Shown here piece by piece: positions 1-64,000 of a stretch of 64,000 nucleotides of DNA. The stretch comes from Syntrophales bacterium (GTDB taxonomy: Bacteria; Desulfobacterota; Syntrophia; Syntrophales; UBA2210). The first letter of the stretch is position 1. The number at the start of each line of letters is the position of its first letter. Both the position numbers and the translations under genes were made by a program. The stretch is taken from the NCBI GenBank assembly GCA_023228425.1, contig JALOBE010000005.1, forward strand, positions 30,986 through 94,985. The letters are read 5' to 3'. The notes under the pieces were generated by a model. It made no database searches. It worked only from the letters and a program-made list of their open reading frames with translations, and was not told the DNA's origin.

Positions 1-8392: not shown

Positions 8393-10945
8393 ATGAGGCA
8401 GGAGCGTTACAGGGTCTGCATAACCGGCATGGGAGTGCTGTCGTCAATCGGGCTCAACAGAGGCGAAGTAAAGGAAGCCCTTCTTGCGGGGAAAGGGGGG
8501 ATAAAAAAGGGGATCCGTTTCAGTGATGCTTTCAACAATGCCTATTGTGCTGAAGTGGATGATTCCGGGGTTATAATAGAATCCTTGCCGGGTGACCTTG
8601 AGAAGAACATGGGGAGGTGTTCTTGCTGGGGATGGCGGGTGGTGAAAGAGGCAATCGATGATGCTTCCCTGAGTGAGGTTGATGTGGAACAGTCCTGCCT
8701 GCTTGTGGGGATGTCTGCAAATGAAGATGAAATGCTTCTGCTTTCCGCCGACGAGGAAAACTCTTACAGCAAAACAGTTCTCTCAGGGAATTTTTCTTCA
8801 ATTTCCAACATACTTGCTTACATGTTCGGCATACGGGGAGGCTCAACTCTTATTACAACAGCCTGCACCTCAAGCAGCAATGCTCTTGGTTATGCCTTTG
8901 ATCTTATTCAGGGAAATAAAACACAGGTTGCTATCGTGGTTTCTGCAGAACCCATCTCATGGCCTGTTTGCGTAGGTTTTCAAAAACTTAAGAACATAGC
9001 CAGGGAAGCCTGCTCCCCATTTTCGGGTGAAAGCGGCATGTCTTTAGGAGAGGCCGCCGGATGTTTAATAGTTGAGAAATATGAACACGCCACAGCGCGG
9101 AGGGCAAAGATATACGGTGAAATAGTGGGCTATTCCGCTACCTGTGACGCCTATCACGAAACAGCCCCTGATCCTAAAGGAGAAGCGGGCGTACAAGCCG
9201 CCCGCAGAGCCCTCGCCATGGCGTCACTTCAACCGAACGAGATCGAATACATCAACGCCCACGGTACGGGGACTGAACTCAATGACAAAGTGGAAGCATT
9301 GATATTGCAGAAAGTATTTCCAAACATAGTCGATATTCCGATTAGCTCGCTGAAGTCATATCTTGGTCACATGATCGGGTCCACGGGAGTCGTGGAGATT
9401 TTATGTAGCCTCCTGACACTTCCCGGCGGAACTGTTCTACCTACGATCAACTTTAGTGTGCCTCGGCGTGGATGCGACTTCCTGCATCATGTTCCCAATA
9501 TCCCCATGAAAAAAAAGGTAAGCTTATTTATGAGCAACAACTATGCCTTCGGTGGAAATAACTGTTCGATGGTGATTTCCTGCAATCCTGGGAGAACAAG
9601 GCCCTCATATTACAAGAAACAGCGTATTGCCGTCACAGGTATAGGCATTGTTACCGGGGGTATCGACACATGGGATCGATTTCTCATCATACACAAGACG
9701 GCCAGTAAGTCTGAAATGGTTGAAGCAGGTGGTTCGGGCAGTGAGAAGCAACTTTCGGATGAACAAAAAAATCGTATCACATCCTATATGTTGAGTGACG
9801 GAAGCTTACTGAATCGGATCATGAGATCTCTTCCCCCGCGACGTGCTTATAGGGTTCATAAAGTAAACGACGTTTCTCCAAGGAAGTATCTGCGCAACTA
9901 TGACGAGCGAAAATCAAATCGAATCACCGATTTTGCGGCAATTGCCATGAAACAAGCCATGAAACAGGGTTTTCTTGACATGGAGAAACATGAGCGGGAT
10001 GAAGGGGGAATTATACTGGGCATTTCAGGAGGACCAAAATCGACAGTAACTGCATTTATGGATAGTATCTACCGAGATTTAAATAAAACTAAGACGAAAC
10101 TCTTCCCTATGACTCTCCGCAGTTTCTCCACTACACGATGCGCGACCCTGGGAAAGCTGAGAGGATATAATTCTACGATTTCTAATGGTTTTTGCTCTTC
10201 GATGGCAGCACTTTTTCATGGATGTGAAATAATTCGCCAAGATATTCAAAGCTACATGATCGTCGGTGGAGCCGACGAGTTCGCAGAGACAGCCTGGTTC
10301 TACATTCATTCCGAACTGGGGTTTGTTGACTGGTCCGTCGATATTGACCGCTTCTCCGTCTACAGTACCTGTGGCAAGGGTTTCTATCCCGGAGAGGGTG
10401 CTTGTGAGTTGCTCATTGAACCAATGGAAAAAGCGAAAATGCGAGGTGCTGTAATCTACGCGGAAATAGCCGGTTACGGTCAGTCCTGCGACGGGACCCT
10501 TTTCCCGGAACTCGACCGGTCGGGGGAATCCTTAGCGTCGGCCATATGGCGAGCCTTGGAAGAATCTCAACTGTCTGTCGACGATATTGATGCAGTCTAT
10601 GGTACAAGTTGGGGATCTGATAGCATTAATCAGAAGGAAACGGCAGCTCTAAACAAAATATTCGGGGAAAGAAGACGGAAAATACCGGTATCCAACACCA
10701 ACGGCTATTATGGTTTTATCGAATCATCAAGCGGGACGTTGAGTGTTGCATCTGCCATCGCAAGTATTGCCGAGCAGATCGTTTATCCGATTCCACGGGG
10801 CGGTGATAGTGTGCCACCGAGAGGTCTTTTCTTTGTTACAGGGAAACCCTTGCACACAAAAATTCGAAACGTCTTGGTTCTGGCCTCATCGGAGTACGGT
10901 TCAAATTATGCAGTTATTGTTAAAAATGCGGCTGATAATGATTGA
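8393..10945 (+). CDS. Fused beta-ketoacyl synthase didomain (catalytic KS plus KS-beta/CLF-like half)
   Basis: The N half has the Cys-His-His triad (TTACTSSSNALG, NAHGTGTELND, SYLGHMIGSTG). The C half (from about aa 415, RIAVTGIGIV) keeps a Cys (NGFCSSMAAL), but both His positions are lost (YGTSWGSDS, GYYGFIESSSG). Confidence 0.85.
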   Translation: MRQERYRVCITGMGVLSSIGLNRGEVKEALLAGKGGIKKGIRFSDAFNNAYCAEVDDSGVIIESLPGDLEKNMGRCSCWGWRVVKEAIDDASLSEVDVEQSCLLVGMSANEDEMLLLSADEENSYSKTVLSGNFSSISNILAYMFGIRGGSTLITTACTSSSNALGYAFDLIQGNKTQVAIVVSAEPISWPVCVGFQKLKNIAREACSPFSGESGMSLGEAAGCLIVEKYEHATARRAKIYGEIVGYSATCDAYHETAPDPKGEAGVQAARRALAMASLQPNEIEYINAHGTGTELNDKVEALILQKVFPNIVDIPISSLKSYLGHMIGSTGVVEILCSLLTLPGGTVLPTINFSVPRRGCDFLHHVPNIPMKKKVSLFMSNNYAFGGNNCSMVISCNPGRTRPSYYKKQRIAVTGIGIVTGGIDTWDRFLIIHKTASKSEMVEAGGSGSEKQLSDEQKNRITSYMLSDGSLLNRIMRSLPPRRAYRVHKVNDVSPRKYLRNYDERKSNRITDFAAIAMKQAMKQGFLDMEKHERDEGGIILGISGGPKSTVTAFMDSIYRDLNKTKTKLFPMTLRSFSTTRCATLGKLRGYNSTISNGFCSSMAALFHGCEIIRQDIQSYMIVGGADEFAETAWFYIHSELGFVDWSVDIDRFSVYSTCGKGFYPGEGACELLIEPMEKAKMRGAVIYAEIAGYGQSCDGTLFPELDRSGESLASAIWRALEESQLSVDDIDAVYGTSWGSDSINQKETAALNKIFGERRRKIPVSNTNGYYGFIESSSGTLSVASAIASIAEQIVYPIPRGGDSVPPRGLFFVTGKPLHTKIRNVLVLASSEYGSNYAVIVKNAADND

Positions 10946-10976
10946 TGACACGTAAACGTCGAAAACCTCCGGTGCA

Positions 10977-11130
10977 GAACGGCTTCGTAAAAAATTGCGG
11001 GACAAGGTGCGCACATCACGAAAAAGAGACACACTTGCGGAGCGTTGCAGTGGCGAGGAATGCAGCCTGATCAGGCTCTGACTTTTTGCATCGCCGTAAT
11101 GGTTGATATCCATAACGAACAAGGCCCGTC
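10977..11130. repeat. MITE-like repeat, family 1 (divergent copy), in the only large gap of the lipid cluster
   Basis: Starts GAACGGCTTCGTAAAAA and ends ACGAACAAGGCCCGTC. The interior aligns in blocks with the 56995-57148 copy in reverse orientation. Length is 154 bp, as for other copies. Confidence 0.6.
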
Positions 11131-11152
11131 GAAAACATAACGGTGAAACGGC

Positions 11153-11833
11153 ATGAAAAATCTGGTGCACCTCGAGAATGTAAAAAAGATGTATTGTGTT
11201 AATGGTGTGGAAACGCCTGCACTGGTAGACGTGAACATTATCATTTCGAGTGGTGATTTCTGCGCGATTGCCGGTCCATCAGGAAGCGGTAAGACCACGC
11301 TGCTGAACATCATCGGCTGTTTGGACAGGCCGACGAGCGGCAGCGTTTCGCTGATGGGAAGCTCTGTAAAAAATTTATCCGACGGCCGATTGTCCCGCTT
11401 GAGGGCTGAGAAATTAGGTTTCGTCTTTCAGTTCTTCAATCTGATCCAGTCGCTTAGTGTCATTGAAAACGTAGAGTATCCCCTCCTTATAAACAAGATA
11501 CCCCGTAAAGAAGCAAGAAACCTTGCCATGCTGTCTCTTGAGGATGTTGGACTTTTTTCGTTCGCAAAGTATAGACCGAACCAGCTTTCCGGAGGCCAAC
11601 AGCAGCGAGTAGCCATTGCCAGGGCCCTTGTAAAACAACCTCTCATTGTGCTGGCCGATGAGCCGACTGGAAATCTCGATTCCTGGAACAGCGGGGCCGT
11701 AATGGACCTGATGTTCGAAATGGCCGAAAGAAACCGGAATAGCTTCATTATTTCTACCCATGATGTCGACCTCTTTGAAAAATGTCCAAAGAGAATACGA
11801 ATCATTGATGGGAGGGTAGTGCATGCGAACTAA
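11153..11833 (+). CDS. ABC transporter ATP-binding protein (LolD/MacB-type)
   Basis: Walker [10 protein letters not shown], signature [15 protein letters not shown], Walker [11 protein letters not shown]. Confidence 0.9.
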
Positions 11834-12560
11834 TTACAGGAAACTCCTGCATCTGTCATATGTGGTTCTTGTTCTGTGTTCTTGCTGTGGAGATACTGCA
11901 ACAATAAAAGTCACCGATGCCGAGATGGCCTGCTTCAGAGAAGCAGTCATGAGAGATTACAGCAATCATCCTGGTGAGCCGGACAGTATGTTCAATTATG
12001 CTGTTCTGAAAATGATTGACTCACCATCTGCGTCTGATCTGCGGGAAGCAATTATGTGCTTTGATGAGTACCTCAGGAAAAACCCGGGGGATCTATACGC
12101 ACAAATGGGTAAAGGATATGCATCGGTAATGCTTGCTAATCTCTATTTAGTTCTGAAAAACTACTTCAAGGCGGCTGAACATTCCAAGCTCGGATTCTAT
12201 CTGATGGACGAAGCTGTCGAACAGGAACCAGACAATCTGTCGCTACGGTTTATGCGGGCTCGTTTTGATGCCCAAGCACCTCGAAAAGTGGGACGTTACG
12301 TGGTGGCAATAAAGGACTTGAAATACCTTCTGGATAACAAAGACAGACTGACAGAGGGCATAGATCAAATCTGTATGTTTTTGCTCGCAAAAGCATTATT
12401 CCTTTCGGGTGACGAGGAAAAAGCAAGGAGACAATTGGGCGATCTCAGGATTGCCTACCCTCATGACCCCATGTCTTCAATGTCCTTGGAACAGGAAATC
12501 CTTATTTCAGAAATCGAACTTCGATCAATGTTACGGTCTCCGTGGTCAGAAGGGAACTGA
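11823..12560 (+). CDS. Probable lipoprotein/exported helical-repeat (TPR-like) protein
   Basis: N-terminal hydrophobic segment ending VLCSCCGD (lipobox-like). The rest is helical-repeat-like. Overlaps the ABC ATPase stop by 11 nt. Confidence 0.5.
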
Positions 12561-12561
12561 C

Positions 12562-13869
12562 ATGATTTCCTGTCTTTTGATCACCGTTATTTGCAGTCTT
12601 TTTGTTTTTTCGCTTCTTACCAGGAGACATGATGTAAAGCAGGCCCTTTTCAATGTATTAAGACACAGAAGAAGAACAGCGATGACATTGGCAGCTATTG
12701 TTATCGGCGGTGCGTCATTATTCATTTTCGGAGGGTTCTTCAATTACAATCTCTGGTCCTATAGAGAAGTCACTATACGCGGTGACTTGGGCCATATCCA
12801 GCTCTACAGAAAAGGCTATCTTGGGTCGGGTGTTTCAAGCCCGCTGAAGTATGGAATATCAGACTACAAAAAAGTAGCTAGTCTGCTTCGAAGAGATGAC
12901 GAGATTGGAAACCACATAAAAGCCATTGTGGGCCAGATAGGATTTTCAGGCATATTATCAAACTACGAAAAGGGGACATCTTCCAATTTCATAGGTCTCG
13001 GAATCGAACCGGCCAGTAGTGTATCATTGGGGTTTCTGGATACGGTAACGCTGGGAAGTGATCTTTCAGACTTTGACAAAGGGGGTGTTGTTATTGGGAC
13101 GGGCCTTCTCCATGCCTTGAAATCAGACTACGACGACCATAACGACGTTCTCGTCATCAATAAACACGGAGGCCAGGATGCCATGTCAGTCCGCATTCGA
13201 GGGGTCTTTCAAAGCGGTCTCAAGTTGAGGGATGACGCAACGATGAAGATGCCTCTCAAGACAGCGCAACGTCTGCTTGGAACTGAGGATGTCAGCAAGG
13301 TTACCATACTGCTTGATGACACGAATATGACGGATATCGTGGCTGATCGTGTTAAGAAAATCATAAGACAAAACGGTCTGGACCTGGAAATGAATACATG
13401 GCCCGAAGAAGCCGTAATGTATAAGCAGATTGTTACAAATTATAACGGAATATTTTTCTTCATCAAGGTGGTTATGGCTATCATCGTGGCATTTTTTATA
13501 GCAAACACCTTGATGATCAACGTGGTTGAGAGAACACGAGAGATCGGGATGATCAGGGCTATGGGAGCAACCCGGGCAACGGTCTGGAACCTTCTGTTTC
13601 TAGAAGGCTTCTGCATGGGTTTGATCGGCGGCCTGCTGAGCATTGGAACCGGCTGGATAATTGCTGTGCTGGTCAACATCCATGGGATACCCATGCCCCC
13701 AGCACCTGGTCAGACCTTGGGATACACCGCATTCATAAGAATGGAGGGAGCCATGGATATAGTTTGGTTCACCTTTTCACTTTCCATGATCACCTCTTTT
13801 TTTGCCTCCATTCTTCCAGCTTTCAAGGCATCACAAATGATTGTTGTGGATGCCTTGAGGCATGTGTGA
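12562..13869 (+). CDS. ABC transporter permease, FtsX/LolCE/MacB-type
   Basis: Starts at ATG 12562, 2 nt after the preceding stop; the track start 12409 is an upstream extension. N-terminal TM, large periplasmic domain, C-terminal three-TM FtsX block (REIGMIRAMGATR). Confidence 0.85.
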   Translation: MISCLLITVICSLFVFSLLTRRHDVKQALFNVLRHRRRTAMTLAAIVIGGASLFIFGGFFNYNLWSYREVTIRGDLGHIQLYRKGYLGSGVSSPLKYGISDYKKVASLLRRDDEIGNHIKAIVGQIGFSGILSNYEKGTSSNFIGLGIEPASSVSLGFLDTVTLGSDLSDFDKGGVVIGTGLLHALKSDYDDHNDVLVINKHGGQDAMSVRIRGVFQSGLKLRDDATMKMPLKTAQRLLGTEDVSKVTILLDDTNMTDIVADRVKKIIRQNGLDLEMNTWPEEAVMYKQIVTNYNGIFFFIKVVMAIIVAFFIANTLMINVVERTREIGMIRAMGATRATVWNLLFLEGFCMGLIGGLLSIGTGWIIAVLVNIHGIPMPPAPGQTLGYTAFIRMEGAMDIVWFTFSLSMITSFFASILPAFKASQMIVVDALRHV

Positions 13870-13881
13870 TCGGGGAAGTCT

Positions 13882-14874
13882 ATGGAAAATTCAGGAGATA
13901 CCAGTAAAAAATATTATCAGTTTTTTCAGGATGATATTGAAAACATCCTTGTTGTGGGAGCGGGAACCATGGGTTTGCAGATGGCCATACAGTGCGCCGT
14001 GAGTGGGTGTTCAGTCAATGTATATGACCTACATGGTGATATCCTTTCGAAGGCATACGAAAAAATAGAAGATCACGGGAAGCGGATGGTCCATGGCGGT
14101 TATCGGACTTTAAGCGAGGTGAGAGATGGATTGCGCAGGATTACACTCTTCGACAGCTTGGATTCTGCAACGAAGGGAATAGATATGGTTAGTGAATCGG
14201 TGACAGAGGACCCTCAAGTCAAAAAGCAGCTTTTCACGCTGTTGAGTGAGGCTTGTTCGCCGAAAGTCATTCTCACTACGAACACATCCACCTTTACACC
14301 ATCCATGTTTGTTAAGGTGATCCGTTATCCAAAAATGTTCGCGGCTTTCCATTGCCACCCTCCACTATGGACAACTCGGATCGTCGATATAATGCCACAT
14401 CCCATGACAAGTTCCGGGGTCGTTCAAAGCCTCACGACGCTCGCAGAGAGGATGGGGATGATTCCTCTGCTGCTCGGCAAGGAAACCAGCGGTTATATCT
14501 ACAACAGTATGCTGAATGCTCTTTTAAAGCAGGCGCTCACATTGAAGATTACAAATGTTTCGTCAGTTCGTGACATAGACAGGGCGTGGATGGGAATAAC
14601 CGGAATGACCATGGGCCCCTTCGGAATAATGGATATGATTGGAATAGACACTGTTTGTCACGTAGTCGAATTCTGGGCTCTAAGAAAAAATGACGACGTT
14701 TTACGGGCATGCGCACTGTATCTGAAACAAGAATATCTCGACAAGGGGTATGCTGGGGTCAAGACGAAAGCTGGGTTTTATCGGTATCCAAATGCAGACT
14801 TTATGGACCCGGAATTCCTGGAAGGCACCCGCATAAAGAGTCCTCGGGAGGTGAGTACAGATGGGGCATTATAG
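13882..14874 (+). CDS. 3-hydroxyacyl-CoA dehydrogenase family protein
   Basis: NAD-binding VVGAGTMGLQMA at the N terminus and an HADH C-terminal domain (GFYRYP). Confidence 0.8.
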   Translation: MENSGDTSKKYYQFFQDDIENILVVGAGTMGLQMAIQCAVSGCSVNVYDLHGDILSKAYEKIEDHGKRMVHGGYRTLSEVRDGLRRITLFDSLDSATKGIDMVSESVTEDPQVKKQLFTLLSEACSPKVILTTNTSTFTPSMFVKVIRYPKMFAAFHCHPPLWTTRIVDIMPHPMTSSGVVQSLTTLAERMGMIPLLLGKETSGYIYNSMLNALLKQALTLKITNVSSVRDIDRAWMGITGMTMGPFGIMDMIGIDTVCHVVEFWALRKNDDVLRACALYLKQEYLDKGYAGVKTKAGFYRYPNADFMDPEFLEGTRIKSPREVSTDGAL

Positions 14875-15619
14875 TGATCTTAAAAACAGGGTGGTGGTGG
14901 TTACCGGAGGTAGCGGAGATCTCGGAGAAGCACTGTGCCGCGAGATGTCCCGGCAGGGATGCATTGTCTACCTGACCTACAAGGCATCTCAGTCGAGGGC
15001 TGAAGACATAGTCGGAGGCATACAAACCCGGGGAGGCCGATCAAAGGCAGTGTATTGTGATGTTACAAGCAGATCCCACGTGGAGGATGTTGTCGATGGT
15101 ATTGTCAGTGAAGAAGGAGCGATCGATGTACTTATTAACAATGCAGGTATTTGTCGGGACAATCTGTTCCTTTTAATGAAGGATTATGAGTTCAACGAAG
15201 TTATACGAACCAACTTGTATGGTGTCTATAATGTCACCAAATCGGTGAGCAGCCATATGTCAAGACGGCAATCCGGCGTCATCATAAACATATCGTCGTT
15301 GTCCGGTCTTGTTCCGGCTTTCGGGCAACTGAACTACAGTGCTTCCAAGGGAGCAGTCATCTCCTTGAGCAGGGTTCTGGCAATTGAGCTGGCACATAAC
15401 GGTATACGAGTGAATACTATTGCTCCGGGTTTCTTTGAATCTGCGATGACCAAGCGAGTTCCCCGAGACATTTTGAAACAGACAATACGGGCTTCCGCAC
15501 TGAAAAGACTTGGTAAGGCCCATGAACTAGCTAAAGTTGCGGCATTTCTGGCATCCGAAGATGCCTCCTATATAACTGGACAGACCCTCGTCGTAGATGG
15601 GGGTCTCTATATGAAATAG
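14861..15619 (+). CDS. 3-oxoacyl-ACP reductase (FabG-like SDR)
   Basis: VVTGGSGDLGEA, NNAG, and YSASKGA (YxxxK). Overlaps the upstream gene by 14 nt. Confidence 0.85.
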   Translation: MGHYSDLKNRVVVVTGGSGDLGEALCREMSRQGCIVYLTYKASQSRAEDIVGGIQTRGGRSKAVYCDVTSRSHVEDVVDGIVSEEGAIDVLINNAGICRDNLFLLMKDYEFNEVIRTNLYGVYNVTKSVSSHMSRRQSGVIINISSLSGLVPAFGQLNYSASKGAVISLSRVLAIELAHNGIRVNTIAPGFFESAMTKRVPRDILKQTIRASALKRLGKAHELAKVAAFLASEDASYITGQTLVVDGGLYMK

Positions 15620-15631
15620 GATGGTTGAATC

Positions 15632-16306
15632 GTGTTTAAAAGAGGAGGAAGAGAACGGTCGATGATCGGCATGAGCGTAGTTTCCCAAGGGGCGGAGGAT
15701 GTACTGGGCTATCCGGAGCTGGTTTATCTTGGCGTGTGTGAGTATCCCCTGGCCATGGTTGATCGTATCACGGGCTTCATCAATGGCAAACGTCCGGTAC
15801 TAAAGGGGCTTAAAAATGTTTCCATCAATGAGCCCCATTTCAGGGGTCACTTTAAGAATTATCCCGTAATGCCGGGAAACTTGATAGCTGAATGCCTGGG
15901 GCAACTCAGCGGCTACCTACACTCTTTTCTAAAGTTTTCTGAAATTCTTGAGAAGGAAAGGGGGCTTTCTGTGGATAATGGGACAATTCTTTTTCCGGCC
16001 ATTCTGCAGAATCTGAAAAAGGTAAGTTGCTTACGAACTTCATACCGAGGCGGCCTTGCATCGCACAATGTCAAATATCGTCGGCCGGTCTTTCCTGGTG
16101 ATCAGCTATTGCTTCAGACTCAGCTGGTTCTCCAGGATCGGGGGTTCTTTCATCACACTGTTGAAGCGAATGTCGGTGGTATGCTCGTCGCTTCTGGGAC
16201 AATAGTCAATTTTTTCATCACGCCTCCAGAAGTGTCCAGTGCGGAAAGTGAGATCAATATCTATGGGATATTCAAGTCATTATCGGATATTAAGGATTCA
16301 TCGTAG
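15632..16306 (+). CDS. FabZ/FabA-like hot-dog dehydratase with an insertion
   Basis: HFRGHFKNYPVMPGNLIAECLGQ matches the FabZ HFxxxPxMPGvL motif. At 224 aa it is longer than canonical FabZ. Confidence 0.75.
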   Translation: MFKRGGRERSMIGMSVVSQGAEDVLGYPELVYLGVCEYPLAMVDRITGFINGKRPVLKGLKNVSINEPHFRGHFKNYPVMPGNLIAECLGQLSGYLHSFLKFSEILEKERGLSVDNGTILFPAILQNLKKVSCLRTSYRGGLASHNVKYRRPVFPGDQLLLQTQLVLQDRGFFHHTVEANVGGMLVASGTIVNFFITPPEVSSAESEINIYGIFKSLSDIKDSS

Positions 16307-17684
16307 CATTGTTCTCATACTTTTTTCTACTTTCTTCATTGTAGCAATCTCCGCCGACGCCAAACCCCTCTATCAAGAAACAAGAATCGAAGCCGGCATT
16401 GAAGGCCACTTTCTGACAATGAATCCGGCCTCACTCCTTAATCCCGATTTCGACTTCTTCGATCAAGCCAGTCGTCGCCATCTCTTCCTTCAGATGAGCA
16501 ATCGAATGTCAATGCATCAGAAGGTTTCAACAGTCATAATCCTTTTTGCAGAGGATGTAGGTGATAATCGCAGGCAATTTAATTTATCCAGGAGCGATAA
16601 AGATTATATCAATTTCATTCTTAAGGAGGCTTTTGTAAGCTTCATGGTAAACGAAGCCCTATTCCTCGATGTCGGGAAGATCGACATAAAATCCGGTGTC
16701 ACTTTTTTCAGGAATCCCGCCCAACTGATATCAAATCCTCTGCATCTGGCCCGCAAAGGCCGCATTTCCAACAGCGCGTCGGCACAGTCTGATCCTTACC
16801 GTGAAGGGTCGTTGATGTTTAAAACCGAGTATTATACTTCTAGTGGAACTTTCACCGCCGCATTTATTCCCAGAATCATCTCACCATCTGAAAAAGCAGA
16901 GATTACAGAACAAAATGTCTTGGAACGGGTGAATAGCAAGAACATGGGACTGCTCAAATGGAGACTCATGTCAACGGGTAATTTTAACCCCGAGCTTGTT
17001 CTTCTCATCGGGAACCGTGTCGGCGCAAGCGGGGCTTTGAGTGTTGAAAAAGGTTCTGTCATTTTTAACCTTGAGGGATCTCTTGCGAATCATTCCCCTG
17101 TCTGCATTACTTCAGAAGAAGCGCAAAATAAGATACGAACTTTTTCATTTCCCCTGCCGCCTGTGGAGAATTTCTTCATTCAAAGAGATTGTCAAGTCTT
17201 TTATATGGAAGCAATGGCAGGATTCAACTATCGAAACTTTAAGAGAAAATACAACATTATTGCCGAATACTATTACAACCAGGCGGGATTTTCGAGAAGC
17301 GAGTGGGAAGAGTATTTTTCGTTTTTGAATCTGCTCAATGACTACAGCAATCGGATTTCTCCTTTATATAAGAACGGCATCGGAATTTTCGCAGAAGAAA
17401 GTAGAAGACTGGCCTGTGAAAATGTCTTATCGGGACGTCACTACCTCTGCACGCGCCAAGAGATGGATGACCTGTTTCTGAAAGACGTATCGGTGTGCCT
17501 GAATTATATGATCAGTCTGAGCGACTTTAGCGGTCTGGTGGATGTTCATGCGGAATACCGGCTGAGTGGCAGAGGGTGGAAAATCCTTGCCGGTTACTGG
17601 ACTACCACTGGTGGAAGAGAAACAGAGTTCGGTGTCCAGATGGTTAAGAATGGAATCTACATGGGGGTGACCTATCTGTGGTGA
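16263..17684 (+). CDS. Putative outer-membrane beta-barrel protein
   Basis: Signal-like N terminus (IVLILFSTFFIVAISADA), alternating beta-strand-like composition, C-terminal ...GVTYLW aromatic terminus. No family recognised. Confidence 0.5.
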   Translation: MGYSSHYRILRIHRSIVLILFSTFFIVAISADAKPLYQETRIEAGIEGHFLTMNPASLLNPDFDFFDQASRRHLFLQMSNRMSMHQKVSTVIILFAEDVGDNRRQFNLSRSDKDYINFILKEAFVSFMVNEALFLDVGKIDIKSGVTFFRNPAQLISNPLHLARKGRISNSASAQSDPYREGSLMFKTEYYTSSGTFTAAFIPRIISPSEKAEITEQNVLERVNSKNMGLLKWRLMSTGNFNPELVLLIGNRVGASGALSVEKGSVIFNLEGSLANHSPVCITSEEAQNKIRTFSFPLPPVENFFIQRDCQVFYMEAMAGFNYRNFKRKYNIIAEYYYNQAGFSRSEWEEYFSFLNLLNDYSNRISPLYKNGIGIFAEESRRLACENVLSGRHYLCTRQEMDDLFLKDVSVCLNYMISLSDFSGLVDVHAEYRLSGRGWKILAGYWTTTGGRETEFGVQMVKNGIYMGVTYLW

Positions 17685-18400
17685 TATCCGTGAAGGAGGT
17701 TCAAAAATTACATTTTCGCCATTTTGTTTACGGGAAGGATCGGGTGAGAGCCCTTGCAGTCAATGATGTTCATCTTTGGACGATCCTTCTCAGCGGACTA
17801 AACGAGATGGAAAAATATGAAGGACTTCTGTCAAATAAGGACAAAAGGGAGAGCAATTTGATTGGCAGCGAGAGAAATCGTCGGCTTTTTGTCGCTGGGA
17901 GGGGTGTTCTGCGGACCCTGTTAGGCGAGTACATTCATGTAAGGCCGCAAAACGTTGAGATAGAAATAGATATCCGTGGCCATCAAAAGCTCTCTGAGTC
18001 TGTGAATAACGACGCTCTGTCCTTCAATCTTACACACTCAGGTAACATAATCCTTTGCGCCTTTGCGCGACAAGTCTCGCTCGGTGTTGATGTTCAGTAT
18101 GCCTACAAGGTGCCGGTTTGTGCCGACGCAGTGTTATCACGAGATGAAATACGACTTATCGCCCAGACGCCGGAATCGTTACAGACTGAAATGTTTCTGA
18201 GAATATGGACTCTGAAGGAGGCCTTTTTAAAAGCAACATCCCGAGGGCTTGAAGCCATCGATAGCGTTTCGGTTGTGCGGGGATGGAATTCGTCGACTCT
18301 GACAATCGAGACAAGGGGAACCCAAGCCTTCAGGGAATTTGAACTCTTCACATTCATACCCGGACTGAATTATTTTGCAACAGTGGTGGCAGGTTGGTGA
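17678..18400 (+). CDS. 4'-phosphopantetheinyl transferase (Sfp type)
   Basis: FNLTHSG, GVDV and WTLKEAFLKATSRGL motifs. The GTG start overlaps the preceding stop. Confidence 0.8.
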   Translation: MVISVKEVQKLHFRHFVYGKDRVRALAVNDVHLWTILLSGLNEMEKYEGLLSNKDKRESNLIGSERNRRLFVAGRGVLRTLLGEYIHVRPQNVEIEIDIRGHQKLSESVNNDALSFNLTHSGNIILCAFARQVSLGVDVQYAYKVPVCADAVLSRDEIRLIAQTPESLQTEMFLRIWTLKEAFLKATSRGLEAIDSVSVVRGWNSSTLTIETRGTQAFREFELFTFIPGLNYFATVVAGW

Positions 18401-18487
18401 AGCACTGAAAATGATCTTGGAATTGTTACAAGACAGGAGTTTGGCGTCATGATTTAATCAACAGAGAACAGAAGAGAGGATGGGACT

Positions 18488-19252
18488 ATGAAAACCATAG
18501 AAGGACTTGAAGGAAAGGTAGCTCTGATTACCGGTAGTTCCCGAGGAATAGGTGCTGCCATTGCGGATAAATTCTCAATCCATGGGGCCGACGTGGTTAT
18601 CCATCATCGCAGCGGCCGGGGCAAGGGTGCCAGCATGGCAAAAGCAGCAACTCAACGAATACGCGATCGAGGAGGAGTAGCTGAAGAATACATCGCCGAC
18701 ATATCAGTTGAGCGGGAAGTAGATGGCATGTTTAGCTTTGTGGCGAAACGTTTCGGCAAGGTGGACATACTTGTTCTCAATGCTGCAAATGCGGTGTTCA
18801 AGGAATTTAAAATCATGACCACAAGAGACTGGGATGTCCTCATAAACACCAATGTGATGGGAAATATCAACTGTGTCAGGAGGGCACTACCTCTTATGTG
18901 TGAAGGAGGAAATATCGTTTTTATCTCTAGCATGGGGAGTCGAATTCCAATGAAACGATATCCTCTTGGGCCCATGAAGGCTGCTCTTGAAAGCTTTGTC
19001 CGGCTTTGGGCGCTCGAATTCTTCCCACGAAAAATACGTGTTAATGCCATTTGTGGCGGTCTTGCCAATACTGACAGTATTCGTGCGGTAGGTCCGCTTT
19101 TATCCTCTTCAGCAATGTTACATCACGAGTTTCTTGTTCAGCCTGAGGAGATTGCCTCGGTTGCTGTGTTCCTTTGTTCGGCGGATGCTGTAGCTGTCAC
19201 AGGTGAAATTATCACCGTCGACAAGGGGCAATCGTTTGCATCATACCAATGA
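18488..19252 (+). CDS. SDR-family oxidoreductase (FabL/FabG-like; possible enoyl or ketoacyl reductase)
   Basis: ALITGSSRGIGAAIA, NAAN, and SSMGS...RYPLGPMKAALE, which resembles the FabL Y-x6-K region but is one residue shorter. Confidence 0.75.
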   Translation: MKTIEGLEGKVALITGSSRGIGAAIADKFSIHGADVVIHHRSGRGKGASMAKAATQRIRDRGGVAEEYIADISVEREVDGMFSFVAKRFGKVDILVLNAANAVFKEFKIMTTRDWDVLINTNVMGNINCVRRALPLMCEGGNIVFISSMGSRIPMKRYPLGPMKAALESFVRLWALEFFPRKIRVNAICGGLANTDSIRAVGPLLSSSAMLHHEFLVQPEEIASVAVFLCSADAVAVTGEIITVDKGQSFASYQ

Positions 19253-19287
19253 TAGGCCACTGTTTCTCCAGTAATGGTCCGGTGAGA

Positions 19288-28335: not shown

Positions 28336-28653
28336 ACAGATAATCCGGGGGCATTTTTCGAAAACCGCCGATAACCTTGCGTGAGGACGGGGTATGGAGA
28401 CGCTGGGGTGTACAGATTCAAAACAACTGACCGATGGGGAGGCGGTATGTATTCGAAGCATGAAACCGGCGACATTCCTGCGACGGTTTCAGCGCCATAT
28501 AGAAACATCCGACTGGGATGAGCAGATTGCCAGTGCCGGTTCCTTGTTTGACAGGATCTGCCTGGTTGCGGTTATCCTGTCGGGCATCGGCATCGTTCCC
28601 GTCATCATTGCCGTCCTCACCACGTAACCTCCTGCTTTCTTCCGAGTCTTACC

Positions 28654-29706
28654 ATGAGAAGAATCCTGCACATCGACATGGACGCCTTCTTTGCCGCTGT
28701 GGAAGAGAAGCGAAATCCCGCGCTGAAGGGGAAACCCGTTGTCATCGGCGGCCGGGGCGATCCGACCAGGCGGGGTGTTGTTTCCACAGCCGACTATGAA
28801 GCCAGGAAATATGGTATTCATTCGGGGATGCCGCTGAGAACCGCATTCAAGCTCTGTCCCTCGGCGATTTTTCTTCCTGTAGATTGCGAGGCCTATGCCG
28901 CCGTTTCCCGTCGATTCAAAAAGGTGCTGGTCGGTGTCACGCCGATAATGGAGGATGTCGGTATTGATGAAGCCTTTCTGGATATTTCGGCTCTGCCGGA
29001 CTCCAACGAAGCCATCGCCGCCGCTATCAAGGCTGGAATTTATGACGCGACGGGACTGACCTGTTCCATCGGTATCGCCCCGAACAAGCTCCTGGCAAAA
29101 ATCGCATCAGACATGCGGAAGCCCGATGGTCTTACCATTCTTACCGACAACGATATAAAACGCGGGTTATGGCCCCTGCCGATCAGAAAATTACACGGGA
29201 TCGGACCCAAAACGGAAGAGAACCTGAAAGCGCTGAACGTTGAAACCATCGGGCAGCTGGCACAATTCTCTCTTGAGACACTGGTCGGGCGATTCGGCCA
29301 TTTCTACGGACATTACCTTCATGACGCGGCGAGAGGCATCGACGACAGACCTGTTGTAACGCACCGGGAACCAAAATCATTCAGTCGCGAGGAAACCTTT
29401 CAGGAAGATGTGAGAAACTGGCAGGCCATCGCCAGGACCATCGCGGAGCAGACAAAGGAGGTCGTTTCCGATCTCGTCGGGCAGGGCTACGGAGCAAGAA
29501 CCGTGACAGTGAAAATCCGCTACAGTGACTTCCGGACGATAACGAGAAGCTGCTCAGTTTCTGAAAGTGTCAGAAAAGAAGATGACATACGACGCATGGC
29601 CTTTTCCTGTTTGAAGCGGGTCGATCTCGAGGGGAAGAAGGTCCGGCTGGTCGGCGTCAGGGTCGGCAACATCAAAACCTGTGAACCCCGGGGCAGCACC
29701 CGTTAA
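28654..29706 (+). CDS. dinB: DNA polymerase IV
   Basis: MRRILHIDMDAFFAAVEEKRNPALKGKPVVIGG and the rest of the Y-family core. Confidence 0.95.
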   Translation: MRRILHIDMDAFFAAVEEKRNPALKGKPVVIGGRGDPTRRGVVSTADYEARKYGIHSGMPLRTAFKLCPSAIFLPVDCEAYAAVSRRFKKVLVGVTPIMEDVGIDEAFLDISALPDSNEAIAAAIKAGIYDATGLTCSIGIAPNKLLAKIASDMRKPDGLTILTDNDIKRGLWPLPIRKLHGIGPKTEENLKALNVETIGQLAQFSLETLVGRFGHFYGHYLHDAARGIDDRPVVTHREPKSFSREETFQEDVRNWQAIARTIAEQTKEVVSDLVGQGYGARTVTVKIRYSDFRTITRSCSVSESVRKEDDIRRMAFSCLKRVDLEGKKVRLVGVRVGNIKTCEPRGSTR

Positions 29707-29777
29707 AAGGCACCCTTGAGGCATGTTGTTTCGATTGTGCCGTTGTGGCCGTGGGACGGTACACACTCGAGACGAGA

Positions 29778-31115
29778 TCAATCCATATGTTCGAGGACTC
29801 TCTGTGAGGGCTGTTTTCCCAGGAGGACCATGCCGAAGTGTTCGTATTTTTCGCCTGTTCTCGGATCCGCGTCATGCCATCGCGCGAGAAACTCCCGCTC
29901 CCTCAGCCATGTGCGCCGGATCGAAGCGGGATCTTCAAACAGGAGAACATCCTTGTCAAGACCGATGGCTATGACGTAATGGCCGTGGTCCCATTCACGG
30001 CGCCACTCGTCGAGTGTCATGTACCGGTCCGCCCAGGCCTGCAGAAGGACGATCACCGGGGTTCCCATCCTGACATAATCCTTGACCTGGTTCAGCGACC
30101 AGTGCGTCCCGTATTTCACTTCGAAGCCGAAACGCCCGGCGACGCTGACAAGAGCCTGTGGAGGCGTTCCCTCTTTTTCGGATGTTTCCAGGGCTTCCAT
30201 CAGCGCGTCTCCCCGGATATCCGTTCCGTAGTAATGCATCACCGTCTGCAAGGCCTGGGCACCGCAGTCGTAGTCATAGGTTTGCCTGCCACCGTGCAGA
30301 TCGATCAGTGTCGGCTTCTGCGATTCGTGAATTGACCGGAGTGTCTGCACGAGGGATTCGGCAAATATCCGGCGAAGCCGGTTGATTTTCGCCACGTCGG
30401 GAGTGCCGTCCCTGTTCTTGAACAGGCCCTCACAGGTTTCCTGGATAAAGGCGGGTGCACGGGCTCCGACACGCTTTGCGGCATTGACTGAATGGGCGGC
30501 GCACACGTGGCCGTGAACACGGTAATATTCCGAACCGTTCACAGTGACCAGGACATCGGGAAGGCGCGTGCGCAGTTCGGCGGCATAGGTTTCCACGATA
30601 CCATCGGGGCAGTAGTGAAGCGGCTTTTCATCGTCGTCGGTATGCTGAAAATTCATGATGTCGACCTGGTTTTCGACGATCCCGCGAGCGGGAACCGTGG
30701 AATGACCGTCGAACAGAAGTTCAGCGCCGGCGGAAATTGTCTGCTCGATGCTCCGGTGAAAGGGCTTCAGGTACTTTTCCGACCAGGCGGCACGCATGGA
30801 TGGTGAGGGTTCACAGCCTTGCCGGTAAACAGGGCGTCCGAAGGCATCCAGCAGCGGGACGCTTTCTTCGATGCGGGCCGGGTCACGGTTCGCATCGAGG
30901 AGGATGCTGCAATAGGGGAAAACGATATGATGGTTCGCGAGGATATCCCGAAAATCGTAGAGCCATTGGGTATGCCAGTCGACATTTTTCACGAGGTCGG
31001 AGAGCTCGACAGACAGGTCATCGAGGGCAATTTCAGGAGGTATCACGATGCCGCTGTGGGGCACCACCACCAGGATATCCGAGCCGGTCGTGACGGTTGT
31101 CGCCCTACTTTTCAC
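29778..31115 (-). CDS. Fusion protein: N-formylglutamate amidohydrolase (FGase)-like domain plus C39-like papain-fold cysteine peptidase domain
   Basis: N half: VVVPHSGIVIPPE, LLDANRDP, LFDGHST (FGase-type motifs). C half: YDYDCGAQALQTVMHYYG (Cys) and DHGHYVIAIGLD (His), typical of Peptidase_C39_2. Confidence 0.65.
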   Translation of the reverse strand: MKSRATTVTTGSDILVVVPHSGIVIPPEIALDDLSVELSDLVKNVDWHTQWLYDFRDILANHHIVFPYCSILLDANRDPARIEESVPLLDAFGRPVYRQGCEPSPSMRAAWSEKYLKPFHRSIEQTISAGAELLFDGHSTVPARGIVENQVDIMNFQHTDDDEKPLHYCPDGIVETYAAELRTRLPDVLVTVNGSEYYRVHGHVCAAHSVNAAKRVGARAPAFIQETCEGLFKNRDGTPDVAKINRLRRIFAESLVQTLRSIHESQKPTLIDLHGGRQTYDYDCGAQALQTVMHYYGTDIRGDALMEALETSEKEGTPPQALVSVAGRFGFEVKYGTHWSLNQVKDYVRMGTPVIVLLQAWADRYMTLDEWRREWDHGHYVIAIGLDKDVLLFEDPASIRRTWLREREFLARWHDADPRTGEKYEHFGMVLLGKQPSQRVLEHMD

Positions 31116-31590
31116 AGGCCATGATCTCCTTGCGAAAGACGAGTTTGTTGTCTTTGTCGCGATAGAAGTCTTTTAAAACGGCCGCCAGAGAGTAGCCGTG
31201 CTTTCGGTACAGGGCCCTCGCGGCTTCGTAGGGGGCCGTGGACGATGTCTCGATATAGACCGTTCCCCCTCCCTGGTCGGTGATGGAAGCCTCCATGAAT
31301 GCCAGCAGTTTCGAGCCGATGCCGCGCCTTGCCGTGCCGGGATCAACGGCAATCCAGTAGAGATCGAAGGAGTGCGCCGTCATGGGAACCGGTCCGAAGC
31401 AGATATAGCCGAAAAGGGTCCTGTCCGTACCGTAAAAGCCAAAACCGCGGTACCCGCTCGCGGCTCCTTTTTGAAGAATTTCATCAACCAGTTCCATGGC
31501 CACACGGTGTTCTTCCCTGCTGAACACGCCCGTGGCCTGAAGAAGCAGGCTTACAGCGTTTCTGTCGGAAGGTGTAAGGGGTCGAATCAC
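31105..31590 (-). CDS. GNAT-family N-acetyltransferase
   Basis: Motif A RRGIGSKLLAFME. 161 aa. The GTG start overlaps the upstream stop (GTGA). Confidence 0.8.
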   Translation of the reverse strand: MIRPLTPSDRNAVSLLLQATGVFSREEHRVAMELVDEILQKGAASGYRGFGFYGTDRTLFGYICFGPVPMTAHSFDLYWIAVDPGTARRGIGSKLLAFMEASITDQGGGTVYIETSSTAPYEAARALYRKHGYSLAAVLKDFYRDKDNKLVFRKEIMACEK

Positions 31591-32591
31591 GGCTTGGACG
31601 TCCTGTTCAGGGCTGATGCAAGTATCCTTCCGATCATCTCCGCATAAGTGCCTCCCGTCTGCCCGAAGGCCGCGGCGAAGCCCGCGTCGGGGCTGAGGCA
31701 GGGGTTGGCGTTGATCTCCAGAACGGAAATCTCTCCCTTCGAGGTCAGCCGCATGTCTACCCGTCCATAGTCCCGAAGGTGAAAAAGTCGGAAGCAGAGA
31801 AGGGCCGTTTCCTCGAGGTCGTGTGCCAGGTCATCGTCGAGGTCGGCGGGGAATACTCGGGGACTGTTGACGTATTCCGGGGAATCCACATCCCACTTGG
31901 CGGCGTACCCCAGGATCGGGTACAGGCCTTCCGGGAAGGATGAATAATCGATTTCGGCCACAGGAAGTGGTGTCGGTGAAGGATTGCAGATGACGGACAG
32001 GTTGAATTCCCGTCCGTTTATATATTCTTCCACAATACATTCCCCGAATCGGGCTTGAGAGAGGGGCAGGAACTTCGCCAGCGCTTCAGGGTCTTCACAG
32101 ATAGATTCCTGGTCGATTCCGATGCCGGCGTCTTCGAAGCGGGGTTTCACGATGACGGGGAATCTCAGGGTGTGGGGATTCCAGGGCGAATGTCCGTCGT
32201 ATACCAGGAACCCGGGTGTGTTTATGCCCGACGCGGCCATGACCAGTTTCGCCATCCCCTTGTCGGTGCTGTACATGAGCGCTTGAGACGATGACCCGGT
32301 GAATGGAATGTCCATCAGTTCGAAAACAGCAGCGGGGTGGGGCCCCAGGGAGGCATCTTCATCGACGGTCTCGCACAGGTTGAAAATAACACCGGCATCG
32401 GTTTCCCTGAAGCGAGCCAGAAAGGCATGGAGGTCCCGGGTGAAGGGAACTCTGGAAAAAGGATAGCCCAAGTGACCGAGGGCCTCCTCCACGGCCTCCA
32501 ACTGAACAATCACATCCAGGGATGCCGCGTAGCCGGGAGCTCCTTCGCTGGCAGGAACATTGTGAACCAGGGCGATCAGTGGTTTCTTCAT
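31587..32591 (-). CDS. ATP-grasp ligase, D-alanine--D-alanine ligase-like (copy B)
   Basis: Ddl-like layout: FPVIVKPRFEDAGIGI, VEEYINGREFNLSV, DYGRVDMRL...VLEINANP. Confidence 0.8.
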   Translation of the reverse strand: MKKPLIALVHNVPASEGAPGYAASLDVIVQLEAVEEALGHLGYPFSRVPFTRDLHAFLARFRETDAGVIFNLCETVDEDASLGPHPAAVFELMDIPFTGSSSQALMYSTDKGMAKLVMAASGINTPGFLVYDGHSPWNPHTLRFPVIVKPRFEDAGIGIDQESICEDPEALAKFLPLSQARFGECIVEEYINGREFNLSVICNPSPTPLPVAEIDYSSFPEGLYPILGYAAKWDVDSPEYVNSPRVFPADLDDDLAHDLEETALLCFRLFHLRDYGRVDMRLTSKGEISVLEINANPCLSPDAGFAAAFGQTGGTYAEMIGRILASALNRTSKP

Positions 32592-33586
32592 AGTGCCATG
32601 GAGGCCGGCGTGTCTTCCATACGGGTCAGCGCGGCGTCAAGTATCGCCCTGATGAGGGACCTGTAGGGCATTCCCGTTCGGGAAGCGAGAATGGACAGGT
32701 CCGAATTTACCGGGTGAAGCCCGGCGAGAGGGTTCAACTCGATGACATTCGGAATACCTTCTTCATCTTCCCGGATATCGACTCGTCCGGCGTCACGGCA
32801 ACCGAGGCCGCGCCATGCCGCGAGGGCCGTTTCCGCCGCTTTCAGGGCACCCCGATCCCGGACGAGACGATAGATCACCCGTTCTTTGTAGTGTTCCTTG
32901 TTCGCGAAGGAATATACTCCCTTTTCAGCGTTTCCCCGAAGCAGGACCTCAAGAACGCCGAGACACGCCGCCCTTTTGCCCGTTCCCAGGATTCCCACGG
33001 TAAACTCACGGCCCGGAAGATAGGTTTCAACCAGGGCCGGTTGCTTGAAATCGCCGATGATCCTGGCACAATGGGCGACAAGATCGGCACGGTTCGTTAC
33101 CCGCGAGGATTCCCGGATACCCTTGCTCGTGCCTTCAGCAACGGGTTTTACGAAGAGTGGCCAGGGGAGGGAGATATGCTCCATATCTTCCGTATCCTTC
33201 ACGACCGCAAAGTCCGGTGTAGGGATATGCAGGTCCCGCAGCACGTGCTTCGCCATTCCCTTGTGGAGCGAAAGGGCCAGCGTCAGAGGATCGGAGAAGG
33301 TGTAGGGAATGTCATAGGCCTCCAGCAGTGCAGGCACCTGAGATTCCCTTCCGAACCCCTTGAGTCCTTCGGCAATGTTGAAAACCAGGTCCCATCGGTC
33401 ACCGGTTGCAAGGCGGGCCGTCAGTGCCCGGACGTTACCGATGGCGATCGGCTCATGTCCCAGCTCGTGGAGCGCTCCCGCTATCGCGTCGATGGTTTCC
33501 TTCGAGTCAAACTCGGCGACGGCTTCCCGGCTGTAGCCGGTGCTGAGGTAGTCGTCGATACGGTCGTAGGTCATGCCGATTCTCAT
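32588..33586 (-). CDS. ATP-grasp ligase, D-alanine--D-alanine ligase-like (copy A)
   Basis: PLFVKPVAEGTSKGI, VETYLPGREFTVGI, DAGRVDIR...VIELNPLAG. The stop overlaps the next start (ATGA). Confidence 0.8.
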   Translation of the reverse strand: MRIGMTYDRIDDYLSTGYSREAVAEFDSKETIDAIAGALHELGHEPIAIGNVRALTARLATGDRWDLVFNIAEGLKGFGRESQVPALLEAYDIPYTFSDPLTLALSLHKGMAKHVLRDLHIPTPDFAVVKDTEDMEHISLPWPLFVKPVAEGTSKGIRESSRVTNRADLVAHCARIIGDFKQPALVETYLPGREFTVGILGTGKRAACLGVLEVLLRGNAEKGVYSFANKEHYKERVIYRLVRDRGALKAAETALAAWRGLGCRDAGRVDIREDEEGIPNVIELNPLAGLHPVNSDLSILASRTGMPYRSLIRAILDAALTRMEDTPASMAL

Positions 33587-33588
33587 GG

Positions 33589-34926
33589 CTAATGAACTCC
33601 TTCATCAATCAGCGCGTGGGAGAGCTCGGCATTGTCTCGGTAACGGTACATTTTCCCTTCGAAATTCTTCAGCAGAACCGTGTCTCCGTCATGTCCCATG
33701 ACACATTCGGGCATTACCGGAATCTTCCCCCCGCCCCCGGGGGTGTCGATAACGTAGAGAGGAACGGCAAAGCCTGTCGTATATCCCCGCAGGTCCTTCA
33801 TTATCGAGAGTCCCGTCGACAGGGATGTCCGGAAATGTCCTGAACCGACGATGGGGTCGCACTGAAAAAGATAGTAGGGCCGGACCCTCATGCGTAGCAG
33901 CCCGTGAAAAAGCTCCATGAGCGTGGAGGAGCGGTCGTTTATTCCGGAAAGCAACACCGTCTGGCTCTGGAGGGGAATGCCGGCGTCGGCAAGTTTTTCA
34001 CAGGCCCGGCGTACTTCCTCCGTCAACTCCTCGGGGTGAGTGAAGTGCAGGTTTACCCACAGAGGATGGTATCGCTTCAGCATGCGCGTCAGGGGCTCCG
34101 TGATCCGTTGAGGAAGCACTACGGGCGCCTTCGACCCGATGCGCAGTATTTCCACGTGGGGAATGCGGCGGAGCCGGGTCAGGAGCCACTCAAGCCGGTC
34201 ATCGGAGAGCGTCAGGGGGTCTCCCCCGGAAATGACCACGTCCCGGATCTGCCTGTTTGATTCAATGTATTCGATGCCCGCCCGCCACCGTTCAACAGTT
34301 CCCCCCCGTCCCGCTCCGGGACGCCCCACCATGCGGGAACGCGTACAATAGCGACAGTAGGTGGAGCAGAAATCGGAGACCAGGAAGAGGACCCTGTCGG
34401 GATAGCGGTGAACAAGGCCCGGTACGGGCGTGTGGGCGTCTTCGCTGAGGGGATCCTGCAGTTCACCCGGTGAATGGATCATCTCTGCGGTGACGGGAAC
34501 AACGGTTCGCCGAAGGGGGTGCGAGGGATCGTCGGGATCGAGAAGACTCGCGTAATAGGGGGTAATCAGAAACGGAAAGCCTCCCGTTCCGAGGGAAAGA
34601 GCCGCCCGTTCATCATGGCTGAGGTTCAGAATTTTTTCCAGATCAGGGCCTGTTTCAAAGGCATTCCGTATCTGCCAGCGCCAGTCGTTCCACTGGGCGT
34701 CGGTGATCTCCGAAAAGAAACGTCCCCGAAACGCGGCGGTTCGGGAGCCCATGGACTCCCTTGCAGCCATTGTGTTTCCGGGGACTGTTCCGCTGTGGCT
34801 TGCCGGGGCCGTTCCCGCCTCCTGTCGTAGGGGAGGCTCCACCTCTTCCATTTCCATACTTTCCTGCTGCATCGTCATCACTTCTCCATTCCATCTGTAA
34901 TGCCGGACAGGCACTGATCCTTTCAC
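33589..34926 (-). CDS. kamA: Lysine 2,3-aminomutase (radical SAM, KamA family)
   Basis: WNDWRWQIRN, the CSTYCRYCTRSR cluster motif, PYYLFQCD and VIDTPGGGGKIPV. Collinear with Clostridium LAM, as I recall its sequence. The N-terminal ~70 aa may not be translated. Confidence 0.85.
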   Translation of the reverse strand: MKGSVPVRHYRWNGEVMTMQQESMEMEEVEPPLRQEAGTAPASHSGTVPGNTMAARESMGSRTAAFRGRFFSEITDAQWNDWRWQIRNAFETGPDLEKILNLSHDERAALSLGTGGFPFLITPYYASLLDPDDPSHPLRRTVVPVTAEMIHSPGELQDPLSEDAHTPVPGLVHRYPDRVLFLVSDFCSTYCRYCTRSRMVGRPGAGRGGTVERWRAGIEYIESNRQIRDVVISGGDPLTLSDDRLEWLLTRLRRIPHVEILRIGSKAPVVLPQRITEPLTRMLKRYHPLWVNLHFTHPEELTEEVRRACEKLADAGIPLQSQTVLLSGINDRSSTLMELFHGLLRMRVRPYYLFQCDPIVGSGHFRTSLSTGLSIMKDLRGYTTGFAVPLYVIDTPGGGGKIPVMPECVMGHDGDTVLLKNFEGKMYRYRDNAELSHALIDEGVH

Positions 34927-34954
34927 AGATCAGGCTTCCGTTACCTGTAAATTA

Positions 34955-34969
34955 GCAATCCATATGCCA
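34955..34969 (-). promoter_or_regulatory. Sigma-54 (-24/-12) promoter of the kamA operon
   Basis: The minus strand reads TGGCATATGGATTGC (consensus TGGCAC-N5-TTGC) and ends about 29 nt upstream of the first possible start (GTG 34926). Confidence 0.75.
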
Positions 34970-35023
34970 CAGTAATAACGTCTTATTATTACTACGATTA
35001 TGTACTTGTCGCAGGTTGATTCA

Positions 35024-35158
35024 GGAACGCAAAGTTCCGCTTTTCCGTCCGGGGAATGGCGACGGCAGGTTTTATTGCGCTTAAGCTATTGAAATTATGG
35101 AGGATAATGAATAGGAACAGAAAGTTCCTGTTTTGTCATGACCGGAACCACGAGTTCC
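35024..35158. promoter_or_regulatory. Three GGAAC-N5-GTTCC palindromes, candidate enhancer (UAS) sites
   Basis: GGAACGCAAAGTTCC (35024-38), GGAACAGAAAGTTCC (35114-28), GGAACCACGAGTTCC (35144-58). The last two are 30 bp apart centre to centre. All lie 60-200 bp upstream of the sigma-54 promoter. Confidence 0.6.
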
Positions 35159-35205
35159 TGTCAGAGCGTCGACGGCTGGAACGGCGCTCAAAATGGTCGC
35201 CCGTC

Positions 35206-36645
35206 TCAAGGGTTTTTCCCCGAAGGCCGAGGGCCGGTACCGGGAGGTTTGAAATATTCCTTCCTGAAACCGTGTCGTTTCATCAGCTTCGAGATCTGAC
35301 GCGTGGTGATCCCGGCACGGCGGGCCGTTTCTTTGATGCTTCCGCCTTCTTCCGTCAGAAGATCTTGCAGATAGCGTTTCTCGACGGCTTCAACGGCCCT
35401 GCGCCTCGTGTCGGCAAGCGTCGTGAAGGTGTCAACCGTGAAGGTCGGCGACGGGCCGTCGGTATCGAATAGTTCTCCCGGAAAGCTCTCCGGCGTGAGA
35501 ACCGGTGATGTTTCGATGATGTGAGCACGTTCAATGAGATTCTGCAATTCACGAATGTTTCCCGGCCAGGAGTATTCCTGAAAGGCCGCGAGTACGTCAG
35601 GGTGCACATCATGAATGACCTTTGTGGAGAACTTGTTGAGCTTCTTCAGGAAAAAGGAAACGAGAAGAGGAATGTCCTCCCGCCGATCCCGCAGGGGAGG
35701 CATTTCTATAGGGAAGACGTTCAGGCGGTAATAAAGGTCTCTTCTGAATTGACCTTCATTGATGAGCTTCCGGAGGTCTATGTTCGTTGCCGCTATGACC
35801 CGGACATCGGCCTCAAGGGCTTCTTCCCCTCCCACACGGCTGAATATGCCGTCCTGCAACACCTGGAGCAGCCTGATCTGGGCGGCAAGGCTGATCGTTC
35901 CAATTTCGTCAAGAAAAACAGTTCCTCCATGGGCAATCTCGAATTTGCCCATCTGTCGCCGGACGGCCCCCGTGAAAGCTCCCCGCTCGTGACCGAACAG
36001 TTCACTTTCAAGAAGACTTTCGGGAATGGCGCCGCAGTGGACACTGATGAACTGCCCCTTTTTCCGGTTGCTGTGCCGATGAATCAGCTTGGCCAGAACG
36101 CCTTTCCCCGTGCCCGTTTCACCGGAGATCAAAACGGTGCTGTTCGTTACCGCCACGGATCGGACTTTGTCGAGAAGTTTCATCACGGCGGGACTCCTGG
36201 TCTGGATCAGCTCGAGGGCGTCTCCTTCCCAGAACTGGCTTTGCATGTAATCGAGGGTCGACTGGACGATTATTGACTCGTAGAGGCTTTCGGTGACGTA
36301 TTTCACCTCGTCGGTATTCAGGGGGTAGGTCAAATAGTTGCTTGCACCTTCCTTGACGACGAGCACTGCTTCCCGGATCATTGCCTGGGGAGCCATGACG
36401 ATTATTTCAATATCGGGATAGGCCACCCAGTAGAGCTGCATGGCTCCCTTGTAATTACCATCGGGACTGGACTTCCGCAACATGTCAAGATCTATGAACA
36501 CAAGATCGTGACGATGGCGCTGGAGAAGATGAAGCGCCGCAGCCTGGTCGGACGCATGGTCGATCCTGGTTTGCGGACGGGAACGGAAGGAGGCCGCAAT
36601 CTGTTGATAGGCATCCTGATCTGCCAGAACGAGAAATGATTTCAT
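35206..36645 (-). CDS. Sigma-54-dependent transcriptional activator with an atypical receiver domain (NtrC family)
   Basis: AAA+ core (GETGTGKGVLAKLIH, GAFTGA, DEIG), C-terminal Fis-type HTH, N-terminal CheY-like fold (DLVFIDLDM). Confidence 0.9.
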   Translation of the reverse strand: MKSFLVLADQDAYQQIAASFRSRPQTRIDHASDQAAALHLLQRHRHDLVFIDLDMLRKSSPDGNYKGAMQLYWVAYPDIEIIVMAPQAMIREAVLVVKEGASNYLTYPLNTDEVKYVTESLYESIIVQSTLDYMQSQFWEGDALELIQTRSPAVMKLLDKVRSVAVTNSTVLISGETGTGKGVLAKLIHRHSNRKKGQFISVHCGAIPESLLESELFGHERGAFTGAVRRQMGKFEIAHGGTVFLDEIGTISLAAQIRLLQVLQDGIFSRVGGEEALEADVRVIAATNIDLRKLINEGQFRRDLYYRLNVFPIEMPPLRDRREDIPLLVSFFLKKLNKFSTKVIHDVHPDVLAAFQEYSWPGNIRELQNLIERAHIIETSPVLTPESFPGELFDTDGPSPTFTVDTFTTLADTRRRAVEAVEKRYLQDLLTEEGGSIKETARRAGITTRQISKLMKRHGFRKEYFKPPGTGPRPSGKNP

Positions 36646-36826
36646 CCGATTCTCCGAAGCGATTGATAGTATGGCTTCTGGAGAGGCTTTTAGTACTCTT
36701 TTCGGAGGAAAACAAGAACTTTCATGGTCCTGAAACCGGGATGAATCAGGAGGCGCGGTGTTCAGGACCTTCCCGTGACCCCGGACCTTCCGGGGGGTTG
36801 AAGGGGTTGAGGGGAGGAGAGCAATC

Positions 36827-38410
36827 TCAACCCTTGCGTCCCGCCCCCGCTTTCTTATTTTCCGGCTTTGAAAGGTTCCGCACGCGTCTCCCGTAAGGGA
36901 TGCCCAATTTTTTCAGTCTGCTTCGAAGCGTGCTGGGGTTGATTTTGAGTAACGCGGCCGCGCCTTCGGGTCCATGAATAACACCGTTTGTCATCTGAAG
37001 AGCCCGGCGGATGTAGTCGCCGGTCATTTGCTCGAGCCCCTGCATGCCCTCCGGCGCTTTCCGGAAATGTTCCGAAGTGGTACCATCTCTCCTGCTTCTG
37101 TCCAGAAAACGGAATTGCAGTGGAGCCTCGCGGTTCAAAATCATTTCCCGCTCCACAACATTTTCCAGTTCCCGCACATTGCCGGGCCACTCATAATTCA
37201 TGAGGCGGTCGATAACACCCGGTGCAAGTTCCGGCTTTTTTGACAATTTCAATTGCTGAACCTTGATATCTATGAAATTGTTTACGAATGCCGGTATATC
37301 CACCTTTCTCTCCCGCAAGGGCGGAATGTGGATGGGAAACATGTTTATTCGGAACCACAGGTCTTCCCTGAATAGGCCCTTCCTCACCATCTCCTCGAGA
37401 TTGCGGTGGGTAGCCGCGATGACCCGGATGTTCACGGAGATCGATTTCGAGCCTCCGACACGCTCAATGGTTTTGTCTTCGAGAACACGCAGTAACCGTG
37501 TCTGCGCATGGGCGGGCAAGTCTCCGATCTCGTCCAGGAAAATCGTTCCCTGGTCCGCCCGCTCGAACCGTCCGTACTTTTGCTCGACGGCGCCGGTGAA
37601 GGCGCCCCTTTCGTAGCCGAACAGTTCGCTGTCGATGAGCGTATCAGGGATGGCACCGCTATTTACAGCGATGAAAGGACCTTTGCGTCGGGGGGACAAA
37701 TTATGAATCGCGCCGGCCATGACACCCTTTCCCACCCCCGTTTCTCCGAGAAGCAGCACGGGACTTTCCAGGGGTGCGATAACGCTGATCATGTCCATGA
37801 CATTCTTCAGGCCGAAATCGGCGCCGATAATCTCATCGGGACACAGGTTCAGCAGATCCTTCTGAAGATACAGATTTTCTTCCCTGAGCAGCTCTTTAAG
37901 CCGGAGTGTCTCCTCGTGTTCGAGAGTGTTGGAAAGAGCGACGGCAAAGGCCTCGTTCAAAGGAGCAAGCCAACGCATATGCTGTTGTGTGTACCGGTCC
38001 GGACCCTTTGCCACAAGGGCGAGGGTGCCGAGCCTCTTTTTTTCAATGATCAGGCGCATAAAAATGATTGACGCATCGGACAGGTCCAGGGATGTCGTGA
38101 GTTGGTTATTTATGGGATCGTCTTTGGACCTGTTGATGATCCTGATATGCGGCATGTCGGGATTATCCATGGCCGCCCTGACTTCCGGTGTCAGCGGGGT
38201 CACCGTGCTGAGACGTCTGCTCGTAGAAGCCGTTGCAAGGGCTATGGTGTGTATTACACCGAGATCCTGTTCGTACAGTAACAGTAACAGCCTGTCCAGG
38301 GGGAAGGAGGTCTGGACGAGGTAGTCGAAGGACCATCGCAAGACCGTTGTAATGTTCAGACTTCCGCAAATGCGCTTTACCATCTCTCGAAAAAACTCAT
38401 GCTCACCCAT
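36827..38410 (-). CDS. Sigma-54-dependent transcriptional activator with an N-terminal GAF-like sensor domain
   Basis: GETGVGKGVMAGAIH, ERGAFTGA, FLDEIGDL and a C-terminal HTH. The N-terminal ~190 aa is GAF-like. Confidence 0.9.
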   Translation of the reverse strand: MGEHEFFREMVKRICGSLNITTVLRWSFDYLVQTSFPLDRLLLLLYEQDLGVIHTIALATASTSRRLSTVTPLTPEVRAAMDNPDMPHIRIINRSKDDPINNQLTTSLDLSDASIIFMRLIIEKKRLGTLALVAKGPDRYTQQHMRWLAPLNEAFAVALSNTLEHEETLRLKELLREENLYLQKDLLNLCPDEIIGADFGLKNVMDMISVIAPLESPVLLLGETGVGKGVMAGAIHNLSPRRKGPFIAVNSGAIPDTLIDSELFGYERGAFTGAVEQKYGRFERADQGTIFLDEIGDLPAHAQTRLLRVLEDKTIERVGGSKSISVNIRVIAATHRNLEEMVRKGLFREDLWFRINMFPIHIPPLRERKVDIPAFVNNFIDIKVQQLKLSKKPELAPGVIDRLMNYEWPGNVRELENVVEREMILNREAPLQFRFLDRSRRDGTTSEHFRKAPEGMQGLEQMTGDYIRRALQMTNGVIHGPEGAAALLKINPSTLRSRLKKLGIPYGRRVRNLSKPENKKAGAGRKG

Positions 38411-38429
38411 AGTATCTGTTGCCTCGAAC

Positions 38430-38473
38430 TGCGATTTTTCGCAATGCTATACATTAAACTGCGATCTTTCGCA
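38430..38473. promoter_or_regulatory. Two TGCGA-N4-TCGCA palindromes, candidate enhancer sites
   Basis: AACTGCGATTTTTCGCAA (palindrome core 38430-43) and AACTGCGATCTTTCGCAA (core 38460-73), 30 bp apart, between the divergent activator gene and the 38602 operon. Confidence 0.6.
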
Positions 38474-38549
38474 AGAAAAAACGTCGTATGTCCCGGTCAG
38501 GAGGGCTTCAGGCCCTCGTAAATACTTGCTATTAATAACAACAATTAAT

Positions 38550-38565
38550 TGGCACACATTGTGTT
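38550..38565 (+). promoter_or_regulatory. Candidate sigma-54 promoter (good -24, weak -12)
   Basis: TGGCACACATTGTGTT. TGGCAC is perfect, but the -12 element reads GTGT instead of TTGC at the canonical spacing. Lies 37 nt upstream of ATG 38602, and an AT-rich stretch (possible IHF region) precedes it. Confidence 0.4.
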
Positions 38566-38601
38566 AGGTAAAAGGTAGCGACACAGGAGAGGGTAGCAGC
38601 T

Positions 38602-38877
38602 ATGCAGTGGATGGAGACCATCAGGTTACGGGTTGCCGGGGGTGATTGCCGGGAATTGGAAGAGACCCTCCAGCGGATTGCGGAAGACACGATGGATGGA
38701 AAGGTGGCGGAAATAAAGCTGTATCAACATGCTACGGTACGCAGTGACGGTATGATCGTTATCAAATGGGAGTCCGGCAATGTAGAACTTCAGGGAAGTG
38801 ACGCGGGACGGTGCATCACCCATCTCCTGAAATCTTCAGTCCTGGCTTCCCATGCCGTTTGGGTGGAAAAAGAATGA
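38602..38877 (+). CDS. Small cytoplasmic protein of unknown function (alpha+beta, ABM/Dabb-like guess)
   Basis: 91-aa ORF with SD GGAGAGGG. First gene after the sigma-54 promoter candidate. Confidence 0.5.
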   Translation: MQWMETIRLRVAGGDCRELEETLQRIAEDTMDGKVAEIKLYQHATVRSDGMIVIKWESGNVELQGSDAGRCITHLLKSSVLASHAVWVEKE

Positions 38878-39082
38878 ACCGTCCGTGGGAGGTGATCGCG
38901 GAATACGACGACAAACCCTGTGTGTGGGGTAGTCGACCCGAACCCCGGGGGCTCGCGACCCCTGTGATGCCTGCAGAGGCAGCGCGGGAGGGTAAGATAA
39001 ACAGTAACGATGAGGGATGAGGGGAGAAGAAAGGTCTCCGCCTCCTTCGTCACAGAGAGAATCAGAAGAGGAGTACAGAACA

Positions 39083-40162
39083 ATGAAACGAAGAGATTTT
39101 TTGAAAGGTTTTGCGGCTACAGGAGCCGGTGTCGCCCTTTCCGGCGGAATCGTCGGAATGTCGACGGCCCATGCCCAGAAAGGGCGGGGTAAAGCGGAGG
39201 ACTTCGGGGAAATCAAAAGCCTCAAGGTACATTGCATCTCCGAAACGAGCTGGTTCGATAACGCCACACTTGGCCGTGATATCAAGAATGCCGGTGGAAT
39301 TAACTCAAACCAGTACGATGTTTCTTATGACGAGGAAAACCTTGGCGGCTATGCTGCCCTCGTGGAAGTGGAGGCCCTTGACGGCACCAAAACGAAATAT
39401 CTTCTGGACTCCGGCTGGAGCCGGGACTGGATGGATTATGTCTTTGCTAAAGACGGAATCGATACAATGTTGAAAAACAAGGAAATCGATACCTTGATCA
39501 TTTCGCACGACCATATCGACCACTACTTCGGTCTCGAAAGCACCCTGAAACATCAACCGGATATCAAAATTTACTTTCCCGGAACGTCCATGAAGAAAAG
39601 CTTCGAGCTTCTCAAGGGAGCCGATTTTTCTTCAACACCGGGCTGCCCGAAGAATACAGTGCCTCATACGGGTGAGCTCATTGTGACCGAGGAAAACAAG
39701 CTGTACAAGTTGCAGGATGGAGTGGCGATTGTGTTTTTCGACTGTCCCGCGACGCTCCAGGTAAGAGGCGAGAACGTCATGTACTTCAAGATTAAAGACA
39801 AGGGCTACGTGACAGTGACCGGTTGCTGCCATCCGGGTATTCTCACGCTCTTCAACTATTCGCGGAGAAACTTCAAGGATGGCGACAAGAACTACGGATG
39901 TTACGGCGGGTTGCACATATCGCCCTTTGAAGACTGGGATCCCCGCATGGACGACCTGATTCAGGGTCTGAAAGCCATGAAGATGACAAAGATCGGCTGT
40001 AACCACTGTACCGGGTGGATTTGGGCTGAAAAGGCCGCCCGTGAAGGTCTTGCCATCGTCGAGGGGACCGACAAGAACCTGTCGTACAAGAAGGTGGGTA
40101 CCCTCGCTCGAGCGAAGACGTCCAATGTCTACTTGGGAAATGGTGATGACATTGTGTTTTAG
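39083..40162 (+). CDS. Tat-exported MBL-fold metallo-hydrolase (COG1237-like)
   Basis: Twin-arginine signal MKRRDFLKGFAATGAGVAL...AHA. HDHIDHYFG (HxHxDH), VTGCCHPGI and NHCTG motifs. ATG 39083 is preferred to the track start 39017. Confidence 0.8.
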   Translation: MKRRDFLKGFAATGAGVALSGGIVGMSTAHAQKGRGKAEDFGEIKSLKVHCISETSWFDNATLGRDIKNAGGINSNQYDVSYDEENLGGYAALVEVEALDGTKTKYLLDSGWSRDWMDYVFAKDGIDTMLKNKEIDTLIISHDHIDHYFGLESTLKHQPDIKIYFPGTSMKKSFELLKGADFSSTPGCPKNTVPHTGELIVTEENKLYKLQDGVAIVFFDCPATLQVRGENVMYFKIKDKGYVTVTGCCHPGILTLFNYSRRNFKDGDKNYGCYGGLHISPFEDWDPRMDDLIQGLKAMKMTKIGCNHCTGWIWAEKAAREGLAIVEGTDKNLSYKKVGTLARAKTSNVYLGNGDDIVF

Positions 40163-40299
40163 ACAGAATCAAGGCGGTGCTTGTTCGCTCTTGAACAGGC
40201 GGGTGGCGGATAGGCCGGTCCTGATGCGGCCGGTATCCGCCTTCCCGGCGGATCTCTTCGACAGATCCGGAGCCGGAAGATAGCTACTGGGGGTATGTC

Positions 40300-41547
40300 A
40301 TGAATAACGTAAAAGATAACAATAACTGGATTGAATCGCGTGTTCTCGCTCCGCGATGGTCCGTCGGCATGTCAGGCTTGGCCTGCCTGGTTTTCCAGAT
40401 TGTGGCGATCTTCGTCATCTGGTGGATCTTTTTCTCCAATGCGGGAATATTCAAGCTTTATACGCCATTACTTGGTTTTTCACTGGTGGTCTGGACGCTT
40501 CTTATAATTCTCTGGCAGGTGGAACTTTTTGACTTCTGGCCCTTCAGGCGCAGTTTCCTGGATAATGCCAACCCCATAGGGAAAGGACTGGCGCTTTCCC
40601 TGACGACAATTGTCGTATATCTTGTATTGGTTATGGGGGTTGTGTTTTTGCTGATAGGCAATCTGGGTGTGACATATTTCAACTGGAGCAGTCTGACCCA
40701 GTATGGAGAATTCGGTCAGGATCTGACATCCGCCAGGGAAACAGCTTCCTGGGCGATGCTCTCTCTCTCCGTTCCTTTTTTCCTCATCAGCACGTGGTTT
40801 ATGTTCGGTATCGGAAAAGATCTCTTTCCCGAATTAAAACAACCAAGGAGGGGTATCGCGATGTGGTGCATGATCGCCGTCATAAGCGTCATACTGTACG
40901 CGATTTTCTTTCATCCCCACATTGGTTCCATGTTTTATCCCCAGCAGATATACACCGCCGTTCCACCCTGGTGGCAGGGGATAGCGCACACAAGGAGCGC
41001 TGAATTCAGTCTCGGCATCCTGTTTCTGTCCGTGGTGGCGGTATTTCTCACGATCCACCTCTGGGACGGCCGGCCCTTTACTCTCGTGTCGCGACAGCCG
41101 TGGCGGTTTATCTTTCTTGCGGTGGGAAGTCTTGTGCTGGGTTATGTCATATTCCGGATACAGCTGTATATTTTCGACTACCTCTGGTACGAGGCCTACA
41201 TAGGCGGGCAGAACGAGGCCAATTTCGGCTGGCGATACAGCCATACGGTTACCATGGCCAACTTTGTTCTTGTCGTGGCCATTCTGCAGAATACGCTCTT
41301 CGGCCAGGCCTACGCGAGGCTTTCCGGGGTCGTTCGAGGAATACTCAAAACGGTGGTTGCCGTTGTCGTAGGGCTTCTGTTTGCCTGGGCATACTACAGT
41401 TGGGGTCCTCAACTCCTCGGGGTTTCGTCGGGAGTCTCCCACCCCTCGGAAAACGCCGCGGCATTCCTTATCATGATTATCAACCTGCTCTTGATACAGG
41501 ATTTTTTCATGGATCGCTGGCCCGGGTACAGGAAGATACAACAATAA
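40300..41547 (+). CDS. Polytopic inner-membrane protein (~10 TM), no family recognised
   Basis: 415 aa with hydrophobic helices throughout, rich in W/F/Y. The antisense ORF 40834..41736 is a shadow. Confidence 0.7.
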   Translation: MNNVKDNNNWIESRVLAPRWSVGMSGLACLVFQIVAIFVIWWIFFSNAGIFKLYTPLLGFSLVVWTLLIILWQVELFDFWPFRRSFLDNANPIGKGLALSLTTIVVYLVLVMGVVFLLIGNLGVTYFNWSSLTQYGEFGQDLTSARETASWAMLSLSVPFFLISTWFMFGIGKDLFPELKQPRRGIAMWCMIAVISVILYAIFFHPHIGSMFYPQQIYTAVPPWWQGIAHTRSAEFSLGILFLSVVAVFLTIHLWDGRPFTLVSRQPWRFIFLAVGSLVLGYVIFRIQLYIFDYLWYEAYIGGQNEANFGWRYSHTVTMANFVLVVAILQNTLFGQAYARLSGVVRGILKTVVAVVVGLLFAWAYYSWGPQLLGVSSGVSHPSENAAAFLIMIINLLLIQDFFMDRWPGYRKIQQ

Positions 41548-41622
41548 GACTTTTGCCGTTTCCGCGCCCCTCCCCGGGTGAAGGGCGCGGAAACGTTTTC
41601 TGAACGAGGTGGTGTGGTACCA

Positions 41623-42591
41623 ATGACTGTACGAGAACGATATGACCCTGTCGCGTCTGTGGAAACGTTGATCAACGAAGTGTTGCTCAACGCCTTCCGG
41701 AACGATGGGGTTCGGGAACACCTTGGCTTTAAGCATGTTTCACAGGTCGTATCCGATAACGGATTTCCGGGGTGGTACCTGTGGTTCAGAGACATGTCGG
41801 GTGCTTTTTCCCTTGAAATACCCGAGATGGACGAGATTCCCGCCGGTGATGACGACACAGGGATACCCGGTGTGACGGGAAAAAACAGGGAGGACGTACG
41901 GCTTGCCATACGGTATTTTCCGGACACCGAGGAAGATGTTTTCGACTCATTTTCCTGGTATGAGCAGATAGTCAGATGCGGCCCGGATTTTGACGACATG
42001 GGCGTACCCGTCTTTAAGGGCAGGCGTGCCGTGAAAGATGACTACTTCGTGGTGGGCCACATGTCTGTCTCAAGAAACGGTTCGGCAGGGGTCGTTGACT
42101 TCAGTTGTCAGGCTCCTGAAAGATGGCAGGTATATCGTTCGGACGGGCTTGAACTTGCGGATTCCAACGGAACGGTTGTCCAGGTGCTTTCGCCCGGGCA
42201 ACGGGACAGAAATGTTCCGGGATGGAATCTCAGCCGGTACTGTTTCGACAGAATCGTATCGGCATACAGTTTTCTTGTGTGCCGTCCGCCCTCGACGGTG
42301 GGCGCGTCCCTGGGGCCGTCGGTACGCTACATGATAGACAGTACCGACACGGTGAACGTCGAAAAAGGTCGGGAACTGAACTTCTTTTCACTCCTGGTTT
42401 CTTTCCGGCAGGGTGATCGGGTTCACGATGCCGAACGGCGCCTCATCCGTCAGGGCGGTATGATAGTAGGTCTGTGGGACGATGTGCGGACGGTTCCCCC
42501 TGACTGGAGCAATCCTTTGTGGCTGGATATTTCCGAACATTCATGCCGGCATGATGAGGGCTTGTTGTGTAATTGTTTTCGGGACCACTAG
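41623..42591 (+). CDS. Hypothetical cytoplasmic protein
   Basis: ORF 41578..42591. ATG 41623 has SD GAGGTGG upstream. No motif recognised. Confidence 0.55.
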   Translation: MTVRERYDPVASVETLINEVLLNAFRNDGVREHLGFKHVSQVVSDNGFPGWYLWFRDMSGAFSLEIPEMDEIPAGDDDTGIPGVTGKNREDVRLAIRYFPDTEEDVFDSFSWYEQIVRCGPDFDDMGVPVFKGRRAVKDDYFVVGHMSVSRNGSAGVVDFSCQAPERWQVYRSDGLELADSNGTVVQVLSPGQRDRNVPGWNLSRYCFDRIVSAYSFLVCRPPSTVGASLGPSVRYMIDSTDTVNVEKGRELNFFSLLVSFRQGDRVHDAERRLIRQGGMIVGLWDDVRTVPPDWSNPLWLDISEHSCRHDEGLLCNCFRDH

Positions 42592-42666
42592 GACCGTTTC
42601 GTGCTGTATTGTTCCCTTGCGGAAATAAAAGACATCGGAGGCGCTCGAGACTAAACAGGAGCTGAG

Positions 42667-42936
42667 ATGAAAAGGGTGGACCAATCAAGACGACGTTTTT
42701 TCAACGATTATTTTATCAAGAACACGATACGGGCCATTGTCGAATTTCATGAGACGTACAAAGAAACCCGCAATGATCTCGCCTATTTTGAATCCTTTGA
42801 GTCGGCCTATCCGCTCATTTCGGAGAGCTATTCCTTTCTGGAAGATGAGGCGAAGCGGCTGGATATCGATACCACCGGTATGTCGAAACTCGAAATTGTC
42901 AAAGAAATATATGATCGAAACAAAAAACGGTCCTGA
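42667..42936 (+). CDS. Small hypothetical protein
   Basis: 89-aa ORF with GGAG upstream. Last gene of the + strand run. Confidence 0.45.
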   Translation: MKRVDQSRRRFFNDYFIKNTIRAIVEFHETYKETRNDLAYFESFESAYPLISESYSFLEDEAKRLDIDTTGMSKLEIVKEIYDRNKKRS

Positions 42937-43143
42937 GACATCCACCGCACGGAGGTCCGGACCGTTTTCGAAACAGTGCCGATTGATGAGGGAAGACCCT
43001 GTCCGGCGGGTTGATCTTTGAGAACCGGGACGCAATGGTGAGCATCGATAGTGGATGAAGGTGCGAAGGTGCAGAGACGATAAAGAGTGTTTACCATTGA
43101 CCTCCGGGGCGGTTCTCGCTATATTCCCACTAATTCTGATTTC

Positions 43144-43290
43144 GACGGCTCCGTGAAAAATCACCGGAGGCATGATTTCCGGGACGAGAGTCGAATGCTT
43201 GATTACGCTCCCTCCTTCGTCACTTCGGCGTATCCCGAAGTACGCCTCATTATCGGCGCGTGAGGCATGGGGGCCATAACCGGTAACGGG
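43144..43290. repeat. MITE-like repeat, family 1
   Basis: GACGGCTCCGTGAAAAATCACCGGAGGCATGATTTCCGGG...GATTACGCTCCCTCCTTCGTCACTTCGGCGTATCCCGAAGTACGCCTCATT. The right end is degenerate. Confidence 0.65.
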
Positions 43291-43342
43291 TGTGTGATCT
43301 GTTGCACCGCAGTCACTGATTCACAAACAGGAGTCCGCTACG

Positions 43343-45502
43343 ATGGAATATTCGATCCCGAACAATCTTGATGCCATTTTTGCCCCGCAGTCGGTGGTGG
43401 TGGTCGGCGCTTCGACCACACCGGGGAAGGTGGGACATGACATCTTCGCCAATATCCTTCAGGGGGGCTTTACCGGAACCCTGTATCCGGTCAATCCCAC
43501 GGCCAAGTCCATTCTCAGCGTTCGAGCCTATCCAGCCATTCGGGAAATCCCCGATATGGTCGATCTTGCCATAATCGTCCTGTCTCCTCAGGGTACGCTG
43601 AAGGCGGTCGAAGAATCTGTGGAGCACGGCATCAAGGGCATCGTCATCGTATCCGCCGGTTTTCGCGAGGTGGGCGATGAGGGACGAAAGTTGGAGGACC
43701 GCATCGTGTCCATCTGTCGTGAAGCGGGAATCCGGCTTATCGGACCGAACTGCCTCGGAGTCATCAATCCCATCCCTGCCGTTCGCCTCAATGCCAGCTT
43801 TTCCTCTCACATGCCCGCCACGGGCAATATATCGTTTATATCCCAGAGTGGCGCCTTGTGTACCGCCGTTCTTGACTTTGCCGCCGACCGTGGGTTTGGT
43901 TTCTCTAAATTCGTTTCTATCGGCAACAAGGCCGATGTGGACGAACTGGATATTCTACGCTACCTTCATACCGATCCCGATACGGCGGTTATCATGCTCT
44001 ACGTGGAGGAACTGCGTAGAGGTACGGAGTTCATAGAAGTTGTTAAAGAGATCACCTCCGGAAGTCGTCCGACCCCGGTGCTTGTCGTCAAATCCGGCCG
44101 TACAGGGGCGGGGGCACAGGCCGCGAGTTCCCACACAGGGGCCCTGGCGGGTACTGAAACGGTTTACGAGGCGATCTTTAAGCAATCAGGGGTAATTCGC
44201 GCCGATACGGTGGACGAATTATTTGATTTCGCGAATGTTTTTTCCTACAAGCAAGAAAGTGCCCTGGGCAAGTTGCGGCGCAAGCTGCCGAACGGGAACC
44301 GTGTGGCCATTGTCACCAATGCCGGCGGGCCGGGAATCATTGCTACCGATGTGACCGTTTCGTCGGAGTTGGAACTTGCCGCATTTCAGGACGAAACCAT
44401 ACGGGAGCTGGCCAGGCACCTGCCCCGGACCGCGAATATCCACAATCCCGTGGACGTTATCGGAGATGCTACCCAGGACCGCTACGAAAGCGCCCTGCGG
44501 ACAGTCATCAACGATCCCGGGGTGGACGGAGCGCTGGTCATTCTAACCCCGCAGTCCATGACCAACGCTCTGGGAACGGCGGAAGCAGTGGTTCGTGTGG
44601 CACGACGGACCGGGAAGCCCATTCTCTGCTGTTTCATGGGAATCATCGATGTTTCCCCGGGAGTCAAGTTTCTTCAGGAACATGGCTATCCCGTATACAA
44701 GTTTCCTGAAAACACCGCAAAGGCATTCAGTGCCCTTTACAGATATGCCCACTGGCTCAATCGCCCCCAGTTACCGGAGCTCACCCTTGATCATGATCGG
44801 GAGAGGGCGCGCACAATAATCGAACGATGCGCCGCCCGGGGCCGAACCTATCTCGGAGAACTGGATGGCCTGGAGCTGCTTCAGTGCTATGGCTTTCAAA
44901 CCCTCCCGACACAATTGGCCGGAAATGAACAGGAAGCGGCGGACATTGCCGAAACCATAGGTTTCCCCGTGGTCATGAAGATCGTTTCCGACCAGATCAT
45001 ACACAAGTCAGACGCGGGCGGCGTTATGCTGAATCTCAACAGCAGGGAGGAAGCCGGGGATGCCTTCCGCGGGATTATAGCCAACGCCGGCAGATATGAT
45101 CCGGAAGCGCTGATTCAGGGCGTTCTGGTCCAGAAAATGGCTCCTGCCGGAGAAGAGGTAATCATAGGCATGAAGCGTAACGCCGTGGGTCCCCTGCTCA
45201 TGTTCGGTCTGGGAGGTGTTTTTGTTGAAGTTCTGGGGGATGTTGTTTTTCGGCTCGCGCCCATTGCCCGGAACGAGGCGCATCGCATGATCCGGGAGAT
45301 CCGGGGCTGGAAGTTGCTCCAGGGCTTCCGTGGCCGTCCCGTTGCAGATACCGATACCCTGGAACGGTTGATGATGTGTCTCTCCGACCTGGCGACGCAT
45401 CATCCTGAAATTGATGAGATGGATATCAATCCGCTGCTGCTGCACGCTCAGGGTCACGGGGCGACCGTGGCCGATTGTCGTATCATCTTGCGCTTCGACT
45501 GA
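43343..45502 (+). CDS. ADP-forming acetyl/acyl-CoA synthetase family protein (CoA-binding plus ATP-grasp)
   Basis: VVVVGASTTPGKVGH CoA-binding N terminus, succinyl-CoA-synthetase-like middle, ATP-grasp C terminus (FPVVMKIVSDQIIHKSDAGGV). Confidence 0.85.
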   Translation: MEYSIPNNLDAIFAPQSVVVVGASTTPGKVGHDIFANILQGGFTGTLYPVNPTAKSILSVRAYPAIREIPDMVDLAIIVLSPQGTLKAVEESVEHGIKGIVIVSAGFREVGDEGRKLEDRIVSICREAGIRLIGPNCLGVINPIPAVRLNASFSSHMPATGNISFISQSGALCTAVLDFAADRGFGFSKFVSIGNKADVDELDILRYLHTDPDTAVIMLYVEELRRGTEFIEVVKEITSGSRPTPVLVVKSGRTGAGAQAASSHTGALAGTETVYEAIFKQSGVIRADTVDELFDFANVFSYKQESALGKLRRKLPNGNRVAIVTNAGGPGIIATDVTVSSELELAAFQDETIRELARHLPRTANIHNPVDVIGDATQDRYESALRTVINDPGVDGALVILTPQSMTNALGTAEAVVRVARRTGKPILCCFMGIIDVSPGVKFLQEHGYPVYKFPENTAKAFSALYRYAHWLNRPQLPELTLDHDRERARTIIERCAARGRTYLGELDGLELLQCYGFQTLPTQLAGNEQEAADIAETIGFPVVMKIVSDQIIHKSDAGGVMLNLNSREEAGDAFRGIIANAGRYDPEALIQGVLVQKMAPAGEEVIIGMKRNAVGPLLMFGLGGVFVEVLGDVVFRLAPIARNEAHRMIREIRGWKLLQGFRGRPVADTDTLERLMMCLSDLATHHPEIDEMDINPLLLHAQGHGATVADCRIILRFD

Positions 45503-45746
45503 GAGGGCACGCCTTCGAGGGATCCTCATCGAGAGAGATGCAGGGCATCACGTAATTTACCTTGCAAGTAAGAGGGAAAATCTATAGCATGTGACCATTT
45601 CCGAAATGGAGGGCAGGCTGAACCTCTTCAGGTCCGTTCCAGGTTCAGAGATCTTCGGCTGTTCGAGAGCATGAGGCGGGGTCCGAAAAGCGCACGTTGT
45701 TGTCTCCCGGCAGCCGGTTCAGGGGAATTTCAGTGTGTTGACGTAT

Positions 45747-45856
45747 GAGACCTTTATTGGTCATTTCGAGGGGCATCACGACGAGAAATCCATGTCCCGA
45801 GCAAAGTGACGGGGGAGAGGTCGAAATGACACAACGGATAGTTTTTCAAAGACTTT
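45747..45856. repeat. MITE-like repeat, family 2 (short variant)
   Basis: GAGACCTTTATTGGTCATTTCGAGGGGCATCACGACGAGAAAT...GGTCGAAATGACAC. Confidence 0.6.
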
Positions 45857-45886
45857 GACGTATGCCGGAAGAAGGAGTGAAATAGT

Positions 45887-46591
45887 ATGAAAAGGTCATC
45901 CCTATCCAAAAAACCGTTCGAGAAGATCGTGGAAGAGCAGATCAACAGATGGCAGATTGAACAGAAGAAGAAGTACAAAAGCCCGATCCGTCCGGTAATT
46001 ACCATGTCCCGGTTAGCCGGTGCCGGGGGGAGTATAATCGCGCAAAAACTGGCAGAAAGTCTGAGTATAGATTTCTTTGATTCATCAATCGTGACAAAGA
46101 TCGCAGAGAACGCGAAGGTGAGCGAACAGGTTATCAAAACCCTCGATGAACAGGACCGGTCGATTTTTGATGAATGGCTTCAGGCTTTGGATGATCATCA
46201 CCTCTGGTCCTACGAATACCTGGATCACCTTGTAAAAGTGGTGAGCGCGATCGGTGCCCACGGCTACGCGATCATTGTCGGACGAGGCGCCAGCTTCATC
46301 CTGCCGCAGGAAGTATGTCTCCGTGTTCTCGTGATCGCGCCGCTTGAAAAGCGAGTAGATTCCTTCGCTCAGCAGTACGAGGTTTCAGAAAGCGAGGCGA
46401 AAAAGCAGATTGTCATGGCGGATTCTGCCAGGAGAGGCTTTATACGCAAGTACTTCAGCACGGACATGACCGATCCGATGCATTACGACTTGGTAATCAA
46501 CACGAAAAACCTCGATTTCGATGTGGCGGTAAACATCATAACAGAGGCTTTCAACTCGCGGCAGTGGTATAATTACAACCTGAAACGATAG
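45887..46591 (+). CDS. Cytidylate-kinase-like family P-loop protein
   Basis: ITMSRLAGAGGSIIAQKLAESL N terminus, typical of the Cytidylate_kin2-like family. Confidence 0.65.
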   Translation: MKRSSLSKKPFEKIVEEQINRWQIEQKKKYKSPIRPVITMSRLAGAGGSIIAQKLAESLSIDFFDSSIVTKIAENAKVSEQVIKTLDEQDRSIFDEWLQALDDHHLWSYEYLDHLVKVVSAIGAHGYAIIVGRGASFILPQEVCLRVLVIAPLEKRVDSFAQQYEVSESEAKKQIVMADSARRGFIRKYFSTDMTDPMHYDLVINTKNLDFDVAVNIITEAFNSRQWYNYNLKR

Positions 46592-46615
46592 GGTAGTGTG
46601 GCGGGACTTTCCGGT

Positions 46616-46659
46616 CGGTCAGGAAACAGGGCGAATCCTCTTTCCTGACCGGCTTTTTT
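46616..46659 (+). terminator. Rho-independent terminator between convergent genes
   Basis: 11-bp stem CGGTCAGGAAA/TTTCCTGACCG, 14-nt loop, then GCTTTTTTG. Confidence 0.75.
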
Positions 46660-46674
46660 GTGAGCGCGAGAGTG

Positions 46675-48555
46675 TCAGACCTTGTCTCTGAAGGTCATTT
46701 TCAATTCACTGACACCCGCGATAGTTCTTTTGTCAATATCGAACCCTCCTTTTTCAAAAACATGCAACATGGGAAGGTTGTCTGAAAAAACCTCCGCGGT
46801 GAACCCGATAAGTCCCTGGCGCTTGGCCAGGTAGGTCAGATACGAGAGCAACTCCGTGCCGATGCCCTTGTTTTGATAGTTATCTCCGACGGTAAAGGCG
46901 ACCTCCGCTGTGTGTGTATCAGGATCAATAAAAAATCGACCGACACCGACAATCACTTCTCTGCCCGGTTCTCCGAGAACGGCAAGTATTGCCGCTTCCC
47001 TGGAATAATCAATCACGACAAATTCCTGGAGCTGTTCATGAGGTATATTAGTCCGGACAGTCATGAATCTCCGGCTGAGGCTGTTTTCCGACAGGGAATA
47101 AATAAAGTCCTTGAGCAGGTCTTCGTCACTGATTTTTATTGGCCTGAAACGGACTTCAAGACCTGACTTCGTCGTCCTGCGCGTTTCAAGTTCTGCGGGA
47201 TAGATGCCCTTTTCTCCAGGAATGAATGCCTGGTCTCTGTAAATCAAGCCGGCTTTTTTGGCTTCGGAAACGAGCCACGGCCTGAACTTCGGATGGGCGA
47301 TGGCGATGAGGTCCATTGCCCGTTCCCGAATGCTTTTCCCGTGGAGGTAGGCTATTCCGTACTCAGTGACAACATAATGGACATCTCCCCGTATGAGGGT
47401 GGCGCTGGCTCCTTCTCCCAGAAACGGTACAATCCGTGACAGTGTTTCTTGCCTTGCCGTGGATTTGAGGGTCAGGATGGTTTTCCCTCTTTTTGACAGA
47501 GGAATTCCCCTCATGAAATCCGCCTGCCCCCCCACACCGCTGTGGGATGTCTTGCCGATGGATTCAGCCGTTGCCTGGCCGGTAAGATCAATCTCCAGCG
47601 CGCTGTTGATAGCCGCCATGTTGCTGTGTTGGGAGATGATGAGGGGATTGTTGGTGTAGTCGATAGGACGGAACTCAATGGACGGGTTATCATGAAGATA
47701 CCGATAGGTGTCACGCTTGCCCATACAGAATGTCGCAACGGTTTTGCCCCTGTCTATGCTTTTGCGCGAATTGTCGATAACATTGCGTTTCATAAGTTCC
47801 ACGATTCCATCACTGATAAGCTCCGTATGAACGCCCAGATGTTTTTTCTCTAAAAGATTGGCGAGGATGGCGTTGGGAATGCTTCCGTAGCCCACCTGGA
47901 TCGTATCACCGTCCTCAATGAGACGTGCTACGTTTCTCCCGATTCTCTGAGCGATCTCGCTGTCGGCCTGAGGCACATACTCGAGCAGTTCCTCGTCGTA
48001 GGCTACGGCGAAATCAATGTCATCGATGTGAATAAACGTGTCACCGTGTATTCGAGGCATATGGGAATTAATCTGTGCGATTACAACGGGCGCGTTCCTT
48101 ACGGCGGACATTACAATGTCCACGCTTATTCCGAGACTCATGAAGCCGTGTATATCCGGCGGGGACGTCTGTATAAGGGCGACATCAATCTTGACAAGTC
48201 CCTCGCTCATGAGTTGGGGGACCTGGAAGAGAAAAATGGGGGTATAGTCCGCCAGTCCCGTATTGACGGCAGTACGTGTACTCTCGCCGATAAAGAAGGA
48301 ATTGTGGCGGAAGTTTTGCTTGTATTTTTCCTGCGCGTAGGGGGCGACACCCAGCGTTCTTACGTGGATCACTTCCGCGTCGACAAAAGCCTTGGGCTTC
48401 GAGTCGACATAACTGATCAGGCTCTGGACAAGATACTGAGGCTCGGCACAGGCGGAGCCTATGAAAATGGTGTTACCTCTGTGAATATGGCTGAAAATTT
48501 TATCAATACTGTCAAATTTTTCAGGGCACGTATTACACCAATGGTCCAATGGCAT
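46675..48555 (-). CDS. Acetyl-CoA hydrolase/transferase family protein fused to a C-terminal GNAT domain
   Basis: N-terminal ~430 aa is CoA-transferase-like (GSIPNAILANL, GVGGQADF). The C terminus has GNAT motif A (QNKGIGTELLSYL). Confidence 0.8.
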   Translation of the reverse strand: MPLDHWCNTCPEKFDSIDKIFSHIHRGNTIFIGSACAEPQYLVQSLISYVDSKPKAFVDAEVIHVRTLGVAPYAQEKYKQNFRHNSFFIGESTRTAVNTGLADYTPIFLFQVPQLMSEGLVKIDVALIQTSPPDIHGFMSLGISVDIVMSAVRNAPVVIAQINSHMPRIHGDTFIHIDDIDFAVAYDEELLEYVPQADSEIAQRIGRNVARLIEDGDTIQVGYGSIPNAILANLLEKKHLGVHTELISDGIVELMKRNVIDNSRKSIDRGKTVATFCMGKRDTYRYLHDNPSIEFRPIDYTNNPLIISQHSNMAAINSALEIDLTGQATAESIGKTSHSGVGGQADFMRGIPLSKRGKTILTLKSTARQETLSRIVPFLGEGASATLIRGDVHYVVTEYGIAYLHGKSIRERAMDLIAIAHPKFRPWLVSEAKKAGLIYRDQAFIPGEKGIYPAELETRRTTKSGLEVRFRPIKISDEDLLKDFIYSLSENSLSRRFMTVRTNIPHEQLQEFVVIDYSREAAILAVLGEPGREVIVGVGRFFIDPDTHTAEVAFTVGDNYQNKGIGTELLSYLTYLAKRQGLIGFTAEVFSDNLPMLHVFEKGGFDIDKRTIAGVSELKMTFRDKV

Positions 48556-49030
48556 GTCGAAATTTCCTTTTCAGAAACCTTGCTGGTACATATGTCCGAC
48601 CCTTCTTCAGGCATCCATGAGGGTACTGAAGAATGTAACTTTCCATATCTTCATTATCTTACACACTTTTTAAAGTCCGTCAATTGTTAGTTTTTCAGGC
48701 ATTTTTTCTTGACAAAAGTTTCCTGACAGGTCTCAAGTACGAACATGTGATCGCTGATGTTGCCGGGATGTAACGAGCGGGAATCACCATGTTTCACATC
48801 ACCACCCAGCCGACCTTCACACTCGTGCTCTTGACGTAACGGTATCGACCCTTCTGGAGGAAGAGAGCTCAGTCATTCCCATATCGTTAGTTAAAAAACC
48901 AGCGTCAACTGATTGTTCGGGACGGAGCACGTTTCGGCTATTCCTATGAAGCCGTGGCCCACAAATTCTCGGATAAGGTGATGGAGCCTTTCGTTATCAC
49001 TCTTCCCCGAAAGGCCAAGCGACGAACCCT

Positions 49031-49063
49031 ATTGCTCCTCGAAATGACAAAATGAAAGGTCTC
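49031..49063. repeat. Family 2 repeat, right-end fragment
   Basis: GCTCCTCGAAATGACAAAATGAAAGGTCTC. Confidence 0.5.
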
Positions 49064-49070
49064 CCTTTAA

Positions 49071-49210
49071 GAGTCGTGCAAGCAAGGCGCATACGCCTTG
49101 AGGAATGAGGCGTACATTTGAGTGCGCCTCAGGCACGAAGGATGCTTGCAACGCAACATCCGGTTAGAGAGCCGGAGGTCATGCCTCCGGTACCATTTTA
49201 CGAAGCCGTC
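49071..49210. repeat. MITE-like repeat, family 1 (reverse orientation, left end missing)
   Basis: GGCGCATACGCCTTGAGGAATGAGGCGTAC...GCCGGAGGTCATGCCTCCGGTACCATTTTACGAAGCCGTC. Confidence 0.7.
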
Positions 49211-49522
49211 AAATAGTACTCTACGGTGGATCGTGCCCGAATGATAGTTTCGATCCACGCCATAGAGCGTTTTTATGTCAGAAAAAAGCTCTGTAGTCAA
49301 GTCATGCCGAATGGCACAGTTGATAAAAAATAGCTTGTGAATACAGGTACAATAATGCATAGTACACAGATATTCGGGGGGTTGAGATTTCAACTCAAAA
49401 CGGACGCCCCCACCGGGAATGGTCCGGCGATTCGTGCCCCTTCGTCTGGAACAAGGAACGACATCGGGTAGCCGCGCCGCCCGACTTTTCGTTGGATTCA
49501 AACACCGAATCGGGAAAGGAGA

Positions 49523-50980
49523 ATGAAGATGAACAATGGAACGAAGAAACTGACAACAGCTTCCGGGGCGCCCGTCGCGGACAATCAAAATGTGATGACC
49601 GCCGGTCCCCGGGGGCCGCAGCTGCTTCAGGATGTCTGGTTTCTGGAGAAACTGGCCCACTTCGATCGCGAGGTCATACCCGAGCGACGTATGCACGCAA
49701 AGGGGTCGGGCGCCTACGGCGTCTTCACGGTAACCCACGACATTACCCGCTACACCAAGGCCAGGATAATGTCGGAGGTCGGCAAGAAAACCGAGCTCTT
49801 TCTGCGTTTTTCGACAGTGGCCGGCGAGCGTGGAGCAGCTGACGCCGAACGTGACATTCGCGGCACAGCCATCAAGTTTTATACCGAAGAAGGCAACTGG
49901 GATTTGGTCGGCAACAATACACCGGTCTTTTTTTTGCGCGATCCGTTGCGCTTCCCCGGCCTTAACCGCGCGGTGAAGCGTGATCCGCGTACCAACCTGC
50001 GCAGCGCCAGGAACAACTGGGATTTCTGGACCTCGCTTCCTGAAGCCTTGCACCAGATCACCATTACCATGAGCGATCGCGGCATACCGTTGAGCTACCG
50101 CCACATGCACATGTTCGGCAGCCATACCTTCAGCATGATAAATGCGCAAAACGAACGTTTCTGGGTTAAATTCCACTTCCGCACCCGGCAGGGTATAAAA
50201 AACCTGACCGATGCCGAGGCTGAGGCAGTGATCGGCACGTGCCGCGAGAGTCATCAGCGCGACCTCTATGAAGCGATCGAGGACAAGGATTTTCCGAGCT
50301 GGACGATGTTTATTCAGGTGATGCCCGAGAAAGATGCGGCCGGGATGCCATACAACCCGTTCGACCTGACCAAGGTCTGGTACCACAAGGATTACCCGCT
50401 TATCGAGGTCGGTACTCTCGAACTGAACAGGAACCCCGAAAACTACTTTGCCGAGGTTGAACAGTCGGCCTTCAACCCCGCTAATATTGTGCCCGGCATC
50501 GGTTTCTCACCGGACAAGATGTTGCAGGGAAGGCTCTTCTCCTATGGCGATGCCCAGCGCTACCGTCTCGGCGTCAACCATCACCAGATTCCTGTCAATG
50601 CGCCGCGCTGCACAACGAACATCTACCATCGTGACGGTTCCATGCGCGTCGACGGCAACCAGGGAAGTAGATTGGGGTATGACCCGAACAGCTATGGCGA
50701 ATGGCAAGACCAGCCCGAATTCCGGGAACCGCCTCTGGCACTGGATGGAGCCGCGGACCACTATCCCCAGGACGACGATTATTATACGCAGCCGGGCAAG
50801 CTCTTCCGCCTGATGAATGCCGGGCAGCAACAGGCGCTTTTCGATAATACGGCCCGGGCCATGGGCGATGCGCCCACGGAGATCAAGATCCGCCATATTG
50901 GTAACTGCCTCAAAGCTGACCCTGCCTATGGCGAAGGTGTAGCCGACGCGTTGGGCATCGCGATGAGCGAAACGAAATGA
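49523..50980 (+). CDS. Monofunctional haem catalase (small-subunit type)
   Basis: [37 protein letters not shown] and the rest of the catalase core. The 439-aa antisense ORF 49067..50386 is a shadow. Confidence 0.95.
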
Positions 50981-51107
50981 TACCGTGATGTGATCACGAC
51001 GACGTCTTCGTACAAAGCGTCACAGCCCGCCTCCGGCGGGCCTGTATCACAAAACTAACGTGCTATAAGCGCGGGCATCGTTGAGTAGGAAAGTGTCCGA
51101 TAGAGAA

Positions 51108-51222
51108 GGGTGTTACAAAAAGTCCTCGAGGCACGGCGCGCGCATTCTGATCACTGAGGCGTATCGTGGGGTACGTCTCAGTGACCAGGAGGAACAACGG
51201 CCGCGGTAAAACACGAACATGA
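51108..51222. repeat. MITE-like repeat, family 1 (reverse orientation, degenerate)
   Basis: GTTACAAAAAGTCCTCGAGGCACGGCGCGCGCATTCTGATCACTGAGGCGTATCGTGGGGTACGTCTCAGTGACCAGGAGG aligns with the reverse complement of the 57-kb copy. Confidence 0.55.
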
Positions 51223-51244
51223 GAGAAACGTACGTGGCGCATAC

Positions 51245-51676
51245 TTACGTCAGGAACCATCCATCCTCGTCCGATGTTTCCTTTGGAACATGAGGAAGTC
51301 CAAGCACCATGTGCATCTTCTCAAGCAGATTGTTGACGTTGATCGGTTTGGCAATAAACATTCTGTTGCCCAGCATCCCATCACTGTCTTTAATCTCTGA
51401 ATCCTTCACAATCGCGGTAACGAAGATAATGGGAATCGAGGCTGTCCGGGGGTTTTCCAGCAGTTCCTCAGCAACTACAGAGCCGGACATACCAGGCATC
51501 ATAATATCGAGGAGAATAACATCCGGGTTTTCTTTTTTTGCCAGACTAACTGCCTTTCTGCCGTCGGTGGCGGTCATTACCTTGAAATTAGTCATCGCCT
51601 TGATCGCCTGCTTCGTAAGAGAGCAAAAATCTTCTTCATCATCGACTACGAGAACCTTCCTCACTTTTTCCGACAT
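51245..51676 (-). CDS. Single-domain response regulator (CheY-like)
   Basis: VLVVDDEED, DVILLDIMMPGMSG, FVTA and IAKP motifs. Confidence 0.9.
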   Translation of the reverse strand: MSEKVRKVLVVDDEEDFCSLTKQAIKAMTNFKVMTATDGRKAVSLAKKENPDVILLDIMMPGMSGSVVAEELLENPRTASIPIIFVTAIVKDSEIKDSDGMLGNRMFIAKPINVNNLLEKMHMVLGLPHVPKETSDEDGWFLT

Positions 51677-51720
51677 GGTACACCTCCATCACATCAGGTA
51701 GCATCCCTGGTAATTGCCTC

Positions 51721-52122
51721 TTATCGATAACGATCGATGACAGATCGTATGAGAGTCTCGATTTTTTCAAGATTGAAGGGCTTGGCAATGTACGCATCGG
51801 CGCCTGCTTCAAGAGCCTCCTCCGCGACCGTTTCATTAATAAGGGCGGTCATGATGACGACTGCCGTCCGGGGATGAGAGCTTTTTATCCGTGTCAGGAC
51901 CTCCATTCCGTGTATCCCCGGCATAAGGAGATCGAGCAGGACTACGTCAGGATTAAGGGTTTCGACCTTTCGCAGTGCCTCTGATCCGTCAACCGCAGCA
52001 TATACTCTGTAGCCCCTGGAAACAAAATATTCAGACAGATACCCTACCATTTCCTTTTCATCATCGACAATGAGAATTTTGCTCCGATCCTTTGAATTAA
52101 TCATCCGGCTGTGATGCGGCAT
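51721..52122 (-). CDS. Single-domain response regulator (CheY-like)
   Basis: ILIVDDEKE, DVVLLDLLMPGIHG, IMTA and IAKPF motifs. Overlaps the kinase gene by 26 nt. Confidence 0.9.
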   Translation of the reverse strand: MPHHSRMINSKDRSKILIVDDEKEMVGYLSEYFVSRGYRVYAAVDGSEALRKVETLNPDVVLLDLLMPGIHGMEVLTRIKSSHPRTAVVIMTALINETVAEEALEAGADAYIAKPFNLEKIETLIRSVIDRYR

Positions 52123-55100
52123 GGGTATTTCCTTTTACAGGCAGTTGTATGATAAAAGTGCTTCCTCCCCACTCATTGTTTTCAGCCCAGATGCTGCCGT
52201 TGTGCTGTTGAATGATTGCATGAGATATCGACAAGCCAAGACCCATCCCTTTACCCTGGCTTCGCGTGGTATAAAAGGGCTCGAAAATCTTGCGAATATT
52301 TTTTTTCTCAATGCCTGTTCCTGTATCAGAGACAACGATTCTCAGAAAAGTACCCTTGCTTGTCTCCTGATATTTTTTTGTTTCTATCGTCAGCAGCTTA
52401 TGGTCCACTTTTTCCATGGCAGCCATCGCGTTCGAAAAAAGATTTATCAATACCTGCTCGATCCTCTTCCTGTTCAGAGGAATTGCCGGCAGCGATGGAT
52501 CCAGCAGGACGTCAGTCATGACTCCCTCTATCTTCATCTGAGTCCCATATACCGTGATAACCCGGGAAATCACGTCGTTGATATCTTCAGGGATCATATC
52601 GTGCTGGGTTTCGGGCCGCGAAAGCTCCTTCAGATTATCGGTGATCGCGACAATTCTGTCGATCTGGTTCATGCAGACGTTGAGTTTGTCGGAGACATGC
52701 GGGGGGATGTTTTTCATGTGTCCCACGATCTGCAGGGCCACGGACATGATGCCCACGGGGTTTAGTATTTCATGGGCAACACCCGCCGATATGCGGGTTA
52801 AGGAGGTCAATTTCTCTGATTGCTGCAGCTGGGTTTCGAGGTTTATGCGCTCTGTTTCATCCCGGAAACATTCAATGGCCCCGATAACGGTCCCCTCCGC
52901 GTCTCGAAGCGCCGATGCCGTGGCCGTCAAATACAGACCCTGTTTCGATAGGGCGGGTGTGAGGGCTTCCCCGTAAAGAGTATCTCCCTGCCATCCGATA
53001 CGGGAATGGTCTGTGTGCCCCTCGAGCTCGGGGTGGAGGACTATGTCGATCAGCATGGGCCTCCTGTCTCCGTAAAAAGGAAGAGCGTATTCAGAGTCGT
53101 TCTTGCCGAGCATATCTTCTTTTGCGGTGCCGGTTAGTGCCTCAATTGCACGGTTCCACGCAATGATCCTTCCTTCATTATCGATAACCATAGTAGGGTC
53201 GGGCAGAAACTCGATGATACTTGACAAGGTGTCCTGCGACCGTCCAAGTTCTTTCCAGGCTTGCTCCCGTTCCGCGACCGCCTGTTTACGGGCGGTTATA
53301 TCTTCATAGAGAACCTGGAACTGTCCCTTCCCGTTCCACAGAACGGGTTTTCGCCAGACCTGCAAGTGACGGGTTGTCCCATTTTCCCCCATGATTTCGA
53401 TTTCGTATTCCTCTCGTCCGGCTATGCCGGAGCGTCGTTTTTCTCTACGAACCTCGCGCTCCTCGAGGCTTTTCATAGTATAGAGAGGAGCCGGAGAAAC
53501 CTCTTCGCTGCTGCTGTCGTATCCAAATATATCCAGGAAGGCACGATTTACATACAGCGTATCTCCCTCGTTCGAGACTATGCGCACACCGAAAGGAGAA
53601 TCTTCAAGCGACTGTCGGAAGTTATGCTCGCTTCTTTTCAGGACTTCCTGGGCATTCTTGCTTTCAACGATAGATTCGATGTTTCCCAGAAAGGAGACAA
53701 CGAGGTTGGCGTCCTGATCATCGTAATCTGCTGCTTTGTTGGCGACAGCCACGATGGCGGTGATCTTCCCCCTGGAGAGTCCGGGAACGATCATCAGGTT
53801 TCGCAGAACGACATGACCTTCAGGGAACCCTCCCCGCAGATGCCCGACGGCGGTTAAGTCGTTTACTATCAGAGGTCTGCGGGTGCGGATAGCCTCGGCC
53901 CAGAGGCCTGCTCCCGCAACAGGAAAGGTGGTGGGCTCGTTGATTACAAAGCAGCTTCTCCTTGCCTTTTCGGAGAAGGAATGAACGGTCATGACCGACT
54001 CATCCGTATTCAAATAGCCGAAAAATGCCAGGGGGCTTTCCGTCAGATCCGTTATCGACATAATAATCTGATCTGCGACGCCTGCCATATCGTCCGCGGG
54101 AAGAAGCGTAACATTCCAGAGTGCCTCGAGTCTTTTGACGGCAATACGTAAGATTTCCTGGGATTCTCTTTTTTCCGTTATATCCCCCGCGAATCCGTGC
54201 CAGAGCGTGCCGCCGTCCGGTACGTGCTCGGGCGTAGCCTTTCCCATGATCCATCTGATCCCTCCGCCGGGAATCCGGACACGAAATTCGCATCCCCAGT
54301 CACGCATGTCCTTCGCTGACGATTCAATCGATTTCAGTAACATATCTCGGTCTTCAGGTACGACAACATCCATGATGGGTGCGAAACTCTCGCGCACATC
54401 ATCGGGAGTACAGTGAAAAATATTCCTGATGCTTTCAGTGGCAAAGGGGATACGGTAGGTTCCATCAGGATTCCGCATGAACTGGTAGATGATTCCCGGT
54501 GTATTGGCAGCCAGCTTATTGAGCCGGATGAGGCGTTCTCTGGTAATCGCTTCGAGTTTCTTGCGTTCTGAAATGTCCCGTACGATCATACAGGCTCTGT
54601 GCCGACCTCGTCTGTCGGTGAATGGTTTCGACGACACTTCCGCGGGGAACGTCTCACCCGTGGCCCGTACAAGCGTCACCTCCGCATTCGCGACCAGGCC
54701 GTTTCTTTCCTGTTCTTCCAGCACCGCCGCCAGGCGGGGATCGGAATCATCCACCATTTTGTTTCGACCAATCGTACGGATCTCATCAATCGACCTGCCA
54801 AACAGAGCGCAGGCCGCCGGGTTGGCTTCGAGGACCTGGCCGGCAGGAGAGACTGACAGGATGGCGTCGTGAGACTCTTCAAAAAGAGTGCGATACTTTT
54901 CTTCACTTTCCCGGAGTGCTTCATGTGCGAGGTGCAGATCGGTTACTTCACGGGCGAATATGGCAACACCGGTCACCCTGTCCTCGTCGTCGAAGACGGG
55001 GTAGCAGCGCTGGTCGAAGGTCCTTCCTTCTCGGGTATCTTCAAAAAAAACCGGTTTACCCGTGGCAATCACTTTGTCGTATTGATACTTTCTGCGTGTG

Positions 55101-55750
55101 GCTGTTTCTCTCGGGAAATGGTCATATAAACAGGTTCCCTGAAATTCCTGAAGTTCCTTTCCTAATCTCCGGGATGCCGACGTATTTGACAATAAGACGA
55201 TACCTTCCGGATTGATCAACACCATGCTTTCCTGGACGGCATCAAAAAATGCGCTTATTGTCCTGTCTTTTTTGCGAGATTCCTCTTCCGCCCACTTTCG
55301 TCCGGTAGTATCCCTGGTAACTCCGTGAATCTCGGCCAGCGCTCCTTGATCATTGCGGATCCCACTGATAAGGGTTTCTCCCCAGCGGGTCGAACCATCT
55401 TTGTGATAATACTCGGATTCAATAGTTACGGTCCTGTCCGGGTCCGCAATAGCCTGCTTTTCGAGGGCGAGTTCCCGTGCCAGAGTATCATACACAAGTG
55501 ACAGTGACGCCGGCGTCAACTGGTCGGCAATACTCTGAAGCCCCCATTCTTCAGGGGTGAATCCAAGCATCTTTTCAATTGAAGGGCTGACATAGATAAC
55601 GCGCAGATCCAAATCCCGAATCCACACGACATCCGTCATTTCCTCGGCAAGGAGTCTGTATCGTGCCGCCCTTTCGCGCAGTGCTTCCTGCTCTTCCAAG
55701 AGAGAGAGCTCTTTGCTCGGATCTTGAGTGGTCTTCGACCGGTCGGCCAT
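52097..55750 (-). CDS. Multi-PAS/GAF sensor histidine kinase (1217 aa)
   Basis: Repeated PAS-like modules. H-box GVAHEILNPV. HATPase_c (NLFSNAMAA, DTGTGI, GMGLGLS). Confidence 0.9.
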   Translation of the reverse strand: MADRSKTTQDPSKELSLLEEQEALRERAARYRLLAEEMTDVVWIRDLDLRVIYVSPSIEKMLGFTPEEWGLQSIADQLTPASLSLVYDTLARELALEKQAIADPDRTVTIESEYYHKDGSTRWGETLISGIRNDQGALAEIHGVTRDTTGRKWAEEESRKKDRTISAFFDAVQESMVLINPEGIVLLSNTSASRRLGKELQEFQGTCLYDHFPRETATRRKYQYDKVIATGKPVFFEDTREGRTFDQRCYPVFDDEDRVTGVAIFAREVTDLHLAHEALRESEEKYRTLFEESHDAILSVSPAGQVLEANPAACALFGRSIDEIRTIGRNKMVDDSDPRLAAVLEEQERNGLVANAEVTLVRATGETFPAEVSSKPFTDRRGRHRACMIVRDISERKKLEAITRERLIRLNKLAANTPGIIYQFMRNPDGTYRIPFATESIRNIFHCTPDDVRESFAPIMDVVVPEDRDMLLKSIESSAKDMRDWGCEFRVRIPGGGIRWIMGKATPEHVPDGGTLWHGFAGDITEKRESQEILRIAVKRLEALWNVTLLPADDMAGVADQIIMSITDLTESPLAFFGYLNTDESVMTVHSFSEKARRSCFVINEPTTFPVAGAGLWAEAIRTRRPLIVNDLTAVGHLRGGFPEGHVVLRNLMIVPGLSRGKITAIVAVANKAADYDDQDANLVVSFLGNIESIVESKNAQEVLKRSEHNFRQSLEDSPFGVRIVSNEGDTLYVNRAFLDIFGYDSSSEEVSPAPLYTMKSLEEREVRREKRRSGIAGREEYEIEIMGENGTTRHLQVWRKPVLWNGKGQFQVLYEDITARKQAVAEREQAWKELGRSQDTLSSIIEFLPDPTMVIDNEGRIIAWNRAIEALTGTAKEDMLGKNDSEYALPFYGDRRPMLIDIVLHPELEGHTDHSRIGWQGDTLYGEALTPALSKQGLYLTATASALRDAEGTVIGAIECFRDETERINLETQLQQSEKLTSLTRISAGVAHEILNPVGIMSVALQIVGHMKNIPPHVSDKLNVCMNQIDRIVAITDNLKELSRPETQHDMIPEDINDVISRVITVYGTQMKIEGVMTDVLLDPSLPAIPLNRKRIEQVLINLFSNAMAAMEKVDHKLLTIETKKYQETSKGTFLRIVVSDTGTGIEKKNIRKIFEPFYTTRSQGKGMGLGLSISHAIIQQHNGSIWAENNEWGGSTFIIQLPVKGNTHAASQPDD

Positions 55751-56039
55751 GAATCCTCCCTATAGACCGTCGCAGCATATAGAACTGAAACATGGTAACA
55801 GTGGTGGGAACGACGAATAATCTTAAGTTTAATCGAATTTTATGGAAATGTCAAAAAAAAGAAAGGGAATCAGCGAGAGGGTGAGGTTTTTCCTCCGTTG
55901 CCTGTCGTTCTTCACCCATAGCCTGCGGTGGAACGCGACTTTCATTGTAGGGTATGAAGTCGGAAAAGGGGAGGATGGCGGCTTGTATTATCGCTACGCC
56001 GGCACATTTTCCCCTTATCGATGCCTTGGCAATCACCAG

Positions 56040-56942
56040 CTAGACAATACCGGCGGATACACCGTATTCCATTTCCAGCCTCTTGCATATGCCGGTGATT
56101 TCTTCCCTCCGGTAAATCTTTCGCGAGCCGGGGAAATATACCCTGTCCAATGCCTTGTACTTTCCCACGCCAAGGTTATGGTAGGGTAGCACATCGACAT
56201 GTTCGACGCCCAGTCGCAGAAGAAACATTCCCGCCCGCTCAATGTCGGAATCAGCATCATTGATGCCGGGAATGAACGGTAGCCGAATCAGGACTTTTTT
56301 GCCCAAAGCGAGCGTTTTTTCCAGATTGCTGATGATCAGCGCATTGGAAACACCGGTCAGGCGCTCGTGCTTAGACGGGTCGATGCATTTTATATCCCAA
56401 TACAGAAGGTCGATGTAAGGGAGGACTGATCGCACCTTTTCCCAAGCGGCGTATCCGGAGGTGTCGAGAACGCAGTGAATGCCCTTTTCTTTCAGTTTCC
56501 TTGAAATTATGCGGATGAATTCCGCCTGCATAAGCGGTTCTCCTCCGGAAAAGGTGACCCCTCCGCCTGAATTGCGATAAAAAAGACTGTCTTTTGTGGA
56601 AGCAGCGACTATTTCTTCTGCCGACATCGATCTCCCGGACATTATCCTTGCGCCGGAGGGACAAGCGTCGGCACATATCCCGCAGGCCCTGCAGGCCGCC
56701 CTGTCCAGAAAGACCGTTTTGTCCTTCTTAATCGTATTGGCTCCGTTTGGACAGGCTTCTATGCAACTGTAACAGGAAAGACACAGGTTTCTATAATACA
56801 GGAGTTGTACTTTCTCGCTTTGGGATTCGGGATTGCTGCACCAGGAGCATTTAAGCGGACATCCCTTGAAAAAAACAGTTGTTCGGATACCGGGCCCGTC
56901 ATTCAGAGAAAAGTTTTGAACATCAAACACCATGCCATCCAC
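56040..56942 (-). CDS. Glycyl-radical enzyme activating enzyme (radical SAM)
   Basis: GPGIRTTVFFKGCPLKCSWCSNPE (CX3CX2C) plus two ferredoxin-like motifs (CLSCYSCIEACP, CRACGICADACP). Confidence 0.9.
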   Translation of the reverse strand: MDGMVFDVQNFSLNDGPGIRTTVFFKGCPLKCSWCSNPESQSEKVQLLYYRNLCLSCYSCIEACPNGANTIKKDKTVFLDRAACRACGICADACPSGARIMSGRSMSAEEIVAASTKDSLFYRNSGGGVTFSGGEPLMQAEFIRIISRKLKEKGIHCVLDTSGYAAWEKVRSVLPYIDLLYWDIKCIDPSKHERLTGVSNALIISNLEKTLALGKKVLIRLPFIPGINDADSDIERAGMFLLRLGVEHVDVLPYHNLGVGKYKALDRVYFPGSRKIYRREEITGICKRLEMEYGVSAGIV

Positions 56943-56994
56943 AGTTGATTTCGCCTTAGCAGGAAGTGATCGTCAATTCTGAAAGCTCGGCATT

Positions 56995-57148
56995 GACGTC
57001 CTCGTAAAAAGGTACCGGGGGCATGCCTCCGGTACTGTAGCCGGATGCCTGATTGCGCTCCGGCCTTCGTCACTGCGGCGTACCTCACAGTACGCCTCAT
57101 TCCTCAAGACGTGCGCGCCGTGTCTCAAGGAGCTTTTTAAAAGCCGTC
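56995..57148. repeat. MITE-like repeat, family 1 (reference copy, 154 bp)
   Basis: GACGTCCTCGTAAAAAGGTACC...GGCGTACCTCACAGTACGCC...CTTTTTAAAAGCCGTC. Lies between the activase and the GRE gene. Confidence 0.75.
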
Positions 57149-57167
57149 CTCTATCGGGCATCGATTT

Positions 57168-64000: not shown

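Follow-up and report, generated by a model that had tools for sequence, protein, structure and literature searches.

A conserved gene cassette of a lysine 2,3-aminomutase, two Ddl-like ATP-grasp ligases and an N-acetyltransferase as a candidate pathway to amide-linked β-lysine derivatives

β-Lysine has four known roles in bacteria and archaea, as a fermentation intermediate, an acetylated osmolyte of methanogens, a modifier of EF-P and a building block of antibiotics. The Bacillus subtilis kamA-yodP(-yodQ) operon encodes a lysine 2,3-aminomutase (LAM) and a GNAT, together with a deacetylase-type gene. Radical-SAM isomerization of lysine also features in pyrrolysine synthesis by PylB and PylC, where the isomerized product is coupled to a second amine, as an (iso)peptide, by a Ddl-like ATP-grasp ligase. 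In the synthesis of NAGGN (N-acetylglutaminylglutamine amide) and NAAG, a GNAT and one or more ATP-grasp ligases produce an N-acetyl-capped dipeptide, and the NAGGN cluster carries a peptidase gene. The osmolyte pathway of methanogens is that of AblA and AblB (Pfluger et al. 2003, as cited in PMC3543383).

The locus described here lies in a 64 kb stretch of DNA from a Syntrophales bacterium, hereafter the window. As in AblA/AblB and kamA-yodP, a LAM with the lysine-binding Asp pair is encoded beside a GNAT; unlike in AblA/AblB, two strictly co-conserved ATP-grasp ligases are encoded between them, and the GNAT is not AblB-type. The presence of a radical-SAM lysine mutase with a Ddl-like ATP-grasp ligase recalls PylB/PylC, but the mutase is a PLP-dependent enzyme of the KamA family, and it is accompanied by two ligases and a GNAT, without PylD or pylT/pylS. 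With NAGGN and NAAG synthesis the locus would share the use of an acetyl cap and an ATP-grasp peptide bond to build a small cytoplasmic peptide, although the ligases of those pathways are RimK-type rather than Ddl-type and operate without an aminomutase or a β-amino acid. We see an even chance that the locus encodes a widespread, uncharacterized cytoplasmic pathway that converts L-lysine into a small amide-linked β-lysine derivative with reversible N-acetylation.

Five genes lie on the minus strand as one compact unit behind a predicted sigma-54 promoter, as an earlier, sequence-only reading of this DNA had proposed. The LAM, a KamA-family radical SAM/PLP enzyme (33589..34926; Pfam LAM_C and Radical_SAM), is followed by Ddl-like ATP-grasp ligase A (32588..33586; Dala_Dala_lig_C, 80 bits), its Ddl-like paralogue ligase B (31587..32591; Dala_Dala_lig_C, 80.6 bits), a small RimI-like GNAT N-acetyltransferase (31105..31590; Acetyltransf_7 and Acetyltransf_1) and a fusion of an N-formylglutamate-amidohydrolase fold to a C39-like papain-fold cysteine peptidase (FGase::C39; 29778..31115). 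Pfam HMM searches uphold the domain assignments that had been made for all five proteins. Read directly, the successive junctions are a 2-nt gap (TAG-CC-ATG) and overlaps of ATGA, GTGA and 11 nt; the three overlaps agree with the earlier account, which had put the gap at 3 nt. Scans of the operon returned three sigma-70 promoter-like sites against 2.1 expected and 11 terminator-like sites against 5.4 ± 2.4 expected, with no convincing excess in either case. Several of these 11 sites are the palindromes upstream of the operon themselves. A search of all 64 kb at Rfam gathering thresholds gave no match and hence no sign of a riboswitch, and the PADLOC defence-system models were likewise without a match.

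The LAM aligns with the solved Clostridium enzyme (2A5H; E=6e-133, 447 bits), its QCD and VIDTPGGGGK motifs falling on D293, D330 and K337. The window enzyme has Asp293 and Asp330, the ligands of the ε-ammonium group, and Arg134, the ligand of the carboxylate, as well as the CxxxCxxC motif and the PLP-binding Lys. In 74 of 74 cassette-linked homologues, C125, C129, C132, R134, D293, D330 and K337 (2A5H numbering) are invariant. The protein scores 342.4 bits with the KamA-family model TIGR00238 (cut-off 199.2), and its best NCBIfam equivalog is AblA (TIGR03820), which outscores the models for glutamate aminomutase, arginine aminomutase and EpmB. The AblA score of 471.2 bits nevertheless stays below the cut-off of 525.4, a point of difference from AblA itself. 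We rejected a glutamate 2,3-aminomutase (TIGR04368, 413.8 bits versus a cut-off of 650), given that both Asp residues are retained; that enzyme reportedly has Lys and Asn in place of Asp293 and Asp330. EpmB was also rejected (253.5 bits versus 369.3), and no LysRS-like gene that might act as an EpmA partner occurs in the operon or among the recurrent neighbors of 80 loci. The assignment as a lysine-type enzyme, neither EpmB- nor glutamate-aminomutase-like, has thus held. Because the LAM keeps every lysine-binding residue of the Clostridium enzyme, β-lysine is the likely intermediate. The start codon is ambiguous between GTG 34926 (445 aa) and ATG 34872 (427 aa); the latter is probably the true start and coincides in alignment with that annotated in close relatives.

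Both ligases match Dala_Dala_lig_C with E ~1e-22 and are 30% identical to each other. They have in common with Ddl/VanA the fold and all the ATP, Mg and acyl-phosphate catalytic residues, with K97, K144, E180, E187, K215, R255, D257, E270 and N272 (DdlB) kept in both. The residues of an active ATP-grasp carboxylate-amine ligase (ATP-binding Lys/Glu, the Mg ligands D257/E270/N272, and R255) are present in 81 of 81 members for ligase A and in at least 74 of 78 for ligase B. The substrate residues, in contrast, differ from those of Ddl, for which we compared the D-Ala-binding positions E15, S150, Y216, S281 and L282. Ligase A has Thr for S150, Glu for Y216 and Asp for L282, the Glu and Asp being found in 81 of 81 members, and ligase B has Ala for S150, Trp for Y216, Cys for G276 and Gly for L282. 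With these residues replaced, scores far below the NCBIfam Ddl cut-off (138 bits for A and 110 for B versus 243) and no cell-wall context, neither protein was accepted as a D-alanine–D-alanine ligase. The invariant Glu and Asp add two acidic side chains to the acceptor pocket of ligase A, which would fit a cationic substrate such as (β-)lysine. The nearest solved relatives of the ligases are all small-molecule ligases (Ddl, VanA and L-amino-acid ligase), and a PDB profile search with ligase B returned only Ddl/VanA matches, followed by L-amino-acid ligase. The PylC model is absent from the best 25 NCBIfam families listed for the ligases, and we saw no pyl genes in the neighborhood.

This gene set recurs far beyond the Syntrophales. 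Of 80 genome loci, 67 have the LAM, ligase A, ligase B and GNAT genes complete, in one order and on one strand, and most of the others are truncated by contig ends. The LAM is accompanied by both ligases in 76–77 of the 80, with the ligase genes in a fixed arrangement between those of the LAM and the GNAT. The four-gene neighborhood is kept in distant as well as related genomes. Its loci span more than 10 phyla; carriers include Desulfobacterota, Acidobacteriota, Planctomycetota, KSB1, Calditrichota, Krumholzibacteriia, Leptospirales, Fibrobacteraceae, and Alpha- and Gammaproteobacteria, amounting to hundreds of species-level genomes of mostly anaerobic, mostly uncultured bacteria, and an isolate, Desulfopila sp. 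IMCC35006 (L066). Ligase A and the LAM are ~60% identical across phyla. Ligase A has at least 565 genome matches; at two loci (L076 and L083), it stands alone among unrelated neighbors. In two lineages the cassette has genes for lysine supply close by: a lysA-like gene in 14 loci (the L017 copy was checked against NCBIfam lysA), and dapF and LL-DAP aminotransferase genes that follow the operon in L088–L090. Some loci encode small membrane proteins (DMT_6 in nine, YgjV in five). The gene set had not been recognized as a characterized pathway, and we likewise found none in the searchable literature: full-text searches returned no paper describing the cassette, Iyer et al. 2009 (Mol Biosyst 5:1636; PMC3268129) may already predict it, and the Pelobacter genome paper has ablAB only.

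The GNAT (161 aa) has as its best PDB match 2R7H, a 'putative D-alanine N-acetyltransferase' (E=4e-33). We dropped Dde_3044 as a lead for 2R7H, since the sole paper found concerns another gene. The NCBIfam matches are rimI, at 46.6 bits and below the cut-off of 86.4, and aminoglycoside or other GNATs only; none is to an AblB family at E≤0.01. Being RimI-like rather than AblB-like, the enzyme could acetylate the α- or β-amine or a peptide N terminus instead of the ε-amine. In 22 of the 80 cassette loci, the slot adjoining the GNAT gene, held by FGase::C39 in the window, is occupied by a deacetylase fusion of the acetylpolyamine-amidohydrolase type, whose best PDB matches are acetylpolyamine amidohydrolases (E=2e-71). 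In about 55 of the 80, a search within 8 kb shows no hydrolase; the core chemistry may accordingly not include deprotection or turnover.

The FGase::C39 fusion had been taken as an integral fifth member that would trim what the ligases assemble, and the distribution does not support this. The cassette is absent from all 87 FGase::C39 loci (80 metagenomic and seven other), FGase::C39 is absent from all 80 cassette loci, and linkage is confined to the window and to three contigs of close relatives, 84–88% identical to it. FGase::C39 is not core to the cassette but a local add-on; because the gene normally stands apart from the cassette, in unrelated neighborhoods, chance may have placed it here, with co-transcription following later. 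Across 54 loci, its only conserved partners, a divergent MFS transporter and a small Peptidase_M17_N-like gene, reflect local synteny of the Smithella type. The earlier interpretation as a whole thus survives in part, with the lysine-type LAM and the four-gene conservation standing and the membership of FGase::C39 falling.

Both domains of the fusion look catalytically intact. In the FGase domain (30321..31115; Pfam match at aa 13–193, 62.7 bits versus a threshold of 28.9), H20, H138, H203, H208 and E226 are invariant, and Foldseek matches are to 2ODF and 2Q7S. In the C39 domain (29778..30320; Peptidase_C39, 46.6 bits, and C39_2 at aa 277–414), a set of 21 diverse homologues shows no variation at the catalytic residues Q278, C284, H379 and D395, and Foldseek places the domain with ComA PEP (TM 0.76) and also PCAT1, PeiR and CtaG. 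The fusion thus keeps the folds and catalytic residues of C39 peptidases (ComA, PCAT1, LahT) and of HutG in its two domains, but it is soluble and joins its C39 domain to FGase rather than to an ABC transporter. A classical C39 bacteriocin-processing peptidase was rejected on this ground and because no ABC transporter or conserved small ORF adjoins it in 87 loci; no leader-peptide gene for the C39 domain was found. The N-formylglutamate amidohydrolase HutG was rejected as well (51.3 bits versus an equivalog cut-off of 278.75), there being no hut genes nearby.

In the window, the predicted sigma-54 promoter TGGCATatggaTTGCT (34954..34969, minus strand) has a −24 GG element and a −12 GC element at the correct spacing (TGGCAT-N5-TTGCT) and is the sole match in 64 kb, where 0.09 would be expected by chance. 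Its core, CTGTGGCAT-N4-GATTGC, is invariant by phylogenetic footprinting in L088–L090. A sigma-54 enhancer-binding protein (bEBP) gene lies 280 nt upstream of the operon (35206..36645, minus strand), encoding a weak receiver (Response_reg, 29.9 bits), an AAA+ domain (Sigma54_activat, 228 bits; AAA_lid_14) and a Fis-type HTH (HTH_8). The window contains three GGAAC-N5-GTTCC palindromes, all in one intergenic region, a number reached in 0 of 100 shuffles: the distal GGAACcacgaGTTCC (35144..35158), a second, GGAACagaaaGTTCC (35114..35128), and the proximal GGAACgcaaaGTTCC (35024..35038), ~55 nt upstream of the −24 element. Each is a candidate upstream activator site, and in L088–L090 the half-sites are invariant and the spacers variable. 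Similar palindromes occur upstream of the LAM gene in L008, L019, L030, L044, L070 and L072, and a bEBP orthologue lies directly upstream of it in L008–L012, L040, L044, L055 and L088–L090. The adjacent bEBP is likely the operon's activator; in the Syntrophales clade, this response-regulator-type protein would bind the three sites to switch on the −24/−12 promoter. The sequence-only reading had not listed this module of palindromes and bEBP gene. The proposal of a sigma-54-driven operon stands as a prediction for the window, but such control is lineage-specific, with the activator gene in 12 of 80 loci and the strict promoter motif in 5 of 71.

In the pathway that we propose, the KamA-type aminomutase would first produce β-lysine, as its fully conserved lysine-binding residues suggest. 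The GNAT would then acetylate one amino group, most plausibly the ε-amine as in N-ε-acetyl-β-lysine, and the acetyl group would block self-reaction upon activation of the carboxylate. Ligases A and B would each form one amide bond via an acyl-phosphate to give a pseudo-tripeptide; their candidate substrates, like the proposed acetylation site, are judged from residue patterns. An accessory amidohydrolase may finally strip the acetyl group or degrade the product, a part suited to the acetylpolyamine-amidohydrolase-type deacetylase; in the Syntrophales clade, the recruited FGase::C39 double hydrolase would fill the deacetylase slot, its FGase domain de-acylating and its C39 domain cleaving or possibly transferring an amide. 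That the cassette makes an undescribed class of β-lysine-containing pseudo-tripeptides, with acetyl protection and deprotection, in hundreds of species from more than 10 phyla, is a tentative proposal to which we give slightly under an even chance. As to physiology, our best guess is that the product serves as a compatible or stress solute or as a reserve rich in nitrogen.

β-Lysine occurs in several antibiotics, and resistance to streptothricin is acetylation of its β-lysine. The product might accordingly be a secreted or intracellular antimetabolite or antibiotic, against which the GNAT provides self-protection and which the deacetylase or FGase::C39 activates in the prodrug-like manner of streptothricin acetylation and phosphinothricin tripeptide. 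The acetyltransferase and deacetylase encoded side by side, the DMT_6 and YgjV proteins, and the resemblance of the C39 fold to the amide-forming enzyme CtaG fit this idea. Still, most loci lack a dedicated exporter, a resistance target and tailoring enzymes, and a fixed, minimal cassette of very high conservation would be more typical of core physiology than of a variable biosynthetic cluster; we regard an antibiotic as unlikely. A cyanophycin- or poly-β-lysine-like polyamide, serving as reserve or envelope polymer, is quite unlikely. Two paralogous ligases alternating additions of a nitrogen-rich monomer, a GNAT capping chains and hydrolases depolymerizing them would suit the NtrC-type activator of the Syntrophales clade and the peptidase-type hydrolase in the operon, but the ligases are small, single-domain relatives of dipeptide-forming enzymes, without a primer-binding or Mur-ligase-like domain or membrane machinery, and most loci lack the hydrolase.

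In EpmAB systems, a LAM paralogue supplies β-lysine for EF-P modification; the usual targets of C39 domains are double-glycine leader peptides; and RimI, which the GNAT resembles, acetylates protein N termini. That the pathway attaches β-lysine to a protein or ribosomal peptide, in the manner of EF-P or a RiPP and with the C39 domain as leader peptidase, is nonetheless very unlikely: the LAM scores far better as AblA than as EpmB, neighborhood clustering turned up neither a conserved substrate gene nor a small precursor ORF, the ligases are Ddl-like rather than RimK, LysX or graspetide ligases, and the C39 gene lies outside the conserved cassette. Least probable of all is an ordinary ablAB-type operon for the osmolyte N-ε-acetyl-β-lysine, to which the ligases and hydrolase would be unrelated. 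A LAM and a GNAT do make up a minimal abl pair, and the LAM matches AblA best, but that score falls short of the cut-off, the GNAT has no AblB-family match and both ligases hold their fixed place between the two.

A pathway to an amide-linked β-lysine derivative remains our preferred reading. A fixed cassette that pairs β-lysine synthesis with two dedicated amide ligases, at ~60% identity in at least several hundred species-level genomes, points to an abundant undescribed metabolite. The pathway is small enough for direct reconstitution, and the Desulfopila isolate is available for metabolomics. If the cassette makes β-lysine-containing pseudo-tripeptides, syntrophs, sulfate reducers and sediment bacteria would share a small-molecule pathway that is both new and widely distributed, possibly yielding a new compatible solute or nitrogen-status metabolite. 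Many of the bacteria that carry the cassette, among them Smithella, Syntrophus and Desulfobulbales, play key parts in anaerobic digesters and sediments, so the product could matter for stress tolerance or nitrogen handling there.

The operon occupies 29778–34926 on the minus strand, where ORF reading bears out the five closely packed genes of the sequence-only reading and Pfam confirms every domain it had named. They encode a KamA-type lysine 2,3-aminomutase (33589–34926; 445 aa as the longest ORF), two ATP-grasp proteins of 332 and 334 aa that we call ligase A (32588–33586) and ligase B (31587–32591), a 161-aa GNAT (31105–31590), and a 445-aa FGase::C39 fusion (29778–31115) that is 100% identical to the NCBI record 'MAG: N-formylglutamate amidohydrolase [Syntrophales bacterium]'. 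The tight coupling of the genes also holds, with ATGA, GTGA, and 11-nt overlaps at three junctions, except that the gap put at 3 nt is one of 2 nt (TAG-CC-ATG). The start of the aminomutase is ambiguous, as GTG at 34926 opens the longest ORF and ATG at 34872 lines up with the start assigned to the gene in close relatives.

Using ligase A as the query and one genome per species, we found at least 565 relatives, and the loci of the 80 best matches among them (56–68% identical) were compared by tblastn with all window proteins. The genes for the aminomutase, ligase A, ligase B, and the GNAT follow one another in the same order and on the same strand in 67 of these 80 loci; most of the other 13 end at contig edges, and ligase A stands alone in only two. 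Measured against the window proteins, the median identity is 60% for the aminomutase and 59% for ligase A; for the GNAT it is 42%, and for ligase B 38%, with one subgroup of the latter near 50%. Among the carriers are Syntrophales, Smithella, Desulfobulbales, and Desulfobacterales, and an isolate, Desulfopila sp. IMCC35006; the cassette extends to Acidobacteriota, Planctomycetota, KSB1, Calditrichota, Krumholzibacteriia, Leptospirales, Fibrobacteraceae, and Alpha- and Gammaproteobacteria. Variant arrangements were also seen: one locus (L060, 5026–10001) has the aminomutase, a second ligase-B-like gene, and the GNAT followed by ligases A and B, giving three ligases, and another (L086, 595–4333) places the GNAT gene between those for the aminomutase and ligase A. 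The conserved neighbourhood stops short of the fifth gene: in the 80 best-matching loci, no homologue of FGase or C39 lies within 8 kb of the cassette. What had been taken for a five-gene pathway under sigma-54 control is a widespread four-gene cassette, with the hydrolase as a local add-on and sigma-54 control equally local.

The formation of β-lysine, as first proposed, is well supported. The aminomutase scores 447 bits against the solved Clostridium subterminale enzyme (2A5H), and the alignment places the Fe–S cysteines C125, C129, and C132, the carboxylate-binding R134, the ε-ammonium-binding D293 and D330, and the PLP lysine K337; none of these residues varies in the cassette-linked homologues (74 of 74). 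A grouping with EpmB or the glutamate aminomutases, which would have spoken against the first reading, is not what we find: NCBIfam ranks AblA (471 bits, cut-off 525) above glutamate aminomutase (414, cut-off 650), arginine aminomutase (388, cut-off 600), and EpmB (253, cut-off 369). The protein is a lysine-type KamA-family enzyme outside every curated equivalog.

Ligases A and B share 30% identity, and their closest solved relatives are all Ddl or VanA. Numbered by E. coli DdlB, whose sequence we verified as identical to 1IOV/2DLN, both families retain K97, K144, E180, E187, K215, R255, D257, E270, and N272. Their substrate positions diverge: S150 is Thr in ligase A and Ala in ligase B, Y216 is Glu (73/81) and Trp, G276 is Gly and Cys, and L282 is Asp (81/81) and Gly, respectively. 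Because the catalytic residues are kept and the substrate residues are not, both proteins should be active carboxylate–amine ligases with non-Ddl substrates, and the two additional acidic residues of ligase A would fit a cationic substrate. The GNAT is RimI-like and is matched by no AblB model; among solved structures it comes closest to 2R7H, an uncharacterised protein labelled 'putative D-alanine N-acetyltransferase'.

The FGase::C39 gene is joined to the cassette only in the window and in three close-relative contigs (L088–L090). So limited a linkage marks it as a recent, clade-specific addition, co-transcribed to judge from its position and putatively tied to the cassette in function. Exact protein look-ups returned seven further loci (47–77% identical) in unrelated neighbourhoods, and no cassette genes were found in 80 metagenomic FGase::C39 loci, 54 of which extend 1.5 kb or more upstream; no gene was found to adjoin it consistently. 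In one of the seven (L006, 10001–11316), the two halves are separate, overlapping genes, and the split therefore supports the idea that the FGase and C39 domains form one working unit that does not depend on the cassette. H20, H138, H203, H208, and E226 of the FGase half and Q278, C284, H379, and D395 of the C39 half are invariant in 21 homologues. The AlphaFold model (pLDDT 82) matches the FGase-fold structures 2ODF and 2Q7S as well as the C39/papain-fold proteins ComA PEP (TM 0.76), PCAT1, PeiR (a pseudomurein endoisopeptidase), and CtaG (which forms amides). Since the model resembles both peptidases and CtaG, the C39 half could hydrolyse or transfer an amide. Convergent to the operon end lies an SOS-type pair on the plus strand (27529–29706), a LexA-like S24 peptidase gene and a DinB/Pol IV gene; in L088–L090, dapF and an LL-diaminopimelate aminotransferase gene take this position, and the difference therefore indicates local rearrangement.

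Elsewhere, the slot of FGase::C39 is filled by a non-homologous amidohydrolase. The commonest accessory gene, present in 22 of the 80 loci and in several phyla, lies directly before or after the GNAT gene and encodes a protein of ~580 aa. Its N-terminal region weakly resembles a GNAT, and its C-terminal Hist_deacetyl domain has acetylpolyamine amidohydrolases (APAH; E = 2e-71) as best solved relatives. The fact that non-homologous amidohydrolases occupy the same slot suggests that the pathway has an optional step in which an aminoalkyl amine loses its N-acyl group. Other neighbours are sporadic. A DMT_6 membrane protein is encoded near the cassette in nine loci. In five Desulfopila-type loci (L066, 12189–13976; L062, L063, L074, and L079), the cassette continues into genes for a 403-aa protein, with no Pfam or NCBIfam match, and the inner-membrane protein YgjV, which could be further parts of the pathway or an exporter. 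Lysine-biosynthesis neighbours lend weak contextual support to lysine as the precursor: a lysA-like decarboxylase gene lies in 14 Smithella-type loci (the one checked, L017, scores 297.1 bits against 297.9 for NCBIfam lysA), and dapF and the aminotransferase gene directly follow the operon in L088–L090.

Upstream of the operon, TGGCATatggaTTGCT at 34954–34969 is the sole sigma-54 consensus match in 64 kb (0.09 expected), with no second match in the window. Between it and the next upstream gene lie three perfect GGAAC-N5-GTTCC palindromes, the only ones in the window, a number reached in 0 of 100 shuffles. That gene (35206–36645, also minus strand) encodes a sigma-54 enhancer-binding protein, in which an AAA+ Sigma54_activat domain is accompanied by a Fis-type HTH and a weak receiver domain; directly upstream of it is a second activator gene with a GAF sensor domain (36827–38410, minus strand). 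In an alignment of the intergenic region with L088–L090, contigs 84–88% identical to the window, CTGTGGCAT-N4-GATTGC and every half-site of the three palindromes are invariant and the palindrome spacers and surrounding DNA variable, a good phylogenetic footprint. Several loci at greater distance also carry the palindrome 5′ of their aminomutase gene. Just 12 of the 80 best-matching loci have the activator gene, and 5 of 71 have a promoter motif by the strict definition; sigma-54 control is therefore a trait of some lineages rather than of the cassette as such. An Rfam scan of the window returned no riboswitch and no other family.

Other window genes include a low-GC block (5819–20993, plus strand; 45–49% versus 55–60% in the flanks), a lipid- or polyketide-like cluster that recalls aryl-polyene-type clusters and may have been horizontally acquired. 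It encodes an acyltransferase, a GCV_T protein, an 850-aa double ketosynthase, an ABC ATPase with a MacB/FtsX permease, a 3-hydroxyacyl-CoA dehydrogenase, two SDR/ketoreductases, and a LolA-like protein. On the minus strand, an acetyl-CoA hydrolase/transferase carries a C-terminal GNAT domain in an unusual architecture (46675–48555), near an ADP-forming acetyl-CoA synthetase (43343–45502) of a family similar to one recurring near the cassette in ~10 Smithella-type loci; a 1217-aa multi-PAS/GAF histidine kinase (52097–55750) and a PFL-like glycyl-radical enzyme (57168–59573) are also encoded there.

In membership tests, none of the proteins was assigned to Ddl, HutG, EpmB, or a bacteriocin C39 system, and the cassette does not belong to abl and probably not to PylB/PylC or NAGGN/NAAG; no PylC model is among the 25 best NCBIfam families listed. 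The pairing of an aminomutase with a GNAT is shared with the abl osmolyte pathway and also with kamA-yodP of B. subtilis; unlike abl, the cassette falls outside AblA and AblB and adds two ligases. In the way it would work it resembles PylB/PylC, in which a Ddl-like ligase joins a radical-SAM-isomerised lysine, and NAGGN and NAAG synthesis, which combine an acetyl cap with ATP-grasp ligation. The literature searched yielded no paper on the cassette, although a 2009 comparative-genomics survey of amidoligases might mention it.

In the pathway that we propose, the aminomutase would turn lysine into β-lysine, the GNAT would acetylate one amine, and the two ATP-grasp enzymes would form one amide bond each; optionally, the APAH-type enzyme, or FGase::C39 in the window, would take off the acetyl group or degrade the product. 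The sequences themselves establish the order and conservation of the genes, catalytic competence as judged by residues, an active site of the lysine type, and the layout of the promoter; the ligase substrates, the acetylation site, the order of the steps, and the physiological role are what we infer. A small soluble product seems likelier to us than a polymer or protein modification, because the ligases are Ddl-like and the loci have no conserved gene for a substrate protein or precursor peptide and no membrane machinery. Built on β-lysine, the cassette represents an uncharacterised variation on amino-acid-ligase chemistry that is already known, and the proposed pathway is open to direct testing.

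Follow-up and report, generated by a model that had tools for sequence, protein, structure and literature searches.

A conserved four-gene locus encoding a predicted exported metallo-hydrolase and a new-fold membrane protein in strictly anaerobic Thermodesulfobacteriota

Introduction

Several bacterial systems combine an extracytoplasmic or metal-dependent enzyme with a membrane protein or a dedicated regulator. Periplasmic hydrolysis followed by uptake is represented by the glycerophosphodiesterase GlpQ with GlpT, and the LplT-Aas pair carries out lysophospholipid flipping and re-acylation. Proteins of the metallo-beta-lactamase (MBL) fold are found in other settings: SoxH of the sox cluster is a periplasmic, Tat-exported MBL, Tat export being typical of cofactor-loaded proteins, and the MBL-fold flavodiiron NO reductase of the NorR-NorVW system is encoded divergently from a GAF-type sigma-54 activator. 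Flavodiiron proteins carry the motif HxExDH. Among the COG1237/DHPS-like MBL proteins, MJ0301 of M. jannaschii is, to our knowledge, the only member with an assigned reaction. Finally, NifX-like proteins (PF02579), which are cofactor carriers, are also encoded in orp operons. These operons comprise six orp genes, and the Cys triad of their regulator OrpR binds a redox-sensing [4Fe-4S] cluster (PMC8359166).

The host of the locus described here is an uncultured relative of sulfate reducers. The window, that is, the whole 64-kb stretch of its DNA that was analysed, carries an operon for a predicted exported metal-dependent hydrolase, a new-fold membrane protein and two orphan proteins.

Gene content and conservation of the locus

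All the open reading frames listed in the initial annotation were found at the same coordinates. A six-gene operon had been proposed; four of its genes turned out to be conserved together and form the module:

39083-40162, plus strand: predicted Tat-exported MBL-fold metallo-hydrolase, COG1237/DHPS-like, 359 aa (Pfam, profile)
40300-41547, plus strand: 10-helix inner-membrane protein of undescribed family and fold (TM), 415 aa (AlphaFold, profile searches)
41623-42591, plus strand: P322, 322-aa cytoplasmic protein of an undescribed family (alignment, AlphaFold)
42667-42936, plus strand: P89, 89 aa, cytoplasmic, family undescribed (about 50 homologues aligned)
42998-43020, plus strand, beyond the four genes: weak terminator-like hairpin some 60 nt downstream of P89 (consensus scan, weak evidence)

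The other two proposed members lie outside the module:

38602-38877, plus strand: 91-aa protein, first gene after the promoter (ORF)
38874-39020, plus strand: 48-aa ORF, a doubtful gene (ORF)

A survey of 185,579 species genomes found 126 module loci, of which about 80 were fetched, and the four genes are adjacent in essentially all of the latter. The loci belong without exception to Thermodesulfobacteriota, and only strict anaerobes carry the module. Three gene orders occur (MBL-TM-P322-P89, MBL-TM-P89-P322 and TM-MBL-P322-P89), P89 standing after P322 in clade 1 and before it in clade 2, to which Desulfosarcina alkanivorans belongs. The neighbourhood conservation on which the initial proposal had been made to depend is therefore present, and the retention of the same genes in three orders argues for selection holding the set, beyond shared ancestry of one arrangement. 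P322 and the membrane protein co-occur in at least 70 loci. A more distant variant (L096) retains the MBL-TM pair with different partners, and this pair is the deepest unit of the module. Intergenic gaps in the window module measure 75-137 nt; in L001 and L002 the gene that follows the one for the membrane protein lies 2 nt from it or overlaps it by 4 nt. No co-conserved catabolic genes were found across the module loci, and the module has no ATPase gene. It can tentatively be regarded as a self-contained, anaerobe-specific envelope module, a description with a reasonable but less than even chance of being right.

The operon membership suggested for the two small ORFs did not hold. No homologue of the 91-aa protein was found in other module loci; a 99-aa ORF that diverges from the orthologous regulator in L030 is weakly similar to it, aligning in the same register with 27% identity across 51 aa (E=1e-3). 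The 91-aa gene thus probably belongs with the regulator, outside the conserved module. Its assignment as a NifX-like protein was rejected (hhalign probability 1.3%). The 48-aa ORF is without homologue in any fetched locus and without family match, and is called in one of two public annotations of the same contig.

The core proteins

The MBL is assigned by its motifs to the metallo-beta-lactamase superfamily (Lactamase_B, PF00753, 28.7 bits, cut-off 22.7). In particular, the HxHxDH motif corresponds to H142-H144-D146-H147 and is accompanied by TGCCHPG, YGCYGGLH and CNHCTG, with H142, H144, D146, H147, H250, H278 and H308 invariant in 32 sequences. The signal sequence, MKRRDFLKGFAATGAGVALSGG...AHA, matches TAT_signal (PF10518, 24.3 bits, cut-off 22.7) and TIGR01409 (17.8 bits, cut-off 16.7), and RRxFLK is present in 50 of 50 aligned homologues. 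With its S/T-R-R-x-F-L-K motif, hydrophobic stretch and AxA site the protein is a predicted Tat substrate, and it looks both catalytically competent and exported. The family profile aligns, motifs included, with the PDB entries 2p4z (1e-16), 7dck (1e-13) and 3h3e (2e-3), which, together with the GC-x-H, GG-x-H and HCTG motifs, places it by sequence in the COG1237/DHPS-like subfamily; the COG1237-type MBL with an RRDFLK Tat signal first read from the DNA is in this way borne out. As this subfamily has no agreed function, membership gives no reaction, and no reaction type can be transferred from the closest relatives, which are uncharacterised structural-genomics proteins. Cysteines stand beside the His ligands: C248-C249 are invariant, and C273 and C306 are so within the Thermodesulfobacteriota module and lost in the L096 variant. 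At the Cys-flanked positions 2p4z reads GCSH and GHCTG.

The membrane protein was modelled by AlphaFold as ten long helices (pLDDT 84.6, pTM 0.88). No Pfam or NCBIfam family was found in 48 members, and a Foldseek search of the model against the PDB returned no match at E<=1e-3 (best TM-score 0.27). These results agree with the earlier description of a 10-TM protein with no recognisable family, and profiles and Foldseek against the PDB likewise place it in no known transporter family. The family is small, with 135 representatives among 1.84 billion proteins. K+R counts of 13 versus 2 indicate that the N and C termini are cytoplasmic. About 35 of the 49 invariant residues lie on the periplasmic face, that is, on the side of the MBL, including the polar residues H205-P-H207, R146, E147, Q304, R312, H315, H381 and E384; few conserved polar residues are located mid-membrane. 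The JGI name "AAT amino-acid transporter", which would call for an amino-acid-permease profile match or a 5+5 inverted-repeat (LeuT-type) fold, is not supported: 48 members gave no family match, Foldseek gave no APC match, and no internal repeat was detected (hhalign probability 1%).

P322 evolves fast and retains few invariant residues, among them C162 and the C-terminal C316-x-C318. No Pfam family was found in 48 members and no NCBIfam match was obtained; the AlphaFold model (pLDDT 85.5, pTM 0.86) has no match in a Foldseek search of the PDB (best TM-score 0.21). The structure predictions suggested at the outset for 40300-41547 and 41623-42591 have yielded two confident models, both without a PDB neighbour. 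P89, also without Pfam or NCBIfam match, is recognised by an N-terminal M-x-D-x-S-(R/K)-R-x-F-F and by YFxSFESAYPL.

Control region and divergent regulator

The region upstream of the operon contains the following elements:

36827-38410, minus strand: sigma-54 enhancer-binding protein (bEBP), 527 aa; N-terminus weakly GAF-like, GAFTGA-bearing AAA+ domain, weak match to a Fis-type HTH (Pfam)
38430-38443: predicted upstream activating site 1, palindrome TGCGATTTTTCGCA (unique motif, direct repeat)
38460-38473: predicted upstream activating site 2, palindrome TGCGATCTTTCGCA (about 80-120 nt upstream of -24/-12)
38550-38565, plus strand: predicted sigma-54-type promoter TGGCACacattGTGTt (read from sequence)

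Among the GG-N10-G sites that precede the operon the predicted promoter scores highest, and it lies 37 nt before the ATG of the 91-aa gene. It consists of TGGCAC at 38550-38555 followed by acattGTGT, so that the GG-N10-G spacing is kept; the -24 element is perfect, whereas the -12 element keeps TG but has TGT in place of TGC. A promoter function of this site is inferred from these features. Strict -24/-12 promoters occur upstream of the module in 17 of 67 loci, with 0.0025 expected per equal-length window, an enrichment of about 100-fold. Sigma-54-dependent transcription, as initially predicted, is thereby supported, and sigma-54 control appears as a conserved trait of the module loci. The motif TGCGA-N4-TCGCA has two matches in the 64-kb window (0.1 expected), both in the regulator-operon intergenic region and within an 18-nt direct repeat at 30-nt spacing. 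The two palindromes are probable upstream activating sites.

The regulator is classed by its AAA+ domain among the sigma-54 enhancer-binding proteins (Sigma54_activat, PF00158, 222 bits, cut-off 20.2; AAA_lid_14, 66 bits), and its translation shows both the Walker A sequence GETGVGKG and the GAFTGA loop. HTH_8 scores 18.5 bits, under its cut-off of 22. Of the earlier label, a sigma-54 activator with a GAF domain, the first half is well founded and the second weakly supported: GAF_2 reaches 20.1 bits, under the cut-off of 28.6, residues 1-190 find their best PDB match in 3o5y, a sensor-protein chain, at a weak E=0.16, and alignments to the NCBIfam models FhlA, NifA and NorR reach into the N-terminal region but score far under the cut-offs. 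The same N-terminal domain is present in the regulator orthologues of L017 and L030 only (E about 1e-135), and the GAF-like regulator is peculiar to the window genome and two relatives.

A bEBP adjoins the module in at least 31 loci, and 25 of 31 such regulators contain C-x-[DE]-x6-C-x3-C, the spacing of the [4Fe-4S] ligands of OrpR. In other words, the usual regulator is a bEBP with an OrpR-like Cys-triad PAS domain, in place of which the window has the weakly GAF-like one. Consequently, the module is probably tied in most genomes to the redox state, not to a substrate, and GAF-mediated ligand sensing, originally advanced as part of the system, does not extend to the module as such. In the window genome, where the module lies behind the 91-aa gene of the GAF-like regulator, control is probably by ligand sensing and unlike the usual one. 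No PAS domain was matched in the window regulator, whose N-terminal domain has a single Cys; without PAS domain and Cys triad, an OrpR-like Fe-S PAS class was ruled out for it.

Accessory genes and distant relatives

Additional genes accompany the module in many genomes. In 26 loci of clade 2 and one of clade 1 the MBL gene is directly preceded by that of a monohaem cytochrome c, which has CxxCH and a conserved Met, and a Nitro_FeMo-Co (NifX-like, PF02579) protein scores above the Pfam cut-off in about 30 loci; neither gene was found in the window (for NifX, by a family HMM search). In L096 a DsbD_2-type membrane protein adjoins the MBL-TM pair. The frequency of haem c and NifX-like accessories elsewhere makes a redox or metallocofactor role possible.

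Distant relatives of the membrane protein occur without the MBL, and an ester hydrolase is adjacent in every context with enough flank. Specifically, L088/89, L090 and L094 have PcaD-like alpha/beta hydrolases and L091 has a patatin; these hydrolases are cytoplasmic, unlike the exported MBL. An acyl-CoA ligase is also present in two of the contexts, and acyl-CoA dehydrogenase, enoyl-CoA hydratase or 3HCDH genes are found nearby. The association with esterases, patatin and acyl-CoA ligases speaks in favour of a role in which an ester-type compound is hydrolysed and, coupled to this, transferred across the membrane.

Proposed function and alternative explanations

Tool results show which genes are present and that they are co-conserved, and also the export signal, the intact metal motif, the topology, the enrichment of promoters and the lack of known relatives. 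As to function, the reading that we tentatively prefer, and hold to be somewhat short of an even chance, is that the MBL and the membrane protein hydrolyse an extracytoplasmic ester-type compound and transfer it across the membrane. The core pair would be formed by a folded, metal-loaded, Tat-exported MBL and a dedicated 10-helix protein with a site at the periplasmic surface. The MBL may cleave an ester-type bond (ester, lactone, thioester or phosphodiester) of a probably amphiphilic compound at the membrane surface, and the membrane protein would move the product, or present the substrate, across the membrane; as the module has no ATPase, transfer would be driven by a gradient or by trapping. 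P322 and P89 might bind on the cytoplasmic side and trap or process the incoming compound. Transcription would start at the sigma-54 promoter and require the divergent enhancer-binding protein, bound to the two TGCGA-N4-TCGCA palindromes about 100 nt upstream. We infer that the proteins form a physical complex and that the regulator binds, and likewise the type of reaction, the class of substrate and the direction in which transfer runs. The inducible capture, hydrolysis and uptake system first envisaged survives in part: it gains from the ester hydrolases and CoA ligases near the distant relatives and loses from the missing catabolic genes, the unexplained accessories and the periplasmic position of the conserved residues.

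Some observations run counter to hydrolysis and transfer. The membrane protein has neither a known transporter fold nor an internal repeat, and its conserved polar residues mid-membrane are few. No catabolic genes are co-conserved, and the usual regulator resembles a redox sensor, not a substrate sensor. Simple hydrolysis and uptake leave the cytochrome c and NifX-like accessories unexplained. Moreover, the MBL relatives are uncharacterised, the -12 element of the window is imperfect, and the hydrolases of the distant relatives are cytoplasmic.

A rather unlikely alternative is a periplasmic redox or metallocofactor system, in which a Cys/His-rich, redox-active MBL, not a plain hydrolytic di-zinc site, would exchange electrons with the cytochrome c, the membrane protein would act as anchor or wiring, NifX/ORP-like carriers and the orphans would provide cytoplasmic maturation, and expression would follow the redox state. 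The cytochrome c gene that directly precedes the MBL gene in 26 loci of clade 2 and in one of clade 1 points this way, as do the NifX-like protein in about 30 loci, the Cys flanking the His ligands (C248-C249, C273, C306), Tat export, the OrpR-type spacing in 25 of 31 adjacent regulators, the DsbD_2-type protein beside the L096 pair and the restriction to strict anaerobes. However, the window has neither cytochrome c nor NifX-like gene, the cytochrome is nearly absent from clade 1, a canonical redox-cofactor motif is seen in neither the membrane protein nor P322, the MBL has the hydrolase-type HxHxDH, not HxExDH, C273 and C306 are lost in L096, and the distant relatives go with esterases, not with redox enzymes. 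An unlikely elaboration would be a new trans-envelope metalloenzyme complex, with a redox-active Tat MBL docked on the new-fold membrane protein under an Fe-S-sensing sigma-54 switch; that a dedicated periplasmic cytochrome c serves as partner in many genomes, and that NifX/ORP-like carriers and the two orphans assemble or serve the complex, is just as doubtful. If true, its chemistry would be one so far assigned to no enzyme family.

Remodelling of the cell's own envelope lipids, with no external nutrient, appears improbable, roughly a one-in-several prospect. Here the MBL would act on the outer leaflet of the inner membrane as a lipid phosphodiesterase or esterase. Flipping or presenting the lipid or its product would fall to the membrane protein, and recycling it to the cytoplasmic proteins. 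The conserved site at the periplasmic membrane interface, the patatin-like phospholipase and long-chain-type acyl-CoA ligases adjoining distant relatives, and the self-contained character of the module, with no catabolic pathway attached, are consistent with such a role, and a redox-linked regulator fits envelope adaptation better than a nutrient response. Yet no core protein belongs to a detectable lipid-metabolism family, neither known flippases nor GT-C-type enzymes came up as similar in the PDB search, the accessories (cytochrome c and NifX-like protein) are again left unexplained, and other distant relatives lie in catabolic-looking clusters (Amidohydro_2, DUF169, acyl-CoA dehydrogenase, enoyl-CoA hydratase). 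The same co-conservation data, the partners on both the cytoplasmic and the periplasmic side of one membrane protein and the carrier nature of NifX-like proteins would also suit export, with P322, P89 and NifX-like proteins making or binding a compound, the membrane protein exporting it and the MBL maturing or releasing it in the periplasm. This direction is very unlikely, no biosynthetic enzyme family being recognisable and the esterases and CoA ligases of the distant relatives suggesting inward flow. That the genes are mere neighbours, with neither a common function nor sigma-54 control, would accord with the 75-137 nt gaps and imperfect -12 element of the window; it is already contradicted by the four genes standing together in about 80 loci in three orders, and, given also the roughly 100-fold promoter enrichment and the paired palindromes unique in the window, is hardly credible.

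Comparison with described systems

Among the orp genes we know of no MBL, 10-TM protein, P322 or P89. Many module loci encode NifX-like proteins, as the orp operons also do. Like the module, OrpR-orp of Desulfovibrio vulgaris is an anaerobe-specific operon system that employs sigma-54 and a dedicated bEBP (PMC8359166). The PAS bEBP of most module loci shares the C-x-[DE]-x6-C-x3-C spacing of OrpR C52/E54/C61/C65, whereas the window regulator, without PAS domain and Cys triad, differs from OrpR. Its arrangement recalls NorR-NorVW, in that the gene of a weakly GAF-like bEBP diverges from an operon that includes an MBL-fold metalloprotein. The NCBIfam model for NorR covers residues 114-504 with 306 bits, under the 476 cut-off. 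Compared with the flavodiiron NO reductase, the window MBL has the hydrolase-type HxHxDH, lacks flavodoxin and rubredoxin domains and is predicted to be exported.

SoxH resembles the module by description only, as a Tat-exported MBL-fold protein of a periplasmic system with c-type cytochromes (in the module, those of clade-2 loci); no other sox gene is nearby, and the module is carried by sulfate reducers and syntrophs instead of sulfur oxidisers. With GlpQ-GlpT and LplT-Aas the module has in common an extracytoplasmic hydrolase, a membrane protein and cytoplasmic trapping, the last by analogy with the acyl-CoA ligase of distant relatives, but it bears no sequence or fold relation to MFS or known transporters and has two orphan cytoplasmic partners. 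By profile the window MBL is related to the COG1237/DHPS-like MBLs 2p4z, 7dck and TM1679 (3h3e), which share HxHxDH, TGC-x-H-x-G, GG-x-H and HCTG with it. These solved relatives are cytoplasmic, and their PDB molecule names give no specific function; the window MBL, by contrast, is predicted to be Tat-exported, is about 40-70 residues longer and has additional cysteines adjoining its His ligands (CC, YGC, CNHC); a membrane protein always accompanies it.

A conserved four-gene module

Every gene named in the initial annotation was recovered in the ORF list of the window, as follows.

36827-38410, minus strand: sigma-54 enhancer-binding protein (bEBP), 527 aa, identified by Pfam and motifs
38602-38877, plus strand: 91-aa ORF, from the ORF list
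38874-39020, plus strand: 48-aa ORF, from the ORF list
39083-40162, plus strand: metallo-beta-lactamase-fold protein (MBL) with a Tat signal, Lactamase_B and TAT_signal both above cut-offs
40300-41547, plus strand: membrane protein, 415 aa, from the ORF list
41623-42591, plus strand: P322, an orphan protein of 322 aa, from the ORF list
42667-42936, plus strand: P89, an orphan protein of 89 aa, from the ORF list

No Pfam or NCBIfam family matches the membrane protein, P322 or P89 of the window. The initial annotation placed all six plus-strand ORFs in one operon, and four of them hold together: in about 80 related loci fetched for comparison (given here by handles such as L030), the genes for MBL, membrane protein, P322 and P89 lie side by side in practically every case with sufficient flanking sequence, a co-conservation that excludes a chance neighbourhood. 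The 91-aa and 48-aa ORFs fall outside this unit, as neither has a counterpart at any other module locus when the window proteins are searched against all ORFs of the loci. Of two annotations of this contig, just one calls the 48-aa ORF. The 91-aa protein shows a weak similarity (E=1e-3, 27% identity over 51 residues, in the same register) to a 99-aa ORF of locus L030 and, since that ORF is divergent from the orthologue of the window regulator, the 91-aa gene probably belongs with the regulator. Its identification as a diverged NifX-like protein was rejected (hhalign probability 1.3%).

The membrane-protein family comprises 92 clusters at 90% identity, a profile search of 1.84 billion proteins retrieved 135 representatives, and a scan of 185,579 species, with one genome per species, yielded 126 relatives. 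The best 80 of these 126 all belong to the Thermodesulfobacteriota, specifically to Desulfobacterales, Syntrophales including Smithella, Desulfomonilaceae and one Desulfuromonadales, the cultured strains among them being Desulfosarcina widdelii PP31, whose two copies cover both clades described below, and D. alkanivorans PL12. No plasmid-borne copies of the membrane protein were found. Two main gene orders occur: MBL-membrane protein-P322-P89 in clade 1, with membrane proteins 55-80% identical to that of the window, and MBL-membrane protein-P89-P322 in clade 2, with about 30% identity. A third branch, represented by locus L093, has the order membrane protein-MBL-P322-P89. Of the core genes, the more distant variant L096 keeps only the MBL-membrane protein pair, which on the sequences compared is thus the deepest unit of the module. 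This variant (L096 4937-9145) has an MBL with a Sec-type signal or anchor, and in place of P322 and P89 it encodes an exported, membrane-anchored protein of 402 aa and a membrane protein of the DsbD_2 family, which hints at extracytoplasmic thiol chemistry. An alpha/beta hydrolase gene and a DUF169 gene lie 4 kb off in L096, and the same pair adjoins a membrane-protein relative in locus L088.

Features of the core proteins

The twin-arginine motif RRxFLK is present in 50 of 50 aligned MBLs. H142, H144, D146, H147, H250, H278 and H308 are invariant; the stretches TGCCHPG, YGCYGGLH and CNHCTG are invariant in the MBLs of the Thermodesulfobacteriota set. Against the PDB, the family profile matches only 2p4z (1e-16), 7dck (1e-13) and TM1679 (2e-3), members of the COG1237/DHPS-like subfamily whose PDB molecule names carry no specific function. 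The corresponding stretches of 2p4z read GCSH, GGFH and GHCTG, whereas the module MBL has additional cysteines beside the histidine ligands, two of which are lost in L096. A ComEC-like or RNase Z-like MBL was rejected, as the NCBIfam matches are confined to the HxHxDH stretch and far below cut-offs. A literature search on 7DCK, COG1237 and MBLs in these taxa returned nothing usable. Further MBL genes occur at two loci: a second COG1237-type MBL without signal peptide directly follows P89 in L030 (10565-11416, plus strand), and the edge of locus L006 carries a fragment of another MBL gene (2-496, plus strand). Cytoplasmic paralogues of the exported MBL may work with the module.

The AlphaFold model of the membrane protein consists of ten long helices (pLDDT 84.6, pTM 0.88), and the distribution of lysines and arginines between the two sides (13 versus 2) places both termini in the cytoplasm. 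About 35 of the 49 invariant residues then lie on the periplasmic side, including H205-P-H207, R146, E147, Q304, R312, H315, H381 and E384, and the cytoplasmic side is marked by three W-P motifs. Foldseek found nothing in the PDB at E<=1e-3, with a best TM-score of 0.27. JGI labels the protein "AAT family amino acid transporter", a name that was rejected: neither a profile match nor a LeuT-type fold nor an internal repeat was found, and no Pfam family is matched consistently among 48 family members.

P322 evolves fast, with 25-66% identity in the aligned set, and retains C162, a C-x-C at the C-terminus and a handful of Trp, Gly and Pro residues. The protein models with confidence (pLDDT 85.5, pTM 0.86) and no PDB neighbour was found (best TM-score 0.21); a Pfam match, weak and isolated, occurs in just 1 of 48 members. 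In the P89 family (window 42667-42936; homologues in L005-L084) the N-terminus M-x-D-x-S-(R/K)-R-x-F-F is conserved and resembles the twin-arginine motif of the MBL encoded with it. It was rejected as a Tat signal peptide, having no subsequent hydrophobic stretch. P89 might act as a decoy for the Tat or chaperone machinery, or as its partner.

Promoter architecture and regulators

The window regulator matches Sigma54_activat (222 bits) and AAA_lid_14 (66 bits) in Pfam, and Walker A and GAFTGA motifs are legible in its translation. Its N-terminal domain is weakly GAF-like (GAF_2, 20.1 bits against a cut-off of 28.6), the top PDB match being 3o5y, a sensor-protein chain, at E=0.16. A sigma-54-type promoter lies 37 nt upstream of the first ATG: TGGCAC at 38550-38555 is followed by acattGTGT, so that the -24 element is perfect and the -12 element has TGT for TGC. 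About 100 nt further upstream, the palindrome TGCGA-N4-TCGCA is present in two copies 30 nt apart, which are its only occurrences in the 64 kb window against 0.1 expected. Enhancer-dependent promoters usually have this layout and, judging from the DNA, the regulator would bind here and activate transcription. The palindrome is absent from the related loci, which fits their differing regulators. No riboswitch or leader RNA was detected by Rfam at E<=1 in 36500-43600, including the 205-nt gap before the MBL gene.

A strict sigma-54 promoter, defined as TGGCA[CT]-N5-TTGC[ATC] within 700 nt upstream of MBL, is found in 17 of 67 loci, compared with 0.0025 per equal-length window in the rest of the same loci. 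At least 31 loci have a bEBP adjacent to the module, and the N-terminal domains of these proteins form one homologous group spanning clades 1 and 2. The GAF-like regulator of the window is of a different type, shared with L017 and L030 and not general to the module. Of 10 adjacent bEBPs sampled, 9 are PAS-AAA-HTH proteins, and the motif C-x-[DE]-x6-C-x3-C, present in 25 of the 31, matches the spacing of C52, E54, C61 and C65 in OrpR of Desulfovibrio vulgaris. The PAS domain of OrpR holds a [4Fe-4S] cluster, and the activator is switched off as the redox potential rises (PMC8359166). In light of this cysteine spacing, we infer by analogy that most module copies would be linked to reducing conditions instead of a substrate.

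Other features of the window

A second sigma-54 activator (35206-36645), with a receiver-domain match of 29.9 bits, just under the 30.2 cut-off, directly adjoins the first and is part of a minus-strand region, 31587-36645. Here a lysine-2,3-aminomutase-like radical SAM gene (33589-34926) is closely preceded by a near-consensus sigma-54 site, TGGCATATGGATTGCT (34954-34969, minus strand), and followed by two D-Ala-D-Ala-ligase-like ATP-grasp genes. This region probably forms a sigma-54 regulon of its own, directed to a beta-amino-acid or peptide product. From about 6000 to 21000 on the plus strand, a single long gene run has a G+C content of 0.45-0.49, against 0.55-0.61 in its flanks, and encodes a GCV_T-like protein, an 850-aa protein with two ketoacyl-synthase units, a MacB/FtsX-type ABC exporter, a 3-hydroxyacyl-CoA dehydrogenase, two FabG-like reductases and a LolA-like protein. 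In content it resembles a cluster that makes and exports an unusual lipid or a product of the aryl-polyene type. At 52097-55750 (minus strand) lies the gene for a sensor histidine kinase of 1217 aa, which combines multiple PAS domains with a GAF domain.

Just downstream of the operon, 43343-45502 (plus strand) encodes an ADP-forming acyl-CoA synthetase, which scores 665 bits against the NCBIfam 4-hydroxybutyrate-CoA ligase model, below its cut-off of 1300. The gene at 46675-48555 (minus strand) combines acetyl-CoA hydrolase/transferase and GNAT acetyltransferase domains according to public annotations of the contig. Neither gene is conserved beside the module in other genomes.

Possible functions of the module

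The best functional clue comes from distant relatives of the membrane protein, which match over the full length (E 1e-33 to 1e-5) and have no MBL, P322 or P89 nearby. They directly adjoin an ester hydrolase in every case in which the contig extends far enough:

L088/89: PcaD-like alpha/beta hydrolase, with Amidohydro_2, DUF169, acyl-CoA dehydrogenase and enoyl-CoA hydratase genes
L090: PcaD-like alpha/beta hydrolase, with an AMP-dependent ligase
L094: PcaD-like alpha/beta hydrolase, with an acyl-CoA ligase
L091/92: patatin-like phospholipase

The short contig of L087 has a 3HCDH fragment upstream, and the two alpha/beta hydrolases that were translated, those of L088 and L090, lack a signal peptide. 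Such recurrent pairing with hydrolases of differing folds suggests that the compound handled by the membrane-protein family, at or across the membrane, is of ester type and probably hydrophobic.

The best-supported reading, which we hold tentatively and at somewhat less than even chances, is that of a hydrolase-coupled membrane-transfer system. At the periplasmic face of the membrane protein, the exported MBL would cut an ester-type bond; the membrane protein would carry the product across the membrane, and P322 and P89 would act in the cytoplasm. The core of the hydrolysis and transfer idea in the initial annotation is thereby kept, with no catabolic pathway attached: clustering of all neighbouring ORFs reveals no co-conserved enzyme beyond the regulator, a NifX-like protein and a cytochrome c, other neighbouring genes being common to a few loci at most.

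These accessory genes bear on the main rival, a somewhat unlikely one, in which the module would be a redox enzyme or one with a complex metallocofactor. Directly upstream of MBL, 26 clade-2 loci and one clade-1 locus encode a small exported protein that its motifs, CxxCH with a conserved Met, mark as a monohaem cytochrome c, and a Nitro_FeMo-Co (NifX-like) protein occurs in 11 clade-1 and 19 clade-2 loci; neither gene was found in the window. Together with the additional MBL cysteines, Tat export and the redox-sensing regulators, they speak for this rival. Remodelling of envelope lipids is an unlikely role, and it is very unlikely that the module works in the direction of export or maturation.

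Three of the four core proteins come from undescribed families, two of them with confident predicted folds and no solved neighbour, and the set is maintained in more than 100 genomes of sulfate reducers and syntrophs, drivers of anaerobic carbon and sulfur turnover. Its function, once found, would define a new membrane-protein family, give an exported member of the uncharacterised COG1237 MBL subfamily its first physiological role and probably bring to light a class of substrate, or a process of the envelope, that is peculiar to anoxic life. The cultured hosts D. widdelii PP31 and D. alkanivorans PL12 make experiments feasible. Through the tie to OrpR-like Fe-S PAS regulators, that redox-sensing mechanism would also gain a wider known range. 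The redox reading, if true, would represent a new kind of system; hydrolase-coupled transfer, the preferred reading, would instead be a variant of a known logic, that is, extracytoplasmic hydrolysis with membrane transfer, built from three undescribed protein families.
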